Positions 1 through 64,000 of a DNA stretch of 64,000 bases are shown here, in pieces. The position numbers and the translations under genes were made by a program. Each line of letters opens with the position of its first letter. The first letter of the stretch is position 1. The stretch covers positions 15,235 to 79,234 of the forward strand of contig JAGVQJ010000069.1 of NCBI GenBank assembly GCA_020051775.1, given 5' to 3'. The notes beneath the pieces are model-generated. The model was not told where the DNA came from. It did not search any database and saw only the letters and a program-made list of their open reading frames with translations. The DNA is from Calditrichota bacterium. Lineage in GTDB: Bacteria; Electryoneota; B3-LCP.

Positions 1-453
1 CAGCAGATCTTTCTGCGCTGTGATGAGCCAATCGCCGTAGCCAGGGCTGTAGCGCTTGGTCAGGATGAATCCCTGCAACCTGGCAGTGCGAGCAATTTCG
101 CGGTTCAGCTCCTCCATCAAGGCTTCGGCAGCCTCGGCGCCGTAGGCATTCAGCAGGAAGGCTCGCGTCATATCGCCGGATGACGATAACCGGGCAACCT
201 CCTCGTCAAGGGCAGGCCCAATGGTGATCGCGGAGAGATACAAACCGACGGAGCCGTTCATCCAGTCGAACACCTTCCGGCTCTGGATCTTGAATCCATC
301 GTGAACTTCGATAAGATCCGGTGGCGTCATGGCAATGGGTTGGAAACCGAAACAGGCCTGAGAAGTGATTAGTTCACGCCCCCGATGGATGGCTTCATCC
401 ACCAGGCCGCGCATCGAAGTGGGGATCTCCGCTTTTTGGGGTTTGAAACCCAT
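1..453 (-). CDS. Partial CDS (C-terminus runs off left edge); methionine-synthase (B12-dependent) activation-domain-like protein
   Basis: Not in the ORF track (open at window edge). Own translation of the minus strand from ATG at 453..451 gives MGFKPQKAEIPTSMRGLVDEAIHRGRELITSQACFGFQPIAMTPPDLIEVHDGF...LTKRYSPGYGDWLITAQKDLL. The R-x-SPGYGDW stretch resembles the Met_synt_B12 activation domain as I recall it. The frame stays open upstream to ~520 but without an ATG. Confidence 0.35.
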   Translation of the reverse strand, partial: MGFKPQKAEIPTSMRGLVDEAIHRGRELITSQACFGFQPIAMTPPDLIEVHDGFKIQSRKVFDWMNGSVGLYLSAITIGPALDEEVARLSSSGDMTRAFLLNAYGAEAAEALMEELNREIARTARLQGFILTKRYSPGYGDWLITAQKDLL

Positions 454-652
454 GCGGGCATAAACCTGTTTAAGCTCCGGTACGGCTTGAAGGCCGTTAA
501 CGATTAGCGGTTCGATGATAATCTCCGGTGATTTCGCATAATAACAAAAATTTACCCCCGGATAGGGGCAAAATCAAGTAATTTCGACGTGAATTAGAGT
601 GCATGGTGCCAATGGCACTTTTATCGGCGAATTGCTTCGCGAATTCGCCGGT

Positions 653-2440
653 TCACGCCGATAACTGCATCTCCTGCCCTTCGTACTGGAGTTGATACAA
701 GCGGTGATACAACCCCTGCTTGCGCAACAGTTCCTGGTGGGTGCCCATTTCACGCACCTCGCCCTCGTGCATGACCACAATCAGGTCGGCGCGCTGGATG
801 GTGGATAGCCGGTGTGCAATCACGATGGCCGTGCGGCCTTCCAGCAGGGCGGCAATAGCCTTCTGGATCAACTGCTCGGTTTCGGTGTCCACCGCAGAGG
901 TTGCTTCGTCCAAGATCAGAATGGGCGGATCGTGCACCAAAGCTCGGGCGAAGGCCAAAAGCTGCCGTTCGCCGGTGGACAGTGTTGCGCCTCTTTCTTC
1001 AAGTTTTTCGTCAAATTTGTCGGGCAGTTTTTCGATGAAGCGGGTAGCCGCTACGGCCTGAGCTGCCTGCTTCACCTTTTCGGACGGGATATCGCTACCC
1101 AAGCGGATATTCTCCTCCACGCTTCGCGCGAAGATGAAGACGTCCTGCTGCACGACTCCCAGCATGGATCTTAAAGCGTGCTGAGTGAAGTTGCGCACGT
1201 CCACATCATTGATGAGGATTTGCCCTTCCTGCAGATCATAAAAACGCGTTAGTAAACTGACCAGCGTGGTTTTGCCCGCCCCAGTGTGTCCCACGATAGC
1301 TACTGTTTTTCCGGCCTCTACTTTGAAACTGACGTTGCGTAGCACCCAGTCGCGCCCTTGATAAGCAAAGTTGACATTGCGGAATTCGATACTGGAGGGT
1401 TTTGCGTCCAGGTGGAGTGGTTTGGCCGGATCTTTAATTTCTTCTTCCTCATCCAGCAGTTTGAACAACCGCTCGGAGGAGGCCATGGCGCTTTGCAGGA
1501 TATTGTATTTTTCGGCCAAATCGCGGACCGGCATGTAGAAACGTTCAGCGTATTGAATGAAGGCGATCAACACGCCCAGAGTTAGTGCGCTCTTCAGGAT
1601 CATCGCACCACCCGACCAAAGGATCAATGCAATGGCCACGGCCGAGAGCAGCTCCACCACCGGGAAAAAGACGGCGAAGTAGAATACGGTTTTGACGTGC
1701 GAATCCCGCAGATCGGCGTTCAACTGCTGGTAGTGCTCCAAGTTGACTCTCTCCCGACGGAAAAGCTGCACGATGCGCATGCCGACGATGTTTTCCTGCA
1801 AGTAAGAGTTAACCCTGGCCAGCCGCTTGCGCATTTCGCGGAAACTATCCCGCACCTTGATTTTAAAAATAAAAGCCACCCAGAATAGCGCCGGTATCAC
1901 ACAGAATGTAATCAACGCCAGTTTCCAGTTCAAGAACAGCATGGCGGCGATGATGCCCAACAGAGCGAAAATATCCCCAAAAATGGCCACTACTCCCTGC
2001 GTGAACATATTGTTGATCACTTCCACATCCGACGAAATGCGGGTCATGATGCGGCCAACGGGGTTGCGGTCGAAATAAGCAATGGGCAGGCGAGCCAGCT
2101 TGTCGAACAGTTCGCTGCGCATGTCGAACATGATCTTCTGGCCCACCCAGTTGGTCAGGTAGATCTGCAGGAAACGGCAGACAAACAGGCCGATCAAAAC
2201 CAGCGAATACCAGACCAGGATGTGCAGCAGGCCGGTCATGTCTTTCTGCGGGATGAACACGTCTACGGCGTTCTTAGTCAGTAGTGGACCGATTAATTCC
2301 AAACCGGAGACGACCAGCAGCAGGAACACTCCCCCCAGCAACAGAAACCGGTAGGGTTTGCCGTAGCGCAACAATCGCTTCATCAATCGGGCGTCGTACG
2401 CTTTGCCCGTTATTTCATCATCATCGAAGGGATTTGACAT
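653..2440 (-). CDS. ABC transporter, fused permease/ATP-binding protein (MsbA-type exporter)
   Basis: 595 aa. N-terminal half hydrophobic (about 6 TM helices). Walker A GHTGAGKTT, ABC signature LSTGERQLLAFARAL, Walker B ILILDEATSAVD, H-loop IAHRLSTI. Confidence 0.9.
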   Translation of the reverse strand: MSNPFDDDEITGKAYDARLMKRLLRYGKPYRFLLLGGVFLLLVVSGLELIGPLLTKNAVDVFIPQKDMTGLLHILVWYSLVLIGLFVCRFLQIYLTNWVGQKIMFDMRSELFDKLARLPIAYFDRNPVGRIMTRISSDVEVINNMFTQGVVAIFGDIFALLGIIAAMLFLNWKLALITFCVIPALFWVAFIFKIKVRDSFREMRKRLARVNSYLQENIVGMRIVQLFRRERVNLEHYQQLNADLRDSHVKTVFYFAVFFPVVELLSAVAIALILWSGGAMILKSALTLGVLIAFIQYAERFYMPVRDLAEKYNILQSAMASSERLFKLLDEEEEIKDPAKPLHLDAKPSSIEFRNVNFAYQGRDWVLRNVSFKVEAGKTVAIVGHTGAGKTTLVSLLTRFYDLQEGQILINDVDVRNFTQHALRSMLGVVQQDVFIFARSVEENIRLGSDIPSEKVKQAAQAVAATRFIEKLPDKFDEKLEERGATLSTGERQLLAFARALVHDPPILILDEATSAVDTETEQLIQKAIAALLEGRTAIVIAHRLSTIQRADLIVVMHEGEVREMGTHQELLRKQGLYHRLYQLQYEGQEMQLSA

Positions 2441-2571
2441 GGTTTTATCCCCCCTTTATCAAGGGGGGTGGGGATCTTTCCGTAGTTATACGAGCGTTTA
2501 GAGCTATATGTGCTACGTAAAACGGGCCGCTCCCAAGCGTCGAGCGACCCGCTATTTCACAACGAATCAAT

Positions 2572-2988
2572 CTATGTGCTGCCTGATACCAGGCTTTCCG
2601 GCTGCACCATGATTTTGACTCCCGTTTTGGCGCCGGCGTCGGAAAGGCGTTGCCTGAGCACGTTCAAATCGCTGGTTGCTCCTGCTGTATCAACCAAAGC
2701 CAGCATAACCTGAAATCCACCCATGATCCTTTCCACCCGATCTGCTATTCGGCAACCGGTGTCCTGCAAGCCTTGCGACAGTGCTTCGGCATTCGCGCGG
2801 TTATCCGGCGACAGACAGATTATCAAGAGCCGTTCCGGGCGCGATCCCGGTTTTGGCGCGTCGGTCTCCATCTGTGCCACCACCCGGCTGACGATCTGGT
2901 GCAACCGCTCGTAGGTGGCGGCTTCACCCAGCTCTTCCTGGGCGGTTTTCGCGATGGCGCGAATCTGATCTTCGGTGAGTTTGGTCAT
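2572..2988 (-). CDS. Hypothetical protein (138 aa), co-transcribed downstream of the BMC-T shell gene
   Basis: Complete ORF overlapping the stop of the BMC-T gene by 4 nt. No motif I can assign; it is not a recognisable BMC, EutN or GTPase fold by eye. Confidence 0.5.
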   Translation of the reverse strand: MTKLTEDQIRAIAKTAQEELGEAATYERLHQIVSRVVAQMETDAPKPGSRPERLLIICLSPDNRANAEALSQGLQDTGCRIADRVERIMGGFQVMLALVDTAGATSDLNVLRQRLSDAGAKTGVKIMVQPESLVSGST

Positions 2989-3554
2989 GATAGTATATTA
3001 AATATCTCTTCTCTCGGCTGCGGAATCACCACTTTGCGCACCAGCAGCCCCTGATCCAACGCGGCCTGAGCGCCCGCATCCACAGCGTTGCGTACGGCAG
3101 CCACGTCGCCGGTCAGTGTGACGAAGGCTTTGCCTCCGATGCCAATTCCCATCCGGATTTCCATCAAGGCAATCTGCGCCGTCTTGCAGGCGCGGTCGGC
3201 AGCGAGCACGGCAGAAGCCGCCGAAAACGTCTCGATGACGCCGATGGCGTTGACCGTCGGATTCCAGGAGGAGGCGATCAGGGCGGGGTAGACCTGCGGG
3301 TGGACGTTGGGGATGACGAAGTCGTCCACGCAGGCGATGGCGCCCACGCTTTTGCCCTCTTCCACGGAAGCGCGCACGGCGGCGGTGTCGCCGCGCACCA
3401 GAGCGATGTACTTGCCCGAGCAGATGGTCTTGGCGATAACCAGTTCCACCTGCGAGATCTTCAGCATGGCGTCCGCCGCTTCAATCCCCACGGCGATGGA
3501 GTTGAACTCGACCATGCCTAACGCGGACGAATGAGTAGTAGTGTTATTTGGCAT
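2985..3554 (-). CDS. Tandem BMC-domain (BMC-T) shell protein, PduT-like
   Basis: 189 aa with two BMC domains: ALGMVEFNSIAVGIEAADAMLKISQVELV...RGDTAAVRASVEEG and AIGVIETFSAASAVLAADRACKTAQIALMEIRMGIGIGGKAFVTLTGDVAAVRNAVDAG. Length and the GIGGK/GDV-AV motifs match my recollection of Salmonella PduT. The PduT cluster-binding Cys in GIGGKC is Ala here (GIGGKAF). Confidence 0.75.
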   Translation of the reverse strand: MPNNTTTHSSALGMVEFNSIAVGIEAADAMLKISQVELVIAKTICSGKYIALVRGDTAAVRASVEEGKSVGAIACVDDFVIPNVHPQVYPALIASSWNPTVNAIGVIETFSAASAVLAADRACKTAQIALMEIRMGIGIGGKAFVTLTGDVAAVRNAVDAGAQAALDQGLLVRKVVIPQPREEIFNILS

Positions 3555-3606
3555 TGGGGTGATGGGTACGTTACAGTTTGTTATTAAAGAATTTATGAAT
3601 TAGGAG

Positions 3607-4026
3607 TTATGAGTTATGAAAATTCGATGATTCCTTTTGTAATTTTTCCAGCCGTTTAATTCTATCTCTAAAATTAATGAGCATGGCGATAACCACACTC
3701 TGCAGAATTATTATCAGGAATACAAGTCGCTCCGTTTTAAGCATCTCAAATATTGAATAAATAGGTGGCCCGATAACTAGTAACAGAATAGCTATTCCGA
3801 TTATTGCTAAAATCAATAAAAATAATTTCTGGATCAGCCATTCCCATGCTTTAACTATTATTCCCGTCTTCGCTCCATTATCATAAAATGGCATTTTGGT
3901 AGGATCTAATAAAAAATCCTTGTCTTTAAAGAGTTTCTTATGAAGGGATGCCATGGATTCCTCCTGGACCGTCATTGCGTACTGAGTAATTTCTGCAGGG
4001 TCAGCGATATGCAACTCAACAGTCAA
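3607..4026 (-). CDS. Hypothetical small membrane protein (2 predicted TM helices), low-GC cassette gene 2
   Basis: 139 aa. Hydrophobic stretches LFLLILAIIGIAILLLVIGPPIY and LVFLIIILQSVVIAMLI. Markedly AT-rich compared with flanking genes. Confidence 0.5.
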   Translation of the reverse strand: MTVELHIADPAEITQYAMTVQEESMASLHKKLFKDKDFLLDPTKMPFYDNGAKTGIIVKAWEWLIQKLFLLILAIIGIAILLLVIGPPIYSIFEMLKTERLVFLIIILQSVVIAMLINFRDRIKRLEKLQKESSNFHNS

Positions 4027-4088
4027 TTTTGTCCTATTTAGGATTACGCTTTGCCAGGCAAACCTAACTGATTTATCACCTACAGCAT

Positions 4089-4799
4089 TTATTGAATTGG
4101 ATCTTTAAATACCTTGTAAATATTTTTGATAATCCAAAATACTTGAAGTGCCTCATTCGCTATATTTTCAAAATACCTTGTTTCAACACAATATCCAAGC
4201 ATATGTTTCTGCTTTTTTTCATCAAACATCCACCATTGTCCAGTCCATGCAGAAGAAGGATGAATAAAAATAGAACCATCCCTAAATATGCTCGAATATT
4301 TCTCACTCATATTGTACTTATATTCTTGTTGAGAATATTGAGTAAGAAGGCGGCAGAGTGTGCAAAGATTTAAATCTTTATTATTGTACTTGAATGTTTT
4401 ATACCAAGGATGAGAGCTAATTCTTCCCTCAGACTTTGAATGCATGAAGAATCTTTCTGATCGCACTTCCCTTTTATCTTGTTCGGACAGGATAAAAAGT
4501 AACGAAGCTAGATTGTCGAATATTACTCTAAGATGTATGTAAGCCGAGGACAGATTTACTAACTTTAAGCTCACATGAAACATAATGCTATGATTATAAT
4601 GCCATAAAAGATGACTCAGCAATGCACCAGAAAAATAGTTACTCGGCTCCAATCCATTTTGAAAATGCTCCTGGATATGATTTAATATTTCTTGGTGTTC
4701 ATCAATTTCACTCTCAAGTTTTCCAATAAGCTGGTTGAATCTTTCGTTGTCCGTAAATAAATAAGGCACTCTAGTTTTTATATCATTCCAATAATCCAT
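4089..4799 (-). CDS. Hypothetical cytoplasmic protein (236 aa), low-GC cassette gene 1
   Basis: Complete ORF, AT-rich, no signal peptide. Only a weak R-x6-H stretch (RSERFFMH) reminiscent of HEPN motifs; no family assigned. Confidence 0.45.
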   Translation of the reverse strand: MDYWNDIKTRVPYLFTDNERFNQLIGKLESEIDEHQEILNHIQEHFQNGLEPSNYFSGALLSHLLWHYNHSIMFHVSLKLVNLSSAYIHLRVIFDNLASLLFILSEQDKREVRSERFFMHSKSEGRISSHPWYKTFKYNNKDLNLCTLCRLLTQYSQQEYKYNMSEKYSSIFRDGSIFIHPSSAWTGQWWMFDEKKQKHMLGYCVETRYFENIANEALQVFWIIKNIYKVFKDPIQ

Positions 4800-4878
4800 T
4801 ACTTTTCTCCATTTTCGGTGATGATGGTCTGTGTACCCCTGGCTTGCTCACATACCGGGCATATCCTATCCCATTTTT

Positions 4879-4985
4879 GTCCGGGAATGAATTCCCGGAC
4901 TACCTTCCTTCGATCCACTAAAGCGGATGTTTTACGTTCACTTAAGTGGACTGAAGCTTTTTAGCCCGGAAATTCATTTCCGGGG
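4879..4985. repeat. Pair of mutually inverted 18-bp hairpins (ccgggaatgaattcccgg / ccggaaattcatttccgg) flanking ~65 bp, plus a central near-palindrome gttcacttaagtggac
   Basis: Read directly. The second hairpin is the reverse complement of the first with a compensatory G-C to A-T change at the same stem position. Confidence 0.5.
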
Positions 4986-5027
4986 GACGGCTCTAACATA
5001 TTCCGCGACCGCGGATGCACTTCAACT

Positions 5028-5243
5028 TCACGTGTCGCACTCGATGCCCGCCTCCTTCGATTGCAGCGGCGGGCAGGGGTGATCGGCATACGAACAGAAC
5101 ACGCAGCAGTCGCCGGGTTTGGGGGTCAGGACGGCGCCGCAACCCTCGCAGGTGTAGGTGTGCAGGCAGTAATTAACCGGCATCTCCATCTCGACTTGAT
5201 GGCTGCAAACCGGGCAGGTCAAAGTAGCACGAGTGTATATCAT
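5028..5243 (-). CDS. GDCCVxC-domain zinc-ribbon protein
   Basis: 71 aa. CPVC...CEGCG...GDCCVFC cysteine pattern. Start overlaps the stop of the upstream formyltransferase gene (translational coupling). Confidence 0.6.
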   Translation of the reverse strand: MIYTRATLTCPVCSHQVEMEMPVNYCLHTYTCEGCGAVLTPKPGDCCVFCSYADHPCPPLQSKEAGIECDT

Positions 5244-6433
5244 TAGCTTTCAGGCGTTTTTAGTATTTTTTGGTCAATGAATTTTATTAAACCCGGGTGC
5301 ATGAAATAATAGGTCAATCCCTTCGTCTGATCGTTGGGAATTTTATGTTCGGGTTGTTGCGAGACTCTTTGGATCGCTTCAACAACGCGCTCGCTCAGGC
5401 GGCTTCGCACGGCCCGTTTTACCGAACGACAGGACCTGTGGATCTTCACGGCTTTATCGTAAGTGTAGATTCCAACAATGCTGCCAGTGTCCACTGACTC
5501 CTGGATGAAGTGTAGTGTCGCGCAGACCGGAAACCCGAACAGCAGCGAATATTCGATCGTAGACCGACCCCGCACAAACGGCAGCACACCCCAGTGGTCG
5601 TTCAGCAGCCCGGTATGAAAGGAGCTGATGATATTGTTCTTAATGATAAAACCCAGCTTGTGGAAGCCCAGGTCCAGATTTCGGGCTTTCAGAATGTCTG
5701 TGACCTTGGGATCTTTGTAGTGCAAGTTCAGGGTTTGGAAGGGCAGACGAACGCCCTTGATCCACAGCGCACTACGGAAGATTAATCTACTACGCAGAAT
5801 CCATCGTTTGATCTTCTGGCTATGGTGCGGGAGAAAGAAGACTTCAACTTCGTACCCGTCCCGCTTCAAGGCTGTATAAATGTCGTTAAAAAACGTTGGC
5901 GTGCCGATCAAGCCGATGCGAGGCTTGCGTGTCTGGACTTGTCTCGAATCGGGTTCTACTCTCATCGAAACCTGTTGGACGAATTGCCGCACTTCCTCCC
6001 GGCGTGCCAAGGGAAAACTGTGAAAGCCATCATGGTCCAGGCAAGAATGAAAATGCTGCACACCGAGATGCAGATAGTCATCCAGATCCGTATTTTTCTT
6101 ATAAAACCACAGCAGTTCGTTGAAATAGCGCACGTCGCTGGACAGAAGGTAACCCAGCAGGAGGAATTTCACCACATGGACTCTGGCAACCGGAATTAAA
6201 GGCGCTTTTCTTTTGAAATGAATCTGGTGAAGCAGCAGATCGAAGAATCTGAAATCACGCGGAAAGATTTTCTTCACTGAATCCCAGTGATCGAAACCTG
6301 AGCCGATCAAATCCTCCCACTGCGGAGCGGGAACCAACGATCCTGAAGTCCCTGGTGACAACAATTGCTGCTTGAATTCTGCCAGGTCGCCTCGCCGAAG
6401 CCGGGGATCGTCGAGATCAAGCGACATCGCCAT
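5243..6433 (-). CDS. Two-domain protein: unknown N-terminal domain (~170 aa) + C-terminal formyltransferase domain
   Basis: 396 aa. C-terminal half has Formyl_trans_N-like motifs (RIGLIGTPTFF..., HTGLLNDHWGVLPFVRGRSTIEYSLLFGFPVCATLHFIQESVDTGSIVG), comparable to Fmt, PurN or ArnA N-domains. Confidence 0.6.
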   Translation of the reverse strand: MAMSLDLDDPRLRRGDLAEFKQQLLSPGTSGSLVPAPQWEDLIGSGFDHWDSVKKIFPRDFRFFDLLLHQIHFKRKAPLIPVARVHVVKFLLLGYLLSSDVRYFNELLWFYKKNTDLDDYLHLGVQHFHSCLDHDGFHSFPLARREEVRQFVQQVSMRVEPDSRQVQTRKPRIGLIGTPTFFNDIYTALKRDGYEVEVFFLPHHSQKIKRWILRSRLIFRSALWIKGVRLPFQTLNLHYKDPKVTDILKARNLDLGFHKLGFIIKNNIISSFHTGLLNDHWGVLPFVRGRSTIEYSLLFGFPVCATLHFIQESVDTGSIVGIYTYDKAVKIHRSCRSVKRAVRSRLSERVVEAIQRVSQQPEHKIPNDQTKGLTYYFMHPGLIKFIDQKILKTPES

Positions 6434-7535
6434 ACCGAACGTATTGGGGATTCTCCGTCACCTCTTGCCAGAAAGAAGTCAAATCAGTGAATTCGATCTC
6501 CTCCGCATATTTATCCATGAGGTAGCGTATAAATCTTTCGACGTCAAGGTAGCTCTTTGCGTACAGCTTCGTGTGACTCTCGATAATGATGGGTATGCGC
6601 TCGGCGGGGTGCTTCCGCAACCGTTGGATGACAGCGTCGAAGGAAGATTTCAAATAACAGAAAGGCTGACCGCCGATCTTCAAGTGCGTCATATAAGGCC
6701 TTGAAGATAAATGAAGCCTTACTTTTCCCTCTAAAGGGCTTGGCCCCTCACGGGCTTCAGTTTCGGAGCAATCGTATTGATCGCGTCCCGATTGAGACTG
6801 CCCTAATTTCGCTTTCACCGCGTTAGCGGCCAACCGGGACAGAGTCCACGGATCAGGGGAGTAGTAAGCCAGAGGAATGATTACCAGGGAATTTCTTGCC
6901 CGAGACACTCGAGTGACGTCCCGCTGGTCGGGATGATACGGCAATGTATCCTCCTCCAGCGTCGTATAATCAATCTGAGCATTGGGAATTACCAGTCCTT
7001 TACGCACGCCCAAGATGATTTGAATATTGAATCGCGTGAGGTGACCCTGCAGTACTTCAAACGGTTGCAGCGCCCAGGTTCCAGCCTTGAATGCATGGAT
7101 TTTAAAGGCGGGATCAAGGTCTTGCAACAAATCCTGCAAGTATTCTACAGAATCCTTCAGGAGCTTTTCCTGAAACAGTGAATCATAAGAGGCCAGGTTC
7201 CAGTTGAGACCGACCTTGAGTCGGCCCTCCTTCAACGTGGCTTCACACCACTGGGGATGCAAATGCAACTGGACGTCGAATCCACTCTCCTTCATCAGTC
7301 TGACGGTAGCATCCCACAACTGACGTTGCAGCCGAATGCGGGGATCGGCGTCCTGAAATCGAATGAAAGCCAACTGCTGGGCTACTTCGACCATGAAGGT
7401 TAGCTTGAGGTTCAGCTTGCGAGCCAGGTTCATTAAAAAGAGCGACGGCAAATACTGATGTGAAGCCACGTTCCCAGAGCCGTTCCCCATCAGCTCCCAG
7501 TCGTCCTCGATCAGAACACAAAATTTCTTTTTCAT
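6417..7535 (-). CDS. Hypothetical protein, possibly polysaccharide-deacetylase/carbohydrate-esterase-like
   Basis: 372 aa, overlaps the formyltransferase gene by 17 nt. Assignment is a weak impression only (HLHPQWCE, HAFKAGTWAL stretches). Confidence 0.35.
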   Translation of the reverse strand: MKKKFCVLIEDDWELMGNGSGNVASHQYLPSLFLMNLARKLNLKLTFMVEVAQQLAFIRFQDADPRIRLQRQLWDATVRLMKESGFDVQLHLHPQWCEATLKEGRLKVGLNWNLASYDSLFQEKLLKDSVEYLQDLLQDLDPAFKIHAFKAGTWALQPFEVLQGHLTRFNIQIILGVRKGLVIPNAQIDYTTLEEDTLPYHPDQRDVTRVSRARNSLVIIPLAYYSPDPWTLSRLAANAVKAKLGQSQSGRDQYDCSETEAREGPSPLEGKVRLHLSSRPYMTHLKIGGQPFCYLKSSFDAVIQRLRKHPAERIPIIIESHTKLYAKSYLDVERFIRYLMDKYAEEIEFTDLTSFWQEVTENPQYVRYGDVA

Positions 7536-7573
7536 CTAAAATCATAAGTAAGATTAAGAAACTTGTATTTATT

Positions 7574-8437
7574 TCAAGTTGTAGCTTGCGCGTTATGGCG
7601 TTTGCCCTTAGTGGGCGGCGCTTTTTTTGACAGTCTCAGGTAAAGAATTATCCCTACCATCAACATGACAAAGGCCAAAACCTGGTAAACTGTGAGGTAT
7701 ATTGCGCTGGTGTGGACCAGAAACTCACTGGGGACGTATTCCCTCAGCATGTCAATGAAAAACCTCCAGATTCCGTACCCGATCAGGAAAAGCGAAAAAG
7801 TATAACCGGGAAATTTTTTCCAGCGTTCAAGCCACTGCAACCCCGCGAACAGGGCTATAGCCCAAATCGCCTCGAAAAGTTGCGTCGGTAACACGGGGAT
7901 TCCGGGGAATTCACTACCTGCCGGTGAATCCGGAGGAAAGATCATTCCCAGACCGCTGTGCGTGGGAACTCCGTAACAGCAGCCGTTGGCGAAGCAGCCA
8001 ATTCGTCCCAGGGAAATCCCCAGGGCCAGAGACGGCGCCACCACATCGGCGATCTTCCACAAATTCAGCTTCTTTCGGCGCATAAACCAGATGGACGCTG
8101 CCGCGCCTAAAGCGATACCGCCCAACAGGTCCATACCTGCGATCCCAAAGTTCCCACTTGGCTGAATGGGATTGATCGTGGATAGCCAGTTTCCTTGGAA
8201 TTCCTTGAGATGTGTCAACACGTACAGGATGCGAGCTCCAGCCAAAGAACTGAACAGGATCCACAGCGAGAGATCCCAGATAATTCCACTTTTCAGGCCG
8301 GCCTTCTCACCCCGTTTTACAGCCACTAAGATGCCCACAAAGAAAGCCAGCATCATCATCAAGCCGTACGTGTAAATGGCGAACGGACCGATTCTTACGA
8401 TTTCAGGAAACATGCGATTTTTTTGGTTTGCCCTCAA
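7574..8437 (-). CDS. lgt: Prolipoprotein diacylglyceryl transferase
   Basis: 287 aa polytopic membrane protein. GRIGCFANGCCYG and PTQLFE motifs typical of Lgt. Confidence 0.85.
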   Translation of the reverse strand: MRANQKNRMFPEIVRIGPFAIYTYGLMMMLAFFVGILVAVKRGEKAGLKSGIIWDLSLWILFSSLAGARILYVLTHLKEFQGNWLSTINPIQPSGNFGIAGMDLLGGIALGAAASIWFMRRKKLNLWKIADVVAPSLALGISLGRIGCFANGCCYGVPTHSGLGMIFPPDSPAGSEFPGIPVLPTQLFEAIWAIALFAGLQWLERWKKFPGYTFSLFLIGYGIWRFFIDMLREYVPSEFLVHTSAIYLTVYQVLAFVMLMVGIILYLRLSKKAPPTKGKRHNAQATT

Positions 8438-9104
8438 CTACCAGTGTATATTCACCGCGCGGCGCTTTTGCCTCGATTTCAACTTGCAACTCGGACAATC
8501 GTCCCCGGCGGTATTCTTCGTGTATCTTGGTTAATTCCCGCCCCCAGGCGGCACGGCGGTCGCCCAACGATTCCAACAGGTCCTTGATCGTGCGACGGAT
8601 GCGATGGGGAGCCTCGTAAAAAACCAATGTGCGGGGATCATCCTTAAGGCTTTCCAGTCTCGTCATGCGTCCTTTTTTGGCCGGCAGAAATCCTTCAAAG
8701 ATAAACCGGTCGCTGGGTAGCCCTGATCCTGTTAGTGTCACAATTGCAGCGCAAGCGCCCGGCAACGCTTCGACGAGGATGCCGGCGGCAATCGCCTCGC
8801 GTGCCAGGTAAAAGCCCGGATCACTGATTCCGGGCGTGCCCGCCTCGCTAATCTGCGCGATCACTTCGCCGCTTTTCAATCTTTCGATGAGGTGTGGCGT
8901 GCGCTGAGCTTCGTTAAAATCGTGGTGAGCTTCGCGGGGAGTGTTGATGCCATGTCTTTGGAAAAGGATGGCGGCACGGCGGGTATCTTCACACAGCACC
9001 AGACTGGCCTCCTTCAGCACGCGTAGGGCCCGCAGCGTGATGTCTTCCAAGTTGCCAATCGGAGTGGGTACGAGATAAAGTTTGCCTGCGGATTCCGGGG
9101 TCAT
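8403..9104 (-). CDS. rsmI: 16S rRNA (cytidine1402-2'-O)-methyltransferase
   Basis: 233 aa. N-terminus GKLYLVPTPIGNLEDITLRALRVLKEASLVLCEDTR is the tetrapyrrole-methylase-fold RsmI signature. Confidence 0.85.
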   Translation of the reverse strand: MTPESAGKLYLVPTPIGNLEDITLRALRVLKEASLVLCEDTRRAAILFQRHGINTPREAHHDFNEAQRTPHLIERLKSGEVIAQISEAGTPGISDPGFYLAREAIAAGILVEALPGACAAIVTLTGSGLPSDRFIFEGFLPAKKGRMTRLESLKDDPRTLVFYEAPHRIRRTIKDLLESLGDRRAAWGRELTKIHEEYRRGRLSELQVEIEAKAPRGEYTLVVEGKPKKSHVS

Positions 9105-9105
9105 A

Positions 9106-9894
9106 TTATCCCATTCCGGAGCTATTTACCTTGGGGAAAGGAGGCATCGTGCGCTTGTACTGCTGGCTGTCAACCCTCTTCATGATGCGGTCAGTAATAT
9201 CCACTGAAAATCCCTCGGCCAGCAGCTCCTCGCGACTCATTTGCCTATCTATCCACCGGATTAAAAACCGATCGGCCTCAGAGTACGTGACTCCCAGCTC
9301 GTCTTCGTCGCATTGACCATCCCACAGATCGGCGCTGGGAGCTTTATGGCGGATCTCTTCAGGTACGCCGATATGTTCGGCTAATTGCCGCACTTGAGTC
9401 TTATACAAGTCTCCCAGGTGGTCGAAGGCGCAGCCTAAATCCCCATAGAGGGTTCCATAACCCATCAGAATTTCAGACTTATTGGAAGTGCCCATCACTA
9501 AGGCTCGTTCTTCTGCTGAGATTTGGTAAAGAACGATCATGCGGCAGCGAGCCATGATATTGCCCAACTGTAATCCGGTGATTGCGGGAAAGGCAGCGCT
9601 GATCGTTTCCACCATAGGAGTGATATCCACCAGCCGGGTAAAGATGTTCAAACCGGCAGCCACGGCCTGTGCATCCTTTAAACTGTTGGGGTGACTGATG
9701 CGATGAGGCATAAAAACACCGATAACATTTTCCCGACCCAACGCCTCGACCGCCAGGTAAGCTGAAACCGTCGAATCCAAACCGCCTGAAAGTCCCAGGA
9801 CCACTTTGGAAAAACCTTGCTTCCCAGTATACTCTCGGATGAATTGCACCAACTGTCGGTGTACGGGTTCGCATTTAATCTCCAGGAGTTTCAT
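9106..9894 (-). CDS. nadE: NH3-dependent NAD+ synthetase
   Basis: 262 aa. PP-loop GLSGGLDSTV; overall NadE-like length. Confidence 0.85.
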   Translation of the reverse strand: MKLLEIKCEPVHRQLVQFIREYTGKQGFSKVVLGLSGGLDSTVSAYLAVEALGRENVIGVFMPHRISHPNSLKDAQAVAAGLNIFTRLVDITPMVETISAAFPAITGLQLGNIMARCRMIVLYQISAEERALVMGTSNKSEILMGYGTLYGDLGCAFDHLGDLYKTQVRQLAEHIGVPEEIRHKAPSADLWDGQCDEDELGVTYSEADRFLIRWIDRQMSREELLAEGFSVDITDRIMKRVDSQQYKRTMPPFPKVNSSGMG

Positions 9895-10532
9895 TCGTCC
9901 TCTCCCGGCTTGATTTTCAAATCGTCATCGGTCGTATTCTCGCGCAGATCCAGATACGCCTGGGCGCTGAAAAACATCGTCAGCATCAGCGAGAGGTTAT
10001 TATCCAGTAATTCCGTGTTCACTTCGCCTACGAGATAGTCGGAGAAGGCCATGTACTCCAGTACGCTCAAAGGGAACAGAATCTCATCACCAACCCATTT
10101 TCGCAAGTTGAAGGCAGTCGCCTCATCGTAGGGGAGATCCTTTTCGTTCACCTCGTAAAGACCATAGATTTCGTTCAGCAGAATTTCGTGCATGGCTGCC
10201 GCCGAACCCGCCCAATCTCCGCTGTGCAGGTTGACTACGGGTGCAGCGTACAACTCCTTGATCTGATCACGCTGTTCCTCGGATTCCACCCCGAAATCGT
10301 CGGCGGCTTCGTCGAAATTTTCCAGTAAATTGTGGAAATACGCCTCGATGCTGCGTTGTCCGCCAATCTTATTCAAGCGCTCGAATAATTCCCAGTCATC
10401 GGAAGGTCCGAATAGATCCCAGATGGCCGCTTTATGGGCAGTGGGATCTTTTTCATTGAAGATACGCTGGAGGATGACTTCTAAATTAACGTCGTCTTCC
10501 GGTTTCTCATTGTTTTCGTATATATCCGCCAC
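9891..10532 (-). CDS. Hypothetical acidic protein (213 aa)
   Basis: Complete ORF overlapping the nadE start by 4 nt. Highly acidic; no motif recognised. Confidence 0.5.
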   Translation of the reverse strand: MADIYENNEKPEDDVNLEVILQRIFNEKDPTAHKAAIWDLFGPSDDWELFERLNKIGGQRSIEAYFHNLLENFDEAADDFGVESEEQRDQIKELYAAPVVNLHSGDWAGSAAAMHEILLNEIYGLYEVNEKDLPYDEATAFNLRKWVGDEILFPLSVLEYMAFSDYLVGEVNTELLDNNLSLMLTMFFSAQAYLDLRENTTDDDLKIKPGEDE

Positions 10533-10556
10533 TTCAAATTTCCCTTTTTCTATTAA

Positions 10557-11312
10557 TTAGGTGGTGTCACGCTGAGCGTTAAACGAGGGGAGGGAAATGC
10601 GCTCAGCGTTCATCTTGTCTCGTAATTCCCGAATGGCCATGATAATCCTGTCGGCGATCATCTGCCAGGTTTTTGGAGAATTGGGCATCTCCATAAAATC
10701 ATCGAATGTCAGAGCTTCGCCCACGTGGATACGCACGCGCTTACCGATGCGAGGGATTTTGTGGCCTATGGGCAGAACTTCATTCAATCCGGTATGATAA
10801 CAGGGGACGACCTTAGCCCCGGTTTCGCGCACCAAGCGCCCCACACCGATCTTGCCCTTGCCGATTTCACCGGTTCGAGAGCGCGTTCCTTCCGGGAATA
10901 CATGAAGTGTGCATCCCGCCTTCAAGCGGCGAATGGATTCTTCCATGCCCGGCTGGAAAACCCCCTGGCCGCGTGTGATGGGAATGCAATTGACCGCGCG
11001 CATCAGCCAGGAGAAAAACGGGCCGCGAAAGAAATTCTTCTTTTCCGGCAAATGATAGGGGATAAAGCGGAAGTCCCAGAATGCTCGTGGAGCGAACACC
11101 AACGGCCCCACAAACGCATCATCCAGCATCGAGACATGATTGCTCACGAATAGAAACGGGGGGCGAGTATTTTGCACATGCCTACGGCCGCGCACTTCGG
11201 TGCGGTTCAGCAACTTCATGAAAAGTATGAAAGGAATCACGAAGCCCAGAATCACCACCCCGTAGGTAATCACTTGCGAGGGAAACTGGACGATTTTTTT
11301 AACAAACCCCAT
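10557..11312 (-). CDS. plsC: 1-acyl-sn-glycerol-3-phosphate acyltransferase family protein
   Basis: 251 aa. N-terminal TM helix, HxxxxD motif (NHVSMLDD), FPEGTRS motif. Confidence 0.8.
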   Translation of the reverse strand: MGFVKKIVQFPSQVITYGVVILGFVIPFILFMKLLNRTEVRGRRHVQNTRPPFLFVSNHVSMLDDAFVGPLVFAPRAFWDFRFIPYHLPEKKNFFRGPFFSWLMRAVNCIPITRGQGVFQPGMEESIRRLKAGCTLHVFPEGTRSRTGEIGKGKIGVGRLVRETGAKVVPCYHTGLNEVLPIGHKIPRIGKRVRIHVGEALTFDDFMEMPNSPKTWQMIADRIIMAIRELRDKMNAERISLPSFNAQRDTT

Positions 11313-11412
11313 GGTAGGGTCTTTATCTTTGAACGATTGGGTGTAGTTTATTGTTGCTGTTAAAGATAAGCAAAAAATCCTATGAAATCAATAACTCTTT
11401 CGACAGCTTTAT

Positions 11413-12936
11413 TCAGTAGATTTTACGGAGTTCCGATCCTCGGTAATAATGCGCCAGTATTCGCTGATAATCCATTCCCTTAGTAGCCAAGGCCGCAGCG
11501 CCGATCTGACATAATCCCACTCCATGTCCCCAGCCTAAGCCGTGCAGCGAAATGCTTTTCCCATCATGTTCAATCCAGAAGGCTGAGCTGGGCAGATGCG
11601 TGGGGGATAAGGCTCTCCGTATGGCCAGTTCGGGAGTGAGTGATAAGCGTCCCAGGCTGCCGATGATCTCCAATTCGATCAAACGCCCGGAAGGGCCGCG
11701 TCGCAGCGGCTTAAATTGCGATATTTCGCCCAGTGTTATGCCGGTTTTTATCGCGATTATTTCGGAAAGTTCTCGTGCAGTAGCTTTTTCCTGCCAACGG
11801 TAAAGTTGGGATAGTTCCTGCAATCGCCCTGTCAAAGGAGCGTATCCGGGACTACAGCACGAGTCTTCCGGCAAGTTTCGTTGCTGAAATTCCCGGAAAG
11901 CGGTTTCTTCCGATAGATCAAGAGTCGGTGTTTCCGGCAGGTCGCGGAAATGCCCCAGATACGGTTCGTTGGCAAATGCCCAGACATTACCCGCCGGTTC
12001 CATAACGCCGCCGCAGGTTTTGGCGTACCGGGCGTCGCAGACGCGCCCTTGGTACATCAGAGCCACACCCCTTGTTTGGCTGGCGGCCTCTTGGGAAGCC
12101 GCACGAATACGTCCCAGGCCATAGTAGCATTGGCAATGATCGCCGTTGCAAATCGTATAGGGTTCACCGGGATGATGACTACCCCAGTTAGCCAGCAACC
12201 AGGATCGTGCCGCCACCACCTGGCTTTTCAAAAACTCCAAAGGTGAATCCGCCGGCATCTCAGACGAATTAACGGACGTCAGGTAGTCTTCGACTCCAAG
12301 GTCTACACCAGCACACAGTTGGCCATCGGTTCCTATCGCTACCCAAGCTGGAGGCGGCAATTCTAACACTTCGGTATGTTCCCAATGGAAGCCTTCCCCC
12401 ACTGGCGCTTCCGGCGCGATGATAGTTCCGGCGGCTTCGAGCGTGATCGGTAAGGCGACTTCAAATTCCCGGTCCGCAGTGACAATCGTAGCAGTTCCTG
12501 TCCCTTGACCTTCGGACAGTTCGATTATTTCTGCCTGCAAATCCGGCTGTGTTTCACGCAGGCGAGTCTTGAGCTCATGAAGGCTTGTCTCCCCATCAGC
12601 AGGTCTGGCTAAAAGCCGATAATCCCTAACCGCCCATTCGCCTGCGGTCGGATTCAATCCCACAGGCCAAAAACCGGTGGCCCACCCATGAGACTCCAGA
12701 GCTTGAATCAAAATTGAATCAAGCTCATTCTGGCTCGCGCTCCCTAGCCAGAGCCAGGTTTGTTTTTTAGCAGGCCGGCTTGTGCCGATCTTTAATTTGA
12801 TTTCACCGGTGGGTAGATTTTCGCGGGTATCAGCGGCTCCGATGACTGTAACGGGAGAGCCACAACGCAGTCGTATGGATTCCCGACCCCAGATCAGGGC
12901 GACTCTAAGTGATGGGGGATTCATCAGGAATGGCAA
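11413..12936 (-). CDS. SpoIID/LytB-domain protein
   Basis: 507 aa. ...TICNGDHCQCYYG and C-terminal HGLGWGHGVGLCQIGAAALATKGMDYQRILAHYY match SpoIID/LytB signatures. Confidence 0.75.
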   Translation of the reverse strand: MPFLMNPPSLRVALIWGRESIRLRCGSPVTVIGAADTRENLPTGEIKLKIGTSRPAKKQTWLWLGSASQNELDSILIQALESHGWATGFWPVGLNPTAGEWAVRDYRLLARPADGETSLHELKTRLRETQPDLQAEIIELSEGQGTGTATIVTADREFEVALPITLEAAGTIIAPEAPVGEGFHWEHTEVLELPPPAWVAIGTDGQLCAGVDLGVEDYLTSVNSSEMPADSPLEFLKSQVVAARSWLLANWGSHHPGEPYTICNGDHCQCYYGLGRIRAASQEAASQTRGVALMYQGRVCDARYAKTCGGVMEPAGNVWAFANEPYLGHFRDLPETPTLDLSEETAFREFQQRNLPEDSCCSPGYAPLTGRLQELSQLYRWQEKATARELSEIIAIKTGITLGEISQFKPLRRGPSGRLIELEIIGSLGRLSLTPELAIRRALSPTHLPSSAFWIEHDGKSISLHGLGWGHGVGLCQIGAAALATKGMDYQRILAHYYRGSELRKIY

Positions 12937-13777
12937 CCTCGAGGAAGGTGTCTTCAGTTGATCTTAAGAAGAATTTTATCCCTAAAAACAGTAATGCGGC
13001 GGCTCCAATCAATACTGCCGGTGAAACATGCGTGCCGACATTATACCAACCCCACCGGGTTCCGGTGGTGTCGCCTCCGGCTGCCAGCGCCAAGCCGTTG
13101 TTCAATCCGTGCACGATCATTCCCGGCACACTGGAGGCAGATCGCCAGGAGAGGAATCCCAGGAATACCCCCAGCATGAGAATCTGCACCATCCACCAGG
13201 GATTAAAATGTACCAACGCAAAAAGCAGAGCAGTAAACAAGACCGCACGAGTCACGCCACCATGCGCCTCGAAAGAAACTTGCATGAAACCGCGAAACAA
13301 CGACTCTTCGCAAATCGCCGCAACCACCACCACGCCGGATCCGACCAATACGTAGTCTGTCCAGGTTTCCAAAACGAACAGGCCCGACAGCATCTGCTGC
13401 CATTCCTTCGGCATGGGGAAAAACTGGTTGATGATCCGATCCAGTTCATCTAGTAGAACGACCAGCGCCAAGCCAATCAGAAGGGTGGCTATCAACACCT
13501 TGAGGGATACAGCATTCCATCGCAGGCATGTTCGGATATTATATCCTTTTCGGCGAAGATAAATGAGGGGGGGAATCAGGAAGAATATCTCGGATACTAA
13601 GAGACCCACTTTGCTTATGGAGGCGGTGGCGTATCCCAGAATCAGCGTCGCTGCCAGGGTGATAAAGAGAATCATGAAAGCATCCGCTGGAGGGGGATAA
13701 GCCGGTTTCTGGGATTGAGGTTGCTCCACCGCCGGTTCAGGGGTCGTTTCAGGGTTATCCATTATCCCGTCTCTCAA
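12905..13777 (-). CDS. CPBP (CAAX) family intramembrane metalloprotease
   Basis: 290 aa polytopic. EESLFRGFM (EExxxR), FALVHFN (FxxxH), HGLNN motifs. Confidence 0.8.
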   Translation of the reverse strand: MRDGIMDNPETTPEPAVEQPQSQKPAYPPPADAFMILFITLAATLILGYATASISKVGLLVSEIFFLIPPLIYLRRKGYNIRTCLRWNAVSLKVLIATLLIGLALVVLLDELDRIINQFFPMPKEWQQMLSGLFVLETWTDYVLVGSGVVVVAAICEESLFRGFMQVSFEAHGGVTRAVLFTALLFALVHFNPWWMVQILMLGVFLGFLSWRSASSVPGMIVHGLNNGLALAAGGDTTGTRWGWYNVGTHVSPAVLIGAAALLFLGIKFFLRSTEDTFLEVAIPDESPIT

Positions 13778-14019
13778 TCATCTTTCGTTTTATCAATGAC
13801 TTTTCCGCCTTCTGAATTGGATTTTCCTGCACCGCTTTTGCGTTTGTAATCTGTCTCGTAAAAGCCGGTTCCCTTGAAAATCAAACCACCTCCGCCGGAA
13901 ATCAAACGAAATAATGGCCCCTCGCACCGTGGACAGATGGTTAGCGCATCCGCTACCATGCTTTGAAATTCTTCGAATTCGTAGCCGCACTCCTTGCAGC
14001 GGTATTCATACGTGGGCAT
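13774..14019 (-). CDS. FmdB-family zinc-ribbon regulatory protein
   Basis: 81 aa starting MPTYEYRCKECGYEFE with a second CPRC pair. Confidence 0.8.
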   Translation of the reverse strand: MPTYEYRCKECGYEFEEFQSMVADALTICPRCEGPLFRLISGGGGLIFKGTGFYETDYKRKSGAGKSNSEGGKVIDKTKDD

Positions 14020-14034
14020 AATCCGGGTTGCTCC

Positions 14035-16032
14035 TTAGGTTTTTACAGATTCCAATTCTCGAATGCGACGGCGCGCCTCATGGGCCGACAACGAATTAGG
14101 ATAATCTACCAGAATTCTTTCGTATTCGTTAATAGCGCCTCGCGTGTCTCCCAGGTCTTGTTCTCGGATTTGACCTGACAATAATAGGAATTCCGGGGCG
14201 CGTAGACTTTTCGGGAAACGATTTAGGGCGTCCTGCAAAGTGGAGATAGCGAGCGTGGGGCGAGCGGATTCACGATACAACCTAGCCAGTTTCATAACGG
14301 CTAATTCGGTCAATTCCGGCGCCTTCGATAGCTGCAAAACGGCCGTGAAAAGAGATTCTGCGCGGGCGCTTTCGCCCAGTTTTTTCTCCAGGTCGGCTCG
14401 TGCCAGATTGATTGCGGCGCTGGAATCACCTGAACTCGCGGCAAGCAAGCCCGCCAGATCGAGCGCATCATTGGCTAACTTTCCTTCAGGATTGCCGGCA
14501 GATGCCTGGCCAAGCCGCTCCATAGCCTGACTCACCTGCCCCAGACACAAATCTATCTGGGCGGCGCTGACCAAAGCCCTGGCTTTGACGTCGGGATCAT
14601 TCGCATAAACTCCCTGAGAGGCCTCCAGATAAATATTCCGCGCCTTTTCCAAATTTCGTTCGACCAGGTAGGTATCGCCGATCAATAGACTTATCTGCCC
14701 TCCGCCGCGCAGTCGAGGATTGTTCTGCAAGCCATTACTTAAGAGTTCGCGGGCAGCGGCAGGTTGTCGCAAATGATCCACTTTGAGCCGAGCCTGTAAA
14801 AGTAAGGCATCATGTTCCTGGGTCGTCCGCAGTATTTTATTGGAAGTCAATTTCGAATAGACAGAGTCCGCCGCCTGGTAGATCCCCAGCGCCTCCAAAG
14901 CCTTGGCTCGTGCCAGTATAGAGCGGGGTGATCCAGACATGGCGGGATGGGAAGCGGCCATATCGTCCAACACCTGCAAGCTCAGGCCGGGTTGTGATTC
15001 TAAAAGTAGAGTCTCGGCAAACGCGAGCATGGATTCGCCGGATCCGCCGCCTAATTGATCAGCCTCGCGCGTCTGTTCGTAGGCCTGTTCCCACTGCCGA
15101 TTGCGAAAGTAGAATTGAGCTAAAATTTGCGTAACATACAGATGTATGGATTCGCGTTTCAGGGCGTTTTTCAAGGTGGTTTCGACTTGATCTTTGGTTT
15201 CTCTGTCCTCCGGTAATGATAAAATTTGGCGCTGAATGGCCTCCGCCTGTCGCGGTTGCGACTCCATCAGACTCAACAGCTCAGTTACAGCTTTGTCGGA
15301 TTGTCCGCGCTGCGCCCAGAAGCTCGCGAGCGAAGAGGCCAACAAGGCTGGATCGCCCGTAGCCTGCCGGGCTTTGCTGACCATATCCTGCAGCGCATCT
15401 GCGTAGCGGCACTCAATCATGGCCGACATCAACCGAAAGTAGCAGTTGGAACTGGGGTGGGGAAGGGCGTAAAGGTCGTCCCAGCGCTTGAATGCTTCTT
15501 CCCTCCGATCCAAACGCCCGGCCAAGCGTCCGCCGTCAACAATTAACATGGCGAGGCGTTCCCGTTCCACGATAGACATGCCATTCAAGGAAGTTTTGGC
15601 CTGCATTTCCCGCCGCAGAGAATCAACCGTTAGCAGGCCGGATTGAAAGTTATCTGTGGCTACCCAACCACGCAACATGCCCTCATAGAACGGATCGTAT
15701 TCCGGGTAGTGGGAAAAAAGTTGCTGATAGACTGGCAGGGCTTTATCCATTTCACCGCGATTCTCGAACATCATGGCATTGCGTTGCAAGCGCATGGCTT
15801 CCTCATCCAGAGGCTTATGAAGCTCGAGAGGCATGGAAGGGGGGAAATCCCAGAACTGAGCGAATGACAAATGACTAATGACAAATGACAAAAGGCCTGC
15901 GATAAAAGCGATAGTAATCCGATTCCGGGCAAGCCGGAATGACTCGTTCTGTGTTGTTTCCGAAAGGGGTATTCCCCGTTTCCGGAATCGGTTCGGAAAT
16001 AGGTAGCATGACACCAATTTATTTCTGTTCAC
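14035..16032 (-). CDS. TPR-repeat protein with N-terminal signal/anchor
   Basis: 665 aa, repetitive helical A/L-rich repeats. The hydrophobic N-terminus is encoded by a tandem aatgaca heptamer DNA repeat. Confidence 0.7.
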   Translation of the reverse strand: MNRNKLVSCYLFPNRFRKRGIPLSETTQNESFRLARNRITIAFIAGLLSFVISHLSFAQFWDFPPSMPLELHKPLDEEAMRLQRNAMMFENRGEMDKALPVYQQLFSHYPEYDPFYEGMLRGWVATDNFQSGLLTVDSLRREMQAKTSLNGMSIVERERLAMLIVDGGRLAGRLDRREEAFKRWDDLYALPHPSSNCYFRLMSAMIECRYADALQDMVSKARQATGDPALLASSLASFWAQRGQSDKAVTELLSLMESQPRQAEAIQRQILSLPEDRETKDQVETTLKNALKRESIHLYVTQILAQFYFRNRQWEQAYEQTREADQLGGGSGESMLAFAETLLLESQPGLSLQVLDDMAASHPAMSGSPRSILARAKALEALGIYQAADSVYSKLTSNKILRTTQEHDALLLQARLKVDHLRQPAAARELLSNGLQNNPRLRGGGQISLLIGDTYLVERNLEKARNIYLEASQGVYANDPDVKARALVSAAQIDLCLGQVSQAMERLGQASAGNPEGKLANDALDLAGLLAASSGDSSAAINLARADLEKKLGESARAESLFTAVLQLSKAPELTELAVMKLARLYRESARPTLAISTLQDALNRFPKSLRAPEFLLLSGQIREQDLGDTRGAINEYERILVDYPNSLSAHEARRRIRELESVKT

Positions 16033-19000
16033 GGGCTAAAGCCTCGAAATAATCGCGAATCAATTGTTGATAATCCTTGGTGTAACCTTCTTTGAGCGCT
16101 TCCAGGAGACGTTGCCGGGCGAGATCCGGGCCGATATTACGGTCAGCCTCGCGCGGCGCGGGATTGAACAGGTTCCCCTCCGCTGTGCGGGAGATACGTT
16201 CTTTTTTATACTCGCGTTCTCGTACTGAGCGTTGAGCATCTAAAAGTCGCGTTAAAATTTTTTCCTGGCGTTTCAGGATGCGTTCATCCACCTGGCGTTC
16301 TTTTAGCGCATCCGCCACCTCTTGCATCTCCTTACCCAACTCGCCCAGACGTCCCATTGTTTGCTGCAATTCCTGATTGGCCTGGTTCATCTGATCCAGT
16401 TGCCGCGCCAAGGCTTCCTGTTCAGCCGCCAAACGTCCCATGGCCGCGGCCTGTTCCTGCGTCATGCCGCCTGGATTTCCCGGTCCTGGAATATGGGACA
16501 TAGTGCCTTGATTGATCTGCCCTTGCTGCCCAGCCATTTTGGAAAGTTGCTCCATCATTTCGGAAAAGCCGGTGGAGGAGGAGGAGCTGGACATCTGGCT
16601 TAAACTGTTGCCGATCTCCATGACGGCGCGATTCAGGCCGCCCATTGCCCATTGTTGCTGGTGCTGCACCGATTGTGGGTTGCGTGCGGTATATCCCTGC
16701 AGCGCTTGATCCATGCCTTTGAAGGCCTGATCAAGGGCCGCGCCAATCTGCGGCGTGATGAAAAAACTCTTCTGCGATTGCTTGAAAAGTTCAGCGGAGC
16801 TCTGTTCCAGGAATTTTTTCAATTCTTGCTGTTCCTGCGCTTGCGCCCGGAATCGTGGGCTGGCTTTGTCCATAGTATTGGACGTGTCCAGCAAAGATTC
16901 TTGCTGGTAGGAAAGCTCCAACAGGTCGTGAGCGATTTTCTTCAAAGCGTCGGCTAGCTCCTTCTTCGCCGCTCCCGTCATCTGATCTTTGGCTTCTTTC
17001 ATCTTCTGTGAAAGCTGCGCCAAACCACTCTGTAGCTTCGAACCTTTCTGCTGTGCTTGCTGTTTAGAGCCTTGCTGCATGTCTTGCGACATCTGTTCCA
17101 TGGTCTCGGGAAACTGATTTTCAGCCATCAAAGAGTCAGCCTGTTTCATAACCTCATCCGGATTATGGGGCGACTCTTTCAACATTTCCTTGGCTTTATT
17201 GAACTCCTGCTCGAACGCCTGCATCTCCTTTTGCAATTCGGCTTCTGCTCGGGCTTGCTCGGGATGAGGACCATTTTTTTCTAAATTATCGTTGATTTCC
17301 TGCTGTTTTTGCAGCAACTCTTCAGCTCGCTTTGCCAATTCGTCCAGCTTCATTTCCAATTGAAGCTGCTTTAAAATATTCATGGTCTTTTCGATCTTGG
17401 CCAACATCTGTTCTTGATTGAGGCTGAAATCTTCCACAGCACGACGCAACGCTTCCGGATCTTGTTTTTGCAGCGCTTCCTGCAACTTCTGCATGGCCGA
17501 CATTAATTCCGGCGTCATCACGTCCGACAGCAACTTTTGCAATTCCTGATACTTCTGTAGAGTCTCATCGGAGAGCGTGCGACTCTCTTCCATGCGCTGG
17601 ATCATTTCCTGCGCGCTCTTACTCATCTCCTCGACTTGGCGGGCTACCTCTTCCTGTTTTTTGAGCATCTCCTCGACTTTTTTCCGCTCTTCCCAGGGGA
17701 GGTTGGGATTCTTCTTCAATTCCTCTTGAAGTTTATCCAGCTCCTGTTTCAAATGTTTGGATTTTTCCAGCGCTTCCTGAGCGCTTTCCACCTGCTGCCC
17801 TTGACCCTCATCAATACGCGCGAAGATCTCCTCCAGGGAGGGGAATCGTAGACGCTGGAGCGGTGATAGTGCGAGTTTAGGGCCGGAAATCTGATCGTTA
17901 TCCTGGGCTTCCAATCGGTACAGGATTTCATCGCCCGGCAGCAGGGGCAATCCGGTTAAGTCCCAGAGGTGATCCACGAGAAAGCTGCCGCCACCCATAG
18001 CCTCGAAGCTCAAATTCGTCCAATTAAATTTATTGTCCCGAGGGCTGCTGTCGGCTGATCCGTTTTTGATGATTTCATATCCCAATCGCACTCGCGTGAT
18101 GGCAAAATCATCCTGCGCCTGTCCTTTAATCGGAATCAGCATGGACTCATTGATCTCCGCGTCGCCTGGTGGATAAATAATTTCGATGAGCGGCGGTTCA
18201 TCCTCAATGGTCCAGAGAGTGTAATCCACCGGAGTGGCTCCGGCAATACCCTCTTGGTCTTCAAGGATGAGGTTATAATGTCCGCTCTCCATCAGGGTAA
18301 ATTGCGCATTCGCTTGAGAACCCTGCACTTGCATGGGCAGACTGTCCGGTTGATCTGGGAGCGTATCTTTGACCAATCTCAGCTGTGCCTTGGCCAGGTC
18401 GCGATCGGCCTCGAGCGTGATGCTCACGCGACTCCCCTTCAATGCAGATACGTCGCCGCGTTTTTCAATGGCGGACCCAGGTGGCTGGCCGCTATAAGCT
18501 GGAGGCGTCCACTTTACTTGCAACTCCTTGATGAAGGGACGCGCCTTGACTCGCACTTCTACCGTATCGCTGGTAATATTGTTCTTAAAAGCCCAGATAG
18601 AGAGATGGTCCTGTGGATTTTCAATACTCTGCCGGGCTGTTCCGGTGCCGTCGAATTTCAATTGAAAATCGGAGGTTTCACCGTTCAATTCCCGAACGCG
18701 CAGAGTGATCCAGGCTGGTAAAGTCCCTGGCATGTTGCCCGATAATTGACCGCGCACTAAAACTTCGAAAGGTTCGCCGCGGATAGTCAACTTCGGCACC
18801 TCTTCCAACTTCAAGGTATATGGCATGACTGGCCCGAAATCCCGCCCCGGCTGCCATAACCGTGCGAATGCCGAACCAAAGCTACCCCAAGTCACCAGCA
18901 TGGCCACAACCCAACAACCCGCTTCGATCAAGACGACCCGGCGAAGAGCACGCAGCTTTCGCCGATCCAGCACCCGTTCGTAGGACGCTCCCTGCAATTG

Positions 19001-19405
19001 CTGACCGATGGCTGATAATGACAACTCCGCCAACTCCGGGGAAGCTTGGTCCGTTAGGCGATTTTCCCACACTTGTATCGCGTTCAAGAGCCGGTCGTTG
19101 ACCTCGGGCAGGGATCTACCCCAGCGTAAGGCCAGTATTTCCTCGTGAATTGGGCGAAACAGATGCTGCAACACAGGCAGGAGAATCCACACACCGGTCA
19201 GACCTGTTACCGTTGTGAGCCAAGCCCATAAAACGATCCCACGCGCCGCACTTGAGAGCGGGAATACCAGCTCTACACAAACGACCAGTAGCAGCACAGC
19301 CCCGGCAACTCCGGCAGTTCGCCACGTGCCTTCCTGTACCTGCAGAGTAACCAGCTTGCGCCGCAACTCCGCCAGCCGGTTCTTTATTTCATCATTCCAA
19401 GACAT
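16019..19405 (-). CDS. Giant membrane-anchored coiled-coil protein (DUF4175-like)
   Basis: 1128 aa. Two N-terminal TM helices, a central region with beta-rich segments, and a C-terminal ~500 aa of Q/E/K-rich coiled coil. Family assignment is from memory of Bat-like operons, not verified. Confidence 0.55.
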   Translation of the reverse strand: MSWNDEIKNRLAELRRKLVTLQVQEGTWRTAGVAGAVLLLVVCVELVFPLSSAARGIVLWAWLTTVTGLTGVWILLPVLQHLFRPIHEEILALRWGRSLPEVNDRLLNAIQVWENRLTDQASPELAELSLSAIGQQLQGASYERVLDRRKLRALRRVVLIEAGCWVVAMLVTWGSFGSAFARLWQPGRDFGPVMPYTLKLEEVPKLTIRGEPFEVLVRGQLSGNMPGTLPAWITLRVRELNGETSDFQLKFDGTGTARQSIENPQDHLSIWAFKNNITSDTVEVRVKARPFIKELQVKWTPPAYSGQPPGSAIEKRGDVSALKGSRVSITLEADRDLAKAQLRLVKDTLPDQPDSLPMQVQGSQANAQFTLMESGHYNLILEDQEGIAGATPVDYTLWTIEDEPPLIEIIYPPGDAEINESMLIPIKGQAQDDFAITRVRLGYEIIKNGSADSSPRDNKFNWTNLSFEAMGGGSFLVDHLWDLTGLPLLPGDEILYRLEAQDNDQISGPKLALSPLQRLRFPSLEEIFARIDEGQGQQVESAQEALEKSKHLKQELDKLQEELKKNPNLPWEERKKVEEMLKKQEEVARQVEEMSKSAQEMIQRMEESRTLSDETLQKYQELQKLLSDVMTPELMSAMQKLQEALQKQDPEALRRAVEDFSLNQEQMLAKIEKTMNILKQLQLEMKLDELAKRAEELLQKQQEINDNLEKNGPHPEQARAEAELQKEMQAFEQEFNKAKEMLKESPHNPDEVMKQADSLMAENQFPETMEQMSQDMQQGSKQQAQQKGSKLQSGLAQLSQKMKEAKDQMTGAAKKELADALKKIAHDLLELSYQQESLLDTSNTMDKASPRFRAQAQEQQELKKFLEQSSAELFKQSQKSFFITPQIGAALDQAFKGMDQALQGYTARNPQSVQHQQQWAMGGLNRAVMEIGNSLSQMSSSSSSTGFSEMMEQLSKMAGQQGQINQGTMSHIPGPGNPGGMTQEQAAAMGRLAAEQEALARQLDQMNQANQELQQTMGRLGELGKEMQEVADALKERQVDERILKRQEKILTRLLDAQRSVREREYKKERISRTAEGNLFNPAPREADRNIGPDLARQRLLEALKEGYTKDYQQLIRDYFEALAREQK

Positions 19406-19457
19406 TTATTTTATGACAAAGGTCCTGTGATCAATGACAGAATTGAGTTTCTGGATC

Positions 19458-20147
19458 TTAATGTAATTCGTTCCGCCGCAAGGCATAAACTACGACGTTG
19501 GTTCCCATTTGCAAGGCCTTATGGCGGATTTCCCACGGGTCATGGTGAACGTCCTCATCTTCCCAACCATCTCCCAGATCGCTCTGGTAAGTATAGTAAA
19601 CCACCAGTTGCCCCTGATAGAAAATACCAAAACCCTGTGCGGGTTTGCCGTCGTGTTCATGGATTTTGGGCGGCCCCCCGGCGAAATCGAAAAAGCTATT
19701 ATATATGGGATGATTGTATGGCACTTCCTGAAGTTCCAATTCGGGGAAAACTTTGCGTATCTCCCGTCGAAAATGTTCATCAATGCCGTAATTGTCCTCT
19801 GCGAACAGAAAGCCTCCGGAGGTTAAATGGCGCCGCAATTGAGTGGCTTCCTCCGGTGTGAAGGTAATACGTCCATGACCGGTGAGATACAGGAAAGGAA
19901 CGCTAAATATAGCTGGGTCTCCGGGAGCTACCACAATCTCCTGCGGGGCTGCGGGTATTCCGGTCTGTTCGTGCACAAATTTCAGCAGATTAGGCAACGA
20001 AGTGGGATTTGAATACCAATCCCCGCCCCCGCCGTATTTCAAACGCCCGACGGTGAAGTCATTGTCGTCGGATGGGGAGGGCGGAGTTGCAGCAGAAACG
20101 AGTATAGGTATTAATAAGATTAGAAATAGGATTTGTCGCTTATTCAT
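19458..20147 (-). CDS. Secreted DUF4159-like protein
   Basis: Start moved to MNKRQILFLILLIPILVSAA (signal peptide) at 20147 with a GGAGGGG RBS upstream. Family call is from recollection of DUF4159 (amidotransferase-like) proteins. Confidence 0.5.
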   Translation of the reverse strand: MNKRQILFLILLIPILVSAATPPSPSDDNDFTVGRLKYGGGGDWYSNPTSLPNLLKFVHEQTGIPAAPQEIVVAPGDPAIFSVPFLYLTGHGRITFTPEEATQLRRHLTSGGFLFAEDNYGIDEHFRREIRKVFPELELQEVPYNHPIYNSFFDFAGGPPKIHEHDGKPAQGFGIFYQGQLVVYYTYQSDLGDGWEDEDVHHDPWEIRHKALQMGTNVVVYALRRNELH

Positions 20148-20343
20148 GTCTTTTCCACCCCTCCAACCTCCTCCTTGTTCCATTGGAATTCGGTCAGAGT
20201 TACCATCAATGGCCATTTAACCAATGGTCGTTGGCGAGTTGTCATTTGTCATTGATCCTTGAGTGCAGCAGCCCGCCCTCCACAAAGTGGCCACCTTATG
20301 GCTGACGGGCTGTATAGCTTAGTGATGGACGGAGTCGGACGAG

Positions 20344-20658
20344 TTATTCGCCGGATTTCAGAGGGCGTTTAAGAGACCCTTTCAGCAGCTTGCCCGGTTT
20401 AAAATGCGTTTTACGACGGGGCGGCACGAAGATCTCTTCATTGGTTTTAGGATTGCGGGCTTTTGGTTTAGCCTTGGTTTTCTTCACTTCAAAGACGCCG
20501 AAATCGCGTATTTCGATGCGCGCTTCAGGATCTGCTTCGGCCATGATCTCGCGTAAAACAGTGAACACGGTGTCTACGATGCGAGAAACTTCCTTGGGAT
20601 CTTTGCCCAGTTTTTCACTTGTGCGCTCGACGACGTCTTTCTTAATGAAGGTCTTCAT
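20344..20658 (-). CDS. HU/IHF-family DNA-binding protein
   Basis: 104 aa. ...IEIRDFGVFEVKKTKAKPKARNPKTNEEIFVPPRRKTHFKPGKLLK matches the HU/IHF arm region. Confidence 0.8.
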   Translation of the reverse strand: MKTFIKKDVVERTSEKLGKDPKEVSRIVDTVFTVLREIMAEADPEARIEIRDFGVFEVKKTKAKPKARNPKTNEEIFVPPRRKTHFKPGKLLKGSLKRPLKSGE

Positions 20659-21051
20659 GGGTTGTTGCTCCTAATGGCCGGTGGCGATCCTAAGTATAAT
20701 TTAGCCTTTATCCGTTGTTAATGTTAAACATCCCCCTTATGATCCCCCAAATTAAGATGATTGCAAACCAAATGCAAGAGATTTTTATGAAATTTTATAA
20801 TAGTGATCCAAACTTATTGTTTTTGATGGTTGAAGGATGAATTTTACCGGGGGTTAAAGACAATCTCATGATACGACTGGATTTTTGGGTTCTTAGTAAA
20901 AAGTTCGGACTCTTTGACCTGCTGATTTTATTACTAGGGTTTTTCATGGCTGGGATTTGTGAATAGATTTTGTAATAGATTACACTTGAAATTTGTTCGA
21001 ATTTTTCATATATTTTGTTTGGCCCATACGCAAACATTTGAGGGAGGCATA

Positions 21052-23397
21052 ATGTCCGCTTTTTATTCCTACGATCCCAGGTCACCGGATAGCTACACTT
21101 CGCAGTGGTCCCGCTATCTGCAGCAAAAGTCCGTTATCCAAGATCTTGAACACACCATGCAAGATCAAACGGATCAAATCCGGGATTCTTTGGGTATTGT
21201 AGCAAGTACTCTGCAAGATGGATTCTATCAAATTACTGAATGCCTGAATCAATTGAACTGGGGTTTGACCATGGTGATAGAAAGGCAGCGCATAACTAAC
21301 ATCCTAGCGGAAAATATCGCGCTGCTCCTCCGCATTCCCGATGCCCAAAAAAAGCGACAATATTACCTTGAACAGGGCCTTAAGTTTTTAAAAAACGCCA
21401 CGCTCGATCCGGATCTGTATCAGGACGCACTGGAAAAACTGATGGAGGCCGAAAAGTTGGAAAAGACGGATTATTTTGTTTTGCACCGGATCGGCCTGAT
21501 TTATTTATATAGTTCCGAGCATCTTGACGTATCCAAAGCTGAGGAGTATTTCAGGCGAGCAGCCAAGTACTCCGTTGTTGAGTCAGATCCCCAGGCAGTT
21601 CGAATTGCGAATATTTTGATAGGTGATATTCGAGGACAATTTAGAAACCAGACAACTCCTGCAGAAATCATTAAACTGATGGCGGCGGAATCCTTCTTAC
21701 ATACCGGAATTGCTTGTTACGTTCAGGGGAAATTCGAAGAAGCGGCGGAATTAGCCGCGAAAGCTTTCTTGCTCGCGCCGGAAATGCTGATTGCGGGGTT
21801 TGCGCGAGCCAAATCGCTAGCAGCCGGGGGACACGATAAGGAGTCAGCAACAGTCGTACGGGATCTAGTTACGCGTGACAGGAACTACTCTATTGCGGCT
21901 GCCCTTGACGATGATCTCAGGTCTTGCCAGGCTGTACGGGAAATGTTACACCAGTTACGCGACGAGGCGCTCAACCGGATATCGCAGATCCTGAAGGATT
22001 ATAAAGCCAAAATGATTCGAGGAAGCCTAGCCACGCCGGTTTTAGCGGAAATTGAGCAGCTAATTAAAAGGGGAACGTATTTGGATTCGATGAAGGCTAT
22101 GGATGAAATGGCCAAAAGAAGGATTTGGCGAATAAATGTAATACCACCGAGATTTGTGGAAAAATTAACAATGAAGGATTTTGGAGGTGATGTGCTGGAT
22201 GTTGCTTTCAGTCCGGATGGAACACTTCTGGCCATTAGTGATATTCATGGAAAGGTATATATAAAGGGCCTAGACCAAAATCAGCTAAGTATGAATCGTG
22301 ATCTTGGTTTTGAAAACAGAATAATGAGCCTAAAGACTCCTTCACATAATAAGATCCTCGCAGGATTATCTGAAAACAATCATATTATCATATGGGACTT
22401 GAAGACAATGAGTGAAATTGCGACATTATCAGGAAATAGAAGCCATATCAGTTGTTTTGATATTAGTAGGGACGGTAACATTGTAATTGCCGGTTACAAT
22501 GACGGATCAATGATACTCTGGGATATAAATAAGAAAGATCAAGTATTTAATTCTAAGGGTCACAACAACTCAGTTTCAACTTTAGAACTCAATTGGGATT
22601 GCACTTTACTCGCATCCTGTGAAGCTGGTGAGGTACACCTTCGGCGGGTAGAAACTATGGAACCAATAAATAATTTTTGCTTAGAGTCAGGGAAACATTT
22701 TCACACTGTTACCTTTAATCCTGATGGATCAAAATTAGCTTGCGGTTCTGTTAACGAAATCGCCATATTGGATACTGTCACCGGCAAAACATTATCGCGC
22801 ATCACTGCTAACAAAGCTCCGCATTATTTATCATGCTTTAGTCCGGATGGTGAATATCTGGTTTGTACGCAAGGTGATTGGTCGGATCCAGAAATTACTA
22901 TTATTAATGTAATTAATGGGAAATCTGTTGCCAAACTAAAACGCTTTGAAGGAAAAGTTAAGTGTGTTAAATTTAGCCCAAATGGATTACTCCTAGCCTG
23001 TGTTACCGATAAAAGAATTGTACTTTGGATTAGACAATCAGGTGATGTTTCAGCTAAGCCAATCGAAATTGAATGTTCACATAGTGTAGAAAAATTTATT
23101 GATTATGAAAAGGAAAGCCTAGCGGGATTAGAATTACATAAAAAAACCAAGGTGGCAGCCAGGCAAAAGGAAATTGAACGCAAAAAAGGTATGGAGGAAC
23201 AGCGCTCATTGCTGGAAAAAGAGAAGAAAATAAAGAATCTACTGGAACTTGCGTCACAGGCGGAGAAATACCAAAACAAAAAATGGTTTGGTAAAAACTT
23301 TTCAAAAACACTGGAATTGTATTTAGAAGCGGCTAAACTGGGCTCTGATGAAGCTAAAGTAGCAGTGAACCGTTTGGGATCAAAGATGAAGAAATAA
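21052..23397 (+). CDS. Large TPR-like helical + WD40 beta-propeller + coiled-coil/Sel1-like protein, low-GC (probably horizontally acquired)
   Basis: Track ORF starts at 20959. ATG at 21052 has a GGAGG RBS 7 nt upstream. WD40-type repeats (DVAFSPDGTLLAISDIHGKVY, IIWDLKT, MILWDINKK). C-terminal KEIERKKGMEEQRSLLEKEKK coiled coil and Sel1-like ...LELYLEAAKLGSDEAKVAVNRLG. No P-loop. Confidence 0.7.
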   Translation: MSAFYSYDPRSPDSYTSQWSRYLQQKSVIQDLEHTMQDQTDQIRDSLGIVASTLQDGFYQITECLNQLNWGLTMVIERQRITNILAENIALLLRIPDAQKKRQYYLEQGLKFLKNATLDPDLYQDALEKLMEAEKLEKTDYFVLHRIGLIYLYSSEHLDVSKAEEYFRRAAKYSVVESDPQAVRIANILIGDIRGQFRNQTTPAEIIKLMAAESFLHTGIACYVQGKFEEAAELAAKAFLLAPEMLIAGFARAKSLAAGGHDKESATVVRDLVTRDRNYSIAAALDDDLRSCQAVREMLHQLRDEALNRISQILKDYKAKMIRGSLATPVLAEIEQLIKRGTYLDSMKAMDEMAKRRIWRINVIPPRFVEKLTMKDFGGDVLDVAFSPDGTLLAISDIHGKVYIKGLDQNQLSMNRDLGFENRIMSLKTPSHNKILAGLSENNHIIIWDLKTMSEIATLSGNRSHISCFDISRDGNIVIAGYNDGSMILWDINKKDQVFNSKGHNNSVSTLELNWDCTLLASCEAGEVHLRRVETMEPINNFCLESGKHFHTVTFNPDGSKLACGSVNEIAILDTVTGKTLSRITANKAPHYLSCFSPDGEYLVCTQGDWSDPEITIINVINGKSVAKLKRFEGKVKCVKFSPNGLLLACVTDKRIVLWIRQSGDVSAKPIEIECSHSVEKFIDYEKESLAGLELHKKTKVAARQKEIERKKGMEEQRSLLEKEKKIKNLLELASQAEKYQNKKWFGKNFSKTLELYLEAAKLGSDEAKVAVNRLGSKMKK

Positions 23398-23403
23398 TTG
23401 TTA

Positions 23404-24408
23404 TTATTTCTGCCGCGCCACCGCAAACCTCGCAAAATCCTCGAGCATCTGTCTTTCCAATGATTCCGGAAAGGAGCTCAGACAGACCAACGCCTCGTCG
23501 CGCAAGCGGTGAGCTACGGCCGTAGCGTATTCAATACCGTCATAGCGTTTCAGGAAATCCAGCACCGTGGCGCGCCCGGAGGGTTTCAATCCTCGCTCAA
23601 TCAATTTACGAATTTTCTTTGATTCACCGTTCTGACAGATGCGCAGGGCGTGAATCAACGGCAATGTGATTTTACGCTCTTTAACATCTCCCAATGTCGG
23701 TTTGCCCAGCAACGACCGCCGCCCCTCAAAATCGAGCACATCATCGCGAATCTGAAAGGCCAATCCCAGCTTTTCCCCGAAGCATCGTAGATGCTCTCGC
23801 GCTGTCGTGTCGGTTCCGGAAGTAATAGCTGCCAATTCACAACAAGCTGAGAATAATGCCGCGGTCTTGTCGGAGATCATGTCGAAATAGACTTCTTCGG
23901 TAATATCCAGTTTGCGCACCTTGGCAATTTGGAGAAGTTCACCCCGGCTCATGCGCCTTGCGGTTGTCCCCATGATTTCCAGGACGGCAAAGTCGCGCAG
24001 ATCGAGCATATTGGCCAGCGCCTTAGCCAGCAGGTAATCTCCTACCAGCACCGACACCTTGTTCTTCCAGATGGCATTTAAGGAAGGAAACCCCCGCCGC
24101 ACCGGAGAATCGTCCACAACGTCGTCATGTACCAAGGTGGCGGTATGCAACAACTCTGTTATGACTGCGACCTTGACTGTTTCTTCTCTGATCGATCCGA
24201 ATAATCGCGCGCCTAACAGCGTCATCAAGGGTCTAAGTGATTTTCCCTTATGCTTAACCAGGTAGCGAACGACTTTATCCACCAGCAACACGTCGCTGGA
24301 GAGCAGTCGGCGCATCTCTTGATCTACGCGCTTCAGGTCGTCAGATAGAAAGGAATGGAAGTGGTCCAAGTTCATTGGAGGTGAGATAAAAGCAGGTTGA
24401 CTGTCCAT
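23404..24408 (-). CDS. ispB: Polyprenyl diphosphate synthase (octaprenyl/heptaprenyl type)
   Basis: 334 aa. First DDxxD LVHDDVVDDS with GDYLLA; second FQIRDDVLDF. Confidence 0.85.
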   Translation of the reverse strand: MDSQPAFISPPMNLDHFHSFLSDDLKRVDQEMRRLLSSDVLLVDKVVRYLVKHKGKSLRPLMTLLGARLFGSIREETVKVAVITELLHTATLVHDDVVDDSPVRRGFPSLNAIWKNKVSVLVGDYLLAKALANMLDLRDFAVLEIMGTTARRMSRGELLQIAKVRKLDITEEVYFDMISDKTAALFSACCELAAITSGTDTTAREHLRCFGEKLGLAFQIRDDVLDFEGRRSLLGKPTLGDVKERKITLPLIHALRICQNGESKKIRKLIERGLKPSGRATVLDFLKRYDGIEYATAVAHRLRDEALVCLSSFPESLERQMLEDFARFAVARQK

Positions 24409-25634
24409 CAGACCTTTTTCAATCGGAATATTTTGCGCTTGCCAACCTTCAGGATCTGGTCATTTTGCACTTGGATCGCTTGTCGGAAATCAGTAATTTT
24501 CTGCTCCTCCAAATACACAGCGCCCTCTTCAATTTTGCGACGAGCTTCTGATTTGCTGGAGGTTGCGCCAGCCTTCACCAACAAATCTATAATATTAATA
24601 TCACCGGTGATAAACAGATCTGGGACGTCCTGCGGTATGCCTCCATCCTGGAAACGAACCCGGAAATTATCGTCTGCCAGCTTCGCCGCTTTCTGTGAAT
24701 GATACAACCCAACCATTTCCCTCGCCAGTCGTTTCTTATGTTCCATGGGATTGACTCGGCCGGTTTTCAGATCCTCCTCGACTTTCAAGATTTCAAACGA
24801 TGGCGCATCCGTGGCCAGCGTGAAGTACTGTACGATCAGGTTGTCGGGAATGGACATCACGCGGCCATAAATTTCGTCAGGAGGATCGGAGATGGCTACA
24901 TAATTACCGAGCGACTTAGACATCTTCTCCTTACCGTCCGTACCTATCAGGATGGGCATCATGAACGCTACCTGGGCTTCCAGGCCGTACTCCTCCTGGA
25001 TTTTTCGACCCAGCAGCAGGTTGTATTTCTGATCTGTACCGCCTAACTCAACATCAGCCCGCAAAGCCACGGAATCGTAGGCTTGTAAAAGTGGATAGAG
25101 AAATTCCAAAATGGAGATCGTTTCACCGGTTTGGTAGCGTTTGAGAAAGTCATCTCGTTCCAACATGCGCGCCACGGTGTGCTTGCCGGTCAATTCAAGA
25201 AATTGATAAATGTCCCGAGTGCCATGCCATTCCGAGTTGAAGCGGATCACGGTAGCCTCAGGATCGAGAATCTTGAACACCTGCGCCTTATATGTCTCTG
25301 CATTACGTAGAACGTCCGCGCGCGAAAGTCTCGGACGGGTTTTAGATTTGCCCGAAGGATCGCCTACCATGCCCGTAAAATCACCGATCAGAAAGGTGAC
25401 CGTATGCCCCAATTGCTGGAATTGTCTCAACTTACGGATGCTCACGGCATGTCCGATGTGTAGATCCGGCGCCGAGGGGTCGAATCCCTGCTTGACGATC
25501 AAGGGAGTGCCGGTTGTGAAAGACCGCAGCAGTTTTTTCTCGAGTTCTTCCGCCGAGATGACTTCCGAGGTGCCTCGCAGAAGGAGGTCCATTTGATCTT
25601 TAACCGGCGGGAATTTCTGTCTTGCCTGGTTCAT
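24408..25634 (-). CDS. tyrS: Tyrosine--tRNA ligase
   Basis: 408 aa. HIGH motif (DLHIGHAV), KMSKS (KMSKSLGN), C-terminal S4-like domain. Confidence 0.9.
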
Positions 25635-26095
25635 TTGCGTTTCGAGTACTCCTTCATGACTCGATCCAGTGATCGTTTTTCCTCGCGTTTGGCGATGGAC
25701 GCGCGCTTATCGTACTGCCGTTTGCCTCTCACCAGCGCCAGCTCGACCTTGACACGGTTGTTCTTCCAGTATAGGGACAGGGGAATCAAGGTCAATCCCT
25801 TTTCTTGGACCGAGGCTTCGAGTTTGCGGATTTGCCGTCTTTGCAGCAGGAGCTTACGGATCCTCAACGGATCATGATTAGCGATATTGCCTTTATCATA
25901 AGGCCCAATGTGCACGTTATACAGGAAGACTTCCGCATGATGGATGGAGGCGTAACTATCCCGTAGACTAGCGCTGCCGGCACGCAGACTTTTCACTTCA
26001 GTGCCTAGAAGCGAAATGCCGGCCTCAAGCTTGTCCACCACGTGGTAGTCGTGTAAAGCCTTGCGATTTCGAGCGATTGACGGGTTATTCACCAT
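25631..26095 (-). CDS. smpB: SsrA-binding protein
   Basis: Track ORF extends to 26194. Conserved SmpB core begins at [19 protein letters not shown], so start placed at 26095. ...GTEVKSLR...[11 protein letters not shown] typical. Confidence 0.85.
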
Positions 26096-26437
26096 TTTAC
26101 GGATCTCAAGATTGGAATTTAATCTAACCCATTTAAAGGCGGATGTCAAGCGGTTTTTGGATTTGTACGCATAATTTTGCAAAAAACCTCGCATTTAACC
26201 AACAAATAGCGTATCATGACTTAGGGAGAATCTTGATGTGATCTAAATACGACCAAAAAAATGAAATAATGTGATTTGGATCTTGACTTTTGTTGAAAAT
26301 GTTATTATATTGTACCACTTAATAATGAGATTTCGCACCGCACCCGCTAACCTTATATCCTGGTGAGGGGATTTTTGTGGGCAGTAAAAGCCCATCAATA
26401 AAGCCTTACAACCATAACTTCCTGCGGAGAGGGCCAG

Positions 26438-27892
26438 TTGCGTAGAGAAACGCTAAAGACCTGGTTCTCGCACTGCCTGCTTTTGATCGCCCTACCCCTA
26501 TGCGTCTGGGGCGAGACGCACGTTAAAGGTTTCGTTTCCGGAACTTGGGATATTCTGGGAACCCCTTACATCGTGGATAGCTCCCTGGTCATCGAAGAAA
26601 ACGACACTTTATTTATCGAGCCAGGTGTAACTATCCTCTTCCAGGGGCCTTTTTTCATTAAAATCAATGGCTGTCTCCGAGCTCAAGGAACGGTCTCTGA
26701 TTCCATCAGAATTTGGGATGAAAATAAAGCCAACTGGACCGGACTCCATTTTATGCCCTCCTCGCACGACTGCATTATAAATTATGTGTCTATTAAGTAC
26801 CCGGTTTGGGGTATTTATGCCTATTATTGTAGTGAAACGTCACCTTTAAATATATTACACTCAAATATTTACGCACAATCGGTTGCTGTCTGGGGTGCAT
26901 TCTCCAAGTTTAATCTTTTAAATTCCACAGTGATATGCGATTCTTTGGATGCTAAAGCTATCTATTTAAATCATTCCGATGCTCATATACAGGAATGCTA
27001 TATCCAGGCCAGCCGGTATCAAGACCAGGGAGTGGCTATGGGTATCTATAAGGTTAATTCAAAGCCGGAAATTTGGCAAAATACCATACGGGTTGACGCC
27101 TCGCAGAGAGCCCACGGAATTTGGTCGCAGACCAGCCCTAAAGCAGATATATCCTTCAACTTGATTCACATCACCTCATCCTATTATGCCAATGGAGGTT
27201 TCTTCCTAGCCAGCAGCCCCGATTTCGTGAACAATACGGTCATTATGGAATCCGAATTTGCCTTTTGCGACGGGCTGCACCTTTTGCAAAATGCCAGTCC
27301 TATCGTAGATAACAATATATTTGCCGGCGATGGTCCGAATTCTTTTGGTATCTATGTGGCGGAAGGCTGTGAACCGGATATTTTATATAGTGATTTTTTC
27401 AACCTGACGCCAACCTCCGCCGGTTACAGTTTGGGAACCGGTTGCATTGATGAAGACCCCATTTTTGAAGGACCCGAACAGGGTAATTTTACCTTGGAAC
27501 GACATTCGCCTTGCATTAATGCCGGCAATCCCGCCCGCGTTGAGGATCCTGACTCCACGGTCTCAGATATGGGCTGTTTTTACTTCAATACACAGGTCGG
27601 CGTAGAACCCGAGCCGTTCGTCCCACCGGCCTCATTCACCTTGATTCAAGCCTTTCCAAATCCTTTCAACGCTCAAAGTGTCATTCGCTTGACGCTCCCC
27701 ACCACCCAGACCGGATCGCTGGTTATTTATGACCAACAAGGTCGCATCGTTGAAACCATCAAGACAGGGATCTTCTTCACCGGGGAAAGTCGCTTTAGTT
27801 GGGACGCTTCTAGATTCGGCTCTGGTATCTACTGGGCAACATTGAGAACCGATCGTGGAACTCAAGTTCTCCAACTTACACTCATCAAATAA
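26438..27892 (+). CDS. Secreted protein with T9SS C-terminal sorting domain
   Basis: 484 aa. N-terminal signal peptide. C-terminal ~80 aa FPNPFNAQSVIRLTL...IYDQQGRIV...GIYWATLRTD matches the T9SS CTD (Por secretion tail). Confidence 0.65.
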   Translation: MRRETLKTWFSHCLLLIALPLCVWGETHVKGFVSGTWDILGTPYIVDSSLVIEENDTLFIEPGVTILFQGPFFIKINGCLRAQGTVSDSIRIWDENKANWTGLHFMPSSHDCIINYVSIKYPVWGIYAYYCSETSPLNILHSNIYAQSVAVWGAFSKFNLLNSTVICDSLDAKAIYLNHSDAHIQECYIQASRYQDQGVAMGIYKVNSKPEIWQNTIRVDASQRAHGIWSQTSPKADISFNLIHITSSYYANGGFFLASSPDFVNNTVIMESEFAFCDGLHLLQNASPIVDNNIFAGDGPNSFGIYVAEGCEPDILYSDFFNLTPTSAGYSLGTGCIDEDPIFEGPEQGNFTLERHSPCINAGNPARVEDPDSTVSDMGCFYFNTQVGVEPEPFVPPASFTLIQAFPNPFNAQSVIRLTLPTTQTGSLVIYDQQGRIVETIKTGIFFTGESRFSWDASRFGSGIYWATLRTDRGTQVLQLTLIK

Positions 27893-27916
27893 TTCATGGA
27901 TAGAATAGATATATGG

Positions 27917-27943
27917 AAAAACCGGCTATGGCCGGTTTTTTTG
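27917..27943 (+). terminator. Rho-independent terminator
   Basis: aaaaaccggctatggccggttttttt: 6-bp GC stem followed by T7, immediately after the stop at 27892. Confidence 0.7.
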
Positions 27944-28056
27944 TGCAATTTTTTCATCCACGAGAAAAATCGCACAATTTTCCTTGCATTGTGTGCAAAT
28001 TAATATTAAATTTAATCGCAAAGCAATTGCACATTGTGCATTTTATGCAGGAATAT

Positions 28057-29046
28057 ATGCGGCGATTTATCCTACTCCTGGTTCTCAGCGCTGAGCTGCT
28101 GATTTGGGGTTGTGACGTTCCTCGCAACAATCCTTATGATCCAGACGCTGAAAATTACCTCGGGCCAATGGGATCAATACAGGGGCAAGCAACTAGCCTC
28201 TCCGGAATCGGCCTCGATAGCGCACTTGTCAGCAGCCTGGCCGATACGAACGGGTATGTTGTCTCCGCCACCACCAATTCACAGGGATTTTTCACAATTT
28301 CAAATATTCAAACCGGCTCTTATCAACTGGTTTGCACTCGAGCCGGTTACATAGCCGATACTCTGACTTGCCTGGTAAATCTCGGATTGCCTACTATTAT
28401 AAATTTCCGTATTGACGCTATACCTGTTATCCAGAATTTCAGGATTACTTCCCAATATATTGATTGGGGCGACGTCCCGCCGTTCCTGGATCGCGCATTT
28501 TTCGCCCTGATAACAGTGTTCGATGCTGACGGCTTTTCCAACATAAGTTCCCTGAATTTACTGCGTGACGGCTATATTGATACTAATTTTGTGGCCCTGG
28601 ATTCCGCTTCGGGATCGCTCTCTTATCATTCTCTTCGATTACCACAAACCGTTTTTCCGGGTGACAGTATCGGATTGAATCTGGTCGGCGATCTTTTCGC
28701 TTGCACCGTCTGGGATGATTCCGGTGCCTCTGATGTCGCTGTTGACTATGTCGAAAGACTACTCCCCGAGATTCCGACCTTGCCTCCCAATAATCCCATC
28801 ATTCAACAACAGCCATTTCTGCGCGAATGGAATTCTTACAATGTTTCTTATCCCTATGTTTACAATGTCAGAATCTTCGATGATTCCAGTAATTTACTGG
28901 TTTGGTCCCAAATGGGGATTCCCAGCACTACTTTAAGTGTCAGTTTATCTTTGCCGCTGGAGTCGTATTATTGGACCCTTGAGATCGAAGACGAATATGG
29001 TAACACAGCCCGATCACGTCCGGATAATTTCGTCGTGTATAATTGA
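28057..29046 (+). CDS. Putative lipoprotein with carboxypeptidase-regulatory-like beta-sandwich domain
   Basis: Track ORF starts at 27913. Plausible start MRRFILLLVLSAELLIWGC (lipobox-like) at 28057 or 28045. SATTNSQGFFTISNIQTGSYQLVCTRAGYIAD resembles CarboxypepD_reg. Confidence 0.5.
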   Translation: MRRFILLLVLSAELLIWGCDVPRNNPYDPDAENYLGPMGSIQGQATSLSGIGLDSALVSSLADTNGYVVSATTNSQGFFTISNIQTGSYQLVCTRAGYIADTLTCLVNLGLPTIINFRIDAIPVIQNFRITSQYIDWGDVPPFLDRAFFALITVFDADGFSNISSLNLLRDGYIDTNFVALDSASGSLSYHSLRLPQTVFPGDSIGLNLVGDLFACTVWDDSGASDVAVDYVERLLPEIPTLPPNNPIIQQQPFLREWNSYNVSYPYVYNVRIFDDSSNLLVWSQMGIPSTTLSVSLSLPLESYYWTLEIEDEYGNTARSRPDNFVVYN

Positions 29047-29107
29047 TCCCCTTTAATTCATATCATCATCATTTGACTGTATAATATCAACAAGCAATAG
29101 CGTCCCC

Positions 29108-30607
29108 ATGGCAGAAAATAACTCTTTGATGGATCCTCAGCAGCTTAAGGCCTTGGTCGAAGTGGGGCAGGCGATTAACTCCATTTCGCAGAAGGAGCCC
29201 CTTCTGCAGAAGGTTTTGGATATTGCCACTGAGGCGATTCAAGCTGAACGCGGATTTCTGCTTTTACGCAACGACTCCACGCATGAAATGCGGATCGTTG
29301 TGGCTCGCAATATCAGCGAGCATCAAGCAGCGGATATCCTACGGCCCTCCTCCAGCGTCGTCAATCAGGTTTTGGATAGCAACGTCGGCGTGTGGTCGGT
29401 TAAACCTCTGGAGGATTTTGGAGGCTCCCAATCAGTAATGAACATGAAACTAACTGCAGTGGCTTGCGTCCCCTTGGTGTTGAAAGGGACGCCCATTGGC
29501 GCCATTTACCTGGATAGCACCATCAACCGCCAGCAGTTTAACAATACTACGTTGAACTTTTTACAGGCCTTCGCCAATCAGGCGGCCATCGCCATCGAAA
29601 ACGCCAATTTTATCGAAGAGCTACAACTTGAAAAAAATTGGCTGCAATCCGAACTGGAACGCACTTATGCCTTCCGCGAGATTATCGGGGCCAGTCCTAA
29701 GATGCAGGCCGTTTTCGACATCATGCGCAAGATCCTGAATTCCGATATCTCCGTTCTTCTGGAAGGCGAATCCGGCACCGGTAAGGAATTGGTCGCCAGG
29801 GCTATCCATTACAATAGCCACCGCAAGGACAAGTCCTTTGTGGCACAGTTTTGCGGCAACCTGTCGGAGAATTTGCTGGAAAGCGAATTGTTCGGTCATA
29901 AGAAGGGTTCCTTCACTGGGGCCATCAACGACAAACGCGGATTGTTCGAGGTGGCCGATGGGGGCACTTTCTTCTTAGATGAGATCGCCGATATCAGCCC
30001 GGTCATACAGGCCAAGTTGCTGCGCGTCCTGCAGGAAGGTACCTTCCGGCGTGTGGGCGATACCGAATATCGCAAGGTGGACGTGCGCATTATTTCTGCC
30101 ACCAATAAAAATCTCAAGGTCGAAGTAAAGAAAAGCAATTTTCGCGAAGACCTATTCTATCGTTTGAATGTCATCACTATCACCATGCCGCCGCTGCGCG
30201 AGCGCCGCAGTGACATCCCGCTCTTGGTGCAACACTTCCTGCGTAAAATCGCCGATAAATCAGGCCAGAAAGTCAAACGGCTTGCGCCCGAAGCGATCCG
30301 CGCTCTGACTAACTATAACTGGCCGGGAAACGTTCGCGAGTTGGAAAACACGATCGAACGTGCCGTCGTTCTCTCCGGGGAAGAGTCCATCACTTTGAAA
30401 GAATTGATCATACCGGAATCTGACGGCGACGGACTGAAGTCCAAAACGCTTAAAGAACAGGAAAAAGAGATAGTGATCAAGGTGTTGGACGAGTGCGAAG
30501 GCAACAAAACCAAGACCGCCGAAGTTCTAGGAGTGTCACTGCGCTGGCTGCATTATAAACTAAATGAATGGCAGGTAGTCAAACCCGTACGATCCATTCA
30601 GGAATGA
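29108..30607 (+). CDS. Sigma54-dependent transcriptional activator, GAF-AAA+-HTH (Fis family)
   Basis: 499 aa. N-terminal GAF-like region, Walker A GESGTGKE, GAFTGA-type loop (GSFTGA), Walker B FFLDEI, C-terminal HTH. Confidence 0.9.
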   Translation: MAENNSLMDPQQLKALVEVGQAINSISQKEPLLQKVLDIATEAIQAERGFLLLRNDSTHEMRIVVARNISEHQAADILRPSSSVVNQVLDSNVGVWSVKPLEDFGGSQSVMNMKLTAVACVPLVLKGTPIGAIYLDSTINRQQFNNTTLNFLQAFANQAAIAIENANFIEELQLEKNWLQSELERTYAFREIIGASPKMQAVFDIMRKILNSDISVLLEGESGTGKELVARAIHYNSHRKDKSFVAQFCGNLSENLLESELFGHKKGSFTGAINDKRGLFEVADGGTFFLDEIADISPVIQAKLLRVLQEGTFRRVGDTEYRKVDVRIISATNKNLKVEVKKSNFREDLFYRLNVITITMPPLRERRSDIPLLVQHFLRKIADKSGQKVKRLAPEAIRALTNYNWPGNVRELENTIERAVVLSGEESITLKELIIPESDGDGLKSKTLKEQEKEIVIKVLDECEGNKTKTAEVLGVSLRWLHYKLNEWQVVKPVRSIQE

Positions 30608-30644
30608 CCCTGAAAAACTTGAATTTCCACAACCTGCAGAAAGA

Positions 30645-32459
30645 ATGATCCCGGAAGGAGAATTCGAGGGCTTCCGCGTTGAGGAGGTGCTTTCGCGCAG
30701 CAGCACAGCAACGGTTTATCGCGCCTTCCAGCATTCATTGAAGCGTCCCGTACTGATCAAGGAATTGCGTCCCGAACTCATCCAGGATAAGGATGTCCTG
30801 GAGCGATTTGAGCGCGAGGCTCAAGTATGCGCTCGAATCAAGCACGAGAACATCGTGGATATCTACGACCGTTCCATGCAGAAAGACCGCATTTTCTTGA
30901 TAATGGAGTACGTTAAGGGAGGTTCGCTGGAATCGTTGCTGGCGGATTATCCTCGCGTGCCTCCCACATTGGCGCTGGCGATCATTCTTCAGACCCTGCG
31001 AGGCTTGGCTTATGCCCATTCCCAGGGCGTTATACATCGCGACATCAAACCCGGTAATATTCTTATATCCCGAGACGGCTGGGTTAAAATCACAGACTTT
31101 GGCTTGTCTATGCTGGAAGGCGCGCCCGGCATCACGCAACCGGGAGCGGTGGTGGGGACGCCGGCCTATCTGGCGCCTGAAGCCATCAGCGGTGCCGCTA
31201 TCACCCAAGCCAGCGATATTTTTTCTTTGGGCGTCACTTTCTACCAGCTATTGACAGGCCAGAAAATATTCTACGCGGAACACTTCTCGGACAGCCTGAA
31301 AAAGGTCTTGAACTATCATCCCCCGCCGCTGGGACAATGGCGCGATGATCTTTCTCCTGAACTTGACCGCATCGTCCTGCGGATGCTGGAAAAGCAGCCA
31401 TCCAAACGTTGGTCAAACGCCGGCGACATTCTCAGCGCACTGGAAAATCAAGGATTGACCGCGAATTTAAGCAATCCAAAGCAGATAATCCGCGAATATT
31501 GGGAGAATCCGAATGACCACCAGCAAGAGGTAACACCTTCACCCACAAACCACTACTTAAAAGTCCGAAAACGCGGAAAGTTAATCCGTTGGCTGTCTCT
31601 CGCCATATTCGTTCTGGCGGTAATAGTATTTGTAATGATGCGTCGTGAGCCTGTTCCGATAATTAACGAAGGCTTGAAATCCCAGACCCCCGGGATTATG
31701 ACCACCGATACGGTAAAGAGCCTCACAGCCCGACCGCAATCGGATACCCTCAATCGTGAAACCATTAATCAAGATACCTTGGCCATTCGAGCCGGTGCCA
31801 AGCCGGACGCCAATCAAAGTGGTGATCGGTCTTCGGTTTCTCGGACCGATCCCATTAAGATCGAACCCAAACCAACACCGATAAAAGCGCCGTCAAAACA
31901 GGAACCCCCACCGGTCCAGCTTGCCGACGCTCGTCCGGCTCGTCTCAAAGTGCAGTGCGACCCCTGGGCGGACGTCTATATGGATGATGTGTTGATTGAT
32001 AAAACTCCCTTTGAATCGGCTTCGATAACTCCCGGCCGACACCAATTGGCCTTTCGTCACCCTGCTTTCCCCCCGGTTTTTCGAGAAATTGACGCCAAAC
32101 CTGGTCAGGATATTCAATTGAATGTCAACCTCTGGAGTACTGTGGGGCGCATTTATGTTTTGGTGGATACTTGGGCAGAAATTCACGTTGATGGCCGCAA
32201 AGTAGGTGTGACGCCTCTTCAGGAACCCTTGATTGTCCCCCTTGGAGTCCATAAAATAGAGTTGAAAAATCCCAATTTTCCTCTCTGGGAAAGGGATATA
32301 ACTTTTCAACGGGATGATCCTCCCTGTACCTTGAAAGTGGATTTTAAAACCCCTCATGGATTACTTACACCTCAAGAACATCCCGTCCAGTCCCCAGCGG
32401 ATTCTCTGCGGTTGGGCAGCAATGTTGGCACTGTGGGCGGTGATTCCCTGCGTCCTTAG
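30645..32459 (+). CDS. Ser/Thr protein kinase with C-terminal PEGA domains
   Basis: 604 aa. HRDIKPGNIL, DFGLS, APE motifs; a TM segment; two C-terminal PEGA-like modules (KVQCDPWADVYMDDVLIDKTPF..ITPGRHQLAF; IYVLVDTWAEIHVDGRKVGVTPL). Confidence 0.85.
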   Translation: MIPEGEFEGFRVEEVLSRSSTATVYRAFQHSLKRPVLIKELRPELIQDKDVLERFEREAQVCARIKHENIVDIYDRSMQKDRIFLIMEYVKGGSLESLLADYPRVPPTLALAIILQTLRGLAYAHSQGVIHRDIKPGNILISRDGWVKITDFGLSMLEGAPGITQPGAVVGTPAYLAPEAISGAAITQASDIFSLGVTFYQLLTGQKIFYAEHFSDSLKKVLNYHPPPLGQWRDDLSPELDRIVLRMLEKQPSKRWSNAGDILSALENQGLTANLSNPKQIIREYWENPNDHQQEVTPSPTNHYLKVRKRGKLIRWLSLAIFVLAVIVFVMMRREPVPIINEGLKSQTPGIMTTDTVKSLTARPQSDTLNRETINQDTLAIRAGAKPDANQSGDRSSVSRTDPIKIEPKPTPIKAPSKQEPPPVQLADARPARLKVQCDPWADVYMDDVLIDKTPFESASITPGRHQLAFRHPAFPPVFREIDAKPGQDIQLNVNLWSTVGRIYVLVDTWAEIHVDGRKVGVTPLQEPLIVPLGVHKIELKNPNFPLWERDITFQRDDPPCTLKVDFKTPHGLLTPQEHPVQSPADSLRLGSNVGTVGGDSLRP

Positions 32460-33198
32460 TTTGACCACGGAACTTCAGGCACAGGCAGAAAAATCCAGCG
32501 CTGTAGAAGTGGTGGAATCGCTCTACAATGAAGGGCGTTTCCGCGACGCCGAGCTCACCGCTCTTCGAACTCTTCAGGAGCCTTCTGACTTGGCCGCCGT
32601 AGATCGGGGACGGATTCACAGAGCGTTGGGATTTACCTACGTGGCTATGGGTGAAAATGACAAAGCTCGCAGTCAGTTCACCGAATGGCTGGTCATTGAT
32701 CCTCTGGCGCAATTGGATTCGGTCTATGTATCACCGAAGATCATTACTGTATTTCGCGAAGCGCAAACCGCCTTAAAACAGATGCGCGAACCAGCCCGCG
32801 ACCCAGCGGGATTGAGGACCCAACTTTCCGCTACGAAGCGTTCGATGCTGTTCCCCGGCTTGGGTCAGCTTTACACTGGGAAACAGACCAAAGGTATTGC
32901 CATGTTTGCTTCCGAAATATTGCTGTTAGGCGCTTTCGCATACTGTCAGGTTCAATATAGCCAGGCGCGGGACGATTATTTTCAAGAGCGCGATCCTGCT
33001 CAAATGTCCGACCGATACTCTACATACAATAATTATAACCGGGCACGGTATGCCACTCTGGCTTTAGCGGCCGGTGTCTATTTTTATTCTCTTTACGATG
33101 CCCTCTCCAATGAACCTCCCAAGCCGGTGACCAGCCCGCTCACTTTATCCATCTGGCCACAGCCGAATCGAATGGTCACACTCACTTTGCGCTATTAA
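32422..33198 (+). CDS. Hypothetical secreted/membrane TPR-like protein (DUF5683-like C-terminus)
   Basis: Track ORF from 32356 overlaps the kinase gene. ATG at 32422 gives MLALWAVIPCVLSL signal. C-terminal LFPGLGQLYTGKQTKG motif. Confidence 0.45.
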   Translation: MLALWAVIPCVLSLTTELQAQAEKSSAVEVVESLYNEGRFRDAELTALRTLQEPSDLAAVDRGRIHRALGFTYVAMGENDKARSQFTEWLVIDPLAQLDSVYVSPKIITVFREAQTALKQMREPARDPAGLRTQLSATKRSMLFPGLGQLYTGKQTKGIAMFASEILLLGAFAYCQVQYSQARDDYFQERDPAQMSDRYSTYNNYNRARYATLALAAGVYFYSLYDALSNEPPKPVTSPLTLSIWPQPNRMVTLTLRY

Positions 33199-33289
33199 AT
33201 TGTGCATATCTTGCAGACTCTACATCCAATTCGCAGGCATGGTTATAGGTAACGAACGCAAACCATGCGAAGTTACCCGTATTAGCAAT

Positions 33290-33305
33290 TGGCACAGGTT
33301 TTGTA
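33290..33305 (+). promoter_or_regulatory. Candidate sigma54 (-24/-12) promoter TGGCAC-N5-TTGTA
   Basis: TGGCACaggttTTGTA: -24 element perfect, -12 element has GT instead of the consensus GC. A sigma54 activator gene lies 3 kb upstream. Confidence 0.3.
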
Positions 33306-33340
33306 ATTACTTGCAGGTGAACAGGAGGTCCAAGCACTGA

Positions 33341-33480
33341 AACGGTTGCGGTAGCCAAGCACTGAGTACAACACGGTTAACACGGATTGAATTCGGCACG
33401 GTTCGCTTTGGTTTGAAAACGGCACGGTTCTCACGAGCTGAATGAAGCACGGTTTCCTTGATTTGCATGACTTAACGGTT
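33341..33480 (+). repeat. Array of 7 direct repeats with core (G)CACGGTT; the last four are phased at 25-26 nt
   Basis: Cores at 33341, 33372, 33381, 33396, 33422, 33447, 33473. Non-coding; lies between the candidate sigma54 promoter and a strong terminator. Confidence 0.6.
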
Positions 33481-33560
33481 TACGACCTCAAAAGCCGAGG
33501 GGAGATCACCTGCAGTGAGATGATGGACGGGATACCTTGTTGCACCTCCCACTTCGGGAA

Positions 33561-33596
33561 CACCGATGCGCACATGGCGCATCGGTGTTTTTTTTG
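33561..33596 (+). terminator. Rho-independent terminator
   Basis: caccgatgcgc-acatg-gcgcatcggtg followed by T8. Confidence 0.8.
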
Positions 33597-33670
33597 ATGT
33601 ACCTCTTGCGTAGGCGCGGTTAATTTCGTATTTTAATACTATAACACGAATCCTAATCCAGGGTAATACC

Positions 33671-35680
33671 ATGAAATGCACCATGATCTTGCTTACTGTT
33701 GCGGCGCTCGCAATACTTTCCTTACCGCAATTCTCAATCCAGGCCGGCAGCATTCATCCCGCACTGATGGGTCCCAATCGGTTTATCCTGGAAGGCGATT
33801 CGGTGGACGTATGGGTATTGTTTCGTGACCGGGGGTTTGAAAGCTCCCAGGCTCTGGAAGATGCCCTTCTCAGAGCGGAGCGCAGCCTGTCACTCCGTGC
33901 CGCTGATCGCCGAGCGAAAATGCGCAGGGGATCATTGGTTACTGAAAGCGATTTGCCTGTAAATGCTGAATTTGTGCGACAAATTCTCGACGTGGGTGGA
34001 CGCTTTCGCACTGTCAGCCGTACGATCAATGGTCTATCGGTGAGACTACCGCGAATACTCCTGGAAAAGGTAGCCAAATTCCCCTTTGTCGCCAAGATCC
34101 AACCGGTGGCCAAAGGCTGGCGATATGAACCGCAGACTGAATGGATCGAGGGGATGGGGGAGACCCCCAACCAAATGGATGAGACTGATCGGCTCAACTA
34201 TGGCAATTCCCTAAACCAGTTGAATCAGATCAACGTGGTGGCAGCGCATGACGCCGGATGGACCGGCCTGGGGGTTCTCGTCGGCATGCTCGACACCGGC
34301 TTTTACCGCCCGCACCAGGCGCTGGTCAATCAACCGGTCATTGCCCAATATGATTTCATCCAAGGGGACACCACGGTCATAAATCAGACTGGCGATGACC
34401 CGAATCAGCACAATCATGGCACCTATACCTGGTCAACCCTGGGAGGAGCCTATTCCGGCAGTTTATACGGTCCTGCCTATCAATCCCAATTTATTTTAGG
34501 AAAGACAGAAAGCGTTGCATTTGAACAACCGGTCGAAGAGGATTGGTATGTGGCTGGTATGGAATGGGAAGATAGCTTGGGAGTCGCCGTGATCTCCACC
34601 TCGTTGGGTTATCTGGACTGGTATCAATTCTCCAACATGAACGGTTTAACGGCGGTAACGACCATCTGCGTGAATCAGACGGTGGCCAATGGCGTGGTCT
34701 GCGTAACGGCCAACGGCAACGAGAACGGCTCATCCTGGGATCACATTATCGCCCCATCCGATGCCTTTGCAGTCATTGCCTGCGGAGCTGTCAACAGTAC
34801 CGGCACGATCGCCAGCTTCAGCTCGCATGGCCCCACCTACGACGGACGCATCAAGCCGGAGGTCTGCGCCCGCGGCGTCAGCACCTGGTGCGCAACACCC
34901 ACCTCCATCAGCAGCTATAGCGGAGTAAGCGGCACCTCGCTGTCTACACCGTTGGTTGGGGGAGCTTGCGCCCTGGTAGTGCAGGCGCATCCTACCTGGA
35001 CGCCCATTCAAATCCGTGCCGCCCTCATGAATACGGCCGATAATCACACCTCCCCCGATAATATTTACGGTTGGGGTGTCATTGATGTCATGGCGGCCAT
35101 CGCCTACAACTTCCCGCCCAACATTCTGGTACAGAATCCTCAAGCCGGCCCCCTCGTTGTCCCCACGGATAGCATCGTCAACTTCAGCGTGATTGTGATG
35201 GATTCCCTGGGCGGCAGCCTGACTTATCACTGGTGGATTGATGAGAACGAATTGGTAGCCGGTCCGGATTCAACGTTCCGGTATCGGTGGCAACAGGCGG
35301 ATACCAGTGTAGTCAAATGCGTAGTGATCAACGAAGAAGGCGGCAGCGATAGCACCGACTGGGACGTTCAGGTTTATATGCCTCTGGGGGTAGTCAATCC
35401 TGAATTGGCCGCGCCGCAGGAGTTTGCGCTGCACAACCCACATCCAAACCCCTTCAATCCTTCCACCACCCTCAGATATCAGGTATCAGCTTTCAGCCAT
35501 GTCAACTTAAAGGTCTACGATACTGCCGGGCGGTTGGTCAGTACCCTGGTGGATAACTGGCAGCCGGCAGGAACTCACCAGGTTAATTTCGATGCTTCCA
35601 GTCTAGCAGCCGGCGTCTATCTGGCGCGGATGACAGCGGGGGACTTCACAGCGACGCAGAAATTGGTGCTGGTGAAATAG
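33671..35680 (+). CDS. Subtilisin-like serine peptidase (S8) with T9SS C-terminal domain
   Basis: 669 aa. Signal peptide. Asp (VGMLDTG), His (NHGTY) and Ser (GTSLSTPLVGG) catalytic motifs. C-terminal FPNPFNPSTTLRYQV...KLVLVK sorting domain. Confidence 0.85.
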   Translation: MKCTMILLTVAALAILSLPQFSIQAGSIHPALMGPNRFILEGDSVDVWVLFRDRGFESSQALEDALLRAERSLSLRAADRRAKMRRGSLVTESDLPVNAEFVRQILDVGGRFRTVSRTINGLSVRLPRILLEKVAKFPFVAKIQPVAKGWRYEPQTEWIEGMGETPNQMDETDRLNYGNSLNQLNQINVVAAHDAGWTGLGVLVGMLDTGFYRPHQALVNQPVIAQYDFIQGDTTVINQTGDDPNQHNHGTYTWSTLGGAYSGSLYGPAYQSQFILGKTESVAFEQPVEEDWYVAGMEWEDSLGVAVISTSLGYLDWYQFSNMNGLTAVTTICVNQTVANGVVCVTANGNENGSSWDHIIAPSDAFAVIACGAVNSTGTIASFSSHGPTYDGRIKPEVCARGVSTWCATPTSISSYSGVSGTSLSTPLVGGACALVVQAHPTWTPIQIRAALMNTADNHTSPDNIYGWGVIDVMAAIAYNFPPNILVQNPQAGPLVVPTDSIVNFSVIVMDSLGGSLTYHWWIDENELVAGPDSTFRYRWQQADTSVVKCVVINEEGGSDSTDWDVQVYMPLGVVNPELAAPQEFALHNPHPNPFNPSTTLRYQVSAFSHVNLKVYDTAGRLVSTLVDNWQPAGTHQVNFDASSLAAGVYLARMTAGDFTATQKLVLVK

Positions 35681-35709
35681 TCACCTGATTCAAAATACAA
35701 GATCATTGT

Positions 35710-35745
35710 GAGGGTGCAGGGAAATGCGCCCTCTTTTTATTTTTG
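35710..35745 (+). terminator. Rho-independent terminator
   Basis: gagggtgcagggaaatgcgccctc followed by ttttt atttttg. Confidence 0.7.
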
Positions 35746-35906
35746 TACGCTCAGAAGTCTTGTCCTGCGCTTTATCAGTGATAAGTGGGGACGTTTGCCA
35801 TAGCGAAAATATTTTAGTAAATTACTTGATTTTGTCAATTTCTTCATGTAAATTGCAGTCTATTGTAACCTCAAAACTCTCAAATCACTGATCTTGGGAG
35901 CATATC

Positions 35907-38546
35907 ATGCGAAAAATCCCACCTTTAATTCTATCCTTGGTCCTGATTACCATCCCTGTCCATGCAGATACCCATATTCCCGCTGGACCGGTGTCAGGTT
36001 TTTGGGCTGCTTCCGGTTCACCCTACCTGATTGAAGGAACCATTACTGTGCTGGCCGGTGATTCGCTGACGATAGCTCCGGCATGTACGATTCTTTTTCA
36101 AGGGAACTACAAATTGATCGTGCAGGGCTGGCTCCTGGCGGTCGGTACTCAAGGTGATTCCATAATCTTTACCTCGAACAGTGCGAGCGCAAGCTGGCAT
36201 GGGCTCCGGTTCGAGAACTCCGCCGACAGCAGCCGACTCTCTTATTGTGTTATTCGCTATGGGGAAGCTTCCGGCGCGCACCCGGAATGCCGGGGGGGCG
36301 GCATATATTGCGATCATTCTCATCCCGTGATAGCCCATTGCAGTATCCGGCAAAACACGGCGGTGGATGGTGGAGGCCTATCCTGCTATAACTATTCCAA
36401 TCCCGTGATATCCCAATGTGCCATAACCGGCAACCAGGCCGGGATGGGAGGAGGCGTTCGACTAAAAGTCAACTCCAGTCCCTCTATCACCAATTGCCAA
36501 ATTCAAGGCAATGTGGCAGAATTCAATGGTGGAGGCATCAATTGCACTCAAAACTGCAATTCGATTATTCGATCCTGCGTTATCACCGGAAATCAGATCA
36601 CAGGAAGCCCGAGGAAGGGCGGCGGCATCTACTGTGATGCTTCGAGTCCCGTCGTAACCAATTGCACTATTACCAATAATTCTGCCTATAACGGCGGAGG
36701 AATCTTTCTTTATAATTCGACGGCGGTCATTGATAGCAACACGGTCACCGATAACATCGGAGCGGGATTGTACTACAAAGCAGCCGGCCCAGTCATTAGC
36801 CATGATCTGATTGCCGATAATTCGGTGGAAGGGATATTCGCAGATTCGTTAGGTTCCGGGATCATAACTGAATGCACGATTCAACATAACGCATGCGGCA
36901 TCCATTTAAACCATTCCAGCCCGGGAATTGTAAATTCCATTGTGACAGAGAATTTTAGTTTCATAGGCGCCGGGATATTATGCGAAAACGATTCCGATCC
37001 GCTAATCAGCCGCTGCCTTATTTCCAACAATGAAGCTTGGTACTCTGGCGGTGGCATCGCCATCGAAGGTTACTGCGATCCTCTGATTCAGTATTGTATA
37101 ATTTATAATAATAGCGCTGATGGAGTTTGGGGTGATATGGGCGGCGGTGGAATTTATTGCGGCTGGGAACAGGCGCCACAACCCACCATTAATAACTGTG
37201 TCCTCTATGGGAATACCACAGCTTGTAACGGTGGAGGCATCGGATATGACAACTTCTCGATTCCGCATGTTAGCGATTGCCTCTTTCAGAATAATTCTGC
37301 TGGAGGATATGGTGGTGGAATGAGTTGTATCCCTTCAACTTACGCTCAAATCAATCGCTGCCGATTCGTAGGAAATTCAGCGGCAAACGGCGGAGGAATT
37401 CGCATAAATTGCAGTCCGGTGTGTTTCTTGACAACATGCTCATTTGTTGATAACCAGGCGAATTCAGGTGGCGGTATGTACATTTTTGGGTATGAATCAA
37501 GTAACAGTCGTACAGTTGACAAATGTACCTTTTATGCAAATCGGGCGGCTGTCGGCAGTGGTATATATTGTTACTATAGTTGCGCAACTTTGTGGTTAAC
37601 TAACAGCATCCTCTGGGGTAATAGTCCTGTAAGCAACCAGTTGGTCTACAGTAGCGGAGGCGTCAGTTACAGTGATGTCCAGGGCGGATGGACAGGGGTG
37701 GGAAATATTAACGAAGACCCCGAATTTATAAGCGCCGCGAATTATGATACTCGTTTGTTGTCTAATTCGCCCTGCATTGATTCTGGAAATGCCAGCGTAA
37801 TCTACAACGATCCTGACGGAACTCGCGCTGATATGGGCGCTTTCTATTACGATCAGTCCCTGCCGCTGCGAGTATCCTTAAGGCCGCACGAGATCCCATC
37901 CTTGATTCCGACGGAAGGGGGGCGCTTGGATTACACCATATACCTGAGTAATCGAGAAAATGTCTCGCATCTGGCCCGAGTTTGGTGTGACCTCACTCTG
38001 CCTGATGGAACTATTTTCGGCCCGGTGCAGGACCCGCTGATAGTTACAGTCGGTCCTGGCCTGAATCTCAGTCGCAAGCGCAATCAGGCAATACCCGCCA
38101 CGGCTGCAATGGGGGTCTATCTTTTCAATGTATACGCCGTAGTTGGATCAGATACCTCAAAGGATAGCTTCATATTCGGGAAGTTGGGATCGGGGGCTCA
38201 GGGTTTGGGATGCGGCGGTTGGGCGATCACGGGTGATGATTTTGTCGGAGGGACAAACGCTACCGTGTCAACGTCGGGGTCGAGGATGCCCTCGACTATG
38301 ATGATTTTCCCCAACCCCTTCAATCCATCCACAGCTATCAGCTACCAGTTAACAGCTTTCAGCCACGTCAACTTAAAGGTCTACGATACGGCCGGGCGGT
38401 TGGTCACGACGCTGGTGGATAAGCAGGGGGAGGCGGGAGCGCACGAAGTAACATTTGATGGATCAGCGTTGGCTTCCGGGATTTATCTCGCGCGTCTAAC
38501 GGCAGGGGATTTCACCGCAACACAGAAATTGGTGTTGGTGAAGTAG
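35907..38546 (+). CDS. Secreted right-handed parallel beta-helix repeat protein with T9SS C-terminal domain
   Basis: 879 aa. Signal peptide. Many NxxGGGI(y/f) and CxITxN repeats. C-terminal ~80 aa nearly identical to the S8 peptidase CTD. Confidence 0.75.
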   Translation: MRKIPPLILSLVLITIPVHADTHIPAGPVSGFWAASGSPYLIEGTITVLAGDSLTIAPACTILFQGNYKLIVQGWLLAVGTQGDSIIFTSNSASASWHGLRFENSADSSRLSYCVIRYGEASGAHPECRGGGIYCDHSHPVIAHCSIRQNTAVDGGGLSCYNYSNPVISQCAITGNQAGMGGGVRLKVNSSPSITNCQIQGNVAEFNGGGINCTQNCNSIIRSCVITGNQITGSPRKGGGIYCDASSPVVTNCTITNNSAYNGGGIFLYNSTAVIDSNTVTDNIGAGLYYKAAGPVISHDLIADNSVEGIFADSLGSGIITECTIQHNACGIHLNHSSPGIVNSIVTENFSFIGAGILCENDSDPLISRCLISNNEAWYSGGGIAIEGYCDPLIQYCIIYNNSADGVWGDMGGGGIYCGWEQAPQPTINNCVLYGNTTACNGGGIGYDNFSIPHVSDCLFQNNSAGGYGGGMSCIPSTYAQINRCRFVGNSAANGGGIRINCSPVCFLTTCSFVDNQANSGGGMYIFGYESSNSRTVDKCTFYANRAAVGSGIYCYYSCATLWLTNSILWGNSPVSNQLVYSSGGVSYSDVQGGWTGVGNINEDPEFISAANYDTRLLSNSPCIDSGNASVIYNDPDGTRADMGAFYYDQSLPLRVSLRPHEIPSLIPTEGGRLDYTIYLSNRENVSHLARVWCDLTLPDGTIFGPVQDPLIVTVGPGLNLSRKRNQAIPATAAMGVYLFNVYAVVGSDTSKDSFIFGKLGSGAQGLGCGGWAITGDDFVGGTNATVSTSGSRMPSTMMIFPNPFNPSTAISYQLTAFSHVNLKVYDTAGRLVTTLVDKQGEAGAHEVTFDGSALASGIYLARLTAGDFTATQKLVLVK

Positions 38547-38561
38547 TTACAAGATCCCCCA

Positions 38562-38612
38562 GTCCCCCTTAATAGGGGGGAAAAAAACCGCAGCCTTTAC
38601 CGGCTGCGGTTT
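38562..38612. terminator. Bidirectional intrinsic terminator between convergent genes
   Basis: cccccttaatagggggg-aaaaaaa-ccgcagcctttaccggctgcggtttt. On the minus strand this reads as stem + T7 directly after the hydrogenase protease gene. Confidence 0.75.
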
Positions 38613-38666
38613 TCGATCTCCAGGGTGTCCGAAGCGCTTGGTCGCCTCGGATTGCGGGTCGAGCAT

Positions 38667-39128
38667 CTAATGCTCCTCCACCAAGTCCTCCTTGATCCTC
38701 TTTACGGCTTCCCCTACGCCATCCAGGACTGCCGACGAACATCCTTCTTGTAAAGTATAGGGATCTGCAACTTCAATTCCGTAAATTGTAATTTGCTCGG
38801 GGATCATCATCCCCATCATTTTCCCCAATTTCAGCGCTTCGGAAAAGCTCAAATCATGAAGGCAGGAGGCATGGAGATCGCCACTCAGCTCCTCCACTGA
38901 CATTTTCGTCACAGTTCCCGGTTCAGTGCGTCCGGTCATAAGGGCATCAATGATTATAGCTTTATCGAAACCGGTTATTTCATCCAGAATGCGCAATCCT
39001 CCGACGGAAGCGGTGCGAATTTCCACCTCTGGTGCGACGACCCATCTCCTCAATTGTTCCGCCGCCTCGCAACCAGCGCCGTCGTCGTAGAGGATGGGAT
39101 TACCCAAGCCCAGGATGACGGTTTTCAT
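38667..39128 (-). CDS. Hydrogenase maturation endopeptidase (HycI/HoxW family)
   Basis: 153 aa. MKTVILGLGNPILYDDGAGCEAAEQL typical of the family. Last gene of the hydrogenase operon. Confidence 0.8.
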   Translation of the reverse strand: MKTVILGLGNPILYDDGAGCEAAEQLRRWVVAPEVEIRTASVGGLRILDEITGFDKAIIIDALMTGRTEPGTVTKMSVEELSGDLHASCLHDLSFSEALKLGKMMGMMIPEQITIYGIEVADPYTLQEGCSSAVLDGVGEAVKRIKEDLVEEH

Positions 39129-40603
39129 GATCGCCGGAATACCTTCACGATTTCGCCGCGCGGATTTCGCAGATTAATTTCCAGCGGCATTTGCCCCGCT
39201 AAAGTATGCGTGGCACAACCGAAGCAGGGATCGTATGCGCGGAAGGCCATCTCCACCATGTTCAGAATGCCCTCAGTGACTTCCACGCCCGGTTTGATTA
39301 CCCCCTGCGCCGCTTTTTTGATGGACATGCTGATGGCGGCATTGTTGTTGGTCGTCCCTACAATCAAGTTGGCGTCGGTAACGATGCCTTTGTTATCGGT
39401 CACGTAGTGATGGTACAAAGTTCCTCGGGGAGCTTCCACCACACCCACGCCTTCATGCGGGATGTTCTTTGGGATAGTGCGAATGTCGGTGTCGCAGACG
39501 GAAGGATCTGACATCAATTCCAGGGCATGCTCGGCGGCATAAAGAAGCTCAATGACCCGCGCCCAATGAGTCGCCAGAGTTTGATGCACGGGAGTGCGGC
39601 CGGTTTTGTCGCCGGTCAGAGTTTCATAGAATTTTTCGTATTCGGCCTGTGCCAGCGGAGTAGCCATGCCCTCGGAAGCATTTAAGCGCGATAGCGGTGT
39701 AGCCCGATATACACCCGATTGCGGGCCGTCTACCAAACCCTTCCAACCGACCTGCTTTAAGTACGGATATTTCAGATAACTATACGATTCGACATGTTCG
39801 GCGATATGCTGCAAGTAGTCCTTGGCTTCGAACTTGGCGAATTCCTTGCCATCCGGCCCTACCACGCGGATCATGCCATCGTAGAAGTTCACTTTGTTGT
39901 TCTGATCCACCATACCCATATAATAGGTCTTGTGGGTATAAGCGTCAGAGAGGATCAGATCCACATAACCTTTATTGGCGATGACGATGTCGTGGAGCAC
40001 CTTAATAGTGAACTGCCCAAATTCCACAAAATCCTTGCAGTAACCAATCCACTTTTGGCGATCTTCATCCTTTAAACCGATGGTTACACCGCCCGGAATT
40101 GAGGAGACCTGGTGAATCTTCTTACCACCCAGCGCTTGAATGATCTCCTGAGCCTGCGCCCTATGCTTGATGACCCGCTTGCCGGCATCAATACCCACCT
40201 TGGCAATCAATCCCAGGATGTTGCGCTCCGCAACCGGCGCGCTCGGGCCGCAGACAAAATCTGGCCCCGCCAGGATATAGAAGTGCACGGCATGGTCGGC
40301 GGCGAAAAAGACGCTGTACAGAAGCTCGCGCAATTTCTTGGCGGTGGGAGGAATGTCCACGCCGTAAACGGCGTCGCAGGCCTTGGCGGAGGCCAGGTGG
40401 TGAGCTTCCGGACAGACTCCGCACAATCGCGTCGTGATGCGCGGCAGTTCCTCCACCGGACGTCCCTGGCAGAATTTCTCGAAGCCGCGCAATTCCGGCA
40501 CCTGGAAATACGCGTTGGCCACACTGCCATCGTCGTTAAGGAAGATATCTATCTTACCGTGACCTTCCAGTCGCGTTATGGGATCAATCTTGATCTGCTT
40601 CAT
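39125..40603 (-). CDS. [NiFe] hydrogenase large subunit, group 3 (MvhA-like)
   Basis: 492 aa. RLEGHGKIDIF, N-terminal RLCGVCPEAH (CxxC) and C-terminal DPCFGCATH Ni-Fe ligand motifs. Confidence 0.9.
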   Translation of the reverse strand: MKQIKIDPITRLEGHGKIDIFLNDDGSVANAYFQVPELRGFEKFCQGRPVEELPRITTRLCGVCPEAHHLASAKACDAVYGVDIPPTAKKLRELLYSVFFAADHAVHFYILAGPDFVCGPSAPVAERNILGLIAKVGIDAGKRVIKHRAQAQEIIQALGGKKIHQVSSIPGGVTIGLKDEDRQKWIGYCKDFVEFGQFTIKVLHDIVIANKGYVDLILSDAYTHKTYYMGMVDQNNKVNFYDGMIRVVGPDGKEFAKFEAKDYLQHIAEHVESYSYLKYPYLKQVGWKGLVDGPQSGVYRATPLSRLNASEGMATPLAQAEYEKFYETLTGDKTGRTPVHQTLATHWARVIELLYAAEHALELMSDPSVCDTDIRTIPKNIPHEGVGVVEAPRGTLYHHYVTDNKGIVTDANLIVGTTNNNAAISMSIKKAAQGVIKPGVEVTEGILNMVEMAFRAYDPCFGCATHTLAGQMPLEINLRNPRGEIVKVFRRS

Positions 40604-41586
40604 GATTGTTTCCTCACCTCCATCTGCCCGCGCCCCAATATGGACGCCGCCAGGTTAAAGCGGTAGAATGTCCCTACTGGATCGGTTAAAGTGGCCAGTA
40701 TGCTGTCAATCTCCTCCGGTTCAGAGGCGTCAATGACTGAGGACAATGCTGAAATCATCTTCGCGCCGGGATCGAGGCAGTCCGGAGGCGGCCCGTAGCA
40801 TCCTCGACAAGGGACATTGACGGCTGTGCACTTGGCTCCGCAACCGGATCGTGTCGCCGGCCCACAGCAGACGATCCCCTGATCCATAAGGCATTCTTTT
40901 GGGTTAGGAATGATTTCATGTGGGCGGACGAACTTCTTGATCTTTTTCTCCTTCCGCTCACGGCCGCATTCATCACAACAGGTTTTATCGCCGGCGCCCA
41001 GGATGGTTCCCTTGGGCGGTAACGGTTGGCCGTTTTTTAGGATGTCAATGACCGCTACGACTACGTTCAGGATTTGATCCGATTGGGGTGGGCAGCCTGG
41101 GACATAGTAATCAACATCCACAACCTGATTCAGCGGTTTCACAGTATCCCACATGGTGGGGATTTCAATCGTCCCTTCCGGCATCTTGTTGATCGGCTGC
41201 GGGAAGATGCCGCTCTCATTCACCGTGGAAGGCGATTGTTTGTAGACGTAATCCCAGATCTGCTGCTTGGTGAAGAGGTTGGCCAAGCCAGGAATGCAAC
41301 CTTCTTGAGCGCAGGATCCGAACGCCACCAACACTTTGGACTTGGCGCGCAGCAGTTTGGCCATGTGCTCGTTCTCGGAATTACGGATGGATCCATTGAA
41401 GAGGCACAGAGTGATTTCCCCATCGGGCATAGCTTCCACGTCTTTGTATTTAAAATCCATAGCCACTGGCCACAGCACGATATCGAAGAAGTCCGCGATG
41501 GTCAGGATATGCTCTTCAACGTCCACGACGGCTATTTCACAGCCGCCACAGGACGCCGCCCAATATAAGGCCAGTTTTGGTTTCAC
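40600..41586 (-). CDS. [NiFe] hydrogenase small subunit (MvhG-like) with extra C-terminal Cys-rich extension
   Basis: 328 aa. LALYWAASCGGCEIAVVD proximal-cluster motif plus further Cys clusters (GCPP, CCDECG, CCGPATRSGCGAKC). Confidence 0.8.
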   Translation of the reverse strand: MKPKLALYWAASCGGCEIAVVDVEEHILTIADFFDIVLWPVAMDFKYKDVEAMPDGEITLCLFNGSIRNSENEHMAKLLRAKSKVLVAFGSCAQEGCIPGLANLFTKQQIWDYVYKQSPSTVNESGIFPQPINKMPEGTIEIPTMWDTVKPLNQVVDVDYYVPGCPPQSDQILNVVVAVIDILKNGQPLPPKGTILGAGDKTCCDECGRERKEKKIKKFVRPHEIIPNPKECLMDQGIVCCGPATRSGCGAKCTAVNVPCRGCYGPPPDCLDPGAKMISALSSVIDASEPEEIDSILATLTDPVGTFYRFNLAASILGRGQMEVRKQS

Positions 41587-41695
41587 AGGTTATCTCCACT
41601 TATGTCATTGCGAGGAAGCCCTTCAGGGCTAACGAAGCAATCTCCTTCGGACCAGATTGCTTCACCGGCTAAAGTCGGGTTCGCAAAGACTTGTT

Positions 41696-42136
41696 TTATG
41701 CTGCGTTATAGGTGCCTTCAAGAATGCTGTCGCTGGTCAATTTCAAGGGACCCAGGGTTCGTATGGTCTGCGTGAAATCCGCTGAAAATCGAGCCCAGCG
41801 GTCGCCCTCGCTAGCGCTGACCCAGGTCAGGCGGAAGCGATCCGGATGAATGCCCAGATCGGCCAACACCCGTTTAATTAAGTGCGCTCGGCGCAGCATT
41901 TTGAAATTGCCTTCCTGATAATGGCAATCTCCGGGATGGCAGCCCGATACGATCACGCCGTCAGCGCCCGCCTGGAAAGCTTTGAACACGAAGACCGGAT
42001 CCATTCGCCCGGTGCACATCATGCGAATAACGCGAATATTGGGTGGATAGTGCAACCTGGAAGTGCCTGCCAGGTCGGCGCCGGTGTAAGAACACCAGTT
42101 GCACAGAAATCCGGCAATCTTGGGTTCCCAGCTCAT
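41696..42136 (-). CDS. mvhD: MvhD/FlpD-type hydrogenase iron-sulfur subunit
   Basis: 146 aa. FLCNWCSYTGADLAG...CTGRMDP...VSGCHPGDCHY conserved pattern. Confidence 0.85.
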   Translation of the reverse strand: MSWEPKIAGFLCNWCSYTGADLAGTSRLHYPPNIRVIRMMCTGRMDPVFVFKAFQAGADGVIVSGCHPGDCHYQEGNFKMLRRAHLIKRVLADLGIHPDRFRLTWVSASEGDRWARFSADFTQTIRTLGPLKLTSDSILEGTYNAA

Positions 42137-43938
42137 GCTTTCGCTCCTTGAGTCGGTTTGGCGAACAGTCCGTCAATTTCCGCCATGATCTGGGCGTTGG
42201 TGAAGCCTTTACCGGTGATAGCACCGGCGGGGCAAGCGGCTACACAGGTTCCGCACCCTTTGCACAGGGCGTCGTTGACGCGGGATATCTTTTTGTCCAG
42301 AACGAATTCGATGGCCCCATAAGGGCACAGGTTATTGCACATGCGGCACCCGCCGCAGAGCTCTTCGACTACCTCGGCGCGAATCGGATCCACTTCCACA
42401 TAACCACGGCTGATTAGCTGCAGGATGCGCGCCGCTGCTCCTTGTGCCTGAGCCACGCTGTCGGGAATGTCTTTAGGGCTTTGGCAGGCGCCGGCCAGGT
42501 AAATCCCATCCGTCATGGTGCTGGTGGGGTCCAGTTTGGGGTGACGTTCCAGGAAAAAACCGTCGGGGCTGCGCGATATTGAGAAGAGGCGACCCACTTC
42601 GTCGGCGTCATGCTGCGGTTCCATGGCTGCGCAAAGCACTACCATGTCCACGGGTATTTCTCGGAACTTACCGATCAAAGTGTCTTCAGCCCGAATCAGA
42701 AGCACGCCTTCATCCCGTTGCCCCCAACCGGCTTCCACGACTTCAGCCGCCTTGCCGCGAATCATGGTCACGCCTTCATCCAGCAGGCGGTGATAGAATT
42801 CTTCGTAGCCTTTCCCGAACGCGCGCATGTCAATGTAGAATTGATAGACCGCCGCCTTGGTGCGATCCTTGATTAAATGCGCCATCTTCAGAGCGTACAT
42901 GCAGCATACTCGCGAACAATACCGGTGGTGGTTCTCATCGCGGCTGCCGATGCAGTGGATGATTCCCACCGCGCGCGGTTCTTGCCCGTTCTTTAACACG
43001 ACCTGGCTGCCGGTCGGGCCGGTGGCATTCAACATGCGCTCGAATTCCAAAGCGCTGTAAACATTATCCAAGCGCCCATACCCATACTGGGCGAATTTCT
43101 TCAGGTCAATGGTCTGGAAGCCGGTTGAAATCAGGATCTGCCCCACGTCTACTTCGATCTCTTCCGGTTTTTGATTATAATTGATGGCGCCCGGTTCGCA
43201 ATATGTGGCGCAGACGCCGCAGCCGCCGGTCTGCATCTTAATGCAGGACTCCACGTCAATGACCGGCACTTTGGGGACGGATTGCAGCGTCTTGACGTAA
43301 ATGGAAGTTGTTGGCCCGGTGGGAAATTCCAGCGGCACCCCCTTTTCCGTGCGAGTGTCATCTATGACCTTGATGTACCCGGTGGGGCAAACAGCCGCGC
43401 AAGCACCGCAGGCAATGCACGTCTTGGATTCTTCATCGTATGGAGTCGCCACGCGACGTTTGATGCCGCGCCCGTCCATAGCGATGGCGCCCACACCCAC
43501 GATCTCATCGCAGACCCGAGTACACAGTCCGCATAAGATGCAGCCTTCCGTGCCCTCGCCAAAGCGTGATTTTTCCACGCCATACTGTTTGCCCAGCTCC
43601 TGCAGGAGAGGCACGTTGGAACTGCGGCCTAACAACAGCTCGATGATCATGGCGCGCACCCGACGGATGCGGTCGTTGATCGTCTCGATGACGATTCTAT
43701 CGGACACAGGGTAGTTGCAGGCAGTCACCAGGCGGCGGCGTTTGCCTTTGATTACTTCTACGCTGCATAACCGACAGGCGCCGTAGGGCTCCATCCAATC
43801 CACGTGGCATAAGGTTGGGATCTCGATACCCAGCTTATGCGCAGCTTGCAACACAGTGGAATTCTTTTCGATTTCCACCGAGCGCCCATCAATCGTCAAA
43901 TTAACCAATTTCTTATCCCCGGAAGCTTCACTTGACAT
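42133..43938 (-). CDS. Fusion protein: HydA/NuoG-type N-terminal [2Fe-2S]+[4Fe-4S] relay domain + C-terminal half of HdrA (second inserted-ferredoxin cluster, FAD domain part 2, C-terminal ferredoxin)
   Basis: 601 aa. N-terminus LVNLTIDGRSVEI...CHVDW..GACRLCSVEV, CILCGLCTRVCDE, CIACGACAAVCPTG. Then CIKMQTGGCGVCATYCEPGAI followed by HdrA hallmarks YGYGRLDNVYSALEFERML, CIGSRDENHHRYCSRVCCMYALK, DGIYLAGACQSPKDIPDSVAQA, and 2x CxxCxxCxxxCP at the C-terminus. Confidence 0.8.
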   Translation of the reverse strand: MSSEASGDKKLVNLTIDGRSVEIEKNSTVLQAAHKLGIEIPTLCHVDWMEPYGACRLCSVEVIKGKRRRLVTACNYPVSDRIVIETINDRIRRVRAMIIELLLGRSSNVPLLQELGKQYGVEKSRFGEGTEGCILCGLCTRVCDEIVGVGAIAMDGRGIKRRVATPYDEESKTCIACGACAAVCPTGYIKVIDDTRTEKGVPLEFPTGPTTSIYVKTLQSVPKVPVIDVESCIKMQTGGCGVCATYCEPGAINYNQKPEEIEVDVGQILISTGFQTIDLKKFAQYGYGRLDNVYSALEFERMLNATGPTGSQVVLKNGQEPRAVGIIHCIGSRDENHHRYCSRVCCMYALKMAHLIKDRTKAAVYQFYIDMRAFGKGYEEFYHRLLDEGVTMIRGKAAEVVEAGWGQRDEGVLLIRAEDTLIGKFREIPVDMVVLCAAMEPQHDADEVGRLFSISRSPDGFFLERHPKLDPTSTMTDGIYLAGACQSPKDIPDSVAQAQGAAARILQLISRGYVEVDPIRAEVVEELCGGCRMCNNLCPYGAIEFVLDKKISRVNDALCKGCGTCVAACPAGAITGKGFTNAQIMAEIDGLFAKPTQGAKA

Positions 43939-44008
43939 TACAATCCTCCGTACAGGTCACGGATTCAGAGGGACATCCACGGTAGTGTCCTTGCGTATCC
44001 AATAGTTA

Positions 44009-45889
44009 TCAGGCGGCTATGTCCGCGCCAATCCTCTTGGCGAAATCCTTGAACACATCAACAGCATCAACTTTGATCACTGCATGACGTTTGCAGATGG
44101 CGGCACAAGACCCGCATTTGACGCAGGTTTCAGGATTGATGCTATGCGGCTGTTTCAAATCGCCAACGATGCAGTTTTCCACTTTGCAAACGCGTTTGCA
44201 GATGGTGCAACCATTGCATTTATCTGCTTCAATAGTGTAGACAATCAGCGATCGGCAGGCTTTGCCCGGACAGCGCAGTTCCTTGATGTGAGTCTCGTAC
44301 TCATGAGCGAAATAACGGATGGTGGACATGACCGGATTAGGCGCCGATCCGCCTAAAGCACACAGGCTGGCTTCGGCGATGATCTGTGACATCTCCTCCA
44401 GCAATTGAATATCGCTGGGATGACCCAGTCCAGAGCAGATGCGGCCCAGGATGTTAGACATACTTTTCAGGCCTTCCCTGCAGGGGACGCATTTGCCACA
44501 GGATTCTCTGGATAGGAAGTCCACGTAATACTTGGCCATGTCAATCATGCAGTCAGTCTCGTCTAAGACAACCATACCGCCTGATCCCATCATGGAACCA
44601 GCCTCGGTCAGAGCATCGAAGTCCACCGGCAGGTCAAGCTGAGCTTCCGGCAGAAATCCGCCTGAGGGGCCGCCGGTCTGCACCGACTTGAACTTCTTGC
44701 CGTCCAGGATGCCGCCGCCGATATCGAAGATCATCTTGCGCAGGGTGATACCCATAGGGACTTCCACCAAACCGGTATTGGACACTTTACCGGCCAGCGA
44801 AAATACTTTAGTGCCGGTGCTTCCACCCCAGGGATTTTCAGACACATCACCGGTGCCGATGGACGCGAACCATTTTGCTCCTCGAGTCATGATGACGGGC
44901 ACATTGGCCCAGGTTTCCACGTTGTTCAACACGGTGGGTTTGTCCCACAGCCCATGCTCGACGGTGTGGATGTATTTCGCGCGGGGTTCACCCGTGCGGC
45001 CTTCGATGGAAGCCATCAACGCAGTGCTCTCCCCGCAAACGAAGGCGCCGGCGCCGCGTCGAACAGTGATATCGAAACTGAAATCCGTACCAAGAATATT
45101 TTTGCCCAGCAGACCGAATTCACGGGCTTGCTTAATGGCCGTGTGAAAGCGTTTGACGGCCAGAGGGTATTCCTTGCGTACGTAGATATAACCGTTGCTT
45201 GATCCCACTGCATAAGCGCCGATCAGCATCCCCTCGATAACCGAATGCGGGTCGCCTTCTACGATGCTGCGATCCATGAAAGCGCCGGGATCGCCTTCGT
45301 CAGCGTTGCAGATAACGTAGCGTACACCGTCTTCGCTATGCGCCTCCCGACAGGATAACCATTTAACGCCCGTGGGGAATCCGCCGCCGCCGCGCCCTCG
45401 CAATCCTGAACGATTAATCTCTTGTATGACTTCTTCCGGCTTCATAGAGGTCAGAACCCGTGCCAGCGCCTGGTAGCCGTCACGAGCGACATAATCCTCG
45501 ATCTTCTCCGGGTCAATGATGCCGCGATTACGCATGGCGATGAGCATTTGATCGCTGAAAAAGGGGATCTGGGACATCATGGGGACGACATCCTTGGTCA
45601 CCGGCTTCTTATACATCTTCTTAACCGCCGGACGCCCTTTCAATAAATGCTCTTCGGTGATGTAGGGGACATCGCCGATTTTCACCCGCGTGTAGAAGAT
45701 TTCCCCCGGCTGGACCAGCACGGTGGGGCCGCGGCCACAGAGAGCGTTGCAACCAGTAGGAACAACCAGGATTTCATCCTGTAGGTGATGCTTTTCGATC
45801 TCCTTTTGAAAAGCCTCCAACACCAGCAGGGAATCCTTCTCAACGCAGTTCTGACCGCTGCAGACCAACACGTGAAGTCTGAATGGCAT
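44009..45889 (-). CDS. NuoF-like NAD(P)H-binding flavoprotein (HydB-type, with N-terminal Trx-like [2Fe-2S] and C-terminal 2x[4Fe-4S])
   Basis: 626 aa. GLRGRGGGGFPTGVKW FMN/NADH motifs, ESCGKCVPCREG N3 cluster, C-terminal CNGCTIC..CVKCGSC ferredoxin. Confidence 0.9.
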   Translation of the reverse strand: MPFRLHVLVCSGQNCVEKDSLLVLEAFQKEIEKHHLQDEILVVPTGCNALCGRGPTVLVQPGEIFYTRVKIGDVPYITEEHLLKGRPAVKKMYKKPVTKDVVPMMSQIPFFSDQMLIAMRNRGIIDPEKIEDYVARDGYQALARVLTSMKPEEVIQEINRSGLRGRGGGGFPTGVKWLSCREAHSEDGVRYVICNADEGDPGAFMDRSIVEGDPHSVIEGMLIGAYAVGSSNGYIYVRKEYPLAVKRFHTAIKQAREFGLLGKNILGTDFSFDITVRRGAGAFVCGESTALMASIEGRTGEPRAKYIHTVEHGLWDKPTVLNNVETWANVPVIMTRGAKWFASIGTGDVSENPWGGSTGTKVFSLAGKVSNTGLVEVPMGITLRKMIFDIGGGILDGKKFKSVQTGGPSGGFLPEAQLDLPVDFDALTEAGSMMGSGGMVVLDETDCMIDMAKYYVDFLSRESCGKCVPCREGLKSMSNILGRICSGLGHPSDIQLLEEMSQIIAEASLCALGGSAPNPVMSTIRYFAHEYETHIKELRCPGKACRSLIVYTIEADKCNGCTICKRVCKVENCIVGDLKQPHSINPETCVKCGSCAAICKRHAVIKVDAVDVFKDFAKRIGADIAA

Positions 45890-45894
45890 GACTT

Positions 45895-46281
45895 CTATCC
45901 TCTCCGTTCGCTGCCGATCGCCAGCGCGAACTCCATGATGGGTTTGCCCGCCAACAGATGCTCGCCGAAAATTTTGCGGGTCTTCTCAGGCGTTAGATCA
46001 ATGTACTTTACCGGCGTTTCATCCGCCAACTCGACGGTGGCCATCGGTTCGTGGCTGCATAATCCTCCGCAACCGCTGGTAGTCACCAGGATATCGCCCA
46101 CGCCAGCCTTCTCCACTTCTTCTAAGACCGTCTTCATAATATCGCGAGCGCCGGCGGCAATGCCGCACGTGCCCATGTGCACGGTGATCCGGGCGCGGTG
46201 CTCGCCGCCTTCGCGCAGGGCGATGTGCTTGCGAGCGTCATCCCGCATTTTCGCCAGATCTTGAATCGTCAACTTAGGCAT
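45895..46281 (-). CDS. Thioredoxin-like [2Fe-2S] ferredoxin
   Basis: 128 aa. MGTCGIAAGA...SGCGGLCSHEP pattern. Confidence 0.7.
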   Translation of the reverse strand: MPKLTIQDLAKMRDDARKHIALREGGEHRARITVHMGTCGIAAGARDIMKTVLEEVEKAGVGDILVTTSGCGGLCSHEPMATVELADETPVKYIDLTPEKTRKIFGEHLLAGKPIMEFALAIGSERRG

Positions 46282-46396
46282 GATAGATCCTCTTGCTGTT
46301 CGTGCCGGGGTCGGTAATGACCCCGACTACAAAATCAGTGGATGACGTGATTTAATTCCGTAGTCAAGGTTGTCCCTGACCTTGACATGCTGCACT

Positions 46397-46915
46397 TTAA
46401 TCATCCCGTTCCTTGGGATGATGCTTTTCCGCTTCGGCGCGGCCTCGCAGTTCTTCGATTAACCTCGGAATCCGCTCCTGAGTTATCCGACCGATAACTT
46501 CCTCGCCGTTTATGATCATCACCGGAGCCAGACCACAAACACCCAGACAGGCCGCTGTCTCAAGACCGAAAAGCTTGTCCTCGGACACCTCGCCGACCTT
46601 CATCTTCAGCTCCTCCTCAAGCCTGTCAATAATCAGCGGCGATTGCTTGACATAGCAGAGCGTACCGTTGCACATGAGCATGTTGTACTTGGCCACGCCC
46701 CTGGGCTTGGTGCTGAAGGCGTTGTAGAAGGTGGCAATCTCCAGGATTTTGGGAACCGAAACCTTCAGATCCCCGGAAACTTCTTCCAAGATCTCCCGGG
46801 GCAAGTAATTATAATCCGATTGAACGTCGTGGAGCATTTCGATTAAGCATTCCTGCTTATGCTCCCAACGATCGAGAACTTCTTGTGCTGTTACCGGCAT
46901 ATCCTCAACCTCCAC
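46397..46915 (-). CDS. NuoE-like [2Fe-2S] subunit (HydC-type)
   Basis: 172 aa. ...MLMCNGTLCYVKQS...AACLGVCGLAPVMIING matches the NuoE/HndA fold. Confidence 0.85.
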   Translation of the reverse strand: MEVEDMPVTAQEVLDRWEHKQECLIEMLHDVQSDYNYLPREILEEVSGDLKVSVPKILEIATFYNAFSTKPRGVAKYNMLMCNGTLCYVKQSPLIIDRLEEELKMKVGEVSEDKLFGLETAACLGVCGLAPVMIINGEEVIGRITQERIPRLIEELRGRAEAEKHHPKERDD

Positions 46916-46918
46916 CAG

Positions 46919-47461
46919 TTATCGTAAACCGGCTTCGCCTTGCGCCAGGGATTCTTTCAAGGCGCGAATACCGGCTGCCGAACTTAGGCTGGTATGATTT
47001 AATTTTTCTTTAAATTCCCAGGTGGTGAAAATATATTCTCTGTTTTCCACCACATGGCTAAACCGAAATTCGACCTTTGGATTGCCTATGACCAGTGTGG
47101 TGATCGTCGCTCTCAAATCACCCAGCGGTCTACGGTCTATATGGTGGTATCCCATAGTGGCCGTGATTCGGGTTCCTGCTCCGAGAATTGATTCGATCTG
47201 CAAATCCCCGCCCGATATTTGCGCTGATTCCGCCAGAAAGGGCAGACCTAATCCGACCTGCTTAATCTTCTTCTTCGTGGTCATGAAGGGATCCCTGGCC
47301 GCTTGGAGGGTTGCTTCATCCATGCCCTTGCCGTCGTCGGTAATTTCGATGATCAAGCGGTCAGCAACAGGATCTTCCACCACCCTGATTTCCAATACCG
47401 TTGCCCCTGCCGTTACAGAATTCTCGGCAACGTCCAATATATGAAGGGAAAGATCATTCAT
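46919..47461 (-). CDS. Histidine-kinase-like ATPase domain protein (HATPase_c only)
   Basis: 180 aa. IIEITDDGKGMDE...GLGLPFL...GAGTRITA G-box motifs; no HisKA or sensor domain. Confidence 0.7.
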   Translation of the reverse strand: MNDLSLHILDVAENSVTAGATVLEIRVVEDPVADRLIIEITDDGKGMDEATLQAARDPFMTTKKKIKQVGLGLPFLAESAQISGGDLQIESILGAGTRITATMGYHHIDRRPLGDLRATITTLVIGNPKVEFRFSHVVENREYIFTTWEFKEKLNHTSLSSAAGIRALKESLAQGEAGLR

Positions 47462-48183
47462 TATTTACTTAGCGCGGCTTTTAATCCTTCAAATGAAATT
47501 TCATTCGTCTCCAATTCCGTCACGCCCCGCCCAATGGCCTCCAGCTCATGCGCATCCGAAGAACACACAAAGGGAAATGACTCATATTCCGGAAAGGTTT
47601 CTCGTGCCTTGGCTACGCTAAAATTCCAACTAATTTCCAGAGCGTCCAGCTTCAGGTCCGGCGGAATGAAACCCAACTGCGTTATGATGCCGAATCCTTC
47701 CCGGTCTATATGCGCTGCGACTGCCAACCCCTCCGCGCGGTGGATCACTCGCACGATATCCTCGAGGCTCAGCGTCGTTGCCCCAATCAACAGACGCTGG
47801 GAGAAATCTGTTATGTTATCCTTTTCGTCTGCCACGATCTGCATGCCGAAGCGTTCGGGATCGTTTTGGCCGGGTAGAGCGCCGTAGACCTTGGCTTGCA
47901 CTTCCAGTGCAGCTTCCACCGCTGGAAACCACCCCAGGATGTGCACTTCCTCTCGGCTGGTGATTTCCATTCCGGGGATGACCAACACACCGGTCTTGCG
48001 CCCTGCCTTTACGGCGGCCCAGGTGTTCTCGGCGCTATTGTGATCACACACCGCAATCACTTTTAAATCTTTTTGAGCAGACGCCTGAACAATCGCCTTG
48101 GGTGACATGAGCAAGTCAGCGCAGGGTGACAGGCACGTGTGAATGTGCAGGTCAGCTCGGATGCGCTTCAGCACGGTTGGCAT
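47461..48183 (-). CDS. PHP-domain metal-dependent phosphoesterase
   Basis: 240 aa. DLHIHTCLSPCADL...VIAVCDHNS His/Asp motifs of the PHP family. Confidence 0.75.
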   Translation of the reverse strand: MPTVLKRIRADLHIHTCLSPCADLLMSPKAIVQASAQKDLKVIAVCDHNSAENTWAAVKAGRKTGVLVIPGMEITSREEVHILGWFPAVEAALEVQAKVYGALPGQNDPERFGMQIVADEKDNITDFSQRLLIGATTLSLEDIVRVIHRAEGLAVAAHIDREGFGIITQLGFIPPDLKLDALEISWNFSVAKARETFPEYESFPFVCSSDAHELEAIGRGVTELETNEISFEGLKAALSK

Positions 48184-48520
48184 TTGTCGCCAGCAACCGG
48201 TTTAACCTGAAGGCCAGCTCGAAAGCGGACAGCGGGCTACCCAAGAGCGGAATCTTTTCCGCCTCGGCCTTTTGTAGAGTCTCAGGTAGTGGCTCTCGAC
48301 CATTGGCTAATAGGATTGCAGTAAGCTCTTTTAGACTGGCCACTGCAGCGATGTTGGGATGTGCCTGGATCGTGATCCATATTTCACCCGCTCGGGTATT
48401 GGCCATCACATCGGAGAGCAGATCCCCGCAGTATCCACCCACGACGGGTCGCTCGGTCAGCTCCTTGCAACAAAAGACCTTCAGTTCCAATGAGCCGATG
48501 ATTTGTTTCAGCATAGTCAT
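48152..48520 (-). CDS. DRTGG-domain protein
   Basis: 122 aa. Similar to the second DRTGG-like ORF at 50295-50654 (GDLLSDVMA vs ADLMSDVLA; IPLLGSPLSAFE vs IPLLCTSLGMFE). Confidence 0.6.
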   Translation of the reverse strand: MTMLKQIIGSLELKVFCCKELTERPVVGGYCGDLLSDVMANTRAGEIWITIQAHPNIAAVASLKELTAILLANGREPLPETLQKAEAEKIPLLGSPLSAFELAFRLNRLLATNANRAEAHPS

Positions 48521-48556
48521 AGTAGACTCATCCCATTCGTATAATCCAAGTGTAAC

Positions 48557-49849
48557 CTATTCTTTATCGCCTTCGGCAGGCACCTTGTAAATTCTTTTTA
48601 ATTCTTCCAGGTGAGCCTGGCCGTGAAAGATGCAATCGCTCACCTCTGCCTGGCCTCGCGAAATGTCTTCGGCCAGCGTATTACAATCGGGAGCGCCACA
48701 GACTCCGCAATTGATCATGGGAAAGAGCGCCAAGGCCTGCTCCTTAACCCGCCGCCGCGCCAGAGCCTCGATTAGGTTGACTTCAGGTCCGGAATAGCTC
48801 TTGGGCTTCTGCCGCTCCTCCAGGTGAAAGAACCCTTGATGGTAGAGCTTGCGAAGCTGATCTACCTCCAAGGGCGAAGTGTGGATTTTGCGTTGTTCTA
48901 AAAGAATGACTTTGTGGTAGGCCATGTAATAATTCTCTACCGTTAAGGGGCCACCGATGCAACCGCCCCGGCAACTCCAGCATTCAGCATAATCGGTATC
49001 TTTTAATTTGCCCGATTCAATATCATCCAAAACTCGGACTATCTCATAGAGTCCGGAGACCGTAATCCAGGATTGTTCTCTTAAGGCTGATCCCGATCCC
49101 CCCAACCGCGCCCAGCGCAGTCCAGTTCCCATGGTGGGCATGGGCCAACGATAAGCATCTGGTTGTTGATTGAGGAATGCCAACAAAGGATTATAGAGGT
49201 CGCGGATCGAGACTGCGCCCGAGATCGTTTGGTGATCCGGGTCATTTTCTCCCTGAGTTACCATGGCCGGACAAGGCGTTAAATAAATAGCATTGAAATC
49301 TTTTGGGCCTTTCATCTGCCCATTGCTGCGCTTTTGGCGCAAGGCCTCTACAGCGATCACCTCCGGCCCCTTCAAGGGAATCAACTGGTTGATCAGTGAC
49401 GGGTAGCGAATCTGTATCAACCGCACAATCGCCGGGCAAAAGCTGGAGATCAGCGGTTTGGGCCCGCGGTAGCTCAGGATAAACTCCCGGATCGCCCAAC
49501 TCACCCAGTCGCAATACTGAGTGATATCTACTGCTTCTTGAAAACCAATGCGCGAAAGGGCCTGCAAAATTTCTTCGGGTGAATATTCTCGCGGGAACTG
49601 TCCCAATAACGCCGGCGAAGGTACGGCCACGCGATATTTCAATTTCTCCAACTGCACCCAAGCATCGGTTTGGGGCGCAATGGCCTGATGGGGGCATACT
49701 TGCAGACATCGGCCGCAATCCACACACCGTTCTTCGATATTAATCGCCTTCCCATTGCGAATGCGAATAGCCTGAGTGGGACAGATTCTCAGGCAGTGCA
49801 TTTTCCCATCACAAAGTTCGGGAATGATTTTCAACATCGGAGAATGCAT
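48557..49849 (-). CDS. [FeFe]-hydrogenase-like protein with degenerate H-cluster motifs (HydS-type putative sensory hydrogenase)
   Basis: 430 aa. Two N-terminal ferredoxin motifs (CLRICPTQAI, CVDCGRCLQVCPHQAI). L1 SFCPA instead of TSCCP, L2 TPCPAM, L3 ECWSCRGGCIGGP retained. Extra C-terminal CGVCGAPDC. Confidence 0.7.
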   Translation of the reverse strand: MHSPMLKIIPELCDGKMHCLRICPTQAIRIRNGKAINIEERCVDCGRCLQVCPHQAIAPQTDAWVQLEKLKYRVAVPSPALLGQFPREYSPEEILQALSRIGFQEAVDITQYCDWVSWAIREFILSYRGPKPLISSFCPAIVRLIQIRYPSLINQLIPLKGPEVIAVEALRQKRSNGQMKGPKDFNAIYLTPCPAMVTQGENDPDHQTISGAVSIRDLYNPLLAFLNQQPDAYRWPMPTMGTGLRWARLGGSGSALREQSWITVSGLYEIVRVLDDIESGKLKDTDYAECWSCRGGCIGGPLTVENYYMAYHKVILLEQRKIHTSPLEVDQLRKLYHQGFFHLEERQKPKSYSGPEVNLIEALARRRVKEQALALFPMINCGVCGAPDCNTLAEDISRGQAEVSDCIFHGQAHLEELKRIYKVPAEGDKE

Positions 49850-49855
49850 GCTTGT

Positions 49856-50308
49856 TTATGTCAAAGTGATGGAGACTCTTAAGGTGGTTCCCTGCCCTAA
49901 TTTTGAGGTTAAGTCGAACTTGTCAGCATTACGCTTGATATTGGGTAAACCCATCCCCGCGCCAAACCCTTTTTCACGCATTGCTTCGGTCGCGGTTGAC
50001 CACCCTTCCTGCATGGCTAAATTGATATCGGGAATGCCCTGCCCCTGATCTTCTACAATCAAAACTAATTCTGAAGAGTGGATTTCCAGCGTCATGGAGC
50101 CTTTACCGGCGTACATGACTATGTTCATTTCGGCTTCATAGCAGCAGATAGCCAATCGCCGGATCAGGTCCGGAGAAATCTGGATTTCTTTCAGTAAATC
50201 TTTGATTTTGGTCGAGACATTACCCGCGGTGATGAAATTCCCGCCCTGTACTTCCCAACGCTGCTTCAGGAGCGGAACCCGATCACTTTGTCGGTCATCG
50301 GGCCGCAT
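49856..50308 (-). CDS. Histidine-kinase-like ATPase domain protein (second copy)
   Basis: Start placed at MRPDDRQ (50308). ...LIVEDQGQGIPD...GFGAGMGLPNI...GQGTTLRV. Confidence 0.65.
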   Translation of the reverse strand: MRPDDRQSDRVPLLKQRWEVQGGNFITAGNVSTKIKDLLKEIQISPDLIRRLAICCYEAEMNIVMYAGKGSMTLEIHSSELVLIVEDQGQGIPDINLAMQEGWSTATEAMREKGFGAGMGLPNIKRNADKFDLTSKLGQGTTLRVSITLT

Positions 50309-50654
50309 GGCCGTCGTCCCGAATTCCGGCGCGGTATAACCGGCCGCAACATTCAAACATGCCCAAGGAGGTGCACAACAATGGGATACCCCGCTCCTCC
50401 GCTTTCGTAACCACCTCGATGTCGGGATGTTTGCCCCGCACATATATAATAGCCTTGATATCAGCGATGTCTGCCGTCGAGATGGATTGCACGGTAGCCA
50501 GGCCGGTCAGCAGCAAAGTTCCCGGATGAGAAAAGGCGAGTACATCGCTCATCAGATCGGCAGCGCCGGCGGTTTCTATCACCAGGTCATCCAGGCGCTG
50601 AGTCCCAGCAAGAGTCTGGGCTTCCAGCAATTTTTCTACTTCGCGAAGTTTCAT
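50295..50654 (-). CDS. DRTGG-domain protein (second copy)
   Basis: 119 aa. Paralogous to 48152-48520; overlaps the downstream ATPase gene start by 14 nt. Confidence 0.6.
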   Translation of the reverse strand: MKLREVEKLLEAQTLAGTQRLDDLVIETAGAADLMSDVLAFSHPGTLLLTGLATVQSISTADIADIKAIIYVRGKHPDIEVVTKAEERGIPLLCTSLGMFECCGRLYRAGIRDDGHAAR

Positions 50655-50661
50655 GGAAATT

Positions 50662-51548
50662 CTATCCGAGTAATCTTCCCGGGTCTTTGCGGGTACGATA
50701 GATAACCTGTTTTTCCCCCAGCATTATGGTGCGACGGTGGGGGATCCGCACCGAAGGACAGTTAGACCAGCACTGCCCGCAGCCGGTACAGATTTCCGGG
50801 TCCACATAACGAGCCTTCTTGTGGATTTTCACCTTGAAATTGCCAATGTAACCCGATATTCCCACCACCTCAGACCAAGTGAAGAGTTTGATATTCTTAC
50901 GATGCCCCACCGAAACCATCTTGGGGGTTAGAATGCAGGCGGAACAATCCAAAGTGGGGAATGTCTTGTCGAAGTACGCCATATTCCCGCCAATGGTCGG
51001 CTCACGATCCACCAGGTACACAGGGTATCCGGCATTAGCAATTTCCAGCGCCGCCTGAATGCCGGAAATGCCTCCTCCCAGGATCAGCGAATTGGCGTTG
51101 ATGGGGACGCGGGATACTTGCATCGGTTCGTGCAGTCGCACCCGGAAAACCGCGGCGCGTCCCAAGTCGGTAGCCTTGGCCGTGGCTTCGACCCGGTCAT
51201 TATGCACCCAGGAACAATGCTCGCGCACATTAGCCATTTGAAATAGATAGCGATTCAGTCCGGCCTCCTCGCAGGCGGTACGAAACGTTAGCTCGTGCAT
51301 TAATGGCGAACATGCTGCCACAACCACACGCGTCAATCCCAGCGTGCGGATATCCTCTTTGATCAAATCCTGGCGGTGTTGGAACACATGAATTTGTAAT
51401 CCCGCGAAACGACGACATCGGGGATTTGCCTCATGGCGTCGCGTACTTTGGTAACGTCAACCGTTGTGGATATGTTGACGCCGCAGTGGCAGATATAAAA
51501 GCCAATCTTCTCCGGGGATTTCTTGCCGTTACCATTACCGTTGCTCAT
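50662..51548 (-). pseudogene. hdrA: hdrA N-terminal half (N-domain, FAD-binding part 1, first cluster of inserted ferredoxin) interrupted by an apparent -1 frameshift near 51365-51372; gene ends inside the inserted-ferredoxin domain
   Basis: Track ORFs 51363-51548 (…GFYICHCGVNISTTVDV…DYKFMCSNTARI*) and 50662-51387 (…QDLIKEDI…NVREHCSWVH…LILGGGISGIQAALEIANAGYPVYLVDREPTIGG…CTGCGQCWSNCP) are consecutive HdrA segments in different frames. Restoring one C in the run ccgcc(c)agg gives FMCSNTAQDLIKEDI, which matches the canonical HdrA order. Confidence 0.65.
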
Positions 51549-52423
51549 ATTTTCGTCTCCAAAAGCTTGGCTACGTTTGCGGCTAAGGGTACCAGGTGTT
51601 TATCAATTCCCATTTGTGAAATACTGCTACCCATTGCCACACCCAACAGTTCGGTAAAGAATAGGGTGGGGATGGTATAGGAATGGCCATAGGATTGTTG
51701 GAGTTCATCCATGTGCATGTCCAGGTTTGCCTGGCACATGGGACAAGTTGTCAGAATGACATCGGCGCCGTTCTCCTGCGCGCAACGGAGCAGTTCATCG
51801 GTCAATTTCAAGGCGACGTCTGCAAAGGTGAACATGAGCATGCCTCCACAGCAGCGTACTTTATTGGGGTAGTAAACCGACTCAGCCCCCAGCGCTTCGA
51901 ACAGTTTGTCCATGGTGACTGGATTCTCAGCGTCGTCAAATGTGGCATAAGGGCGCACGATTTGGCAGCCATAGTACTGCGCAATTTTCAAACCCTTCAG
52001 CGATACTTTGGCTTTTTGCGCGATGGCTTCGATTCCCACGTCGTTGACCAGCACGTCTAAGGGATGACGCACCCGGCAACCTAGGTTATAGGATAAACCA
52101 ACCTGACTCAAGGCTGAATTTACATGATCGAAGAGCTGCGACTTCTCCGCCATGATTTTATGCGTCTTGGCCAATACCGTGTAACAGGCGCTGCATGGCG
52201 CCACGATGTCCAATCCAGCTTTCTCCGCCAAAGCTAAATTGCGCGCTGAAATGGCCAACGAGACCGTTTCCTTGACGGACATGTAAGCAGTCGCGCCGCA
52301 GCAATTCCAATCAACGATTTCGCTTAAACCCAATCCCAAGTCGGAAAACACCGACTTAAGTGATTTATCGTAGGAATCGGCCGAAGCCTCCAGGCTGCAG
52401 CCAGGATAGTAGGTATAATTCAT
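51545..52423 (-). CDS. hdrB: Heterodisulfide reductase subunit B (two CCG domains)
   Basis: 292 aa. YYPGCSL...NCCG and YYGCQ...RCCGG patterns. Confidence 0.85.
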   Translation of the reverse strand: MNYTYYPGCSLEASADSYDKSLKSVFSDLGLGLSEIVDWNCCGATAYMSVKETVSLAISARNLALAEKAGLDIVAPCSACYTVLAKTHKIMAEKSQLFDHVNSALSQVGLSYNLGCRVRHPLDVLVNDVGIEAIAQKAKVSLKGLKIAQYYGCQIVRPYATFDDAENPVTMDKLFEALGAESVYYPNKVRCCGGMLMFTFADVALKLTDELLRCAQENGADVILTTCPMCQANLDMHMDELQQSYGHSYTIPTLFFTELLGVAMGSSISQMGIDKHLVPLAANVAKLLETKI

Positions 52424-53142
52424 CTTTGGACTCCGCCGGAATCCGGGACCTCGCCATCAACGGCGCGATACCCGATCATTCCTTCAATATATTCCTTTTT
52501 ATGGGTTTCACGCGGTACGGCGAAAGTGTCTGCCTTGGCGATGATCTTGCGGATATCTTCGAGGGCGCGAATGCGTTTGGGTGCGATGGAAATCCTTCCC
52601 AATTTCATCAACTTGAAGCCCATTGGCGCCATCCGGAATAACCTCATGAGGTCGGTCTTCAGGTAAAACTGCATCATCAATCCCAACTCGAAGTTTCGAC
52701 CATACCGGTTTACATTATCCACGAACTTGGCAGAGAGGGCATACACGGGGAATTTATCGGGGTAAATTTTGCGCTCCATCGCGATGCGCTTCAGAGCATA
52801 TATGATATCAGTAACTTTGATGCTTGAAGGACAGCGGGAAGTGCATTGGTAGCAGGAGGCGCAAATCCAGATGGAGCGGGATTGTAATATCTTCTCGATT
52901 AATCCAGCGCGAAACAGAGCAATTAATTCACGGGGTTGAACATCCATGGCATAGGATACCGGACAGGAACCGGAGCAAGTACCACATTGAATACAGCGAT
53001 TGATCTTCTCGCCACCGGGGATGTCCATGACCTGATTAAGAAATTCCAGCCGCAGTTCGGATTCCTTGCGCGTCACCATGCCAGGTTTGCGGTCATCCAG
53101 TTGCTGTACTGTTTTCGGAGCCACAGCGGATCTCTCCTTCAT
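52420..53142 (-). CDS. hdrC: Heterodisulfide reductase subunit C
   Basis: 240 aa. CIQCGTCSGSCP and CASCYQCTSRCP [4Fe-4S] motifs. First gene of the operon. Confidence 0.85.
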   Translation of the reverse strand: MKERSAVAPKTVQQLDDRKPGMVTRKESELRLEFLNQVMDIPGGEKINRCIQCGTCSGSCPVSYAMDVQPRELIALFRAGLIEKILQSRSIWICASCYQCTSRCPSSIKVTDIIYALKRIAMERKIYPDKFPVYALSAKFVDNVNRYGRNFELGLMMQFYLKTDLMRLFRMAPMGFKLMKLGRISIAPKRIRALEDIRKIIAKADTFAVPRETHKKEYIEGMIGYRAVDGEVPDSGGVQR

Positions 53143-53231
53143 GTACCTGTTATTTAATTTTAAGAGATTATATTCATCAGTATGAGGTAAAAATGGTTGC
53201 AGATGAAACCATGTGAACTATATCGCATAAT

Positions 53232-53249
53232 ATGTTAGTAATATAACAT
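53232..53249. promoter_or_regulatory. Perfect 18-bp palindrome ATGTTA-gtaata-TAACAT, candidate operator ~90 bp upstream of hdrC
   Basis: Read directly in the AT-rich divergent intergenic region 53143-53607. Confidence 0.5.
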
Positions 53250-53346
53250 GTACTGCCGATTTTGTCAAGCATTTTCTTATTTTTTTTCAATAGGCTTAAA
53301 GTGCCGTATTGGAGCTATTCGAGAGAAGGCACTAATTGTTCATACT

Positions 53347-53373
53347 ATAACATTATAATATTAATTATGTTAT
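53347..53373. promoter_or_regulatory. Inverted repeat ATAACAT-N13-ATGTTAT (same half-site, opposite arrangement)
   Basis: Read directly in the same intergenic region. Confidence 0.4.
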
Positions 53374-53450
53374 GAAATATACAGGAATCATTAAATAATT
53401 AACAATTGTTTATATAAGAAAACACAGAGGATCTTCCCTGCTTGCAAATA

Positions 53451-53468
53451 ATGTTAATATAATAACAT
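53451..53468. promoter_or_regulatory. Second perfect palindrome ATGTTA-atataa-TAACAT, ~140 bp upstream of the UbiA-family gene
   Basis: Same 6-6-6 architecture as the site at 53232. Confidence 0.5.
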
Positions 53469-53607
53469 TATCTATTTGATAATCACTATCGAACGTCGGA
53501 AAATTTTACTGGATTTCGCTCTTCACACTCTGGAACGAGCAATTTTTTATTGTATTTCCTTTGACAAATACTTATATTTAGGTACTAAGCAAAGAGGGAA
53601 TAGGGAT

Positions 53608-54492
53608 ATGTTCACCGCGCTTGTTGCGGCCATGCGGCCCAGGCAATGGACCAAGAACCTGATTATCTTCGCGGGATTGGTGTTTTCGCAACAGTTTTTC
53701 CACCTGGATCATCTGCGGACCACTGTTTTAGCGTTTATCGCATTCTGCCTGAATGCCAGTGCTGTATATCTGATTAATGATCTGAAAGATCTTGAGCAGG
53801 ACAAACTTCACCCCATCAAGAGGCTTCGTCCGCTGCCGGCGAGGCGGATCACCCAGACTCATGCCATTATAGCAGCCGTATTTCTTTCGGCATTTTCCCT
53901 TGCACTGGCTTTCAAATTGAATGTGAGCTTTGGTGTGCTCCTAGCAATTTATTGGAGCATGATGATTTTATATACCTACCGACTCAAGCACATTGTCATC
54001 GTGGATATCCTGATTATTTCCGGTGGTTTCATCATTCGAGCGATCTCCGGGGCTGTGGTGTTGGATGTGATGATCTCCCGGTGGCTTATTGCCTGCGCTA
54101 TCTTTCTATCGCTGTTTCTCATTCTGGCCAAGCGGCGCAATGAGATTATCGAATTGGGCTCTGATGCTGCCGGTCACCGTTCCATCCTCCAGGAATATGG
54201 CCAGAACTTTCTGGACCAAATGATCGCGGTGGTCACTGCCTGCACGATTTTCAGTTACGTACTATATACTGTAGATCCAGAAACCATCGCCAAGTTTCAT
54301 ACCCAAAATCTAATTTTCACCGTTCCCTTCGTAATTTACGGCATTTTTCGGTACTTGTATCTTGTCTATCAGCGCAATTTGGGTGGCCGTCCGGAAGTGC
54401 TGCTGCTATCAGATCGTCCCTTGAGGCTCTGCGTTTTCTTGTGGATTATAACGGCTATGGGTATTGTGTACAGGCTGGATTGGCTTAAATAG
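53608..54492 (+). CDS. UbiA-family prenyltransferase (decaprenyl-phosphate phosphoribosyltransferase-like)
   Basis: Start at ATG 53608 with AGAGGGA RBS. NDLKDLEQDKLHPIKRLRPLPARRI motif; ~8 TM helices. Confidence 0.75.
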   Translation: MFTALVAAMRPRQWTKNLIIFAGLVFSQQFFHLDHLRTTVLAFIAFCLNASAVYLINDLKDLEQDKLHPIKRLRPLPARRITQTHAIIAAVFLSAFSLALAFKLNVSFGVLLAIYWSMMILYTYRLKHIVIVDILIISGGFIIRAISGAVVLDVMISRWLIACAIFLSLFLILAKRRNEIIELGSDAAGHRSILQEYGQNFLDQMIAVVTACTIFSYVLYTVDPETIAKFHTQNLIFTVPFVIYGIFRYLYLVYQRNLGGRPEVLLLSDRPLRLCVFLWIITAMGIVYRLDWLK

Positions 54493-54545
54493 TCTTCCCG
54501 TCACCAAGCCAGCGCTAAAAACCGTACTGAAATACCTGTAACCCA

Positions 54546-55802
54546 ATGATGGCTTGGGGAGAAGAGATAGATGAGCTTCGTATGCCCTCGACAGTTCGTA
54601 TAGTTCACCGAGACTTCGTTCCCGGCGCTCCGGGAGATTTCAGTGCTGAATCTCTTTTAGCGGTGCAGGAGATGACCGCTTTGGCGCTGGGTAACCAATT
54701 TGCCGATCTGGTTCGCGATCGCAGTGTGCTGATCAAACCCAATCTTGTGCGTCCCAATCCTGATTTCCCCACCGCTACTACCACAGATTCTCGCGTCCTG
54801 ATCGCTATATTGCGGCTGTGCCGTGATGCCGGAGCTCGTGAAATTGGTTTGGGTGACAAGCCCGGCATAGGCCTCTCCTGCCGCGGCGCCGAAAAGTTAC
54901 TGGGGCTTCAAGATTACCTGGCCGAAACCAACGCGCATTTCGTCTATTTCGACGAGTCAGAGGAAGTTTGGGAGGATAATCCGCAGGCGCGCGTTTGCGA
55001 TAAGGTCCCCATCCCTTCGGAGCTGCGTCGTTGGGAAATTCTTCTGGACGTTCCCAAGATGAAGTTGCACATGCACGTGGGCGTCTCTCTGGGGATCAAG
55101 AATTTGTTCGGATTGGTGCCCGAACATTTTCGCATGAAACACCACCGCGAAGATTTGCAGCGTTTCCTGGTGGATTACCTCTACCTGGTCAAACCTGATT
55201 TGACTTTAATTGACGGTTTATGGGCCTTGGAAGGGCAAGCTCCGATTTGCGGTACGCCGGTGAAGGATTTCAACCTCCTGGTTGCTTCTCAAGACGTAGT
55301 TGCCGCCGATGCGGTGGGCGCTTGGTTAATGGGATACGATCCTGCGGAAATCGCCATGATCCGCATGGCGGCCGCCGAAGGACTGGGGGTAGCCGATCTT
55401 TCGCAGATCAATATTGATGGAGCCCCTTTAGAACCCCTGCGCCGTTTCTTTCATCGTCCCGTCCTGTCCTCGCAGGATGTGTATCCGGGCATTGACGTCA
55501 TGGTGCGGGGAGCCTGCGTCGGATGTTTATCGTCCTTGCGCCATGCGTTGGATCGCTTGAATCTTGCCGGCAAGCTGAAAGATGACCCTCAGACAATTCT
55601 ACTGGGAATGAGGGATCAAGCACAATCTCCGAATTTGAAAAATGAACAGGGAAATATTTGGTGCTACGGGAACTGTAGCCTTGATTTATTCATAAAACAG
55701 TTTGAGGGCACGGAGGGCGCCCAGTGGCTGAAAGGCTGTCCGCCGCATTTTATGGATTTTTATCGCGCGTACTGCCAGGCCTTGGGGCTTGATCCACCTT
55801 AA
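54546..55802 (+). CDS. DUF362-domain protein
   Basis: 418 aa. LIKPNLVRPNP...TTTDSRVLIAILRLCRDAGAREIGLGDKPG matches my recollection of DUF362. Confidence 0.6.
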   Translation: MMAWGEEIDELRMPSTVRIVHRDFVPGAPGDFSAESLLAVQEMTALALGNQFADLVRDRSVLIKPNLVRPNPDFPTATTTDSRVLIAILRLCRDAGAREIGLGDKPGIGLSCRGAEKLLGLQDYLAETNAHFVYFDESEEVWEDNPQARVCDKVPIPSELRRWEILLDVPKMKLHMHVGVSLGIKNLFGLVPEHFRMKHHREDLQRFLVDYLYLVKPDLTLIDGLWALEGQAPICGTPVKDFNLLVASQDVVAADAVGAWLMGYDPAEIAMIRMAAAEGLGVADLSQINIDGAPLEPLRRFFHRPVLSSQDVYPGIDVMVRGACVGCLSSLRHALDRLNLAGKLKDDPQTILLGMRDQAQSPNLKNEQGNIWCYGNCSLDLFIKQFEGTEGAQWLKGCPPHFMDFYRAYCQALGLDPP

Positions 55803-55858
55803 GTCGAATTGAATTTAATGCACCGGTGGGCCGAATATTTTTTTTAGGAGGTACCGGT

Positions 55859-57427
55859 ATGAAACCCACAATAATCCTTCAATTTTGGAGAGGTCTACTA
55901 CTCAACGCACTGCTCGTCGTAATTTTAAGTCTCACCTCTTCGGTCGCTCTGGCTCGTGTTTGGCACGTTAGAGCCGACGCTCCACCGAATGGAAACGGTT
56001 CCCCTGAATCACCTTTCACCATGATATCCTCGGCGACTTATGCCGCTCTGGCCGGCGACACCGTTCTGGTTCACGGAGGAACCTACTACGAAACTGTGAA
56101 ATCCTACAATTCCGGCGAGGCCGATCCCGGAGGCGCGATCCGGTATATCTATTTTCTCGCCGCCGGCGATGGCCCTTCCATTATCAAAGCACAAGAGAGC
56201 TTTTGCTTCCTGGTGGATACCTCCGACGATTATATCTGGATCGAAGGCTTCTACCTGACCCAATCCTACCCCACTTCCACCGCGCATGGGGCCGCAGTGC
56301 GCACCTTCGGCAGCCACGGCGTCATCATCAACAATCGCATTTACGACAACGACGTTGGCGTCTTTTGTGAAGGCAACGGTGGCTACGCGGAATTCAACAA
56401 TAATCGCAGCAATTACATCGCGCATAACGTCATCAGCAATTCGCGTGAAGCCGGAGTGAGGTTGAAACACTCCTCGGAAAATGACGTGGTCTTCAACCTG
56501 TTTTATGACAACGGCCGCGAAGAGACTTGTGGAGCGGTCACCTACTATTGCGGCACGGGTAATCGCGTTATCAACAACACTTTCTGGAACAATCGCGGCC
56601 CGGCCGTAAGCGTTTACAATGGCACCGCTTCAGATTCCTGTATGGCCTCGGCCTTTTCCGACGTGCGCGACAACATCTTCGCGCGGCCTGATCCCGGCTT
56701 GTTATTGCAAGTACAGGAAAAAACTGCGCAGGACAGCACCAGTACGTACTCCTATAATCTCTTCTGGGCGCCGGATTCTGGGGCAGGGCTGGTTGACTGG
56801 GGATCGAATGAATGGGGGCAGGGAGGATCGTCCTGGAACTTGAATCAGTACAAATACTACGCTGGTCAGATTAATCCGCTTAACAGCGTTGGAGTGGTTT
56901 TTGCCGATCCTGAATTCGTCAACCCTGGGACGTACCAGTTGGAACTACAGCCCTTCAGCCCGGCGGTGGATGCCGGATCGCGACCAGCCGACCAGGCGCC
57001 TTACCGGAATCCAGTGCTGACGCCGTTGCTTAATCCCCCGGATGCCATGTACGCCTCGCAATTAACCGCTGTAGCCAACCAGATGCTGGATATAGTCGTG
57101 GTGGATCTCGGCTATCACCACTCGCCCAATCAATACTCGATCAATCCGCTGCTGGTTAACCAGTTGGAGATGAATATTTTCCCCAATCCTTACAACGGGA
57201 ATGGAGAACTGGCCTTCGTTCTGCCTAATGTCGCTTATGCGCGTTCAATTCATGGTGCGATATTCAATTTACAAGGTCGCATCGTCCAGCGGTTCACCAT
57301 GCCGGATGCGCCTCTTAACGTTTTCAAACTCCACTGGGACACCCGCTTTCTGTCCAGCGGCAATTACTTCTTCGTGATGAATGTGGATGGGCACGTTTTA
57401 CGCCAAAAAATCATGCTGGTAAAATAA
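55859..57427 (+). CDS. Secreted beta-helix-like protein with T9SS C-terminal domain
   Basis: Start at ATG 55859 (AGGAGG RBS). Signal peptide. C-terminal IFPNPYNGNGELAFVL...KIMLVK. Confidence 0.65.
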   Translation: MKPTIILQFWRGLLLNALLVVILSLTSSVALARVWHVRADAPPNGNGSPESPFTMISSATYAALAGDTVLVHGGTYYETVKSYNSGEADPGGAIRYIYFLAAGDGPSIIKAQESFCFLVDTSDDYIWIEGFYLTQSYPTSTAHGAAVRTFGSHGVIINNRIYDNDVGVFCEGNGGYAEFNNNRSNYIAHNVISNSREAGVRLKHSSENDVVFNLFYDNGREETCGAVTYYCGTGNRVINNTFWNNRGPAVSVYNGTASDSCMASAFSDVRDNIFARPDPGLLLQVQEKTAQDSTSTYSYNLFWAPDSGAGLVDWGSNEWGQGGSSWNLNQYKYYAGQINPLNSVGVVFADPEFVNPGTYQLELQPFSPAVDAGSRPADQAPYRNPVLTPLLNPPDAMYASQLTAVANQMLDIVVVDLGYHHSPNQYSINPLLVNQLEMNIFPNPYNGNGELAFVLPNVAYARSIHGAIFNLQGRIVQRFTMPDAPLNVFKLHWDTRFLSSGNYFFVMNVDGHVLRQKIMLVK

Positions 57428-57521
57428 AACATCGCTGGAGACCCCCTATCCTTTCACATACCAGCGCGAGAAGTTGTGATTTGGCTTGACAACTCGATCG
57501 GAATTATATATATTTAATAGT

Positions 57522-57715
57522 AAGTCGTCTACGGGGCGGGGTGAAAGACCCCACCGGCGGTGAAAGCCCGCGAGTCTGCTACTTCCTGGTCACCCTTTAT
57601 AATGGGCGATGGGGGATCAATACAATCATCATTTTCCCCTTTTGTAAAGGATCTGGCAGACAGAGCCGGTGTAATTCCGGCGCCGACGGTTATAGTCCGG
57701 ATGAGAGCAGACGGC
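57522..57715 (+). promoter_or_regulatory. FMN riboswitch (RFN element) aptamer
   Basis: CGGGGCGGGGTGAAAGACCCCACCGGCGGTGAAAGCCCGCGAG ... GCCGGTGTAATTCCGGCGCCGACGGTTATAGTCCGGATGAGAGCAGACGG match conserved RFN blocks. Sits upstream of ribD. Confidence 0.8.
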
Positions 57716-57751
57716 CATGGGACAGTTACGTTCCCACGATGGATAATTACG

Positions 57752-57780
57752 CCCCGAAGACAGCCTCTTCGGGTTTTTTT
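57752..57780 (+). terminator. Riboswitch expression-platform terminator (attenuator)
   Basis: ccgaagacagcctcttcgg followed by T7, 12 nt before the ribD start. Confidence 0.7.
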
Positions 57781-57791
57781 GTGAGTGCTCG

Positions 57792-58919
57792 GTGACGGAA
57801 GACGTTCGCTTTATGAAAATGGCGCTCCGATTGGCGCGACGCGGCTTGGGAACCACCAGCCCCAATCCTCGTGTCGGAGCGGTTTTAATGCGCGGTGGCA
57901 AGATCCTTTCGCGCGGTTTTCATCGCGCCTTCGGCGAGCCTCATGCCGAAGTGGATGCCTTGAGCAAGCTGCCTCTCCGGGCTGCCGAAGGAGCCACGCT
58001 GTACGTCAACCTGGAACCTTGCTGTCATCATGGTAAGACCCCGCCCTGCACCGAGGCGATCACCAGAGCGGGTGTTCAACGTGTTGTGTACGGCCTCGCC
58101 GATCCCAATCCTCAGGTCAATAAACAGGGATTGGATCAGTTGACCAAAGCGGGGGTGAAGGTTCACGGGCCTGTTTTGGAATCGGACTGTCGAGAGATCA
58201 ATCGCGGTTATTTGAAACATCGTCAGACCGGGCTTCCCTGGGTGACCCTTAAATGGGCTCAGAGTCTGGACGGGCGCATCGCAACGTTCACCGGAGATTC
58301 ACGCTGGATTAGCGGTCCGGAGAGCTTGAAATTAGCCCACGTCTTGCGCGCCGAACACGACGCTGTGCTGGCGGGGATCAACACCGTTTTAACCGATGAT
58401 CCGCAACTGACCGTGCGTCATATCCGCGGCCATCACCCCACTCGCGTGATCCTGGATTCGGCCTTACGTTTCCCGACCAAAGCGGCCATGCTGACTGATG
58501 GGAAAGCCCGCATCCTGATAGCCACAAGTCAAAGTGCCCCCGAAGATAAGATTCGAGCGCTGAAGATTCTCGGCGCGGAAGTATTGACTGTTCCCGGCGA
58601 AAGAGGACAACTGGATTTGAACGCTTTGTTGAAGGAACTGGGCCAACGTGGGATTTTGTATCTTCTGGTGGAGGGTGGCTCAAAAGTAATCGCTTCTTTC
58701 ATTCAGCAGGGGCTTTTCGACGAAATCGTGTGTATCATAGCGCCAAGTTTAATCGGCGCTGACGGCATTGCCAGCACCGGGGCTTTTGCCGTCGCGCGAA
58801 TGGATAATGTGGTGAAATTGCAAACCGTCCAGAGGAAAGCCTTTGGTCGAGATATAGTAGTCTGGCTAAGACCTCAATTGAGAACTACCAACGACCAACG
58901 ACTATGTTCACCGGCCTGA
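57792..58919 (+). CDS. ribD: Bifunctional riboflavin biosynthesis protein RibD (deaminase/reductase)
   Basis: 375 aa. HAEVDAL and PCCHHGKTPPC deaminase zinc motifs; C-terminal RibD reductase domain. GTG start at 57792 or ATG at 57813. Confidence 0.9.
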   Translation: MTEDVRFMKMALRLARRGLGTTSPNPRVGAVLMRGGKILSRGFHRAFGEPHAEVDALSKLPLRAAEGATLYVNLEPCCHHGKTPPCTEAITRAGVQRVVYGLADPNPQVNKQGLDQLTKAGVKVHGPVLESDCREINRGYLKHRQTGLPWVTLKWAQSLDGRIATFTGDSRWISGPESLKLAHVLRAEHDAVLAGINTVLTDDPQLTVRHIRGHHPTRVILDSALRFPTKAAMLTDGKARILIATSQSAPEDKIRALKILGAEVLTVPGERGQLDLNALLKELGQRGILYLLVEGGSKVIASFIQQGLFDEIVCIIAPSLIGADGIASTGAFAVARMDNVVKLQTVQRKAFGRDIVVWLRPQLRTTNDQRLCSPA

Positions 58920-59536
58920 TCGAAACCATCGGTGTGATTAAATCCGCACGCACGCTGTCCGAAGGCAAGTCGTATGCCATCACCGCTCGCTTCGAAGGTG
59001 AGAATCTCCGGGTGGGGGAGAGCATCGCAGTGGATGGAATATGTTTGACGGTCGAAAGTTACACTGATAATGGTTTCAGTTGCACCGCCTCCGCCGAAAC
59101 CCAGAGGCGAGGAACATTGGAGGCTAAAAAAGTTGGCGAAAAGGTGCACCTGGAAAGAGCGCTGCGTTTGGGCGACCGATTGGGCGGCCACTTGGTGCAA
59201 GGTCATGTTGATGGCATAGGGATAGTGCGCCAACTCATTCCGCGAGGCGTCGGGGTTGATTTGGTGATTGAAATACCCGAAAACCTTCAAGCTTATGTAG
59301 TCGAAAAAGGTTCGCTGGCGGTGCAGGGCGTCAGCCTCACAGTGGCGAAAATGGAAACGGGATTGGCGACCATCGCCGTCATCCCGGAAACCTTGCGGCG
59401 GACTTACCTGGCGAAATTGCGAGTCGGTAGCCACGTAAATCTGGAAGTGGATGTATTGGCTAAGTATGTGGAATCCCTCCTGAGCCGTAATACTGGTATT
59501 GATGCGGAGAAATTACGGAATTGGGGTTTTGATTAG
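58904..59536 (+). CDS. ribE: Riboflavin synthase
   Basis: 210 aa beginning [12 protein letters not shown], with the duplicated lumazine-binding repeat. Confidence 0.85.
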
Positions 59537-59564
59537 GAATGACTCACTAACTCATGGACATATC

Positions 59565-60815
59565 ATGGATGATATCGAAAAAGTTTCCAGTTTGAATTCC
59601 ATAGAGGAAGCCCTGAACGACTATCGGCAGGGAAAGATCATGATTGTGGTAGACGATGAAGATCGCGAAAACGAAGGCGACTTCATCATGGCAGCCCAGA
59701 AAGTGACTCCTGAGGCCATTAACTTCATGACAAAACATGGCCGCGGCATGGTCTGTCTGCCGATGACGGGTAAACGCGCGGACGAACTCGGTCTGGATTT
59801 GATGGTGGACAAGAATACCGCCCTACACGGCACCTCGTTCACCGTCAGCATAGACGCGGTAAAGAACACGACTACGGGCATTTCTGCGCATGACCGCGCC
59901 ATCACCATCCAGACGTGCGTCAACCCCGATTCCAAGCCTGATGAATTGGCTCGTCCCGGTCACATTTTCCCCTTAAGAGCGGCCGAAGGCGGCGTCCTGA
60001 AGCGTGCCGGACACACTGAAGCCGTGGTGGATTTAGCGCGTCTGTCAGACCTGGCTCCTATGGGCGTCCTGTGCGAAATCATGAGCGATGACGGGTCCAT
60101 GGCGCGCCTTCCGGAACTGCTGAAAATCTCCAAGCGCTTTGACTTGAAAATCATCTCCATCAAGGATCTGATCGAGTTCCGCCAGCGAACCGAATGCTTC
60201 GTCGAACGACTCGTCAGTGTGGATTTTCCCACGGCATACGGACATTTTCGCCTGATACAGTACCGCAATTGCCTGGACAACAACAGCCATTTGGCTATAC
60301 TGAAAGGCAAGATCAAGCCTGACGAAGCGGTGCTGGTGCGAGTTCATTCTCAATGTATGACCGGCGACATCTTCGGATCCATGCGTTGCGATTGCGGCCA
60401 GCAATTGGAACGGGCACTGGAAATGATCGAGCGAGAGGGCTGCGGCGTCTTGCTCTATATGAATCAGGAAGGTCGCGGCATCGGTCTGGACAATAAACTC
60501 CTGGCCTATAAACTACAGGATGAAGGCCACGATACAGTCGAGGCGAATTTGGCCTTGGGCTTTAAACCTGATCTGCGCGATTACGGTATCGGCGCCCAGA
60601 TACTTTACGATCTGGGAGTACGTCGCATTCGCCTGCTGACCAACAACCCTCGCAAAGTCATCGGTCTTCAGGGTTATCATTTGGACATCATAGAAAGAGT
60701 TCCCATCGAGATTCCCCCCAACGCCGTCAATACTCGATACTTGCGGACCAAGAAAGAGAAAATGGGCCATATGATCATGGCCGCTGCACCGGTTCTACCC
60801 AAGGAGAAATCATGA
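59565..60815 (+). CDS. ribBA: Bifunctional 3,4-dihydroxy-2-butanone-4-phosphate synthase / GTP cyclohydrolase II
   Basis: Start at ATG 59565 (MDDIEKV). DHBP synthase motifs (RENEGD, HTEA) and GTP cyclohydrolase II CxxGxxxxSxRCDCG (SMRCDCG). Confidence 0.9.
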
Positions 60816-61315
60816 GTCCCAAAGCTGCTCCCGACGCCACCGCTACAACGGAAATCCGTACCGTTCAGGGTCATCTGGAAGCGAGAGGGCGTAAATTTGC
60901 CCTGATCGTTTCACGATTCAACGAATTGATTTCGCGAAAATTACTGGATGGCGCAATTGATTGTTTGCTTCGACACGGCGCCACTTCGGAAGATCTAACA
61001 GTGATTTGGGTTCCCGGATCATTCGAGATTCCGGTCACCGCCGCGCGACTGGCAGCCGGCAAGAAATTTCAGGCGATCATCTGCCTGGGCGCTGTGATTC
61101 GCGGGGGTACGCCGCATTTCGATTACATCGCCGCGGAGGTCACCAAAGGTATCGCTCAGGCCGGCCTGCAAAACCTGCTTCCGGTCTCTTTTGGAGTGCT
61201 AACCACCGATACCCTCGAGCAAGCGCTGGAACGAGCCGGCACTAAAGCGGGTAATAAAGGGTGGGACGCCGCAATTTCGGCGCTTGAAATGTCTGACCTC
61301 TGGGAGAAGCTTTAA
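60812..61315 (+). CDS. ribH: 6,7-dimethyl-8-ribityllumazine synthase
   Basis: 167 aa. ...[12 protein letters not shown]...VPGSFEIP... Confidence 0.85.
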
Positions 61316-61318
61316 TCC

Positions 61319-63706
61319 ATGATGCGCCTCTACTCTTTATTACTGATCGCTTGCCTGATCCTGCCGGCGTCGGGATTCGGTGCTGCGGCGGACTGGGAAG
61401 TGTTCTTTTCACTGCATACAGTACGATCGTTAATCCGGGTTGGACCCGATCTGTGGGGAGCCAGCAACGGAGGTCTATTCAGATTCCATTTGCCGGACAA
61501 GACCTTCCAGACCTTCACCAACGCTGAGGGGCTGTCTTCCAATGATATCCGCGCCATGACGTTGGATGGGCGCGGGAATCTTGTTCTGGGCATGGGTAAT
61601 GCTTACGTGGACATGTTTAATCTGACGACTCACCAGGTGACGCACATCCCCGATTTTCGCTCCAATAGTCAGATTTTTCAAATCTATGCTCTGTACAATG
61701 ATCAAGGCACCATTTACGCCGGCACAGACTTGGGTGTCAGTCGCTTGACGTTTAATGCCGGCATAGGGCGGTATTTGATCCAAGGCAATTTTAATCACCT
61801 GATCCCGGAACATCCCGAAGTCCCAGTTAAAGCCATCTCTGTCTTCGATGGCGATCTTTGGGCCGGCACCAGCGAAGGCTTGGCCAGAGGCGATTTAAGC
61901 TCCTCCTACCTGGAATCGCCGGAAGCTTGGACAAATTTCACGACTGCCAACGGCCTTTCCGGCAACGACATCTCCGCCCTGGAAATTTTCCACGATACGC
62001 TGTATATCGCCGTGACCGGGGCGCCTTTCAGCCTGAATAAGATGTCTGGATCGAGTTTCATTAACCTGCAAGTGCCCAACGATGCGGGTATTTCTTTTTT
62101 GAAGGTTCATGCCGACACCTTGGTTCTGGGGCGTATCGGCGGTATCTACTGGCTGGAAAATGGGGCAATCTCAATCTATGGAACCGTGCAAGCGACGGGA
62201 TTAGCCGCCGAGTTCGATGAAGATGGGAGCATGTGGGGAGGTTTCCAGACTGAATGGAACTACCACGGCGGGCTGGCGCAGTATATGGGCAGTTCTGAAG
62301 GTTGGACCTTCTACCGCCCCGAGGGGCCCAGGTTCGAGCAGATCAGCGACATTTTAGTGGAAAACGATGGTTCGGTCTGGGTAACGGGACGCCAGGTCGC
62401 CCCGGAGAATTTCAATAATGGCGGATTAGCCCATTACGATGGCCGGCACTGGGTGAATCTGACTCGACCGGATGACATTCCGCTTTTCAATCCGGTCAGC
62501 AGCGACAGTTTATTTTGGGATGAAGGCAAATCTTTGACCAAGGATTTGGACGGGAATCTCTGGTTGGGCGTTTACGGTCGAGGCGTCGGTTGGTTTCGCT
62601 GGACGGGAGATACTATTCTGGCCAACGGATACTACGGAGCCGCCTCCGGTCGTTTGTGGGGCATTGACATCAGCGCGAATTACTGTGTGGTTCAGTCTCT
62701 GCTAACGGACACCCAGGGTAATATCTGGATCTGTAACAGCTTTGCTACGGGTGCGGGAGCCCAGCCTATTGCCATTGTCCCAGCCGATTTTATCCAAGAT
62801 ACTGCTGCTTTTCCCAACTGGGCCTATTTGACGCCGAAGTACTCCTCGGGTTCCACCATTGAAGATGGCAATCTGTGCGTGGATCGCATTTCACAGGACT
62901 CATTCGGAAACAAATGGTTCGGAGCGTACAACAACGCCGCCCCCTTAAACAATGACCACCTCACTTTGCGCGTTCTGGATGACAATGGCACACTATCGGA
63001 AAGTGACGACCACTGGTATGCGTTAACGAACCTGCCCTCTGACTCTGTGAGCGCCATGGCTCTAGATCGCGACGGTATCATGTGGGTAGGAACCTCGGCG
63101 GGAGTTCGCTACTATTACACCACCGCCAATCCCCAATTATTGATCGGATATAACTTGGTCATCCCTGTCAGCCAAAATGTTCGCACCATTGTTGTAGATC
63201 CACAGAATAATAAATGGTTCGGCACCACTGATGGCCTCAGCGTGCTGGGCGCTGACGACTATACCTGGCTGGCCAATTACACGACCATTGACGGCGACTT
63301 CCCCAGCCCTCTGCCCGGAAGCGTTGTCAATGCCATTGATTTCGATCCCAGCTCCGGCGACGCTTATATCGGCACCGATAAAGGTTTGGTGCGCCTGAAG
63401 ACTCCCTATCAGGCCACCGGTCCCAACGTCGTTTCGGTGAATCTCTGGCCTAACCCCTTTATCGTCGGCGAGGGCTTAACAGGCCGATTGAACTTCGATA
63501 TGATGGGCATGACCGGCGATACCAAAATCAAGATCTTCACAACTTCCGGACTGCTGGTGCGCCAGTTATCCACGACGGACGTCGGGTACGGTTGGGATGG
63601 GCGGAACGGCAGCGGTGATCTGGTTGCCTCCGGCGTCTACCTGCTTCTCGCTTACTCCTCCAACGGCAGCGCCCATACCGGCAAAGTTGCAGTAGTTCAC
63701 CAATAG
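61319..63706 (+). CDS. Secreted beta-propeller (two-component-regulator-propeller-like repeats) protein with T9SS C-terminal domain
   Basis: 795 aa. Signal peptide. Repeated ...GLSSNDIRAM / GLSGNDISAL ... GTDKGL modules. C-terminal sorting domain. Confidence 0.65.
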   Translation: MMRLYSLLLIACLILPASGFGAAADWEVFFSLHTVRSLIRVGPDLWGASNGGLFRFHLPDKTFQTFTNAEGLSSNDIRAMTLDGRGNLVLGMGNAYVDMFNLTTHQVTHIPDFRSNSQIFQIYALYNDQGTIYAGTDLGVSRLTFNAGIGRYLIQGNFNHLIPEHPEVPVKAISVFDGDLWAGTSEGLARGDLSSSYLESPEAWTNFTTANGLSGNDISALEIFHDTLYIAVTGAPFSLNKMSGSSFINLQVPNDAGISFLKVHADTLVLGRIGGIYWLENGAISIYGTVQATGLAAEFDEDGSMWGGFQTEWNYHGGLAQYMGSSEGWTFYRPEGPRFEQISDILVENDGSVWVTGRQVAPENFNNGGLAHYDGRHWVNLTRPDDIPLFNPVSSDSLFWDEGKSLTKDLDGNLWLGVYGRGVGWFRWTGDTILANGYYGAASGRLWGIDISANYCVVQSLLTDTQGNIWICNSFATGAGAQPIAIVPADFIQDTAAFPNWAYLTPKYSSGSTIEDGNLCVDRISQDSFGNKWFGAYNNAAPLNNDHLTLRVLDDNGTLSESDDHWYALTNLPSDSVSAMALDRDGIMWVGTSAGVRYYYTTANPQLLIGYNLVIPVSQNVRTIVVDPQNNKWFGTTDGLSVLGADDYTWLANYTTIDGDFPSPLPGSVVNAIDFDPSSGDAYIGTDKGLVRLKTPYQATGPNVVSVNLWPNPFIVGEGLTGRLNFDMMGMTGDTKIKIFTTSGLLVRQLSTTDVGYGWDGRNGSGDLVASGVYLLLAYSSNGSAHTGKVAVVHQ

Positions 63707-63745
63707 CTATGAAAAGGTTTCTGCGAGCGAAGCGAAGCAATCGCC

Positions 63746-64000
63746 ATGCTGCACAAGCTTAGGGTCGAAAACTACACGATTATGCCCCGGGCGGAGGTCG
63801 TTTTCTCATCGGGGCTAAATATCATCACCGGCGAAACCGGCGCCGGTAAATCCTTGCTCCTGGACGCGGTAGGCTTCCTTCTGGGGGAGAGGCGATCAGG
63901 ATATCCAATTCGCGCTGGAGCCGGTCGTGCCGTCATTGAGGCCGAATTTGTCGAAAATCTATCCAAATCTATTCCACTTTGGTTGGAAGAGAATGGCTTC
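63746..64000 (+). CDS. recN: DNA repair protein RecN (5' partial; continues beyond window)
   Basis: Not in track (no stop). Own translation from ATG 63746: MLHKLRVENYTIMPRAEVVFSSGLNIITGETGAGKSLLLDAVGFLLGERR..., the canonical RecN N-terminus with Walker A. Confidence 0.7.
   Translation, partial: MLHKLRVENYTIMPRAEVVFSSGLNIITGETGAGKSLLLDAVGFLLGERRSGYPIRAGAGRAVIEAEFVENLSKSIPLWLEENGF

Follow-up and report, generated by a model that had tools for sequence, protein, structure and literature searches.

A putative H2-sensing group D [FeFe]-hydrogenase homologue and its companion genes within an Hdr-Bfu-Mvh operon

Six minus-strand genes lie tightly packed, all in the same orientation, at positions 46919-50654 of the 64,000-nt stretch of DNA analysed here (the window). 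In 5′ to 3′ order they encode a DRTGG protein, a small GHKL ATPase, a 430-aa [FeFe]-hydrogenase homologue, a second DRTGG protein, a PHP phosphoesterase, and another GHKL ATPase. The open reading frames (ORFs) and their Pfam matches bear out this gene set, as proposed in the initial annotation. The first product, the small DRTGG-domain protein DRTGG_A (50295..50654), matches Pfam DRTGG at 1.2e-5, slightly over the gathering score. The ATPase ORF was called at 49856-50443 and matches HATPase_c (2.1e-9) and HATPase_c_2 (6.7e-8); its true start is probably 50308, giving a protein of 150 aa like that of relatives (HATP_A, 49856..50308). The hydrogenase homologue, here "HydS" (48557..49849), matches Fe_hyd_lg_C at 5.9e-22, along with the C-terminal FeS family PF04060 (1.9e-10) and N-terminal Fer4 families. 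DRTGG_B (48152..48520) scores 3.4e-4 with Pfam DRTGG, under the cut-off; we accepted it because, judged by sequence, it is a clear paralogue of DRTGG_A (BLASTP, 7e-14; hhalign probability, 99.9%). The metal-dependent PHP phosphoesterase (47461..48183; PHP, 3.2e-7; PHP_C, 2.7e-8) is followed by HATP_B, a 180-aa ATPase of the histidine-kinase CA type (46919..47461; HATPase_c, 3.4e-13). No HisKA/DHp, receiver, STAS, PP2C, or DNA-binding domain was found in the six-gene module.

The module is part of a 17-gene Hdr-Bfu(NuoEF)-Mvh operon of tightly packed, co-oriented genes, in which 6 nt and 36 nt separate the HydS gene from its neighbours. Upstream are genes for an HdrC-like subunit with a 4Fe-4S dicluster (52420..53142; Pfam Fer4_8/Fer4_17; positioned as in relatives L002, L010, and L088), an HdrB-like subunit with two CCG domains (51545..52423; Pfam CCG, 1.5e-30), and an N-terminal fragment of HdrA covering approximately its residues 1-272 (50662..51548; NCBIfam HdrA2, 7.5e-89, profile positions 46-272). 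Downstream come a NuoE/HydC (BfuC)-like [2Fe-2S] subunit (46397..46915; Pfam 2Fe-2S_thioredx, 6.6e-41; NCBIfam HoxE/NuoE); a small thioredoxin-like [2Fe-2S] ferredoxin resembling HydD by Pfam and NCBIfam (45895..46281), which most loci likewise have between NuoE and NuoF; and a NuoF/HydB (BfuB)-like flavoprotein with N-terminal 2Fe-2S and C-terminal 4Fe-4S domains, assigned from PDB and NCBIfam matches (44009..45889). The top PDB matches of this flavoprotein are HydB of NiFe-HydABCSL (7T2R_B, 1.3e-232) and HydB of A. woodii (1.3e-222). The next product is a chimera (42133..43938): its residues ~10-195 are of the HydA/NuoG type, with 2Fe-2S plus 2x4Fe-4S, and are followed by HdrA residues ~240-650 (PDB 9MQX_A, 2.3e-44, residues 12-195; HdrA 8RVU, 2.9e-115, residues 207-596; NCBIfam FeFe A6 N-terminus, 2.4e-38; HdrA2, 1.7e-127). 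The [NiFe] genes at 38667-42136 encode an MvhD/VhuD-like subunit (41696..42136; NCBIfam VhuD, 8.5e-39), a VhuG/MvhG-like small subunit of the group 3c type (40600..41586; VhuG, 3.6e-63), a VhuA/MvhA-like large subunit (39125..40603; VhuA, 8.8e-119), and a maturation protease (38667..39128; TIGR00072, 1e-28). The module accompanies a NuoE/2Fe-2S/NuoF (Bfu) core, as it does in hydABC operons. Here, the last two thirds of HdrA take the place of the H-domain of HydA, with HdrCB and the N-fragment of HdrA on one side and MvhDGA on the other, an arrangement common to at least 14 genomes. The module had been described as embedded in a [NiFe] hydrogenase operon; the [NiFe] genes do lie downstream in the same operon, but this is not simply a [NiFe] operon, and a HydS module inside a [NiFe]/Hdr operon is an unusual placement.

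A single strong candidate promoter precedes the cluster (53225..53268, minus strand). It is sigma-70-like, TTGACA-17-TATATT with a TG, and is overlapped by the palindrome ATGTTA-N6-TAACAT, a candidate operator; relatives L002 and L003 likewise have TATGTTA-N6-TAACATA upstream of hdrC. Compared with the intact 292-aa protein of L002, the hdrA N-fragment has an apparent 1-nt frameshift near 51380; a sequencing error could account for the one G that the metagenome contig lacks there. The remaining 16 ORFs of the operon are intact, and their lengths match those of relatives.

According to Pfam, HydS has an N-terminal ferredoxin-like domain (2x[4Fe-4S]), an H-domain, a C-terminal Cx2Cx4Cx16C motif, and no PAS domain. 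Its top 50 Foldseek matches are all [FeFe] hydrogenases. SSFCPA, TPCPAMV, and AECWSCRGGCIGGP align with L1, L2, and L3 of the Desulfovibrio enzyme (DdH); indeed, L3 is kept, SFCPA replaces TSCCP, and the proton-relay Cys is lost, as first noted from the sequence. All four H-cluster cysteines are retained, and the protein is not Nar1-like. Across 88 homologues, C381/C384/C389/C406 never vary, and C138, C193, C293, and C297 vary rarely if at all. The Met353 position is Thr or Ser in all 88 (Thr here), the C299 position of the proton relay varies (Ala in 46, Phe in 19; Phe here), the M497 position is Trp in the window, and none of the group A proton-pathway residues is retained. This pattern of Thr/Ser at M353 and a variable C299 agrees with the description of M2e (PMC8163306). 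The Lys equivalent to CpI K358 is present in 75 of the 88 and is Met in all nine members of the window clade. A Lys of this type touches the distal CN ligand of the H-cluster, so a normal [2Fe] subcluster is not assured in the window HydS. In eight of the nine, the Met is joined by Arg294, beside Cys293, possibly a relocated positive charge. The maturation genes hydE/F/G are absent from the 64,000-nt window. A neighbour-joining tree places the protein, ~35-40% identical to the Firmicute branch, in a separate non-Firmicute clade. Since clade members keep all cluster cysteines and family-invariant residues at 57-83% identity, HydS appears to be under purifying selection. On the sequence evidence, HydS is genuinely homologous to [FeFe] hydrogenases and of the putative sensory kind, group D/M2e, TamHydS type. 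The initial annotation, which called it group C/HydS-like, had the putative sensory type right but not the group, which is D/M2e without PAS rather than the C/M2f of Thermotoga (TM1420-1422).

HATP_A and HATP_B represent distinct types of GHKL ATPase, with 26% identity over 91 aa. Searched against the PDB, the HATP_A family profile finds SpoIIAB at 4.6e-12 and its top histidine kinase at 7e-5. HATP_A is nearest in sequence and fold to the SpoIIAB/RsbW partner-switching serine kinases and carries their fold and ATP-binding residues, at a score (45 bits) far under the SpoIIAB family cut-off of 135 bits. HATP_B matches HATPase_c_3 and has a conserved C-terminal extension without a DHp domain. The DRTGG_A family profile matches AF_1212 (2IOJ, 1.3e-5); D33, S36, T50, and K75 are invariant in this family, and Asp33, Ser36, and Thr50 are invariant in the DRTGG_A/DRTGG_B paralogues. 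Metal ligands are preserved in the PHP protein, in which the HxH, DHN, E, H, and SDAH residues are conserved. Its nearest relatives are nucleotide and nucleic-acid phosphoesterases (TrpH/RNase AM, 3′,5′-bisphosphate nucleotidase, and EndoQ); known PHP protein phosphatases are more distant and were ruled out as its closest kin.

We scored co-occurrence in 82 HydS loci with enough flank (78 for PHP). An upstream DRTGG gene is present in 78/82, HATP_A in 77/82, a downstream DRTGG gene in 71/82, and PHP in 63/78, in line with the association suggested at the outset. The identical gene order is found again in dozens of species-level genomes and is therefore beyond chance; the six-gene set is a widespread, conserved companion module of HydS. 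The companions had been likened to neighbours of hydABC in Thermotogae. Conserved companions they are, but those known from Thermoanaerobacterales and Clostridia, where they accompany M2e genes (PMC3561251). Natural fusions join DRTGG to HATP_A (8 loci; at least 120 database clusters) and DRTGG_B to the C-terminus of HydS, as in protein P0091, which occupies the same operon position. Among the top 150 family representatives, HydS-DRTGG fusions occur in 10 further clusters, DRTGG-HydS in 2, and HATP_A-HydS in 1; PHP is fused to HATP_B in L030 and L033. An AlphaFold model of the HydS-DRTGG fusion left the DRTGG part unresolved. These pairings and the two ATPase types contradict the duplicated DRTGG+ATPase pairs read initially. 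Of the suggested partner-switching-like phosphorelay, the resemblance of the first ATPase to partner-switching kinases stands, as an analogy based on the kinase alone; the phosphorelay is unsupported, given the domains absent from the module.

TamHydS has high H2 affinity and low turnover, undergoes an H2-induced structural change, and has unknown partners (PMC8163306, PMC13104023); in a 2024 survey, group D was still functionally undefined (PMC11216029). We consider it somewhat better than an even bet that the module, the companion set of a group D HydS, is an H2- or redox-sensing device regulating the surrounding bifurcating hydrogenase. H2 binding at the H-cluster would alter the state of HydS, a change that DRTGG_B, bound to HydS, would pass on to DRTGG_A and HATP_A as a pair. 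This step could be partner exchange and/or serine phosphorylation of a DRTGG protein, with PHP, paired with HATP_B, as the opposing hydrolase. As output, the NuoEF-type (Bfu) core might be controlled post-translationally, or transcription might be controlled via an unlinked factor. To our knowledge, no experiment has shown signalling by any group D enzyme. The regulated enzyme in the window would be the Hdr-Bfu-Mvh complex with its [NiFe] hydrogenase, not an [FeFe] HydABC. HydS belongs to an established though little-understood class of putative H2-sensing hydrogenases with conserved partner genes, and the fusions found elsewhere hint at which proteins such a sensor may signal through. Autonomy of the module supports a sensing role, since no Bfu gene lies within 10 kb in 14/50 fully flanked loci, and core-only relatives exist: in the close relatives L001 and L005-L008, which are sister lineages, only a four-gene core is left at the same syntenic site and the enzyme genes are all lost. 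Standalone modules share no neighbouring output gene.

It is unlikely, in our estimate, that HydS is instead a working subunit, a second H2-activating or electron-entry site on the Bfu core, with the ATPases, DRTGG, and PHP proteins as accessory factors; the complex would then be a bacterial counterpart, equally unlikely, of archaeal hybrid [FeFe]/[NiFe] hydrogenases. TamHydS does interconvert H+ and H2 in both directions, if slowly (PMC8163306), the HydS gene sits close-packed within a structural operon, NuoF lies within 10 kb in 36/50 fully flanked loci, and archaeal hybrid complexes with diaphorase subunits are known (PMC11216029). However, HydS lacks the group A proton pathway, and the loci and closest core-only relatives with no hydrogenase or Bfu gene nearby speak against a catalytic role. 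Moreover, in the fusions examined HydS is joined to DRTGG or kinase-like proteins and never to NuoE/F/G, HdrA, or [NiFe] subunits, whereas the archaeal hybrids fuse the [FeFe] domain to the [NiFe] small subunit. A slightly less probable reading takes the module or the whole operon to be decaying in this lineage, leaving a relic or else a redox sensor that has only [4Fe-4S] clusters and is blind to H2. The Lys-to-Met change, the hdrA frameshift, and the four-gene remnants fit decay, but the intact ORFs, the signs of purifying selection, the Arg294 that may relocate the charge, and the possible sequencing error argue against it. Least probable is that the module, as a GHKL ATPase chaperone, a PHP hydrolase, and a redox-reporting FeS protein, assembles, repairs, or protects the FeS/flavin-rich Bfu core instead of signalling: the module does travel with NuoE/NuoF whether the partner is HydA or HdrA/Mvh, HATP_B lies between hydC and hydD amid Firmicute structural genes, GHKL ATPases include chaperones (HATP_B matching HATPase_c_3), and hydG and hydE are directly upstream in L061, but HATP_A belongs specifically to the SpoIIAB/RsbW-like signalling branch, standalone modules exist, many Bfu enzymes lack the module, and kinase or PHP genes go unmentioned in the survey of the Bfu family (PMC9304861).

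The putative sensing module compares most closely with TamHydS of Thermoanaerobacter mathranii (group D/M2e), which has the same domain order and no PAS, near-identical cysteine positions (C379 and C404 for our C381 and C406), a replaced proton-relay Cys, and a hydroxyl residue for Met353. In both cases a NuoEF-type bifurcating enzyme is encoded downstream, [FeFe] HydABC for TamHydS and Hdr-Bfu-[NiFe]Mvh here. The window HydS differs in having Phe, not Ala, at C299, Trp at M497, and Met, not Lys, at 358. TmHydS of Thermotoga maritima (group C/M2f) and HfsB-type proteins share the altered active-site pocket and C-terminal four-Cys cluster; TmHydS is likewise a putative sensor encoded beside bifurcating hydrogenase genes, but group C has a C-terminal PAS domain. 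The partners of group C HydS are PP2C phosphatases, Ser/Thr kinases, or His kinases, unlike the DRTGG, SpoIIAB-like ATPase, and PHP partners here. The operon, like NiFe-HydABCSL (NiFe-Bfu) of Acetomicrobium mobile, pairs a Bfu core with a [NiFe] hydrogenase, and an HdrA-type module accompanies the Bfu core of Bam-Bfu class II benzoyl-CoA reductase (PMC9304861). Unlike either, the operon splits HdrA at about residue 270, fuses the C-terminal part to a BfuA-type N-terminus, includes HdrBC and MvhD, and has a [NiFe] enzyme of the Mvh/Vhu (group 3c) type. The Bfu classes listed in the family survey do not include such a combination (PMC9304861). As in the SpoIIAB-SpoIIAA-SpoIIE, RsbW-RsbV-RsbU, and SiaB-SiaC systems, kinase-sized HATP_A, with its best matches in the first two, is paired and often fused with a ~115-aa protein beside a hydrolase gene; Rv1364c is a precedent for fused kinase-partner polypeptides. 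In contrast to SpoIIAB/RsbW, the partner is DRTGG rather than STAS, its phosphorylation is putative, the hydrolase is PHP rather than PP2C, and there is no linked sigma factor gene. In HoxBC-HoxJ-HoxA of Cupriavidus necator, a slow, inhibitor-tolerant regulatory [NiFe] hydrogenase serves as H2 sensor; a PAS histidine kinase and a response regulator pass its signal on to control how energy-conserving hydrogenases are expressed. The window module has neither of these, and the metal site and protein family of HydS are unrelated; HoxBC-HoxJ-HoxA is a functional analogue only.

The module lies within a run of 17 co-oriented genes on the minus strand, from 53142 to 38667, with gaps that are very short or overlapping. 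The operon opens with HdrC and HdrB, which carry Fer4 and CCG domains, and an N-terminal fragment of HdrA (50662-51548; NCBIfam HdrA2 positions 46-272, 7.5e-89). There follow, at 46919-50654, DRTGG_A, the GHKL ATPase HATP_A, a 430-aa [FeFe]-hydrogenase homologue (HydS, 48557-49849), DRTGG_B, PHP and a second GHKL ATPase, HATP_B. This span, proposed as a module in the initial annotation, holds exactly these six accessory genes, and the motifs quoted for it are present. Next come a NuoE-like protein, a 128-aa thioredoxin-like [2Fe-2S] ferredoxin and a NuoF-like flavoprotein, then a 601-aa chimera (42133-43938), and at the end MvhD, a VhuG/VhuA-like [NiFe] hydrogenase and a maturation protease. 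The setting had been described as a [NiFe] hydrogenase operon; the [NiFe] genes are indeed there, but so are HdrABC and a NuoEF-type core.

The chimera joins two kinds of protein. Residues 12-195 form a NuoG/HydA-type N-terminus (2Fe-2S plus 2x4Fe-4S), with matches to 9MQX_A (2.3e-44) and to the N-terminus of FeFe group A6 (2.4e-38), and residues ~207-596 match HdrA residues ~270-650 (2.9e-115). The break in HdrA falls at about profile position 270, close to where its inserted ferredoxin domain begins; the two genes are 6.7 kb apart, and between them lie the HydS module and the NuoE/ferredoxin/NuoF core. This core has the features of a Bfu (HydABC-type) core: a NuoF-like BfuB, a NuoE-like BfuC and a BfuA-type N-terminus. 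The NuoF-like protein aligns over its whole length with HydB from NiFe-HydABCSL and FeFe-HydABC (1e-232 to 1e-185), and it has the extra N-terminal 2Fe-2S domain and the C-terminal 4Fe-4S domains of BfuB.

We rejected an assembly artefact as the cause of the HdrA split, as at least 14 independent assemblies share this split. The 15- to 17-gene arrangement is found in loci L002-L004, L010, L011, L014, L018-L020, L024, L026, L030, L033 and L088, whose carriers include Aminicenantes, Bryobacterales, Terriglobia, Solibacteraceae and Vicinamibacterales, among others. Since these loci share it, the arrangement is neither an artefact nor unique to the window. No Hdr/Mvh-Bfu class appears in the published Bfu classification, whose Bam-Bfu class likewise pairs a Bfu core and an HdrA module (PMC9304861). 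Our literature search on the Hdr-NuoEF-Mvh arrangement returned only a remark, in an earlier genome paper, on bacterial clusters of Hdr with group 3c whose function is unknown (PMC5317091). Judged from the gene content, the split-and-fused HdrA implies a predicted Hdr-Bfu-Mvh enzyme that would fall outside the published Bfu classes. In a close relative (L002, 17487-21260), a second NuoE-NuoF-(2Fe-2S/4Fe-4S protein) set stands right after the BfuA-HdrA chimera, in the place of the window MvhD/[NiFe] genes; the locus stops short of the end of the gene.

Pfam divides HydS into a ferredoxin-like domain at the N-terminus, an Fe_hyd_lg_C H-domain (5.9e-22) and, at the C-terminus, a PF04060 FeS domain (1.9e-10). 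Among solved structures, it best matches [FeFe] hydrogenases (phmmer against the PDB; DdH at 3e-14), and in these alignments SSFCPA pairs with TSCCP, TPCPAM with MPCxxK and ECWSCRGGC with ExMxCxxGC. For a homologue with 40% identity, the model has a pLDDT of >90 across the HydS part, and its best 50 Foldseek matches are exclusively [FeFe] hydrogenases. The H-cluster ligands C138, C193, C293 and C297 (CpI C300, C355, C499 and C503) are all in the window HydS and are kept in 88/88, 88/88, 87/88 and 88/88 homologues, respectively. A Nar1/NARF-like identity was rejected: bacterial [FeFe] hydrogenases account for all the top matches in sequence and fold, and the cluster ligands are complete.

The initial annotation had observed that the proton-relay Cys is lost and the L3 H-cluster motif kept. 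Both observations hold, with F137 at the CpI C299 position and the four H-cluster cysteines in place. Among the 88 homologues, the C299 position is Ala in 46, Phe in 19, and Ser or other residues in the rest; the CpI M353 position, T191 in the window, is Thr in 67 and Ser in 21. Fer4 family matches cover residues 6-69, where C19, C23, C42, C45, C48 and C52 are conserved, with C13 additionally present in the window sequence; the first cysteine motif is non-canonical (Cx5Cx3CP). The C-terminal motif C381-x2-C384-x4-C389-x16-C406 (Cx2Cx4Cx16C, as defined in PMC8163306) is invariant in 88/88 homologues. In its residues, HydS carries the published signature of group D, the M2e subclass, of which TamHydS from Thermoanaerobacter mathranii is the sole studied member (PMC8163306; PMC13104023). 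No PAS domain was matched by Pfam in HydS, which stops 24 residues past C406, and this lack separates it from Thermotoga HydS, which belongs to group C. The earlier assignment to a group C, HydS-like sensory enzyme was therefore right about an [FeFe] homologue with an altered site and wrong about the group. In one public source, the C-terminal PF04060 and Fer4 domains have led to the label RnfB for a database protein identical to window 48557-49837 (P0001); the label misleads, since the protein is a hydrogenase homologue.

Scans for HydF (CxHx40-58HCxxC plus P-loop) and radical-SAM motifs found no hydE, hydF or hydG in the 64-kb window. Over 87 loci, the same scans gave nothing beyond hydG (2.6e-193) and hydE (1e-111) at 215-1615 and 2332-3411 of L061, from a Firmicute of the Moorellaceae, where both lie directly upstream of the ATPase-HydS module.

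The group D family comprises ~262 clusters at 50% identity (E up to 1e-30), and the window HydS clade is a small, distinct branch of it, with the nearest representative 59% identical and the next 41%. A neighbor-joining tree puts Firmicute HydS on one branch and non-Firmicute HydS, with the Hdr-Bfu-Mvh setting, on the other. The clade signature is F137/M196/W291/R294, at CpI C299, K358, M497 and the residue after C499. At the position of CpI Lys358, a contact of the distal CN ligand (PMC10147833), 75/88 homologues have Lys and 9/9 members of the window clade have Met (M196). Arg294, beside Cys293, occurs in 8/9 clade members versus 1/79 other homologues. The nine form a single lineage, so the loss of this Lys and the gain of Arg294 count as one event. 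A 4122-aa database protein (P0388) contains ~7 tandem partial copies of a HydS-like H-domain.

The hdrA N-terminal fragment has an apparent 1-nt deletion at 51370-51390 (minus strand), where the window reads ACCGCCAGGAT and relatives imply ACCGGCCAGGAT. It cuts the fragment into a 61-aa piece with the CHCG cluster motif and a 241-aa ORF; the L002 fragment is unbroken, at 292 aa. The deletion is either a sequencing error or a genuine frameshift. Given this and the Lys-to-Met change, the system may not be fully functional in this organism.

To see how constant the module is, we scored the ORFs of 80 loci from species-representative genomes and several metagenome contigs with profiles made from the window proteins, counting a locus only where its contig leaves room. 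DRTGG and HATPase_c genes accompany hydS, as had been anticipated: 78/82 loci have a DRTGG gene upstream of HydS, and 77/82 have a small ATPase between the two. A second DRTGG follows HydS in 71/82, and three further loci have two tandem upstream DRTGG genes instead; PHP is next in order in 63/78. DRTGG_A and DRTGG_B are paralogues (hhalign, 99.9%), with Asp33, Ser36 and Thr50 invariant in both and a shared DLxSDV motif that is missing from AF_1212, otherwise the best structural match. The ATPases share just 26% identity over 91 aa, so the duplicated DRTGG-ATPase pairs of the initial annotation survive for the DRTGG half only. For HATP_A, SpoIIAB/RsbW is the top match in both sequence and fold, with a score far below the family cutoff; it keeps the catalytic Glu/Asn and the G-boxes and is a putative kinase. 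HATP_B belongs to the histidine-kinase CA type; it lacks a DHp domain, and its C-terminal extension is conserved. All metal ligands are kept in the PHP protein, which is nearer to nucleotide/nucleic-acid phosphoesterases than to known PHP protein phosphatases.

Natural fusions connect these proteins. DRTGG_A-HATP_A is a single polypeptide in 8 of the loci sampled and in at least 120 database clusters, including those of cultured Thermosediminibacter, Caldanaerovirga and Thermovenabulum; one such fusion gave a confident model (pLDDT 87.6, pTM 0.78). Among the best 150 family representatives there are 10 HydS-DRTGG, 2 DRTGG-HydS and 1 HATP_A-HydS fusions, and PHP is fused to HATP_B in two Vicinamibacterales loci. 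A HydS-DRTGG_B fusion (P0091) occupies the same position within an otherwise identical Hdr-Bfu-Mvh operon. The fusions therefore indicate the functional pairs HydS/DRTGG_B, DRTGG_A/HATP_A and PHP/HATP_B. We dropped HydS-DRTGG docking from the AlphaFold model of P0091: its HydS part is good, and its DRTGG part has a pLDDT of <50, with an unreadable interface.

The module is not confined to one enzyme. In Firmicutes it precedes an ordinary hydABC, in agreement with the literature. Among 50 loci whose flanks each span at least 8 kb, a NuoF-type gene lies within 10 kb in 36 and is lacking in 14. The closest core-only relatives (L001 and L005-L008, 57-60% identity) have DRTGG-ATPase-HydS-DRTGG only, and no Hdr, NuoEF, PHP or [NiFe] genes were found in the syntenic slot. 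This four-gene core is flanked by the same UbiA/DUF362 and Peptidase_S8 (Por_Secre_tail domain) genes as the window operon. No common output gene was found beside standalone modules, whose neighbors are mutually unrelated.

Upstream of hdrC, we predict a strong sigma-70-like promoter. The AT-rich region there holds TATGTTA/TAACATA-based palindromes at 53225-53256, 53347-53373 and 53448-53471, one of which overlaps the -10 element of the best promoter match. TATGTTA-N6-TAACATA also stands ~70-90 nt upstream of hdrC in L002 (6525-6544) and L003 (3693-3712); it is absent upstream of hdrC in L088. The palindrome is a candidate operator for some regulator. At 29108-32459, 6-9 kb past the operon end, are a GAF-sigma54 activator and a PEGA-domain Ser/Thr protein kinase, both of which hold the same position in core-only relatives. 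A sigma-54 promoter upstream of hdrC, sought as a tie to the syntenic activator, gave no match.

What does the module do? Folds, gene order, fusions and the residues that bind the cofactor are shown directly; the rest is inference. A regulatory role in sensing H2 or redox state is the most likely reading, and we hold it with modest confidence. HydS has no proton pathway; TamHydS is slow, has a high affinity for H2 and shifts its structure with H2; the module fusions involve signalling-type proteins only; the module can stand alone; and what its usual neighbors have in common is a bifurcating hydrogenase, whose direction depends on H2 pressure. Each of these is a reason to favor sensing. HydS could instead be a catalytic subunit; lacking the proton pathway, it is unlikely to be one. 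A decaying relic is improbable too, even with M196 and the broken hdrA fragment in this organism. That the module is an assembly factor seems quite improbable.

On the favored sensing reading, the kinase type of HATP_A and the paired small proteins suggest, by analogy, a partner-switching-like mechanism. A two-component phosphorelay was rejected, as both ATPases are HATPase_c-only and the module has no HisKA/DHp and no Response_reg match. Of the "partner-switching-like phosphorelay" first proposed, the phosphorelay falls and partner switching stands as an analogy rather than a membership, because the module lacks STAS and PP2C, and the neighbors examined showed no sigma factor.

Of the widespread group D [FeFe] hydrogenases, a single member has been characterized, and finding its interaction partners is critical according to the newest study (PMC13104023). 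Gene order and natural fusions nominate partners that are directly testable, the DRTGG proteins and the SpoIIAB-like kinase. A literature search for DRTGG together with hydrogenase found nothing relevant. The window shows that the putative H2 sensor is not bound to [FeFe] HydABC: in Acidobacteriota, Aminicenantes and the window lineage, it sits within an operon in which the split-and-fused HdrA links HdrABC, a NuoEF-type bifurcating core and [NiFe] Mvh. If real, this combination matters for the coupling of H2, NAD(H), ferredoxin and a disulfide in anaerobes.

Two known systems provide the comparison. In RsbW/SpoIIAB partner switching, the antagonist is a STAS protein phosphorylated on Ser, which has no counterpart in the module, and the hydrolase is a PP2C, whereas that of the window module is a PHP domain. 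We tentatively propose, as a rather doubtful possibility, that HydS, two DRTGG proteins, a SpoIIAB-like kinase and PHP/GHKL make up an H2-responsive partner switch of a new type, in which DRTGG would replace STAS and PHP would replace PP2C. Such a self-contained switch would be transferable, serving [FeFe]- and [NiFe]-based bifurcating hydrogenases alike, and in the window it would control an undescribed Hdr-Bfu-Mvh enzyme with two bifurcation modules and a split HdrA. This enzyme resembles MvhADG-HdrABC in that HdrBC, MvhD, [NiFe] MvhAG and the HdrA parts are all in the window operon. However, HdrA of MvhADG-HdrABC is a single chain with the bifurcating FAD, whereas the window HdrA is split and its C-terminal part is fused to a BfuA-type domain.

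Follow-up and report, generated by a model that had tools for sequence, protein, structure and literature searches.

Repression from several operators, with auxiliary sites beside a primary one, is familiar from lac O1, O2 and O3. For hydrogenase genes, the closest described systems are those under the control of Rex. Operons for both [NiFe] and [FeFe] hydrogenases are repressed by Rex (PMC6391272). The Rex operator is TTGTTAANNNNTTAACAA in Clostridiaceae (PMC4600107, PMC9600882) and ATTGTTANNNNNNTAACAAT in Thermoanaerobacter (PMC5886521), and these Firmicute operators lie in hydrogenase promoters (ech, hfsABCD, hydG), often in pairs (PMC5886521, PMC4600107, PMC9600882). Rex sites have been predicted in Thermoanaerobacterium saccharolyticum before hfsABCD, ech, hydG and a PHP gene (PMC5886521). 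Caldithrix abyssi, of the related phylum Calditrichaeota, carries a rex-hydrogenase operon (Cabys_3675-3679) with the Rex box cTGTGAATCAATTCACAt before an NAD-dependent NuoE/F-type hydrogenase (PMC5317091). The region described here, a divergent spacer ahead of a hydrogenase/Hdr operon, is an ordinary regulatory region that introduces no new principle; its conserved palindromes match the known Rex operator.

The locus lies in a window of 64,000 nucleotides (the whole stretch of DNA analysed), in which a 465-bp spacer separates an operon on the minus strand from a divergent ubiA-family gene (Table 1). The GC content is 29.0% in the spacer against 51.1% across the 64-kb window; an earlier, sequence-only reading had given ~30% for the spacer, in agreement with our value, and ~57% for the background, which was overstated. 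The hdrC-like gene probably starts at GTG 53124, with AAGGAGAG ahead of it, and not at ATG 53142, because P0001, a database protein of 100% identity, has a length of 234 aa and the orthologs begin at the equivalent GTG or ATG. The operon opens with genes for hdrC-like, hdrB-like (CCG), hdrA-like, DRTGG and HATPase_c proteins, continues with an [FeFe]-hydrogenase-like Fe-S protein and DRTGG-like, PHP, HATPase_c and NuoE-like proteins, and closes with a 2Fe-2S-like protein of ~128 aa, NuoF-like and NuoG/HoxU-like proteins, the [NiFe] small and large subunits and a HycI protease. Gene order is identical in L017-L020, and the ~14.5 kb are presumably read as a single transcript. Conserved within the operon is a sensor-like module (Fe_hyd_lg_C with FeS, two HATPase_c, PHP and two DRTGG proteins); its [FeFe]-hydrogenase-like member is of the sensory type, with kinase-like (HATPase_c) and phosphatase-like (PHP) partners. 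On the other side of the spacer, ubiA precedes genes for DUF362 and a beta-helix protein and then the rib operon, a synteny that is kept in the orthologs.

Table 1. Features of the hdrC-ubiA spacer and its flanking genes (positions in the window)
Feature	Positions	Strand	Basis
Target operon	38667..53124	-	Pfam scans; tblastn with L017 genes
Site B, palindrome-like	53210..53229 (core 53212-53227)		minus strand TGCGA-tatagt-TCACA
Candidate operator O1, ATGTTA-N6-TAACAT	53232..53249		perfect palindrome
Sigma-70-type hdr/hydrogenase promoter (predicted)	53240..53268	-	11/12 consensus positions plus TG
A-tract block AAAAAAAAtaAGAAAA, 5' of the -35	53271..53288	-	conserved in 10 orthologs
Auxiliary candidate operator O2, TTGTTC-N6-TAACAT	53336..53353		2 mismatches; repeat family D1
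Weak match TGTTA-tgaaat-ATACA	53368-83		matrix 9.3-9.6 bits
Weak match CATTA-aataat-TAACA	53389-404		matrix 12.9-16.6 bits; runs into AACAATTGTT palindrome
Distal candidate operator O3, ATGTTA-N6-TAACAT	53451..53468		perfect; arms extendable to 9 bp
ubiA promoter (predicted)	53550..53578	+	cTTGCnT-17-TATATT in alignment of 9 orthologs
ubiA-family prenyltransferase gene, divergent	53608..54492	+	Pfam

Ten orthologous spacers between ubiA and hdrC, from Zixibacteria-like contigs with HdrC 71-85% identical, formed the comparison set. Nothing in them can be aligned except the promoter, the proximal palindrome with site B, and the distal copy. The conserved blocks (A-tracts, GCTTGACa, tATGTTAtATT..TAACAt and TGaG.tA.taTTCACAT) can be aligned in one register without gaps. 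Conservation is absent from the 14 bp separating the -35 from the palindrome and from all positions beyond +40.

The sequence-only reading had called the spacer a divergent promoter region, and both promoters can indeed be placed, each of them conserved in the orthologs. That of the hdr/hydrogenase operon is a strong predicted sigma-70 promoter, with a -35 TTGACA (53268-53263), a spacer of 17 nt, a TG-extended -10 TATATT (53245-53240) and A-tracts 5' of the -35, in keeping with promoters that have TGnTATAAT and an A/T-rich block at -40 to -60. GCTTGAC[A/T] and TGTTAyATT stand in register across the 10 orthologs, as does the aAAAAAa-N4-AaAAA pattern of the A-tract block, which may be akin to a UP element. 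From this geometry, transcription of the operon would be expected to start near 53233. The ubiA promoter has a -35 TTGTAT (53550-55), which in the window matches the consensus at merely 3 of 6 positions, a 17-nt spacer and a -10 TATATT (53573-78); its transcript would be expected to start near 53585.

Both of the perfect ATGTTA-N6-TAACAT palindromes that the sequence-only reading described are present. O1 (ATGTTAGTAATATAACAT) overlaps the extended -10 and the predicted start site of the hdr/hydrogenase promoter, covers about -15 to +1 with its centre at about -7.5, and scores 18-24 bits with ortholog-derived matrices. O3 (ATGTTAATATAATAACAT, with arms that lengthen to ATAATGTTA and TAACATTAT) is separated by 219 bp from O1 and by 111 bp from the ubiA -10 and, at 22.6-25.5 bits, is the top match of the window with an ortholog-only matrix. 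Between them, in the same orientation, O2 lies 104 bp from O1 and scores 15-18 bits. All three fall within a repeat family, D1, with 25-nt copies at 53225, 53329 and 53444 (spacing 104 and 115 bp). What had been taken for a third inverted copy, ATAACAT-N13-ATGTTAT at 53347-53373, is better read as halves of two neighbouring sites, its left part being the right half of O2 and its right part the left half of the weak site at 53368-83. The two weak matches, known from the window only, have their centres 31 and 52 bp from O2, and AACAATTGTT occupies 53401-53410. Site B covers about +6 to +21, its centre falling 21 bp downstream of that of O1, at about +13.5 of the transcript. It differs from TGTGA-N6-TCACA by 1 mismatch and has a poor left half (TGAGn or TGCGn).

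The arrangement of these sites is conserved. TGTTA-N6-TAACA stands at a constant offset from the -35 in 10 of 10 orthologs (in L022 with one mismatch in the left half), and in every one of them it sits over the -10 and the predicted start site. At site B, TTCACAT is invariant and TG[A/C]G conserved in the same ten. A distal site with 0-2 mismatches is found in 8 of the 9 full-length spacers (96, 103, 104, 107, 108, 108, 111 and 111 bp from the ubiA -10); its distance to O1 varies from 196 to 370 bp, whereas that to the ubiA promoter is held at 96-111 bp. The auxiliary sites are roughly in helical phase with O1 (R = 0.69 at 10.5 bp, p ~0.009, n=10), which is only suggestive because other periods, such as 9.5 bp, also reach p ~0.03. 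We also considered the distal palindromes as promoters and rejected this, as in most orthologs the spacer within them does not resemble a -10. The distant orthologous operons L002, L003, L005, L009-L014, L026 and L028 all lack the TGTTA motif, and L004 (HdrC 57% identical) is the only distant ortholog with a TGTGA-type box, ATGTGAATTATTTCACAT, just 3' of its promoter.

Site B lies within the predicted leader, and a function in the RNA was considered. RNAalifold predicted 0 pairs across the 10 ortholog leaders, and an Rfam scan of 52800-53900 returned chance-level snoRNA matches only. A cis-regulatory leader RNA (riboswitch or attenuator) was rejected on these grounds, and since the leader has neither a conserved structure nor an Rfam match, a function of site B at the level of DNA is favoured. 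A leader peptide was rejected as well: a short frame opened by ATG spans the conserved TTCACATG block in the window and in L006, but in L007 a stop follows 2 codons into the frame, and L001 lacks the ATG.

Taken with its conserved position on the -10 and predicted start, the proximal palindrome bears out the earlier proposal of operators for a dimeric repressor, and we think it very probable that the spacer holds an array of operators through which a dimeric repressor controls the hdr/hydrogenase promoter. The spacer would then serve as a divergent control region in which the repressor, on an array of TGTTA-N6-TAACA sites, holds this promoter in check. Site B, 21 bp from O1, would lie on the same face of the helix, and occupation of O1 and site B together would obstruct RNA polymerase. 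O2 and the distal O3 may act as auxiliary operators, probably boosting repression by cooperative binding or DNA looping. As a looping partner of O1 the distal site would be unexpected, however, because it tracks the ubiA promoter and not O1.

On balance, we lean towards Rex as the repressor. The sequence-only reading had judged the half-site to be unlike that of Rex, yet the TGTTA-N6-TAACA core and the consensus obtained here, WTGTTAA-N4-TTAACAW, match the Rex operators published for Clostridiaceae and Thermoanaerobacter. The sites outside the promoter give the consensus ttTGTTAAaattTTAACAaa, and TGTTANNNNNNTAACA was found, among the literature searched, in PMC5886521 alone. O1, O3 and the ortholog sites agree with Rex operators at 9-13 of 14 positions; 10 of the 14 agreements are built in because the sites were chosen by their TGTTA/TAACA core. 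The flanks separate Rex from CRP-type sites poorly: among the half-sites, position -1 is filled 14 times by A and 12 times by T, and position +6 is filled 16 times by A and 9 times by T. The target is of the classic Rex kind, with its NuoE/NuoF NAD(H) modules, [NiFe] hydrogenase, Hdr proteins and sensory-type [FeFe]-hydrogenase-like protein, and the sites stand at positions compatible with repression. A search for rex was negative among window ORFs of at least 150 aa (Pfam, PF06971/PF02629), in six-frame translations of L001-L016 (Rex signature regex) and among the called genes of L017-L029; as the DNA searched holds no rex gene, Rex is named here by inference. Nor did this DNA yield a second target of the motif. 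The only transcription regulator found among window ORFs of at least 150 aa is a GAF-AAA+-HTH_8 sigma-54 activator at 29108-30607, 23 kb away, and a literature search for Zixibacteria together with Rex gave no paper. A redox-responsive regulator, as the sequence-only reading had ventured, is still our best guess. If it is Rex, the protein would be bound to DNA at low NADH/NAD+ and released as NADH rises, and the operon would be induced when reducing equivalents need disposal through the hydrogenase/Hdr complex.

It is also conceivable, but in our view unlikely, that a dimer of the CRP/FNR family represses the hdr/hydrogenase promoter in response to an anaerobic, redox or small-molecule signal, and it might also co-regulate ubiA from the distal site. 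CRP/FNR-type sites share the 16-bp 5-N6-5 geometry (TGTGA-N6-TCACA), TGTGA/TCACA halves occur in site B (the right half, TCACA) and in the L004 site, the A...T of the CRP consensus is frequent in the outer flanks, and the distal site keeps a near-fixed distance 5' of the ubiA promoter. That distance, however, differs between orthologs by non-integral helical turns, and the centres at -7.5 and +13.5, as placed from the promoter geometry, are repressor positions and not the -41.5 or -61.5 of activators. Among the auxiliary half-sites, 26 of 28 have T in place of G as their fourth base, as do 10 of 10 proximal sites, and the base after the core is biased towards A (16 against 9 T), as for Rex. 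A TGTTA half-site is not known to us from any member of the CRP family. Such a half-site is documented for Rex instead (PMC5886521, PMC4600107), and no cNMP-binding/HTH_Crp gene occurs in the window.

Another lineage-specific helix-turn-helix dimer, such as an Rrf2-type Fe-S regulator or a protein of unknown type, might bind the sites and take its signal from the sensory [FeFe]-hydrogenase-like module encoded in the operon, in what would be an H2-responsive circuit; we regard this as rather improbable. The conservation of that module speaks for it, as does an Rrf2 gene that is divergent from and adjoins hdrC in L028 and L029, which have the same operon architecture. Regulation also differs by lineage, with sigma-54 promoters in L002, L010 and L004 and a gene for an enhancer-binding protein upstream in L004. 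Yet the Rrf2-linked spacer of L028 has no TGTTA or TGTGA palindrome, no such regulator gene adjoins the Zixibacteria operon, and one known family, Rex, already offers an exact counterpart of the motif. A more specific proposal is that the palindromes are bound by a regulator under the control of the operon's sensory [FeFe]-hydrogenase/HATPase_c/PHP module, and not by a conventional NADH-sensing Rex, which would make the array a direct H2-responsive switch of transcription in Zixibacteria, with the positionally conserved distal operator coupling hydrogenase expression to the divergent ubiA (prenyl/quinone-type) operon; this we hold to be decidedly doubtful.

It is very improbable that the repeats have no dedicated regulator and are either chance products of AT-rich DNA or a mirror of the promoter's own -10. 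The left half of O1 and its spacer do themselves form an extended -10 (TGtTATATT), and neither simple count is significant: the raw hexamer count is not so on its own (762 of 2000 shuffles of the spacer), and the pattern with at most 2 mismatches occurs 4 times in the window against 1.7 expected, with 11 of 100 shuffles reaching 4. Against this, the right half, TAACA, is no promoter element but is conserved in 10 of 10 orthologs, and the palindrome recurs away from the promoter in nearly every ortholog, even in spacers of 40-48% GC. Recurrence of a palindrome with the same arms and spacer (6-bp arms, spacers of 0-12) was seen in just 11 of 2000 dinucleotide-preserving shuffles of the 465 bp. 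With a matrix from the orthologs only (window excluded), 4 of the 5 best matches in the 64-kb window fall in the spacer. As for the frequency of the motif in other AT-rich DNA, a point raised by the sequence-only reading, none of about 7 further AT-rich stretches in the window has a site of at least 15 bits, which favours the finding within the limits of 64 kb. No match of at least 15 bits was found outside the spacer in ~160 kb of Zixibacteria-like DNA, which amounts to <5% of a genome and holds few candidate targets. The palindromes are beyond chance, cross-species conservation being the decisive evidence, and the chance reading is already contradicted by this footprint.

Finally, the TGT-N10-ACA within ATGTTA-N6-TAACAT could in principle be an upstream activator sequence for a NifA-like sigma-54 enhancer-binding protein, which we consider almost certainly wrong: the match is trivial, and although the window encodes the GAF-AAA+-HTH_8 activator and distant orthologous operons have sigma-54 promoters, that gene is 23 kb distant, GG-N10-GC is conserved nowhere in the ten spacers, half-site conservation extends over five bases and not three, and the palindrome lies on a TTGACA-17-TATATT promoter, not 80-150 bp upstream. 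A search of both strands for sigma-54 sites gave only partial GG-N10-GC matches in the window (e.g., aGGCACtaattGTTCa at 53328-43), none of them conserved.

For a hydrogenase/Hdr operon of the uncultured phylum Zixibacteria, these results provide a map of conserved candidate operators and promoters, of use in annotation. They also yield a weight matrix and a sigma-70/UP-type promoter consensus for Zixibacteria, with which the regulon can be searched for in metagenome assemblies. Should Rex prove to be the regulator, the TGTTA form of the Rex box known from Clostridia would reach into the FCB group, and expression of the Hdr-Hox complex would be tied to the NADH/NAD+ ratio, which would help to decide between H2 evolution and H2 consumption in situ.

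In its layout the array is lac-like, with a primary operator on the promoter, weaker or distal copies ~90-370 bp off and the near copies roughly in phase; unlike the lac type, its distal site follows the ubiA promoter and not O1. In Caldicellulosiruptor bescii, Rex has been shown by gel shifts to bind promoters of [NiFe] (ech) and [FeFe] (hyd) hydrogenases (PMC6391272); that organism is a Firmicute and differs in its consensus, TTGTGAANNNNTTCACAA, and in an autoregulated rex. The logic proposed for Caldithrix abyssi, repression at low NADH/NAD+ (PMC5317091), is the same as that proposed here. There, however, rex comes first in the operon, with a TGTGA-type box and a trimeric [FeFe] hydrogenase as the enzyme, whereas here rex is not linked, the box is of the TGTTA type and the enzyme is a [NiFe] hydrogenase with an Hdr-like module. 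From the Rex operators of Thermoanaerobacter ethanolicus, Thermoanaerobacterium saccharolyticum and Clostridiaceae, the present sites differ in their host, which is Zixibacteria-like and of the FCB group, in an outermost base that is W and not T, and in a mixture of half-site types, site B having a TTCACA half of the 'general' Rex type. They share with these operators the TGTTA-N6-TAACA core, the AT-rich centre and the preference for A after TGTTA, and the 18-mer TTGTTAAATAATAAACAA, predicted before ech of T. saccharolyticum, is identical letter for letter to the distal site of L022.

The spacer between the divergent ubiA-family and hdrC genes holds a real, conserved putative operator array. 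Its GC content is 29%, against a window average that we computed at 51% and not at the ~57% given by the sequence-only reading. The four sequence features claimed by that reading are all present, and a repeat search added a family of 25-nt direct repeats, which it had missed. From this three-copy family comes a third palindrome of the same orientation, O2, with two mismatches. The supposed inverted third copy is there as sequence; it is not one inverted element but combines O2's right half with the left half of a weak site beside it. A recurring palindrome with 6-bp arms (same arms and spacer) arose in only 11 of 2,000 dinucleotide-preserving shuffles of the spacer; the hexamer count by itself in such shuffles and the window-wide count of the palindrome pattern were not significant.

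Sequence features of the ubiA-hdrC spacer (window coordinates)
Feature	Position	Sequence or pattern	Basis
Palindrome O1 (hdr promoter)	53232-53249	ATGTTAGTAATATAACAT	sequence inspection
Palindrome O2	53336-53353	TTGTTC-N6-TAACAT	repeat search
Inverted pair of half-sites	53347-53373	ATAACAT-N13-ATGTTAT	sequence inspection
Short element	53401-53410	AACAATTGTT	sequence inspection
Palindrome O3 (distal site)	53451-53468	ATGTTAATATAATAACAT	sequence inspection
Direct repeat, 25 nt, three copies	53225, 53329, 53444	GCAnnnnnTGTTAnnnnnnTAACAT	repeat search

With a weight matrix built from ortholog sites only, the window being left out, 53450, 53231, 53335 and 53387 are among the five best positions in the 64-kb window. 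All matches of at least 15 bits in ~160 kb of scanned Zixibacteria-like DNA fall within the ubiA-hdrC spacer, and none lie in the window's other AT-rich stretches. The outcome that the sequence-only reading had named as counting against the motif, a similar frequency in other AT-rich DNA, is not what was observed, as far as the data allow. The sole matrix matches of 13-19 bits outside the spacer in the window are probably due to chance: TTTGTGGAAAAATTAACAAT (22153-22172), inside an AT-rich WD40-repeat gene (20959-23397), and TATTTTAATACTATAACACG (33629-33648), 24 nt upstream of an S8 peptidase gene (33671). The longest other AT-rich stretch (3511-4856, 30-35% GC) contains a 236-aa ORF (4089-4799) without a Pfam match, adjoins a tandem BMC-domain (microcompartment shell) gene (2985-3554) and may be foreign DNA.

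Ten distinct orthologous spacers were compared (window, L001, L006, L007, L017, L019 and L021-L024; HdrC identity 71-85%). Their GC contents span 30 to 48%, so AT-richness itself is not conserved, and overall they are too diverged for full alignment. A 100-bp block aligns gap-free across all ten: aAAAAAa-N4-AaAAAgtGCTTGACa-N14-tATGTTAtATT..TAACAta.ttTGaG.tA.taTTCACATga. We read its upstream part as UP-like A-tracts, a consensus -35 element and a 17-bp spacer; the left half of O1 and the palindrome spacer would form a TG-extended -10 element (TGtTATATT), and the predicted start site would fall on the right half, TAACA. A promoter scan independently found the same hdr promoter (11 of 12 consensus matches plus the TG). 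A second conserved block, site B (TG[A/C]Gn-N6-TCACA), is centred 21 bp downstream of O1, and its right half, TTCACAT, does not vary. Conservation is absent from the 14 bp that separate the -35 element from the palindrome and from all positions beyond ~+40. Neither O1's conserved right half nor this downstream block is a promoter element, and neither a conserved RNA structure nor an Rfam match was found in the leader; hence protein binding to DNA is the best reading of these blocks as predicted sites.

Extra palindrome copies with 0-1 mismatches occur in nearly every ortholog. Seven of nine full-length spacers (window, L017, L019, L021-L024) have a distal copy, 131-144 nt away from the ubiA start codon, and L007 has one with two mismatches at ~133 nt. 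Both this palindrome and a predicted ubiA promoter (cTTGCnT-17-TATATT), ~25-30 nt ahead of the start codon, are conserved when the ubiA-proximal halves are aligned. The distance from the distal site (O3 and its equivalents in the same loci) to the ubiA -10 element hardly varies (96-111 bp), and that to O1 varies widely (196-370 bp); from this arrangement, it might also act on ubiA. Nearer auxiliary sites are 93-124 bp from O1. The 93-124-bp and 196-239-bp groups share an approximate helical phase with O1 (R = 0.69 at 10.5 bp, p ~0.009, n = 10), which is only suggestive because other periods also score.

The half-site consensus W-TGTTA-A-W-W, from 28 non-promoter halves, gives WTGTTAA-N4-TTAACAW with an AT-rich centre. 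The sequence-only reading had found no match to Rex; the derived consensus equals the published Rex operators of Clostridiaceae (TTGTTAANNNNTTAACAA; PMC4600107, PMC9600882) and Thermoanaerobacter (ATTGTTANNNNNNTAACAAT; PMC5886521), a core match partly built in by site selection. A full-text literature search for TGTTANNNNNNTAACA found it only in a Rex paper (PMC5886521). Site B, in its right half, fits the general Rex consensus TTGTGAANNNNTTCACAA given in PMC5317091 and PMC6391272, as does the box ATGTGAATTATTTCACAT just downstream of the promoter of L004, a more distant orthologous operon. No rex gene was found in the window or in the orthologous loci by signature search or in gene tables. 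Flanking bases separate Rex-type from CRP-type sites weakly and the choice of sites favours the Rex core; the protein may therefore be a repressor of the CRP/FNR family or some other dimeric regulator. We consider a TGTTA-type Rex box the most likely identity of the array. A sigma-54/NifA reading of TGT-N10-ACA fails, as no -24/-12 element is conserved.

Regulation of the hdr operon clearly differs between lineages, and promoter type is swapped. Clear sigma-54 promoters precede distant orthologs (CTGGCATacatcTTGCC in L004, 5800-5935; TTGGTATcaaaaTTGCA in L002, ~5870-5890, and L010, ~3215-3235). L004 has an HTH_8 activator (enhancer-binding protein) gene just upstream, and its ATGTGAATTATTTCACAT box, which is canonical, lies downstream of the -12 element. 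L028/L029 belong to another lineage, whose operon has the same architecture; there an Rrf2-family regulator gene (7102-7701, minus strand) is divergent from hdrC. The spacer has no TGTTA palindrome and carries GGTTCACttgTTCACATGG (7790-7815); the 9-mer TTCACATGG within it also occurs in the window copy of the conserved leader block, a block that keeps TTCACAT in the orthologs. A single transcription regulator was found in the 64-kb window, a GAF-AAA+-HTH_8 sigma-54 enhancer-binding protein of NifA-like architecture (29108-30607, plus strand), with a PEGA-domain Ser/Thr protein kinase gene directly 3' (30645-32459, plus strand).

The hdrC gene probably starts at GTG 53124, preceded by AAGGAGAG. 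The long minus-strand operon encodes, in order, an HdrC-like 4Fe-4S protein, an HdrB-like (CCG) protein, an HdrA-like flavoprotein, DRTGG, HATPase_c, an [FeFe]-hydrogenase-like Fe-S protein (Fe_hyd_lg_C + FeS), a second DRTGG-like protein, PHP, a second HATPase_c, NuoE-like, small 2Fe-2S-like, NuoF-like and NuoG-like proteins, [NiFe] hydrogenase small and large subunits and a HycI protease. The HdrA-like gene (50665-51536, minus strand) is split over two reading frames at 51369-51372, residues 3-58 of the L017 ortholog aligning in frame -3 and residues 58-292 in frame -2; orthologs are intact (291-292 aa), and the apparent frameshift is an assembly error, a pseudogene or recoding. On the plus strand lie genes for a UbiA-family protein, DUF362 and a beta-helix protein, followed by the rib operon. 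An FMN riboswitch (RF00050, 103 bits; 57523-57716, plus strand) upstream of ribD (57792-58919) is the sole gathering-level Rfam match in the window; no tRNA genes were found in the window. The closest genome is Candidatus Zixiibacteriota assembly SURF_9 (HdrC identity 77%), and the order rib operon-ubiA-hdrCBA...nuoEFG is kept whole in several long metagenomic contigs.

The sites are conserved and overlap promoter elements, and their location over the -10 element and predicted start site and at ~+13 indicates repression, in keeping with the sequence-only prediction of operators for a dimeric repressor. O1 (-15 to +1) and site B (+6 to +21), which face the same side of the helix, would each bind one repressor dimer, and the two dimers would occlude RNA polymerase at an intrinsically strong hdr promoter. 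O2 and O3 would increase the amount of repressor nearby or allow DNA looping. Rex acts as a dimeric repressor that NADH releases; with it, a high NADH/NAD+ ratio would induce the Hdr-hydrogenase complex. If the array is a TGTTA-type Rex box, it is a known kind of site in a phylum where it has not been described before; a regulator other than Rex, wired to the operon's H2-sensor-like module, would make the finding more interesting.

The distal site of L022 (350-369) contains TTGTTAAATAATAAACAA. In Thermoanaerobacterium saccharolyticum exactly this sequence is a predicted Rex site ahead of the ech [NiFe] hydrogenase operon (PMC5886521, Table 5), and further Rex sites are predicted there before hfsABCD, hydG and a PHP gene (PMC5886521). 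Rex represses both [NiFe] and [FeFe] hydrogenase operons (PMC6391272), and rex genes occur next to those of sensory group C [FeFe] hydrogenases (bioRxiv 10.1101/765248). In Caldithrix abyssi, whose phylum is related to Zixibacteria, an NAD-dependent hydrogenase operon has rex as its first gene and carries a Rex box (PMC5317091). The operon described here, with its NuoE/F NAD(H) modules and sensory-type module, fits these known Rex targets.
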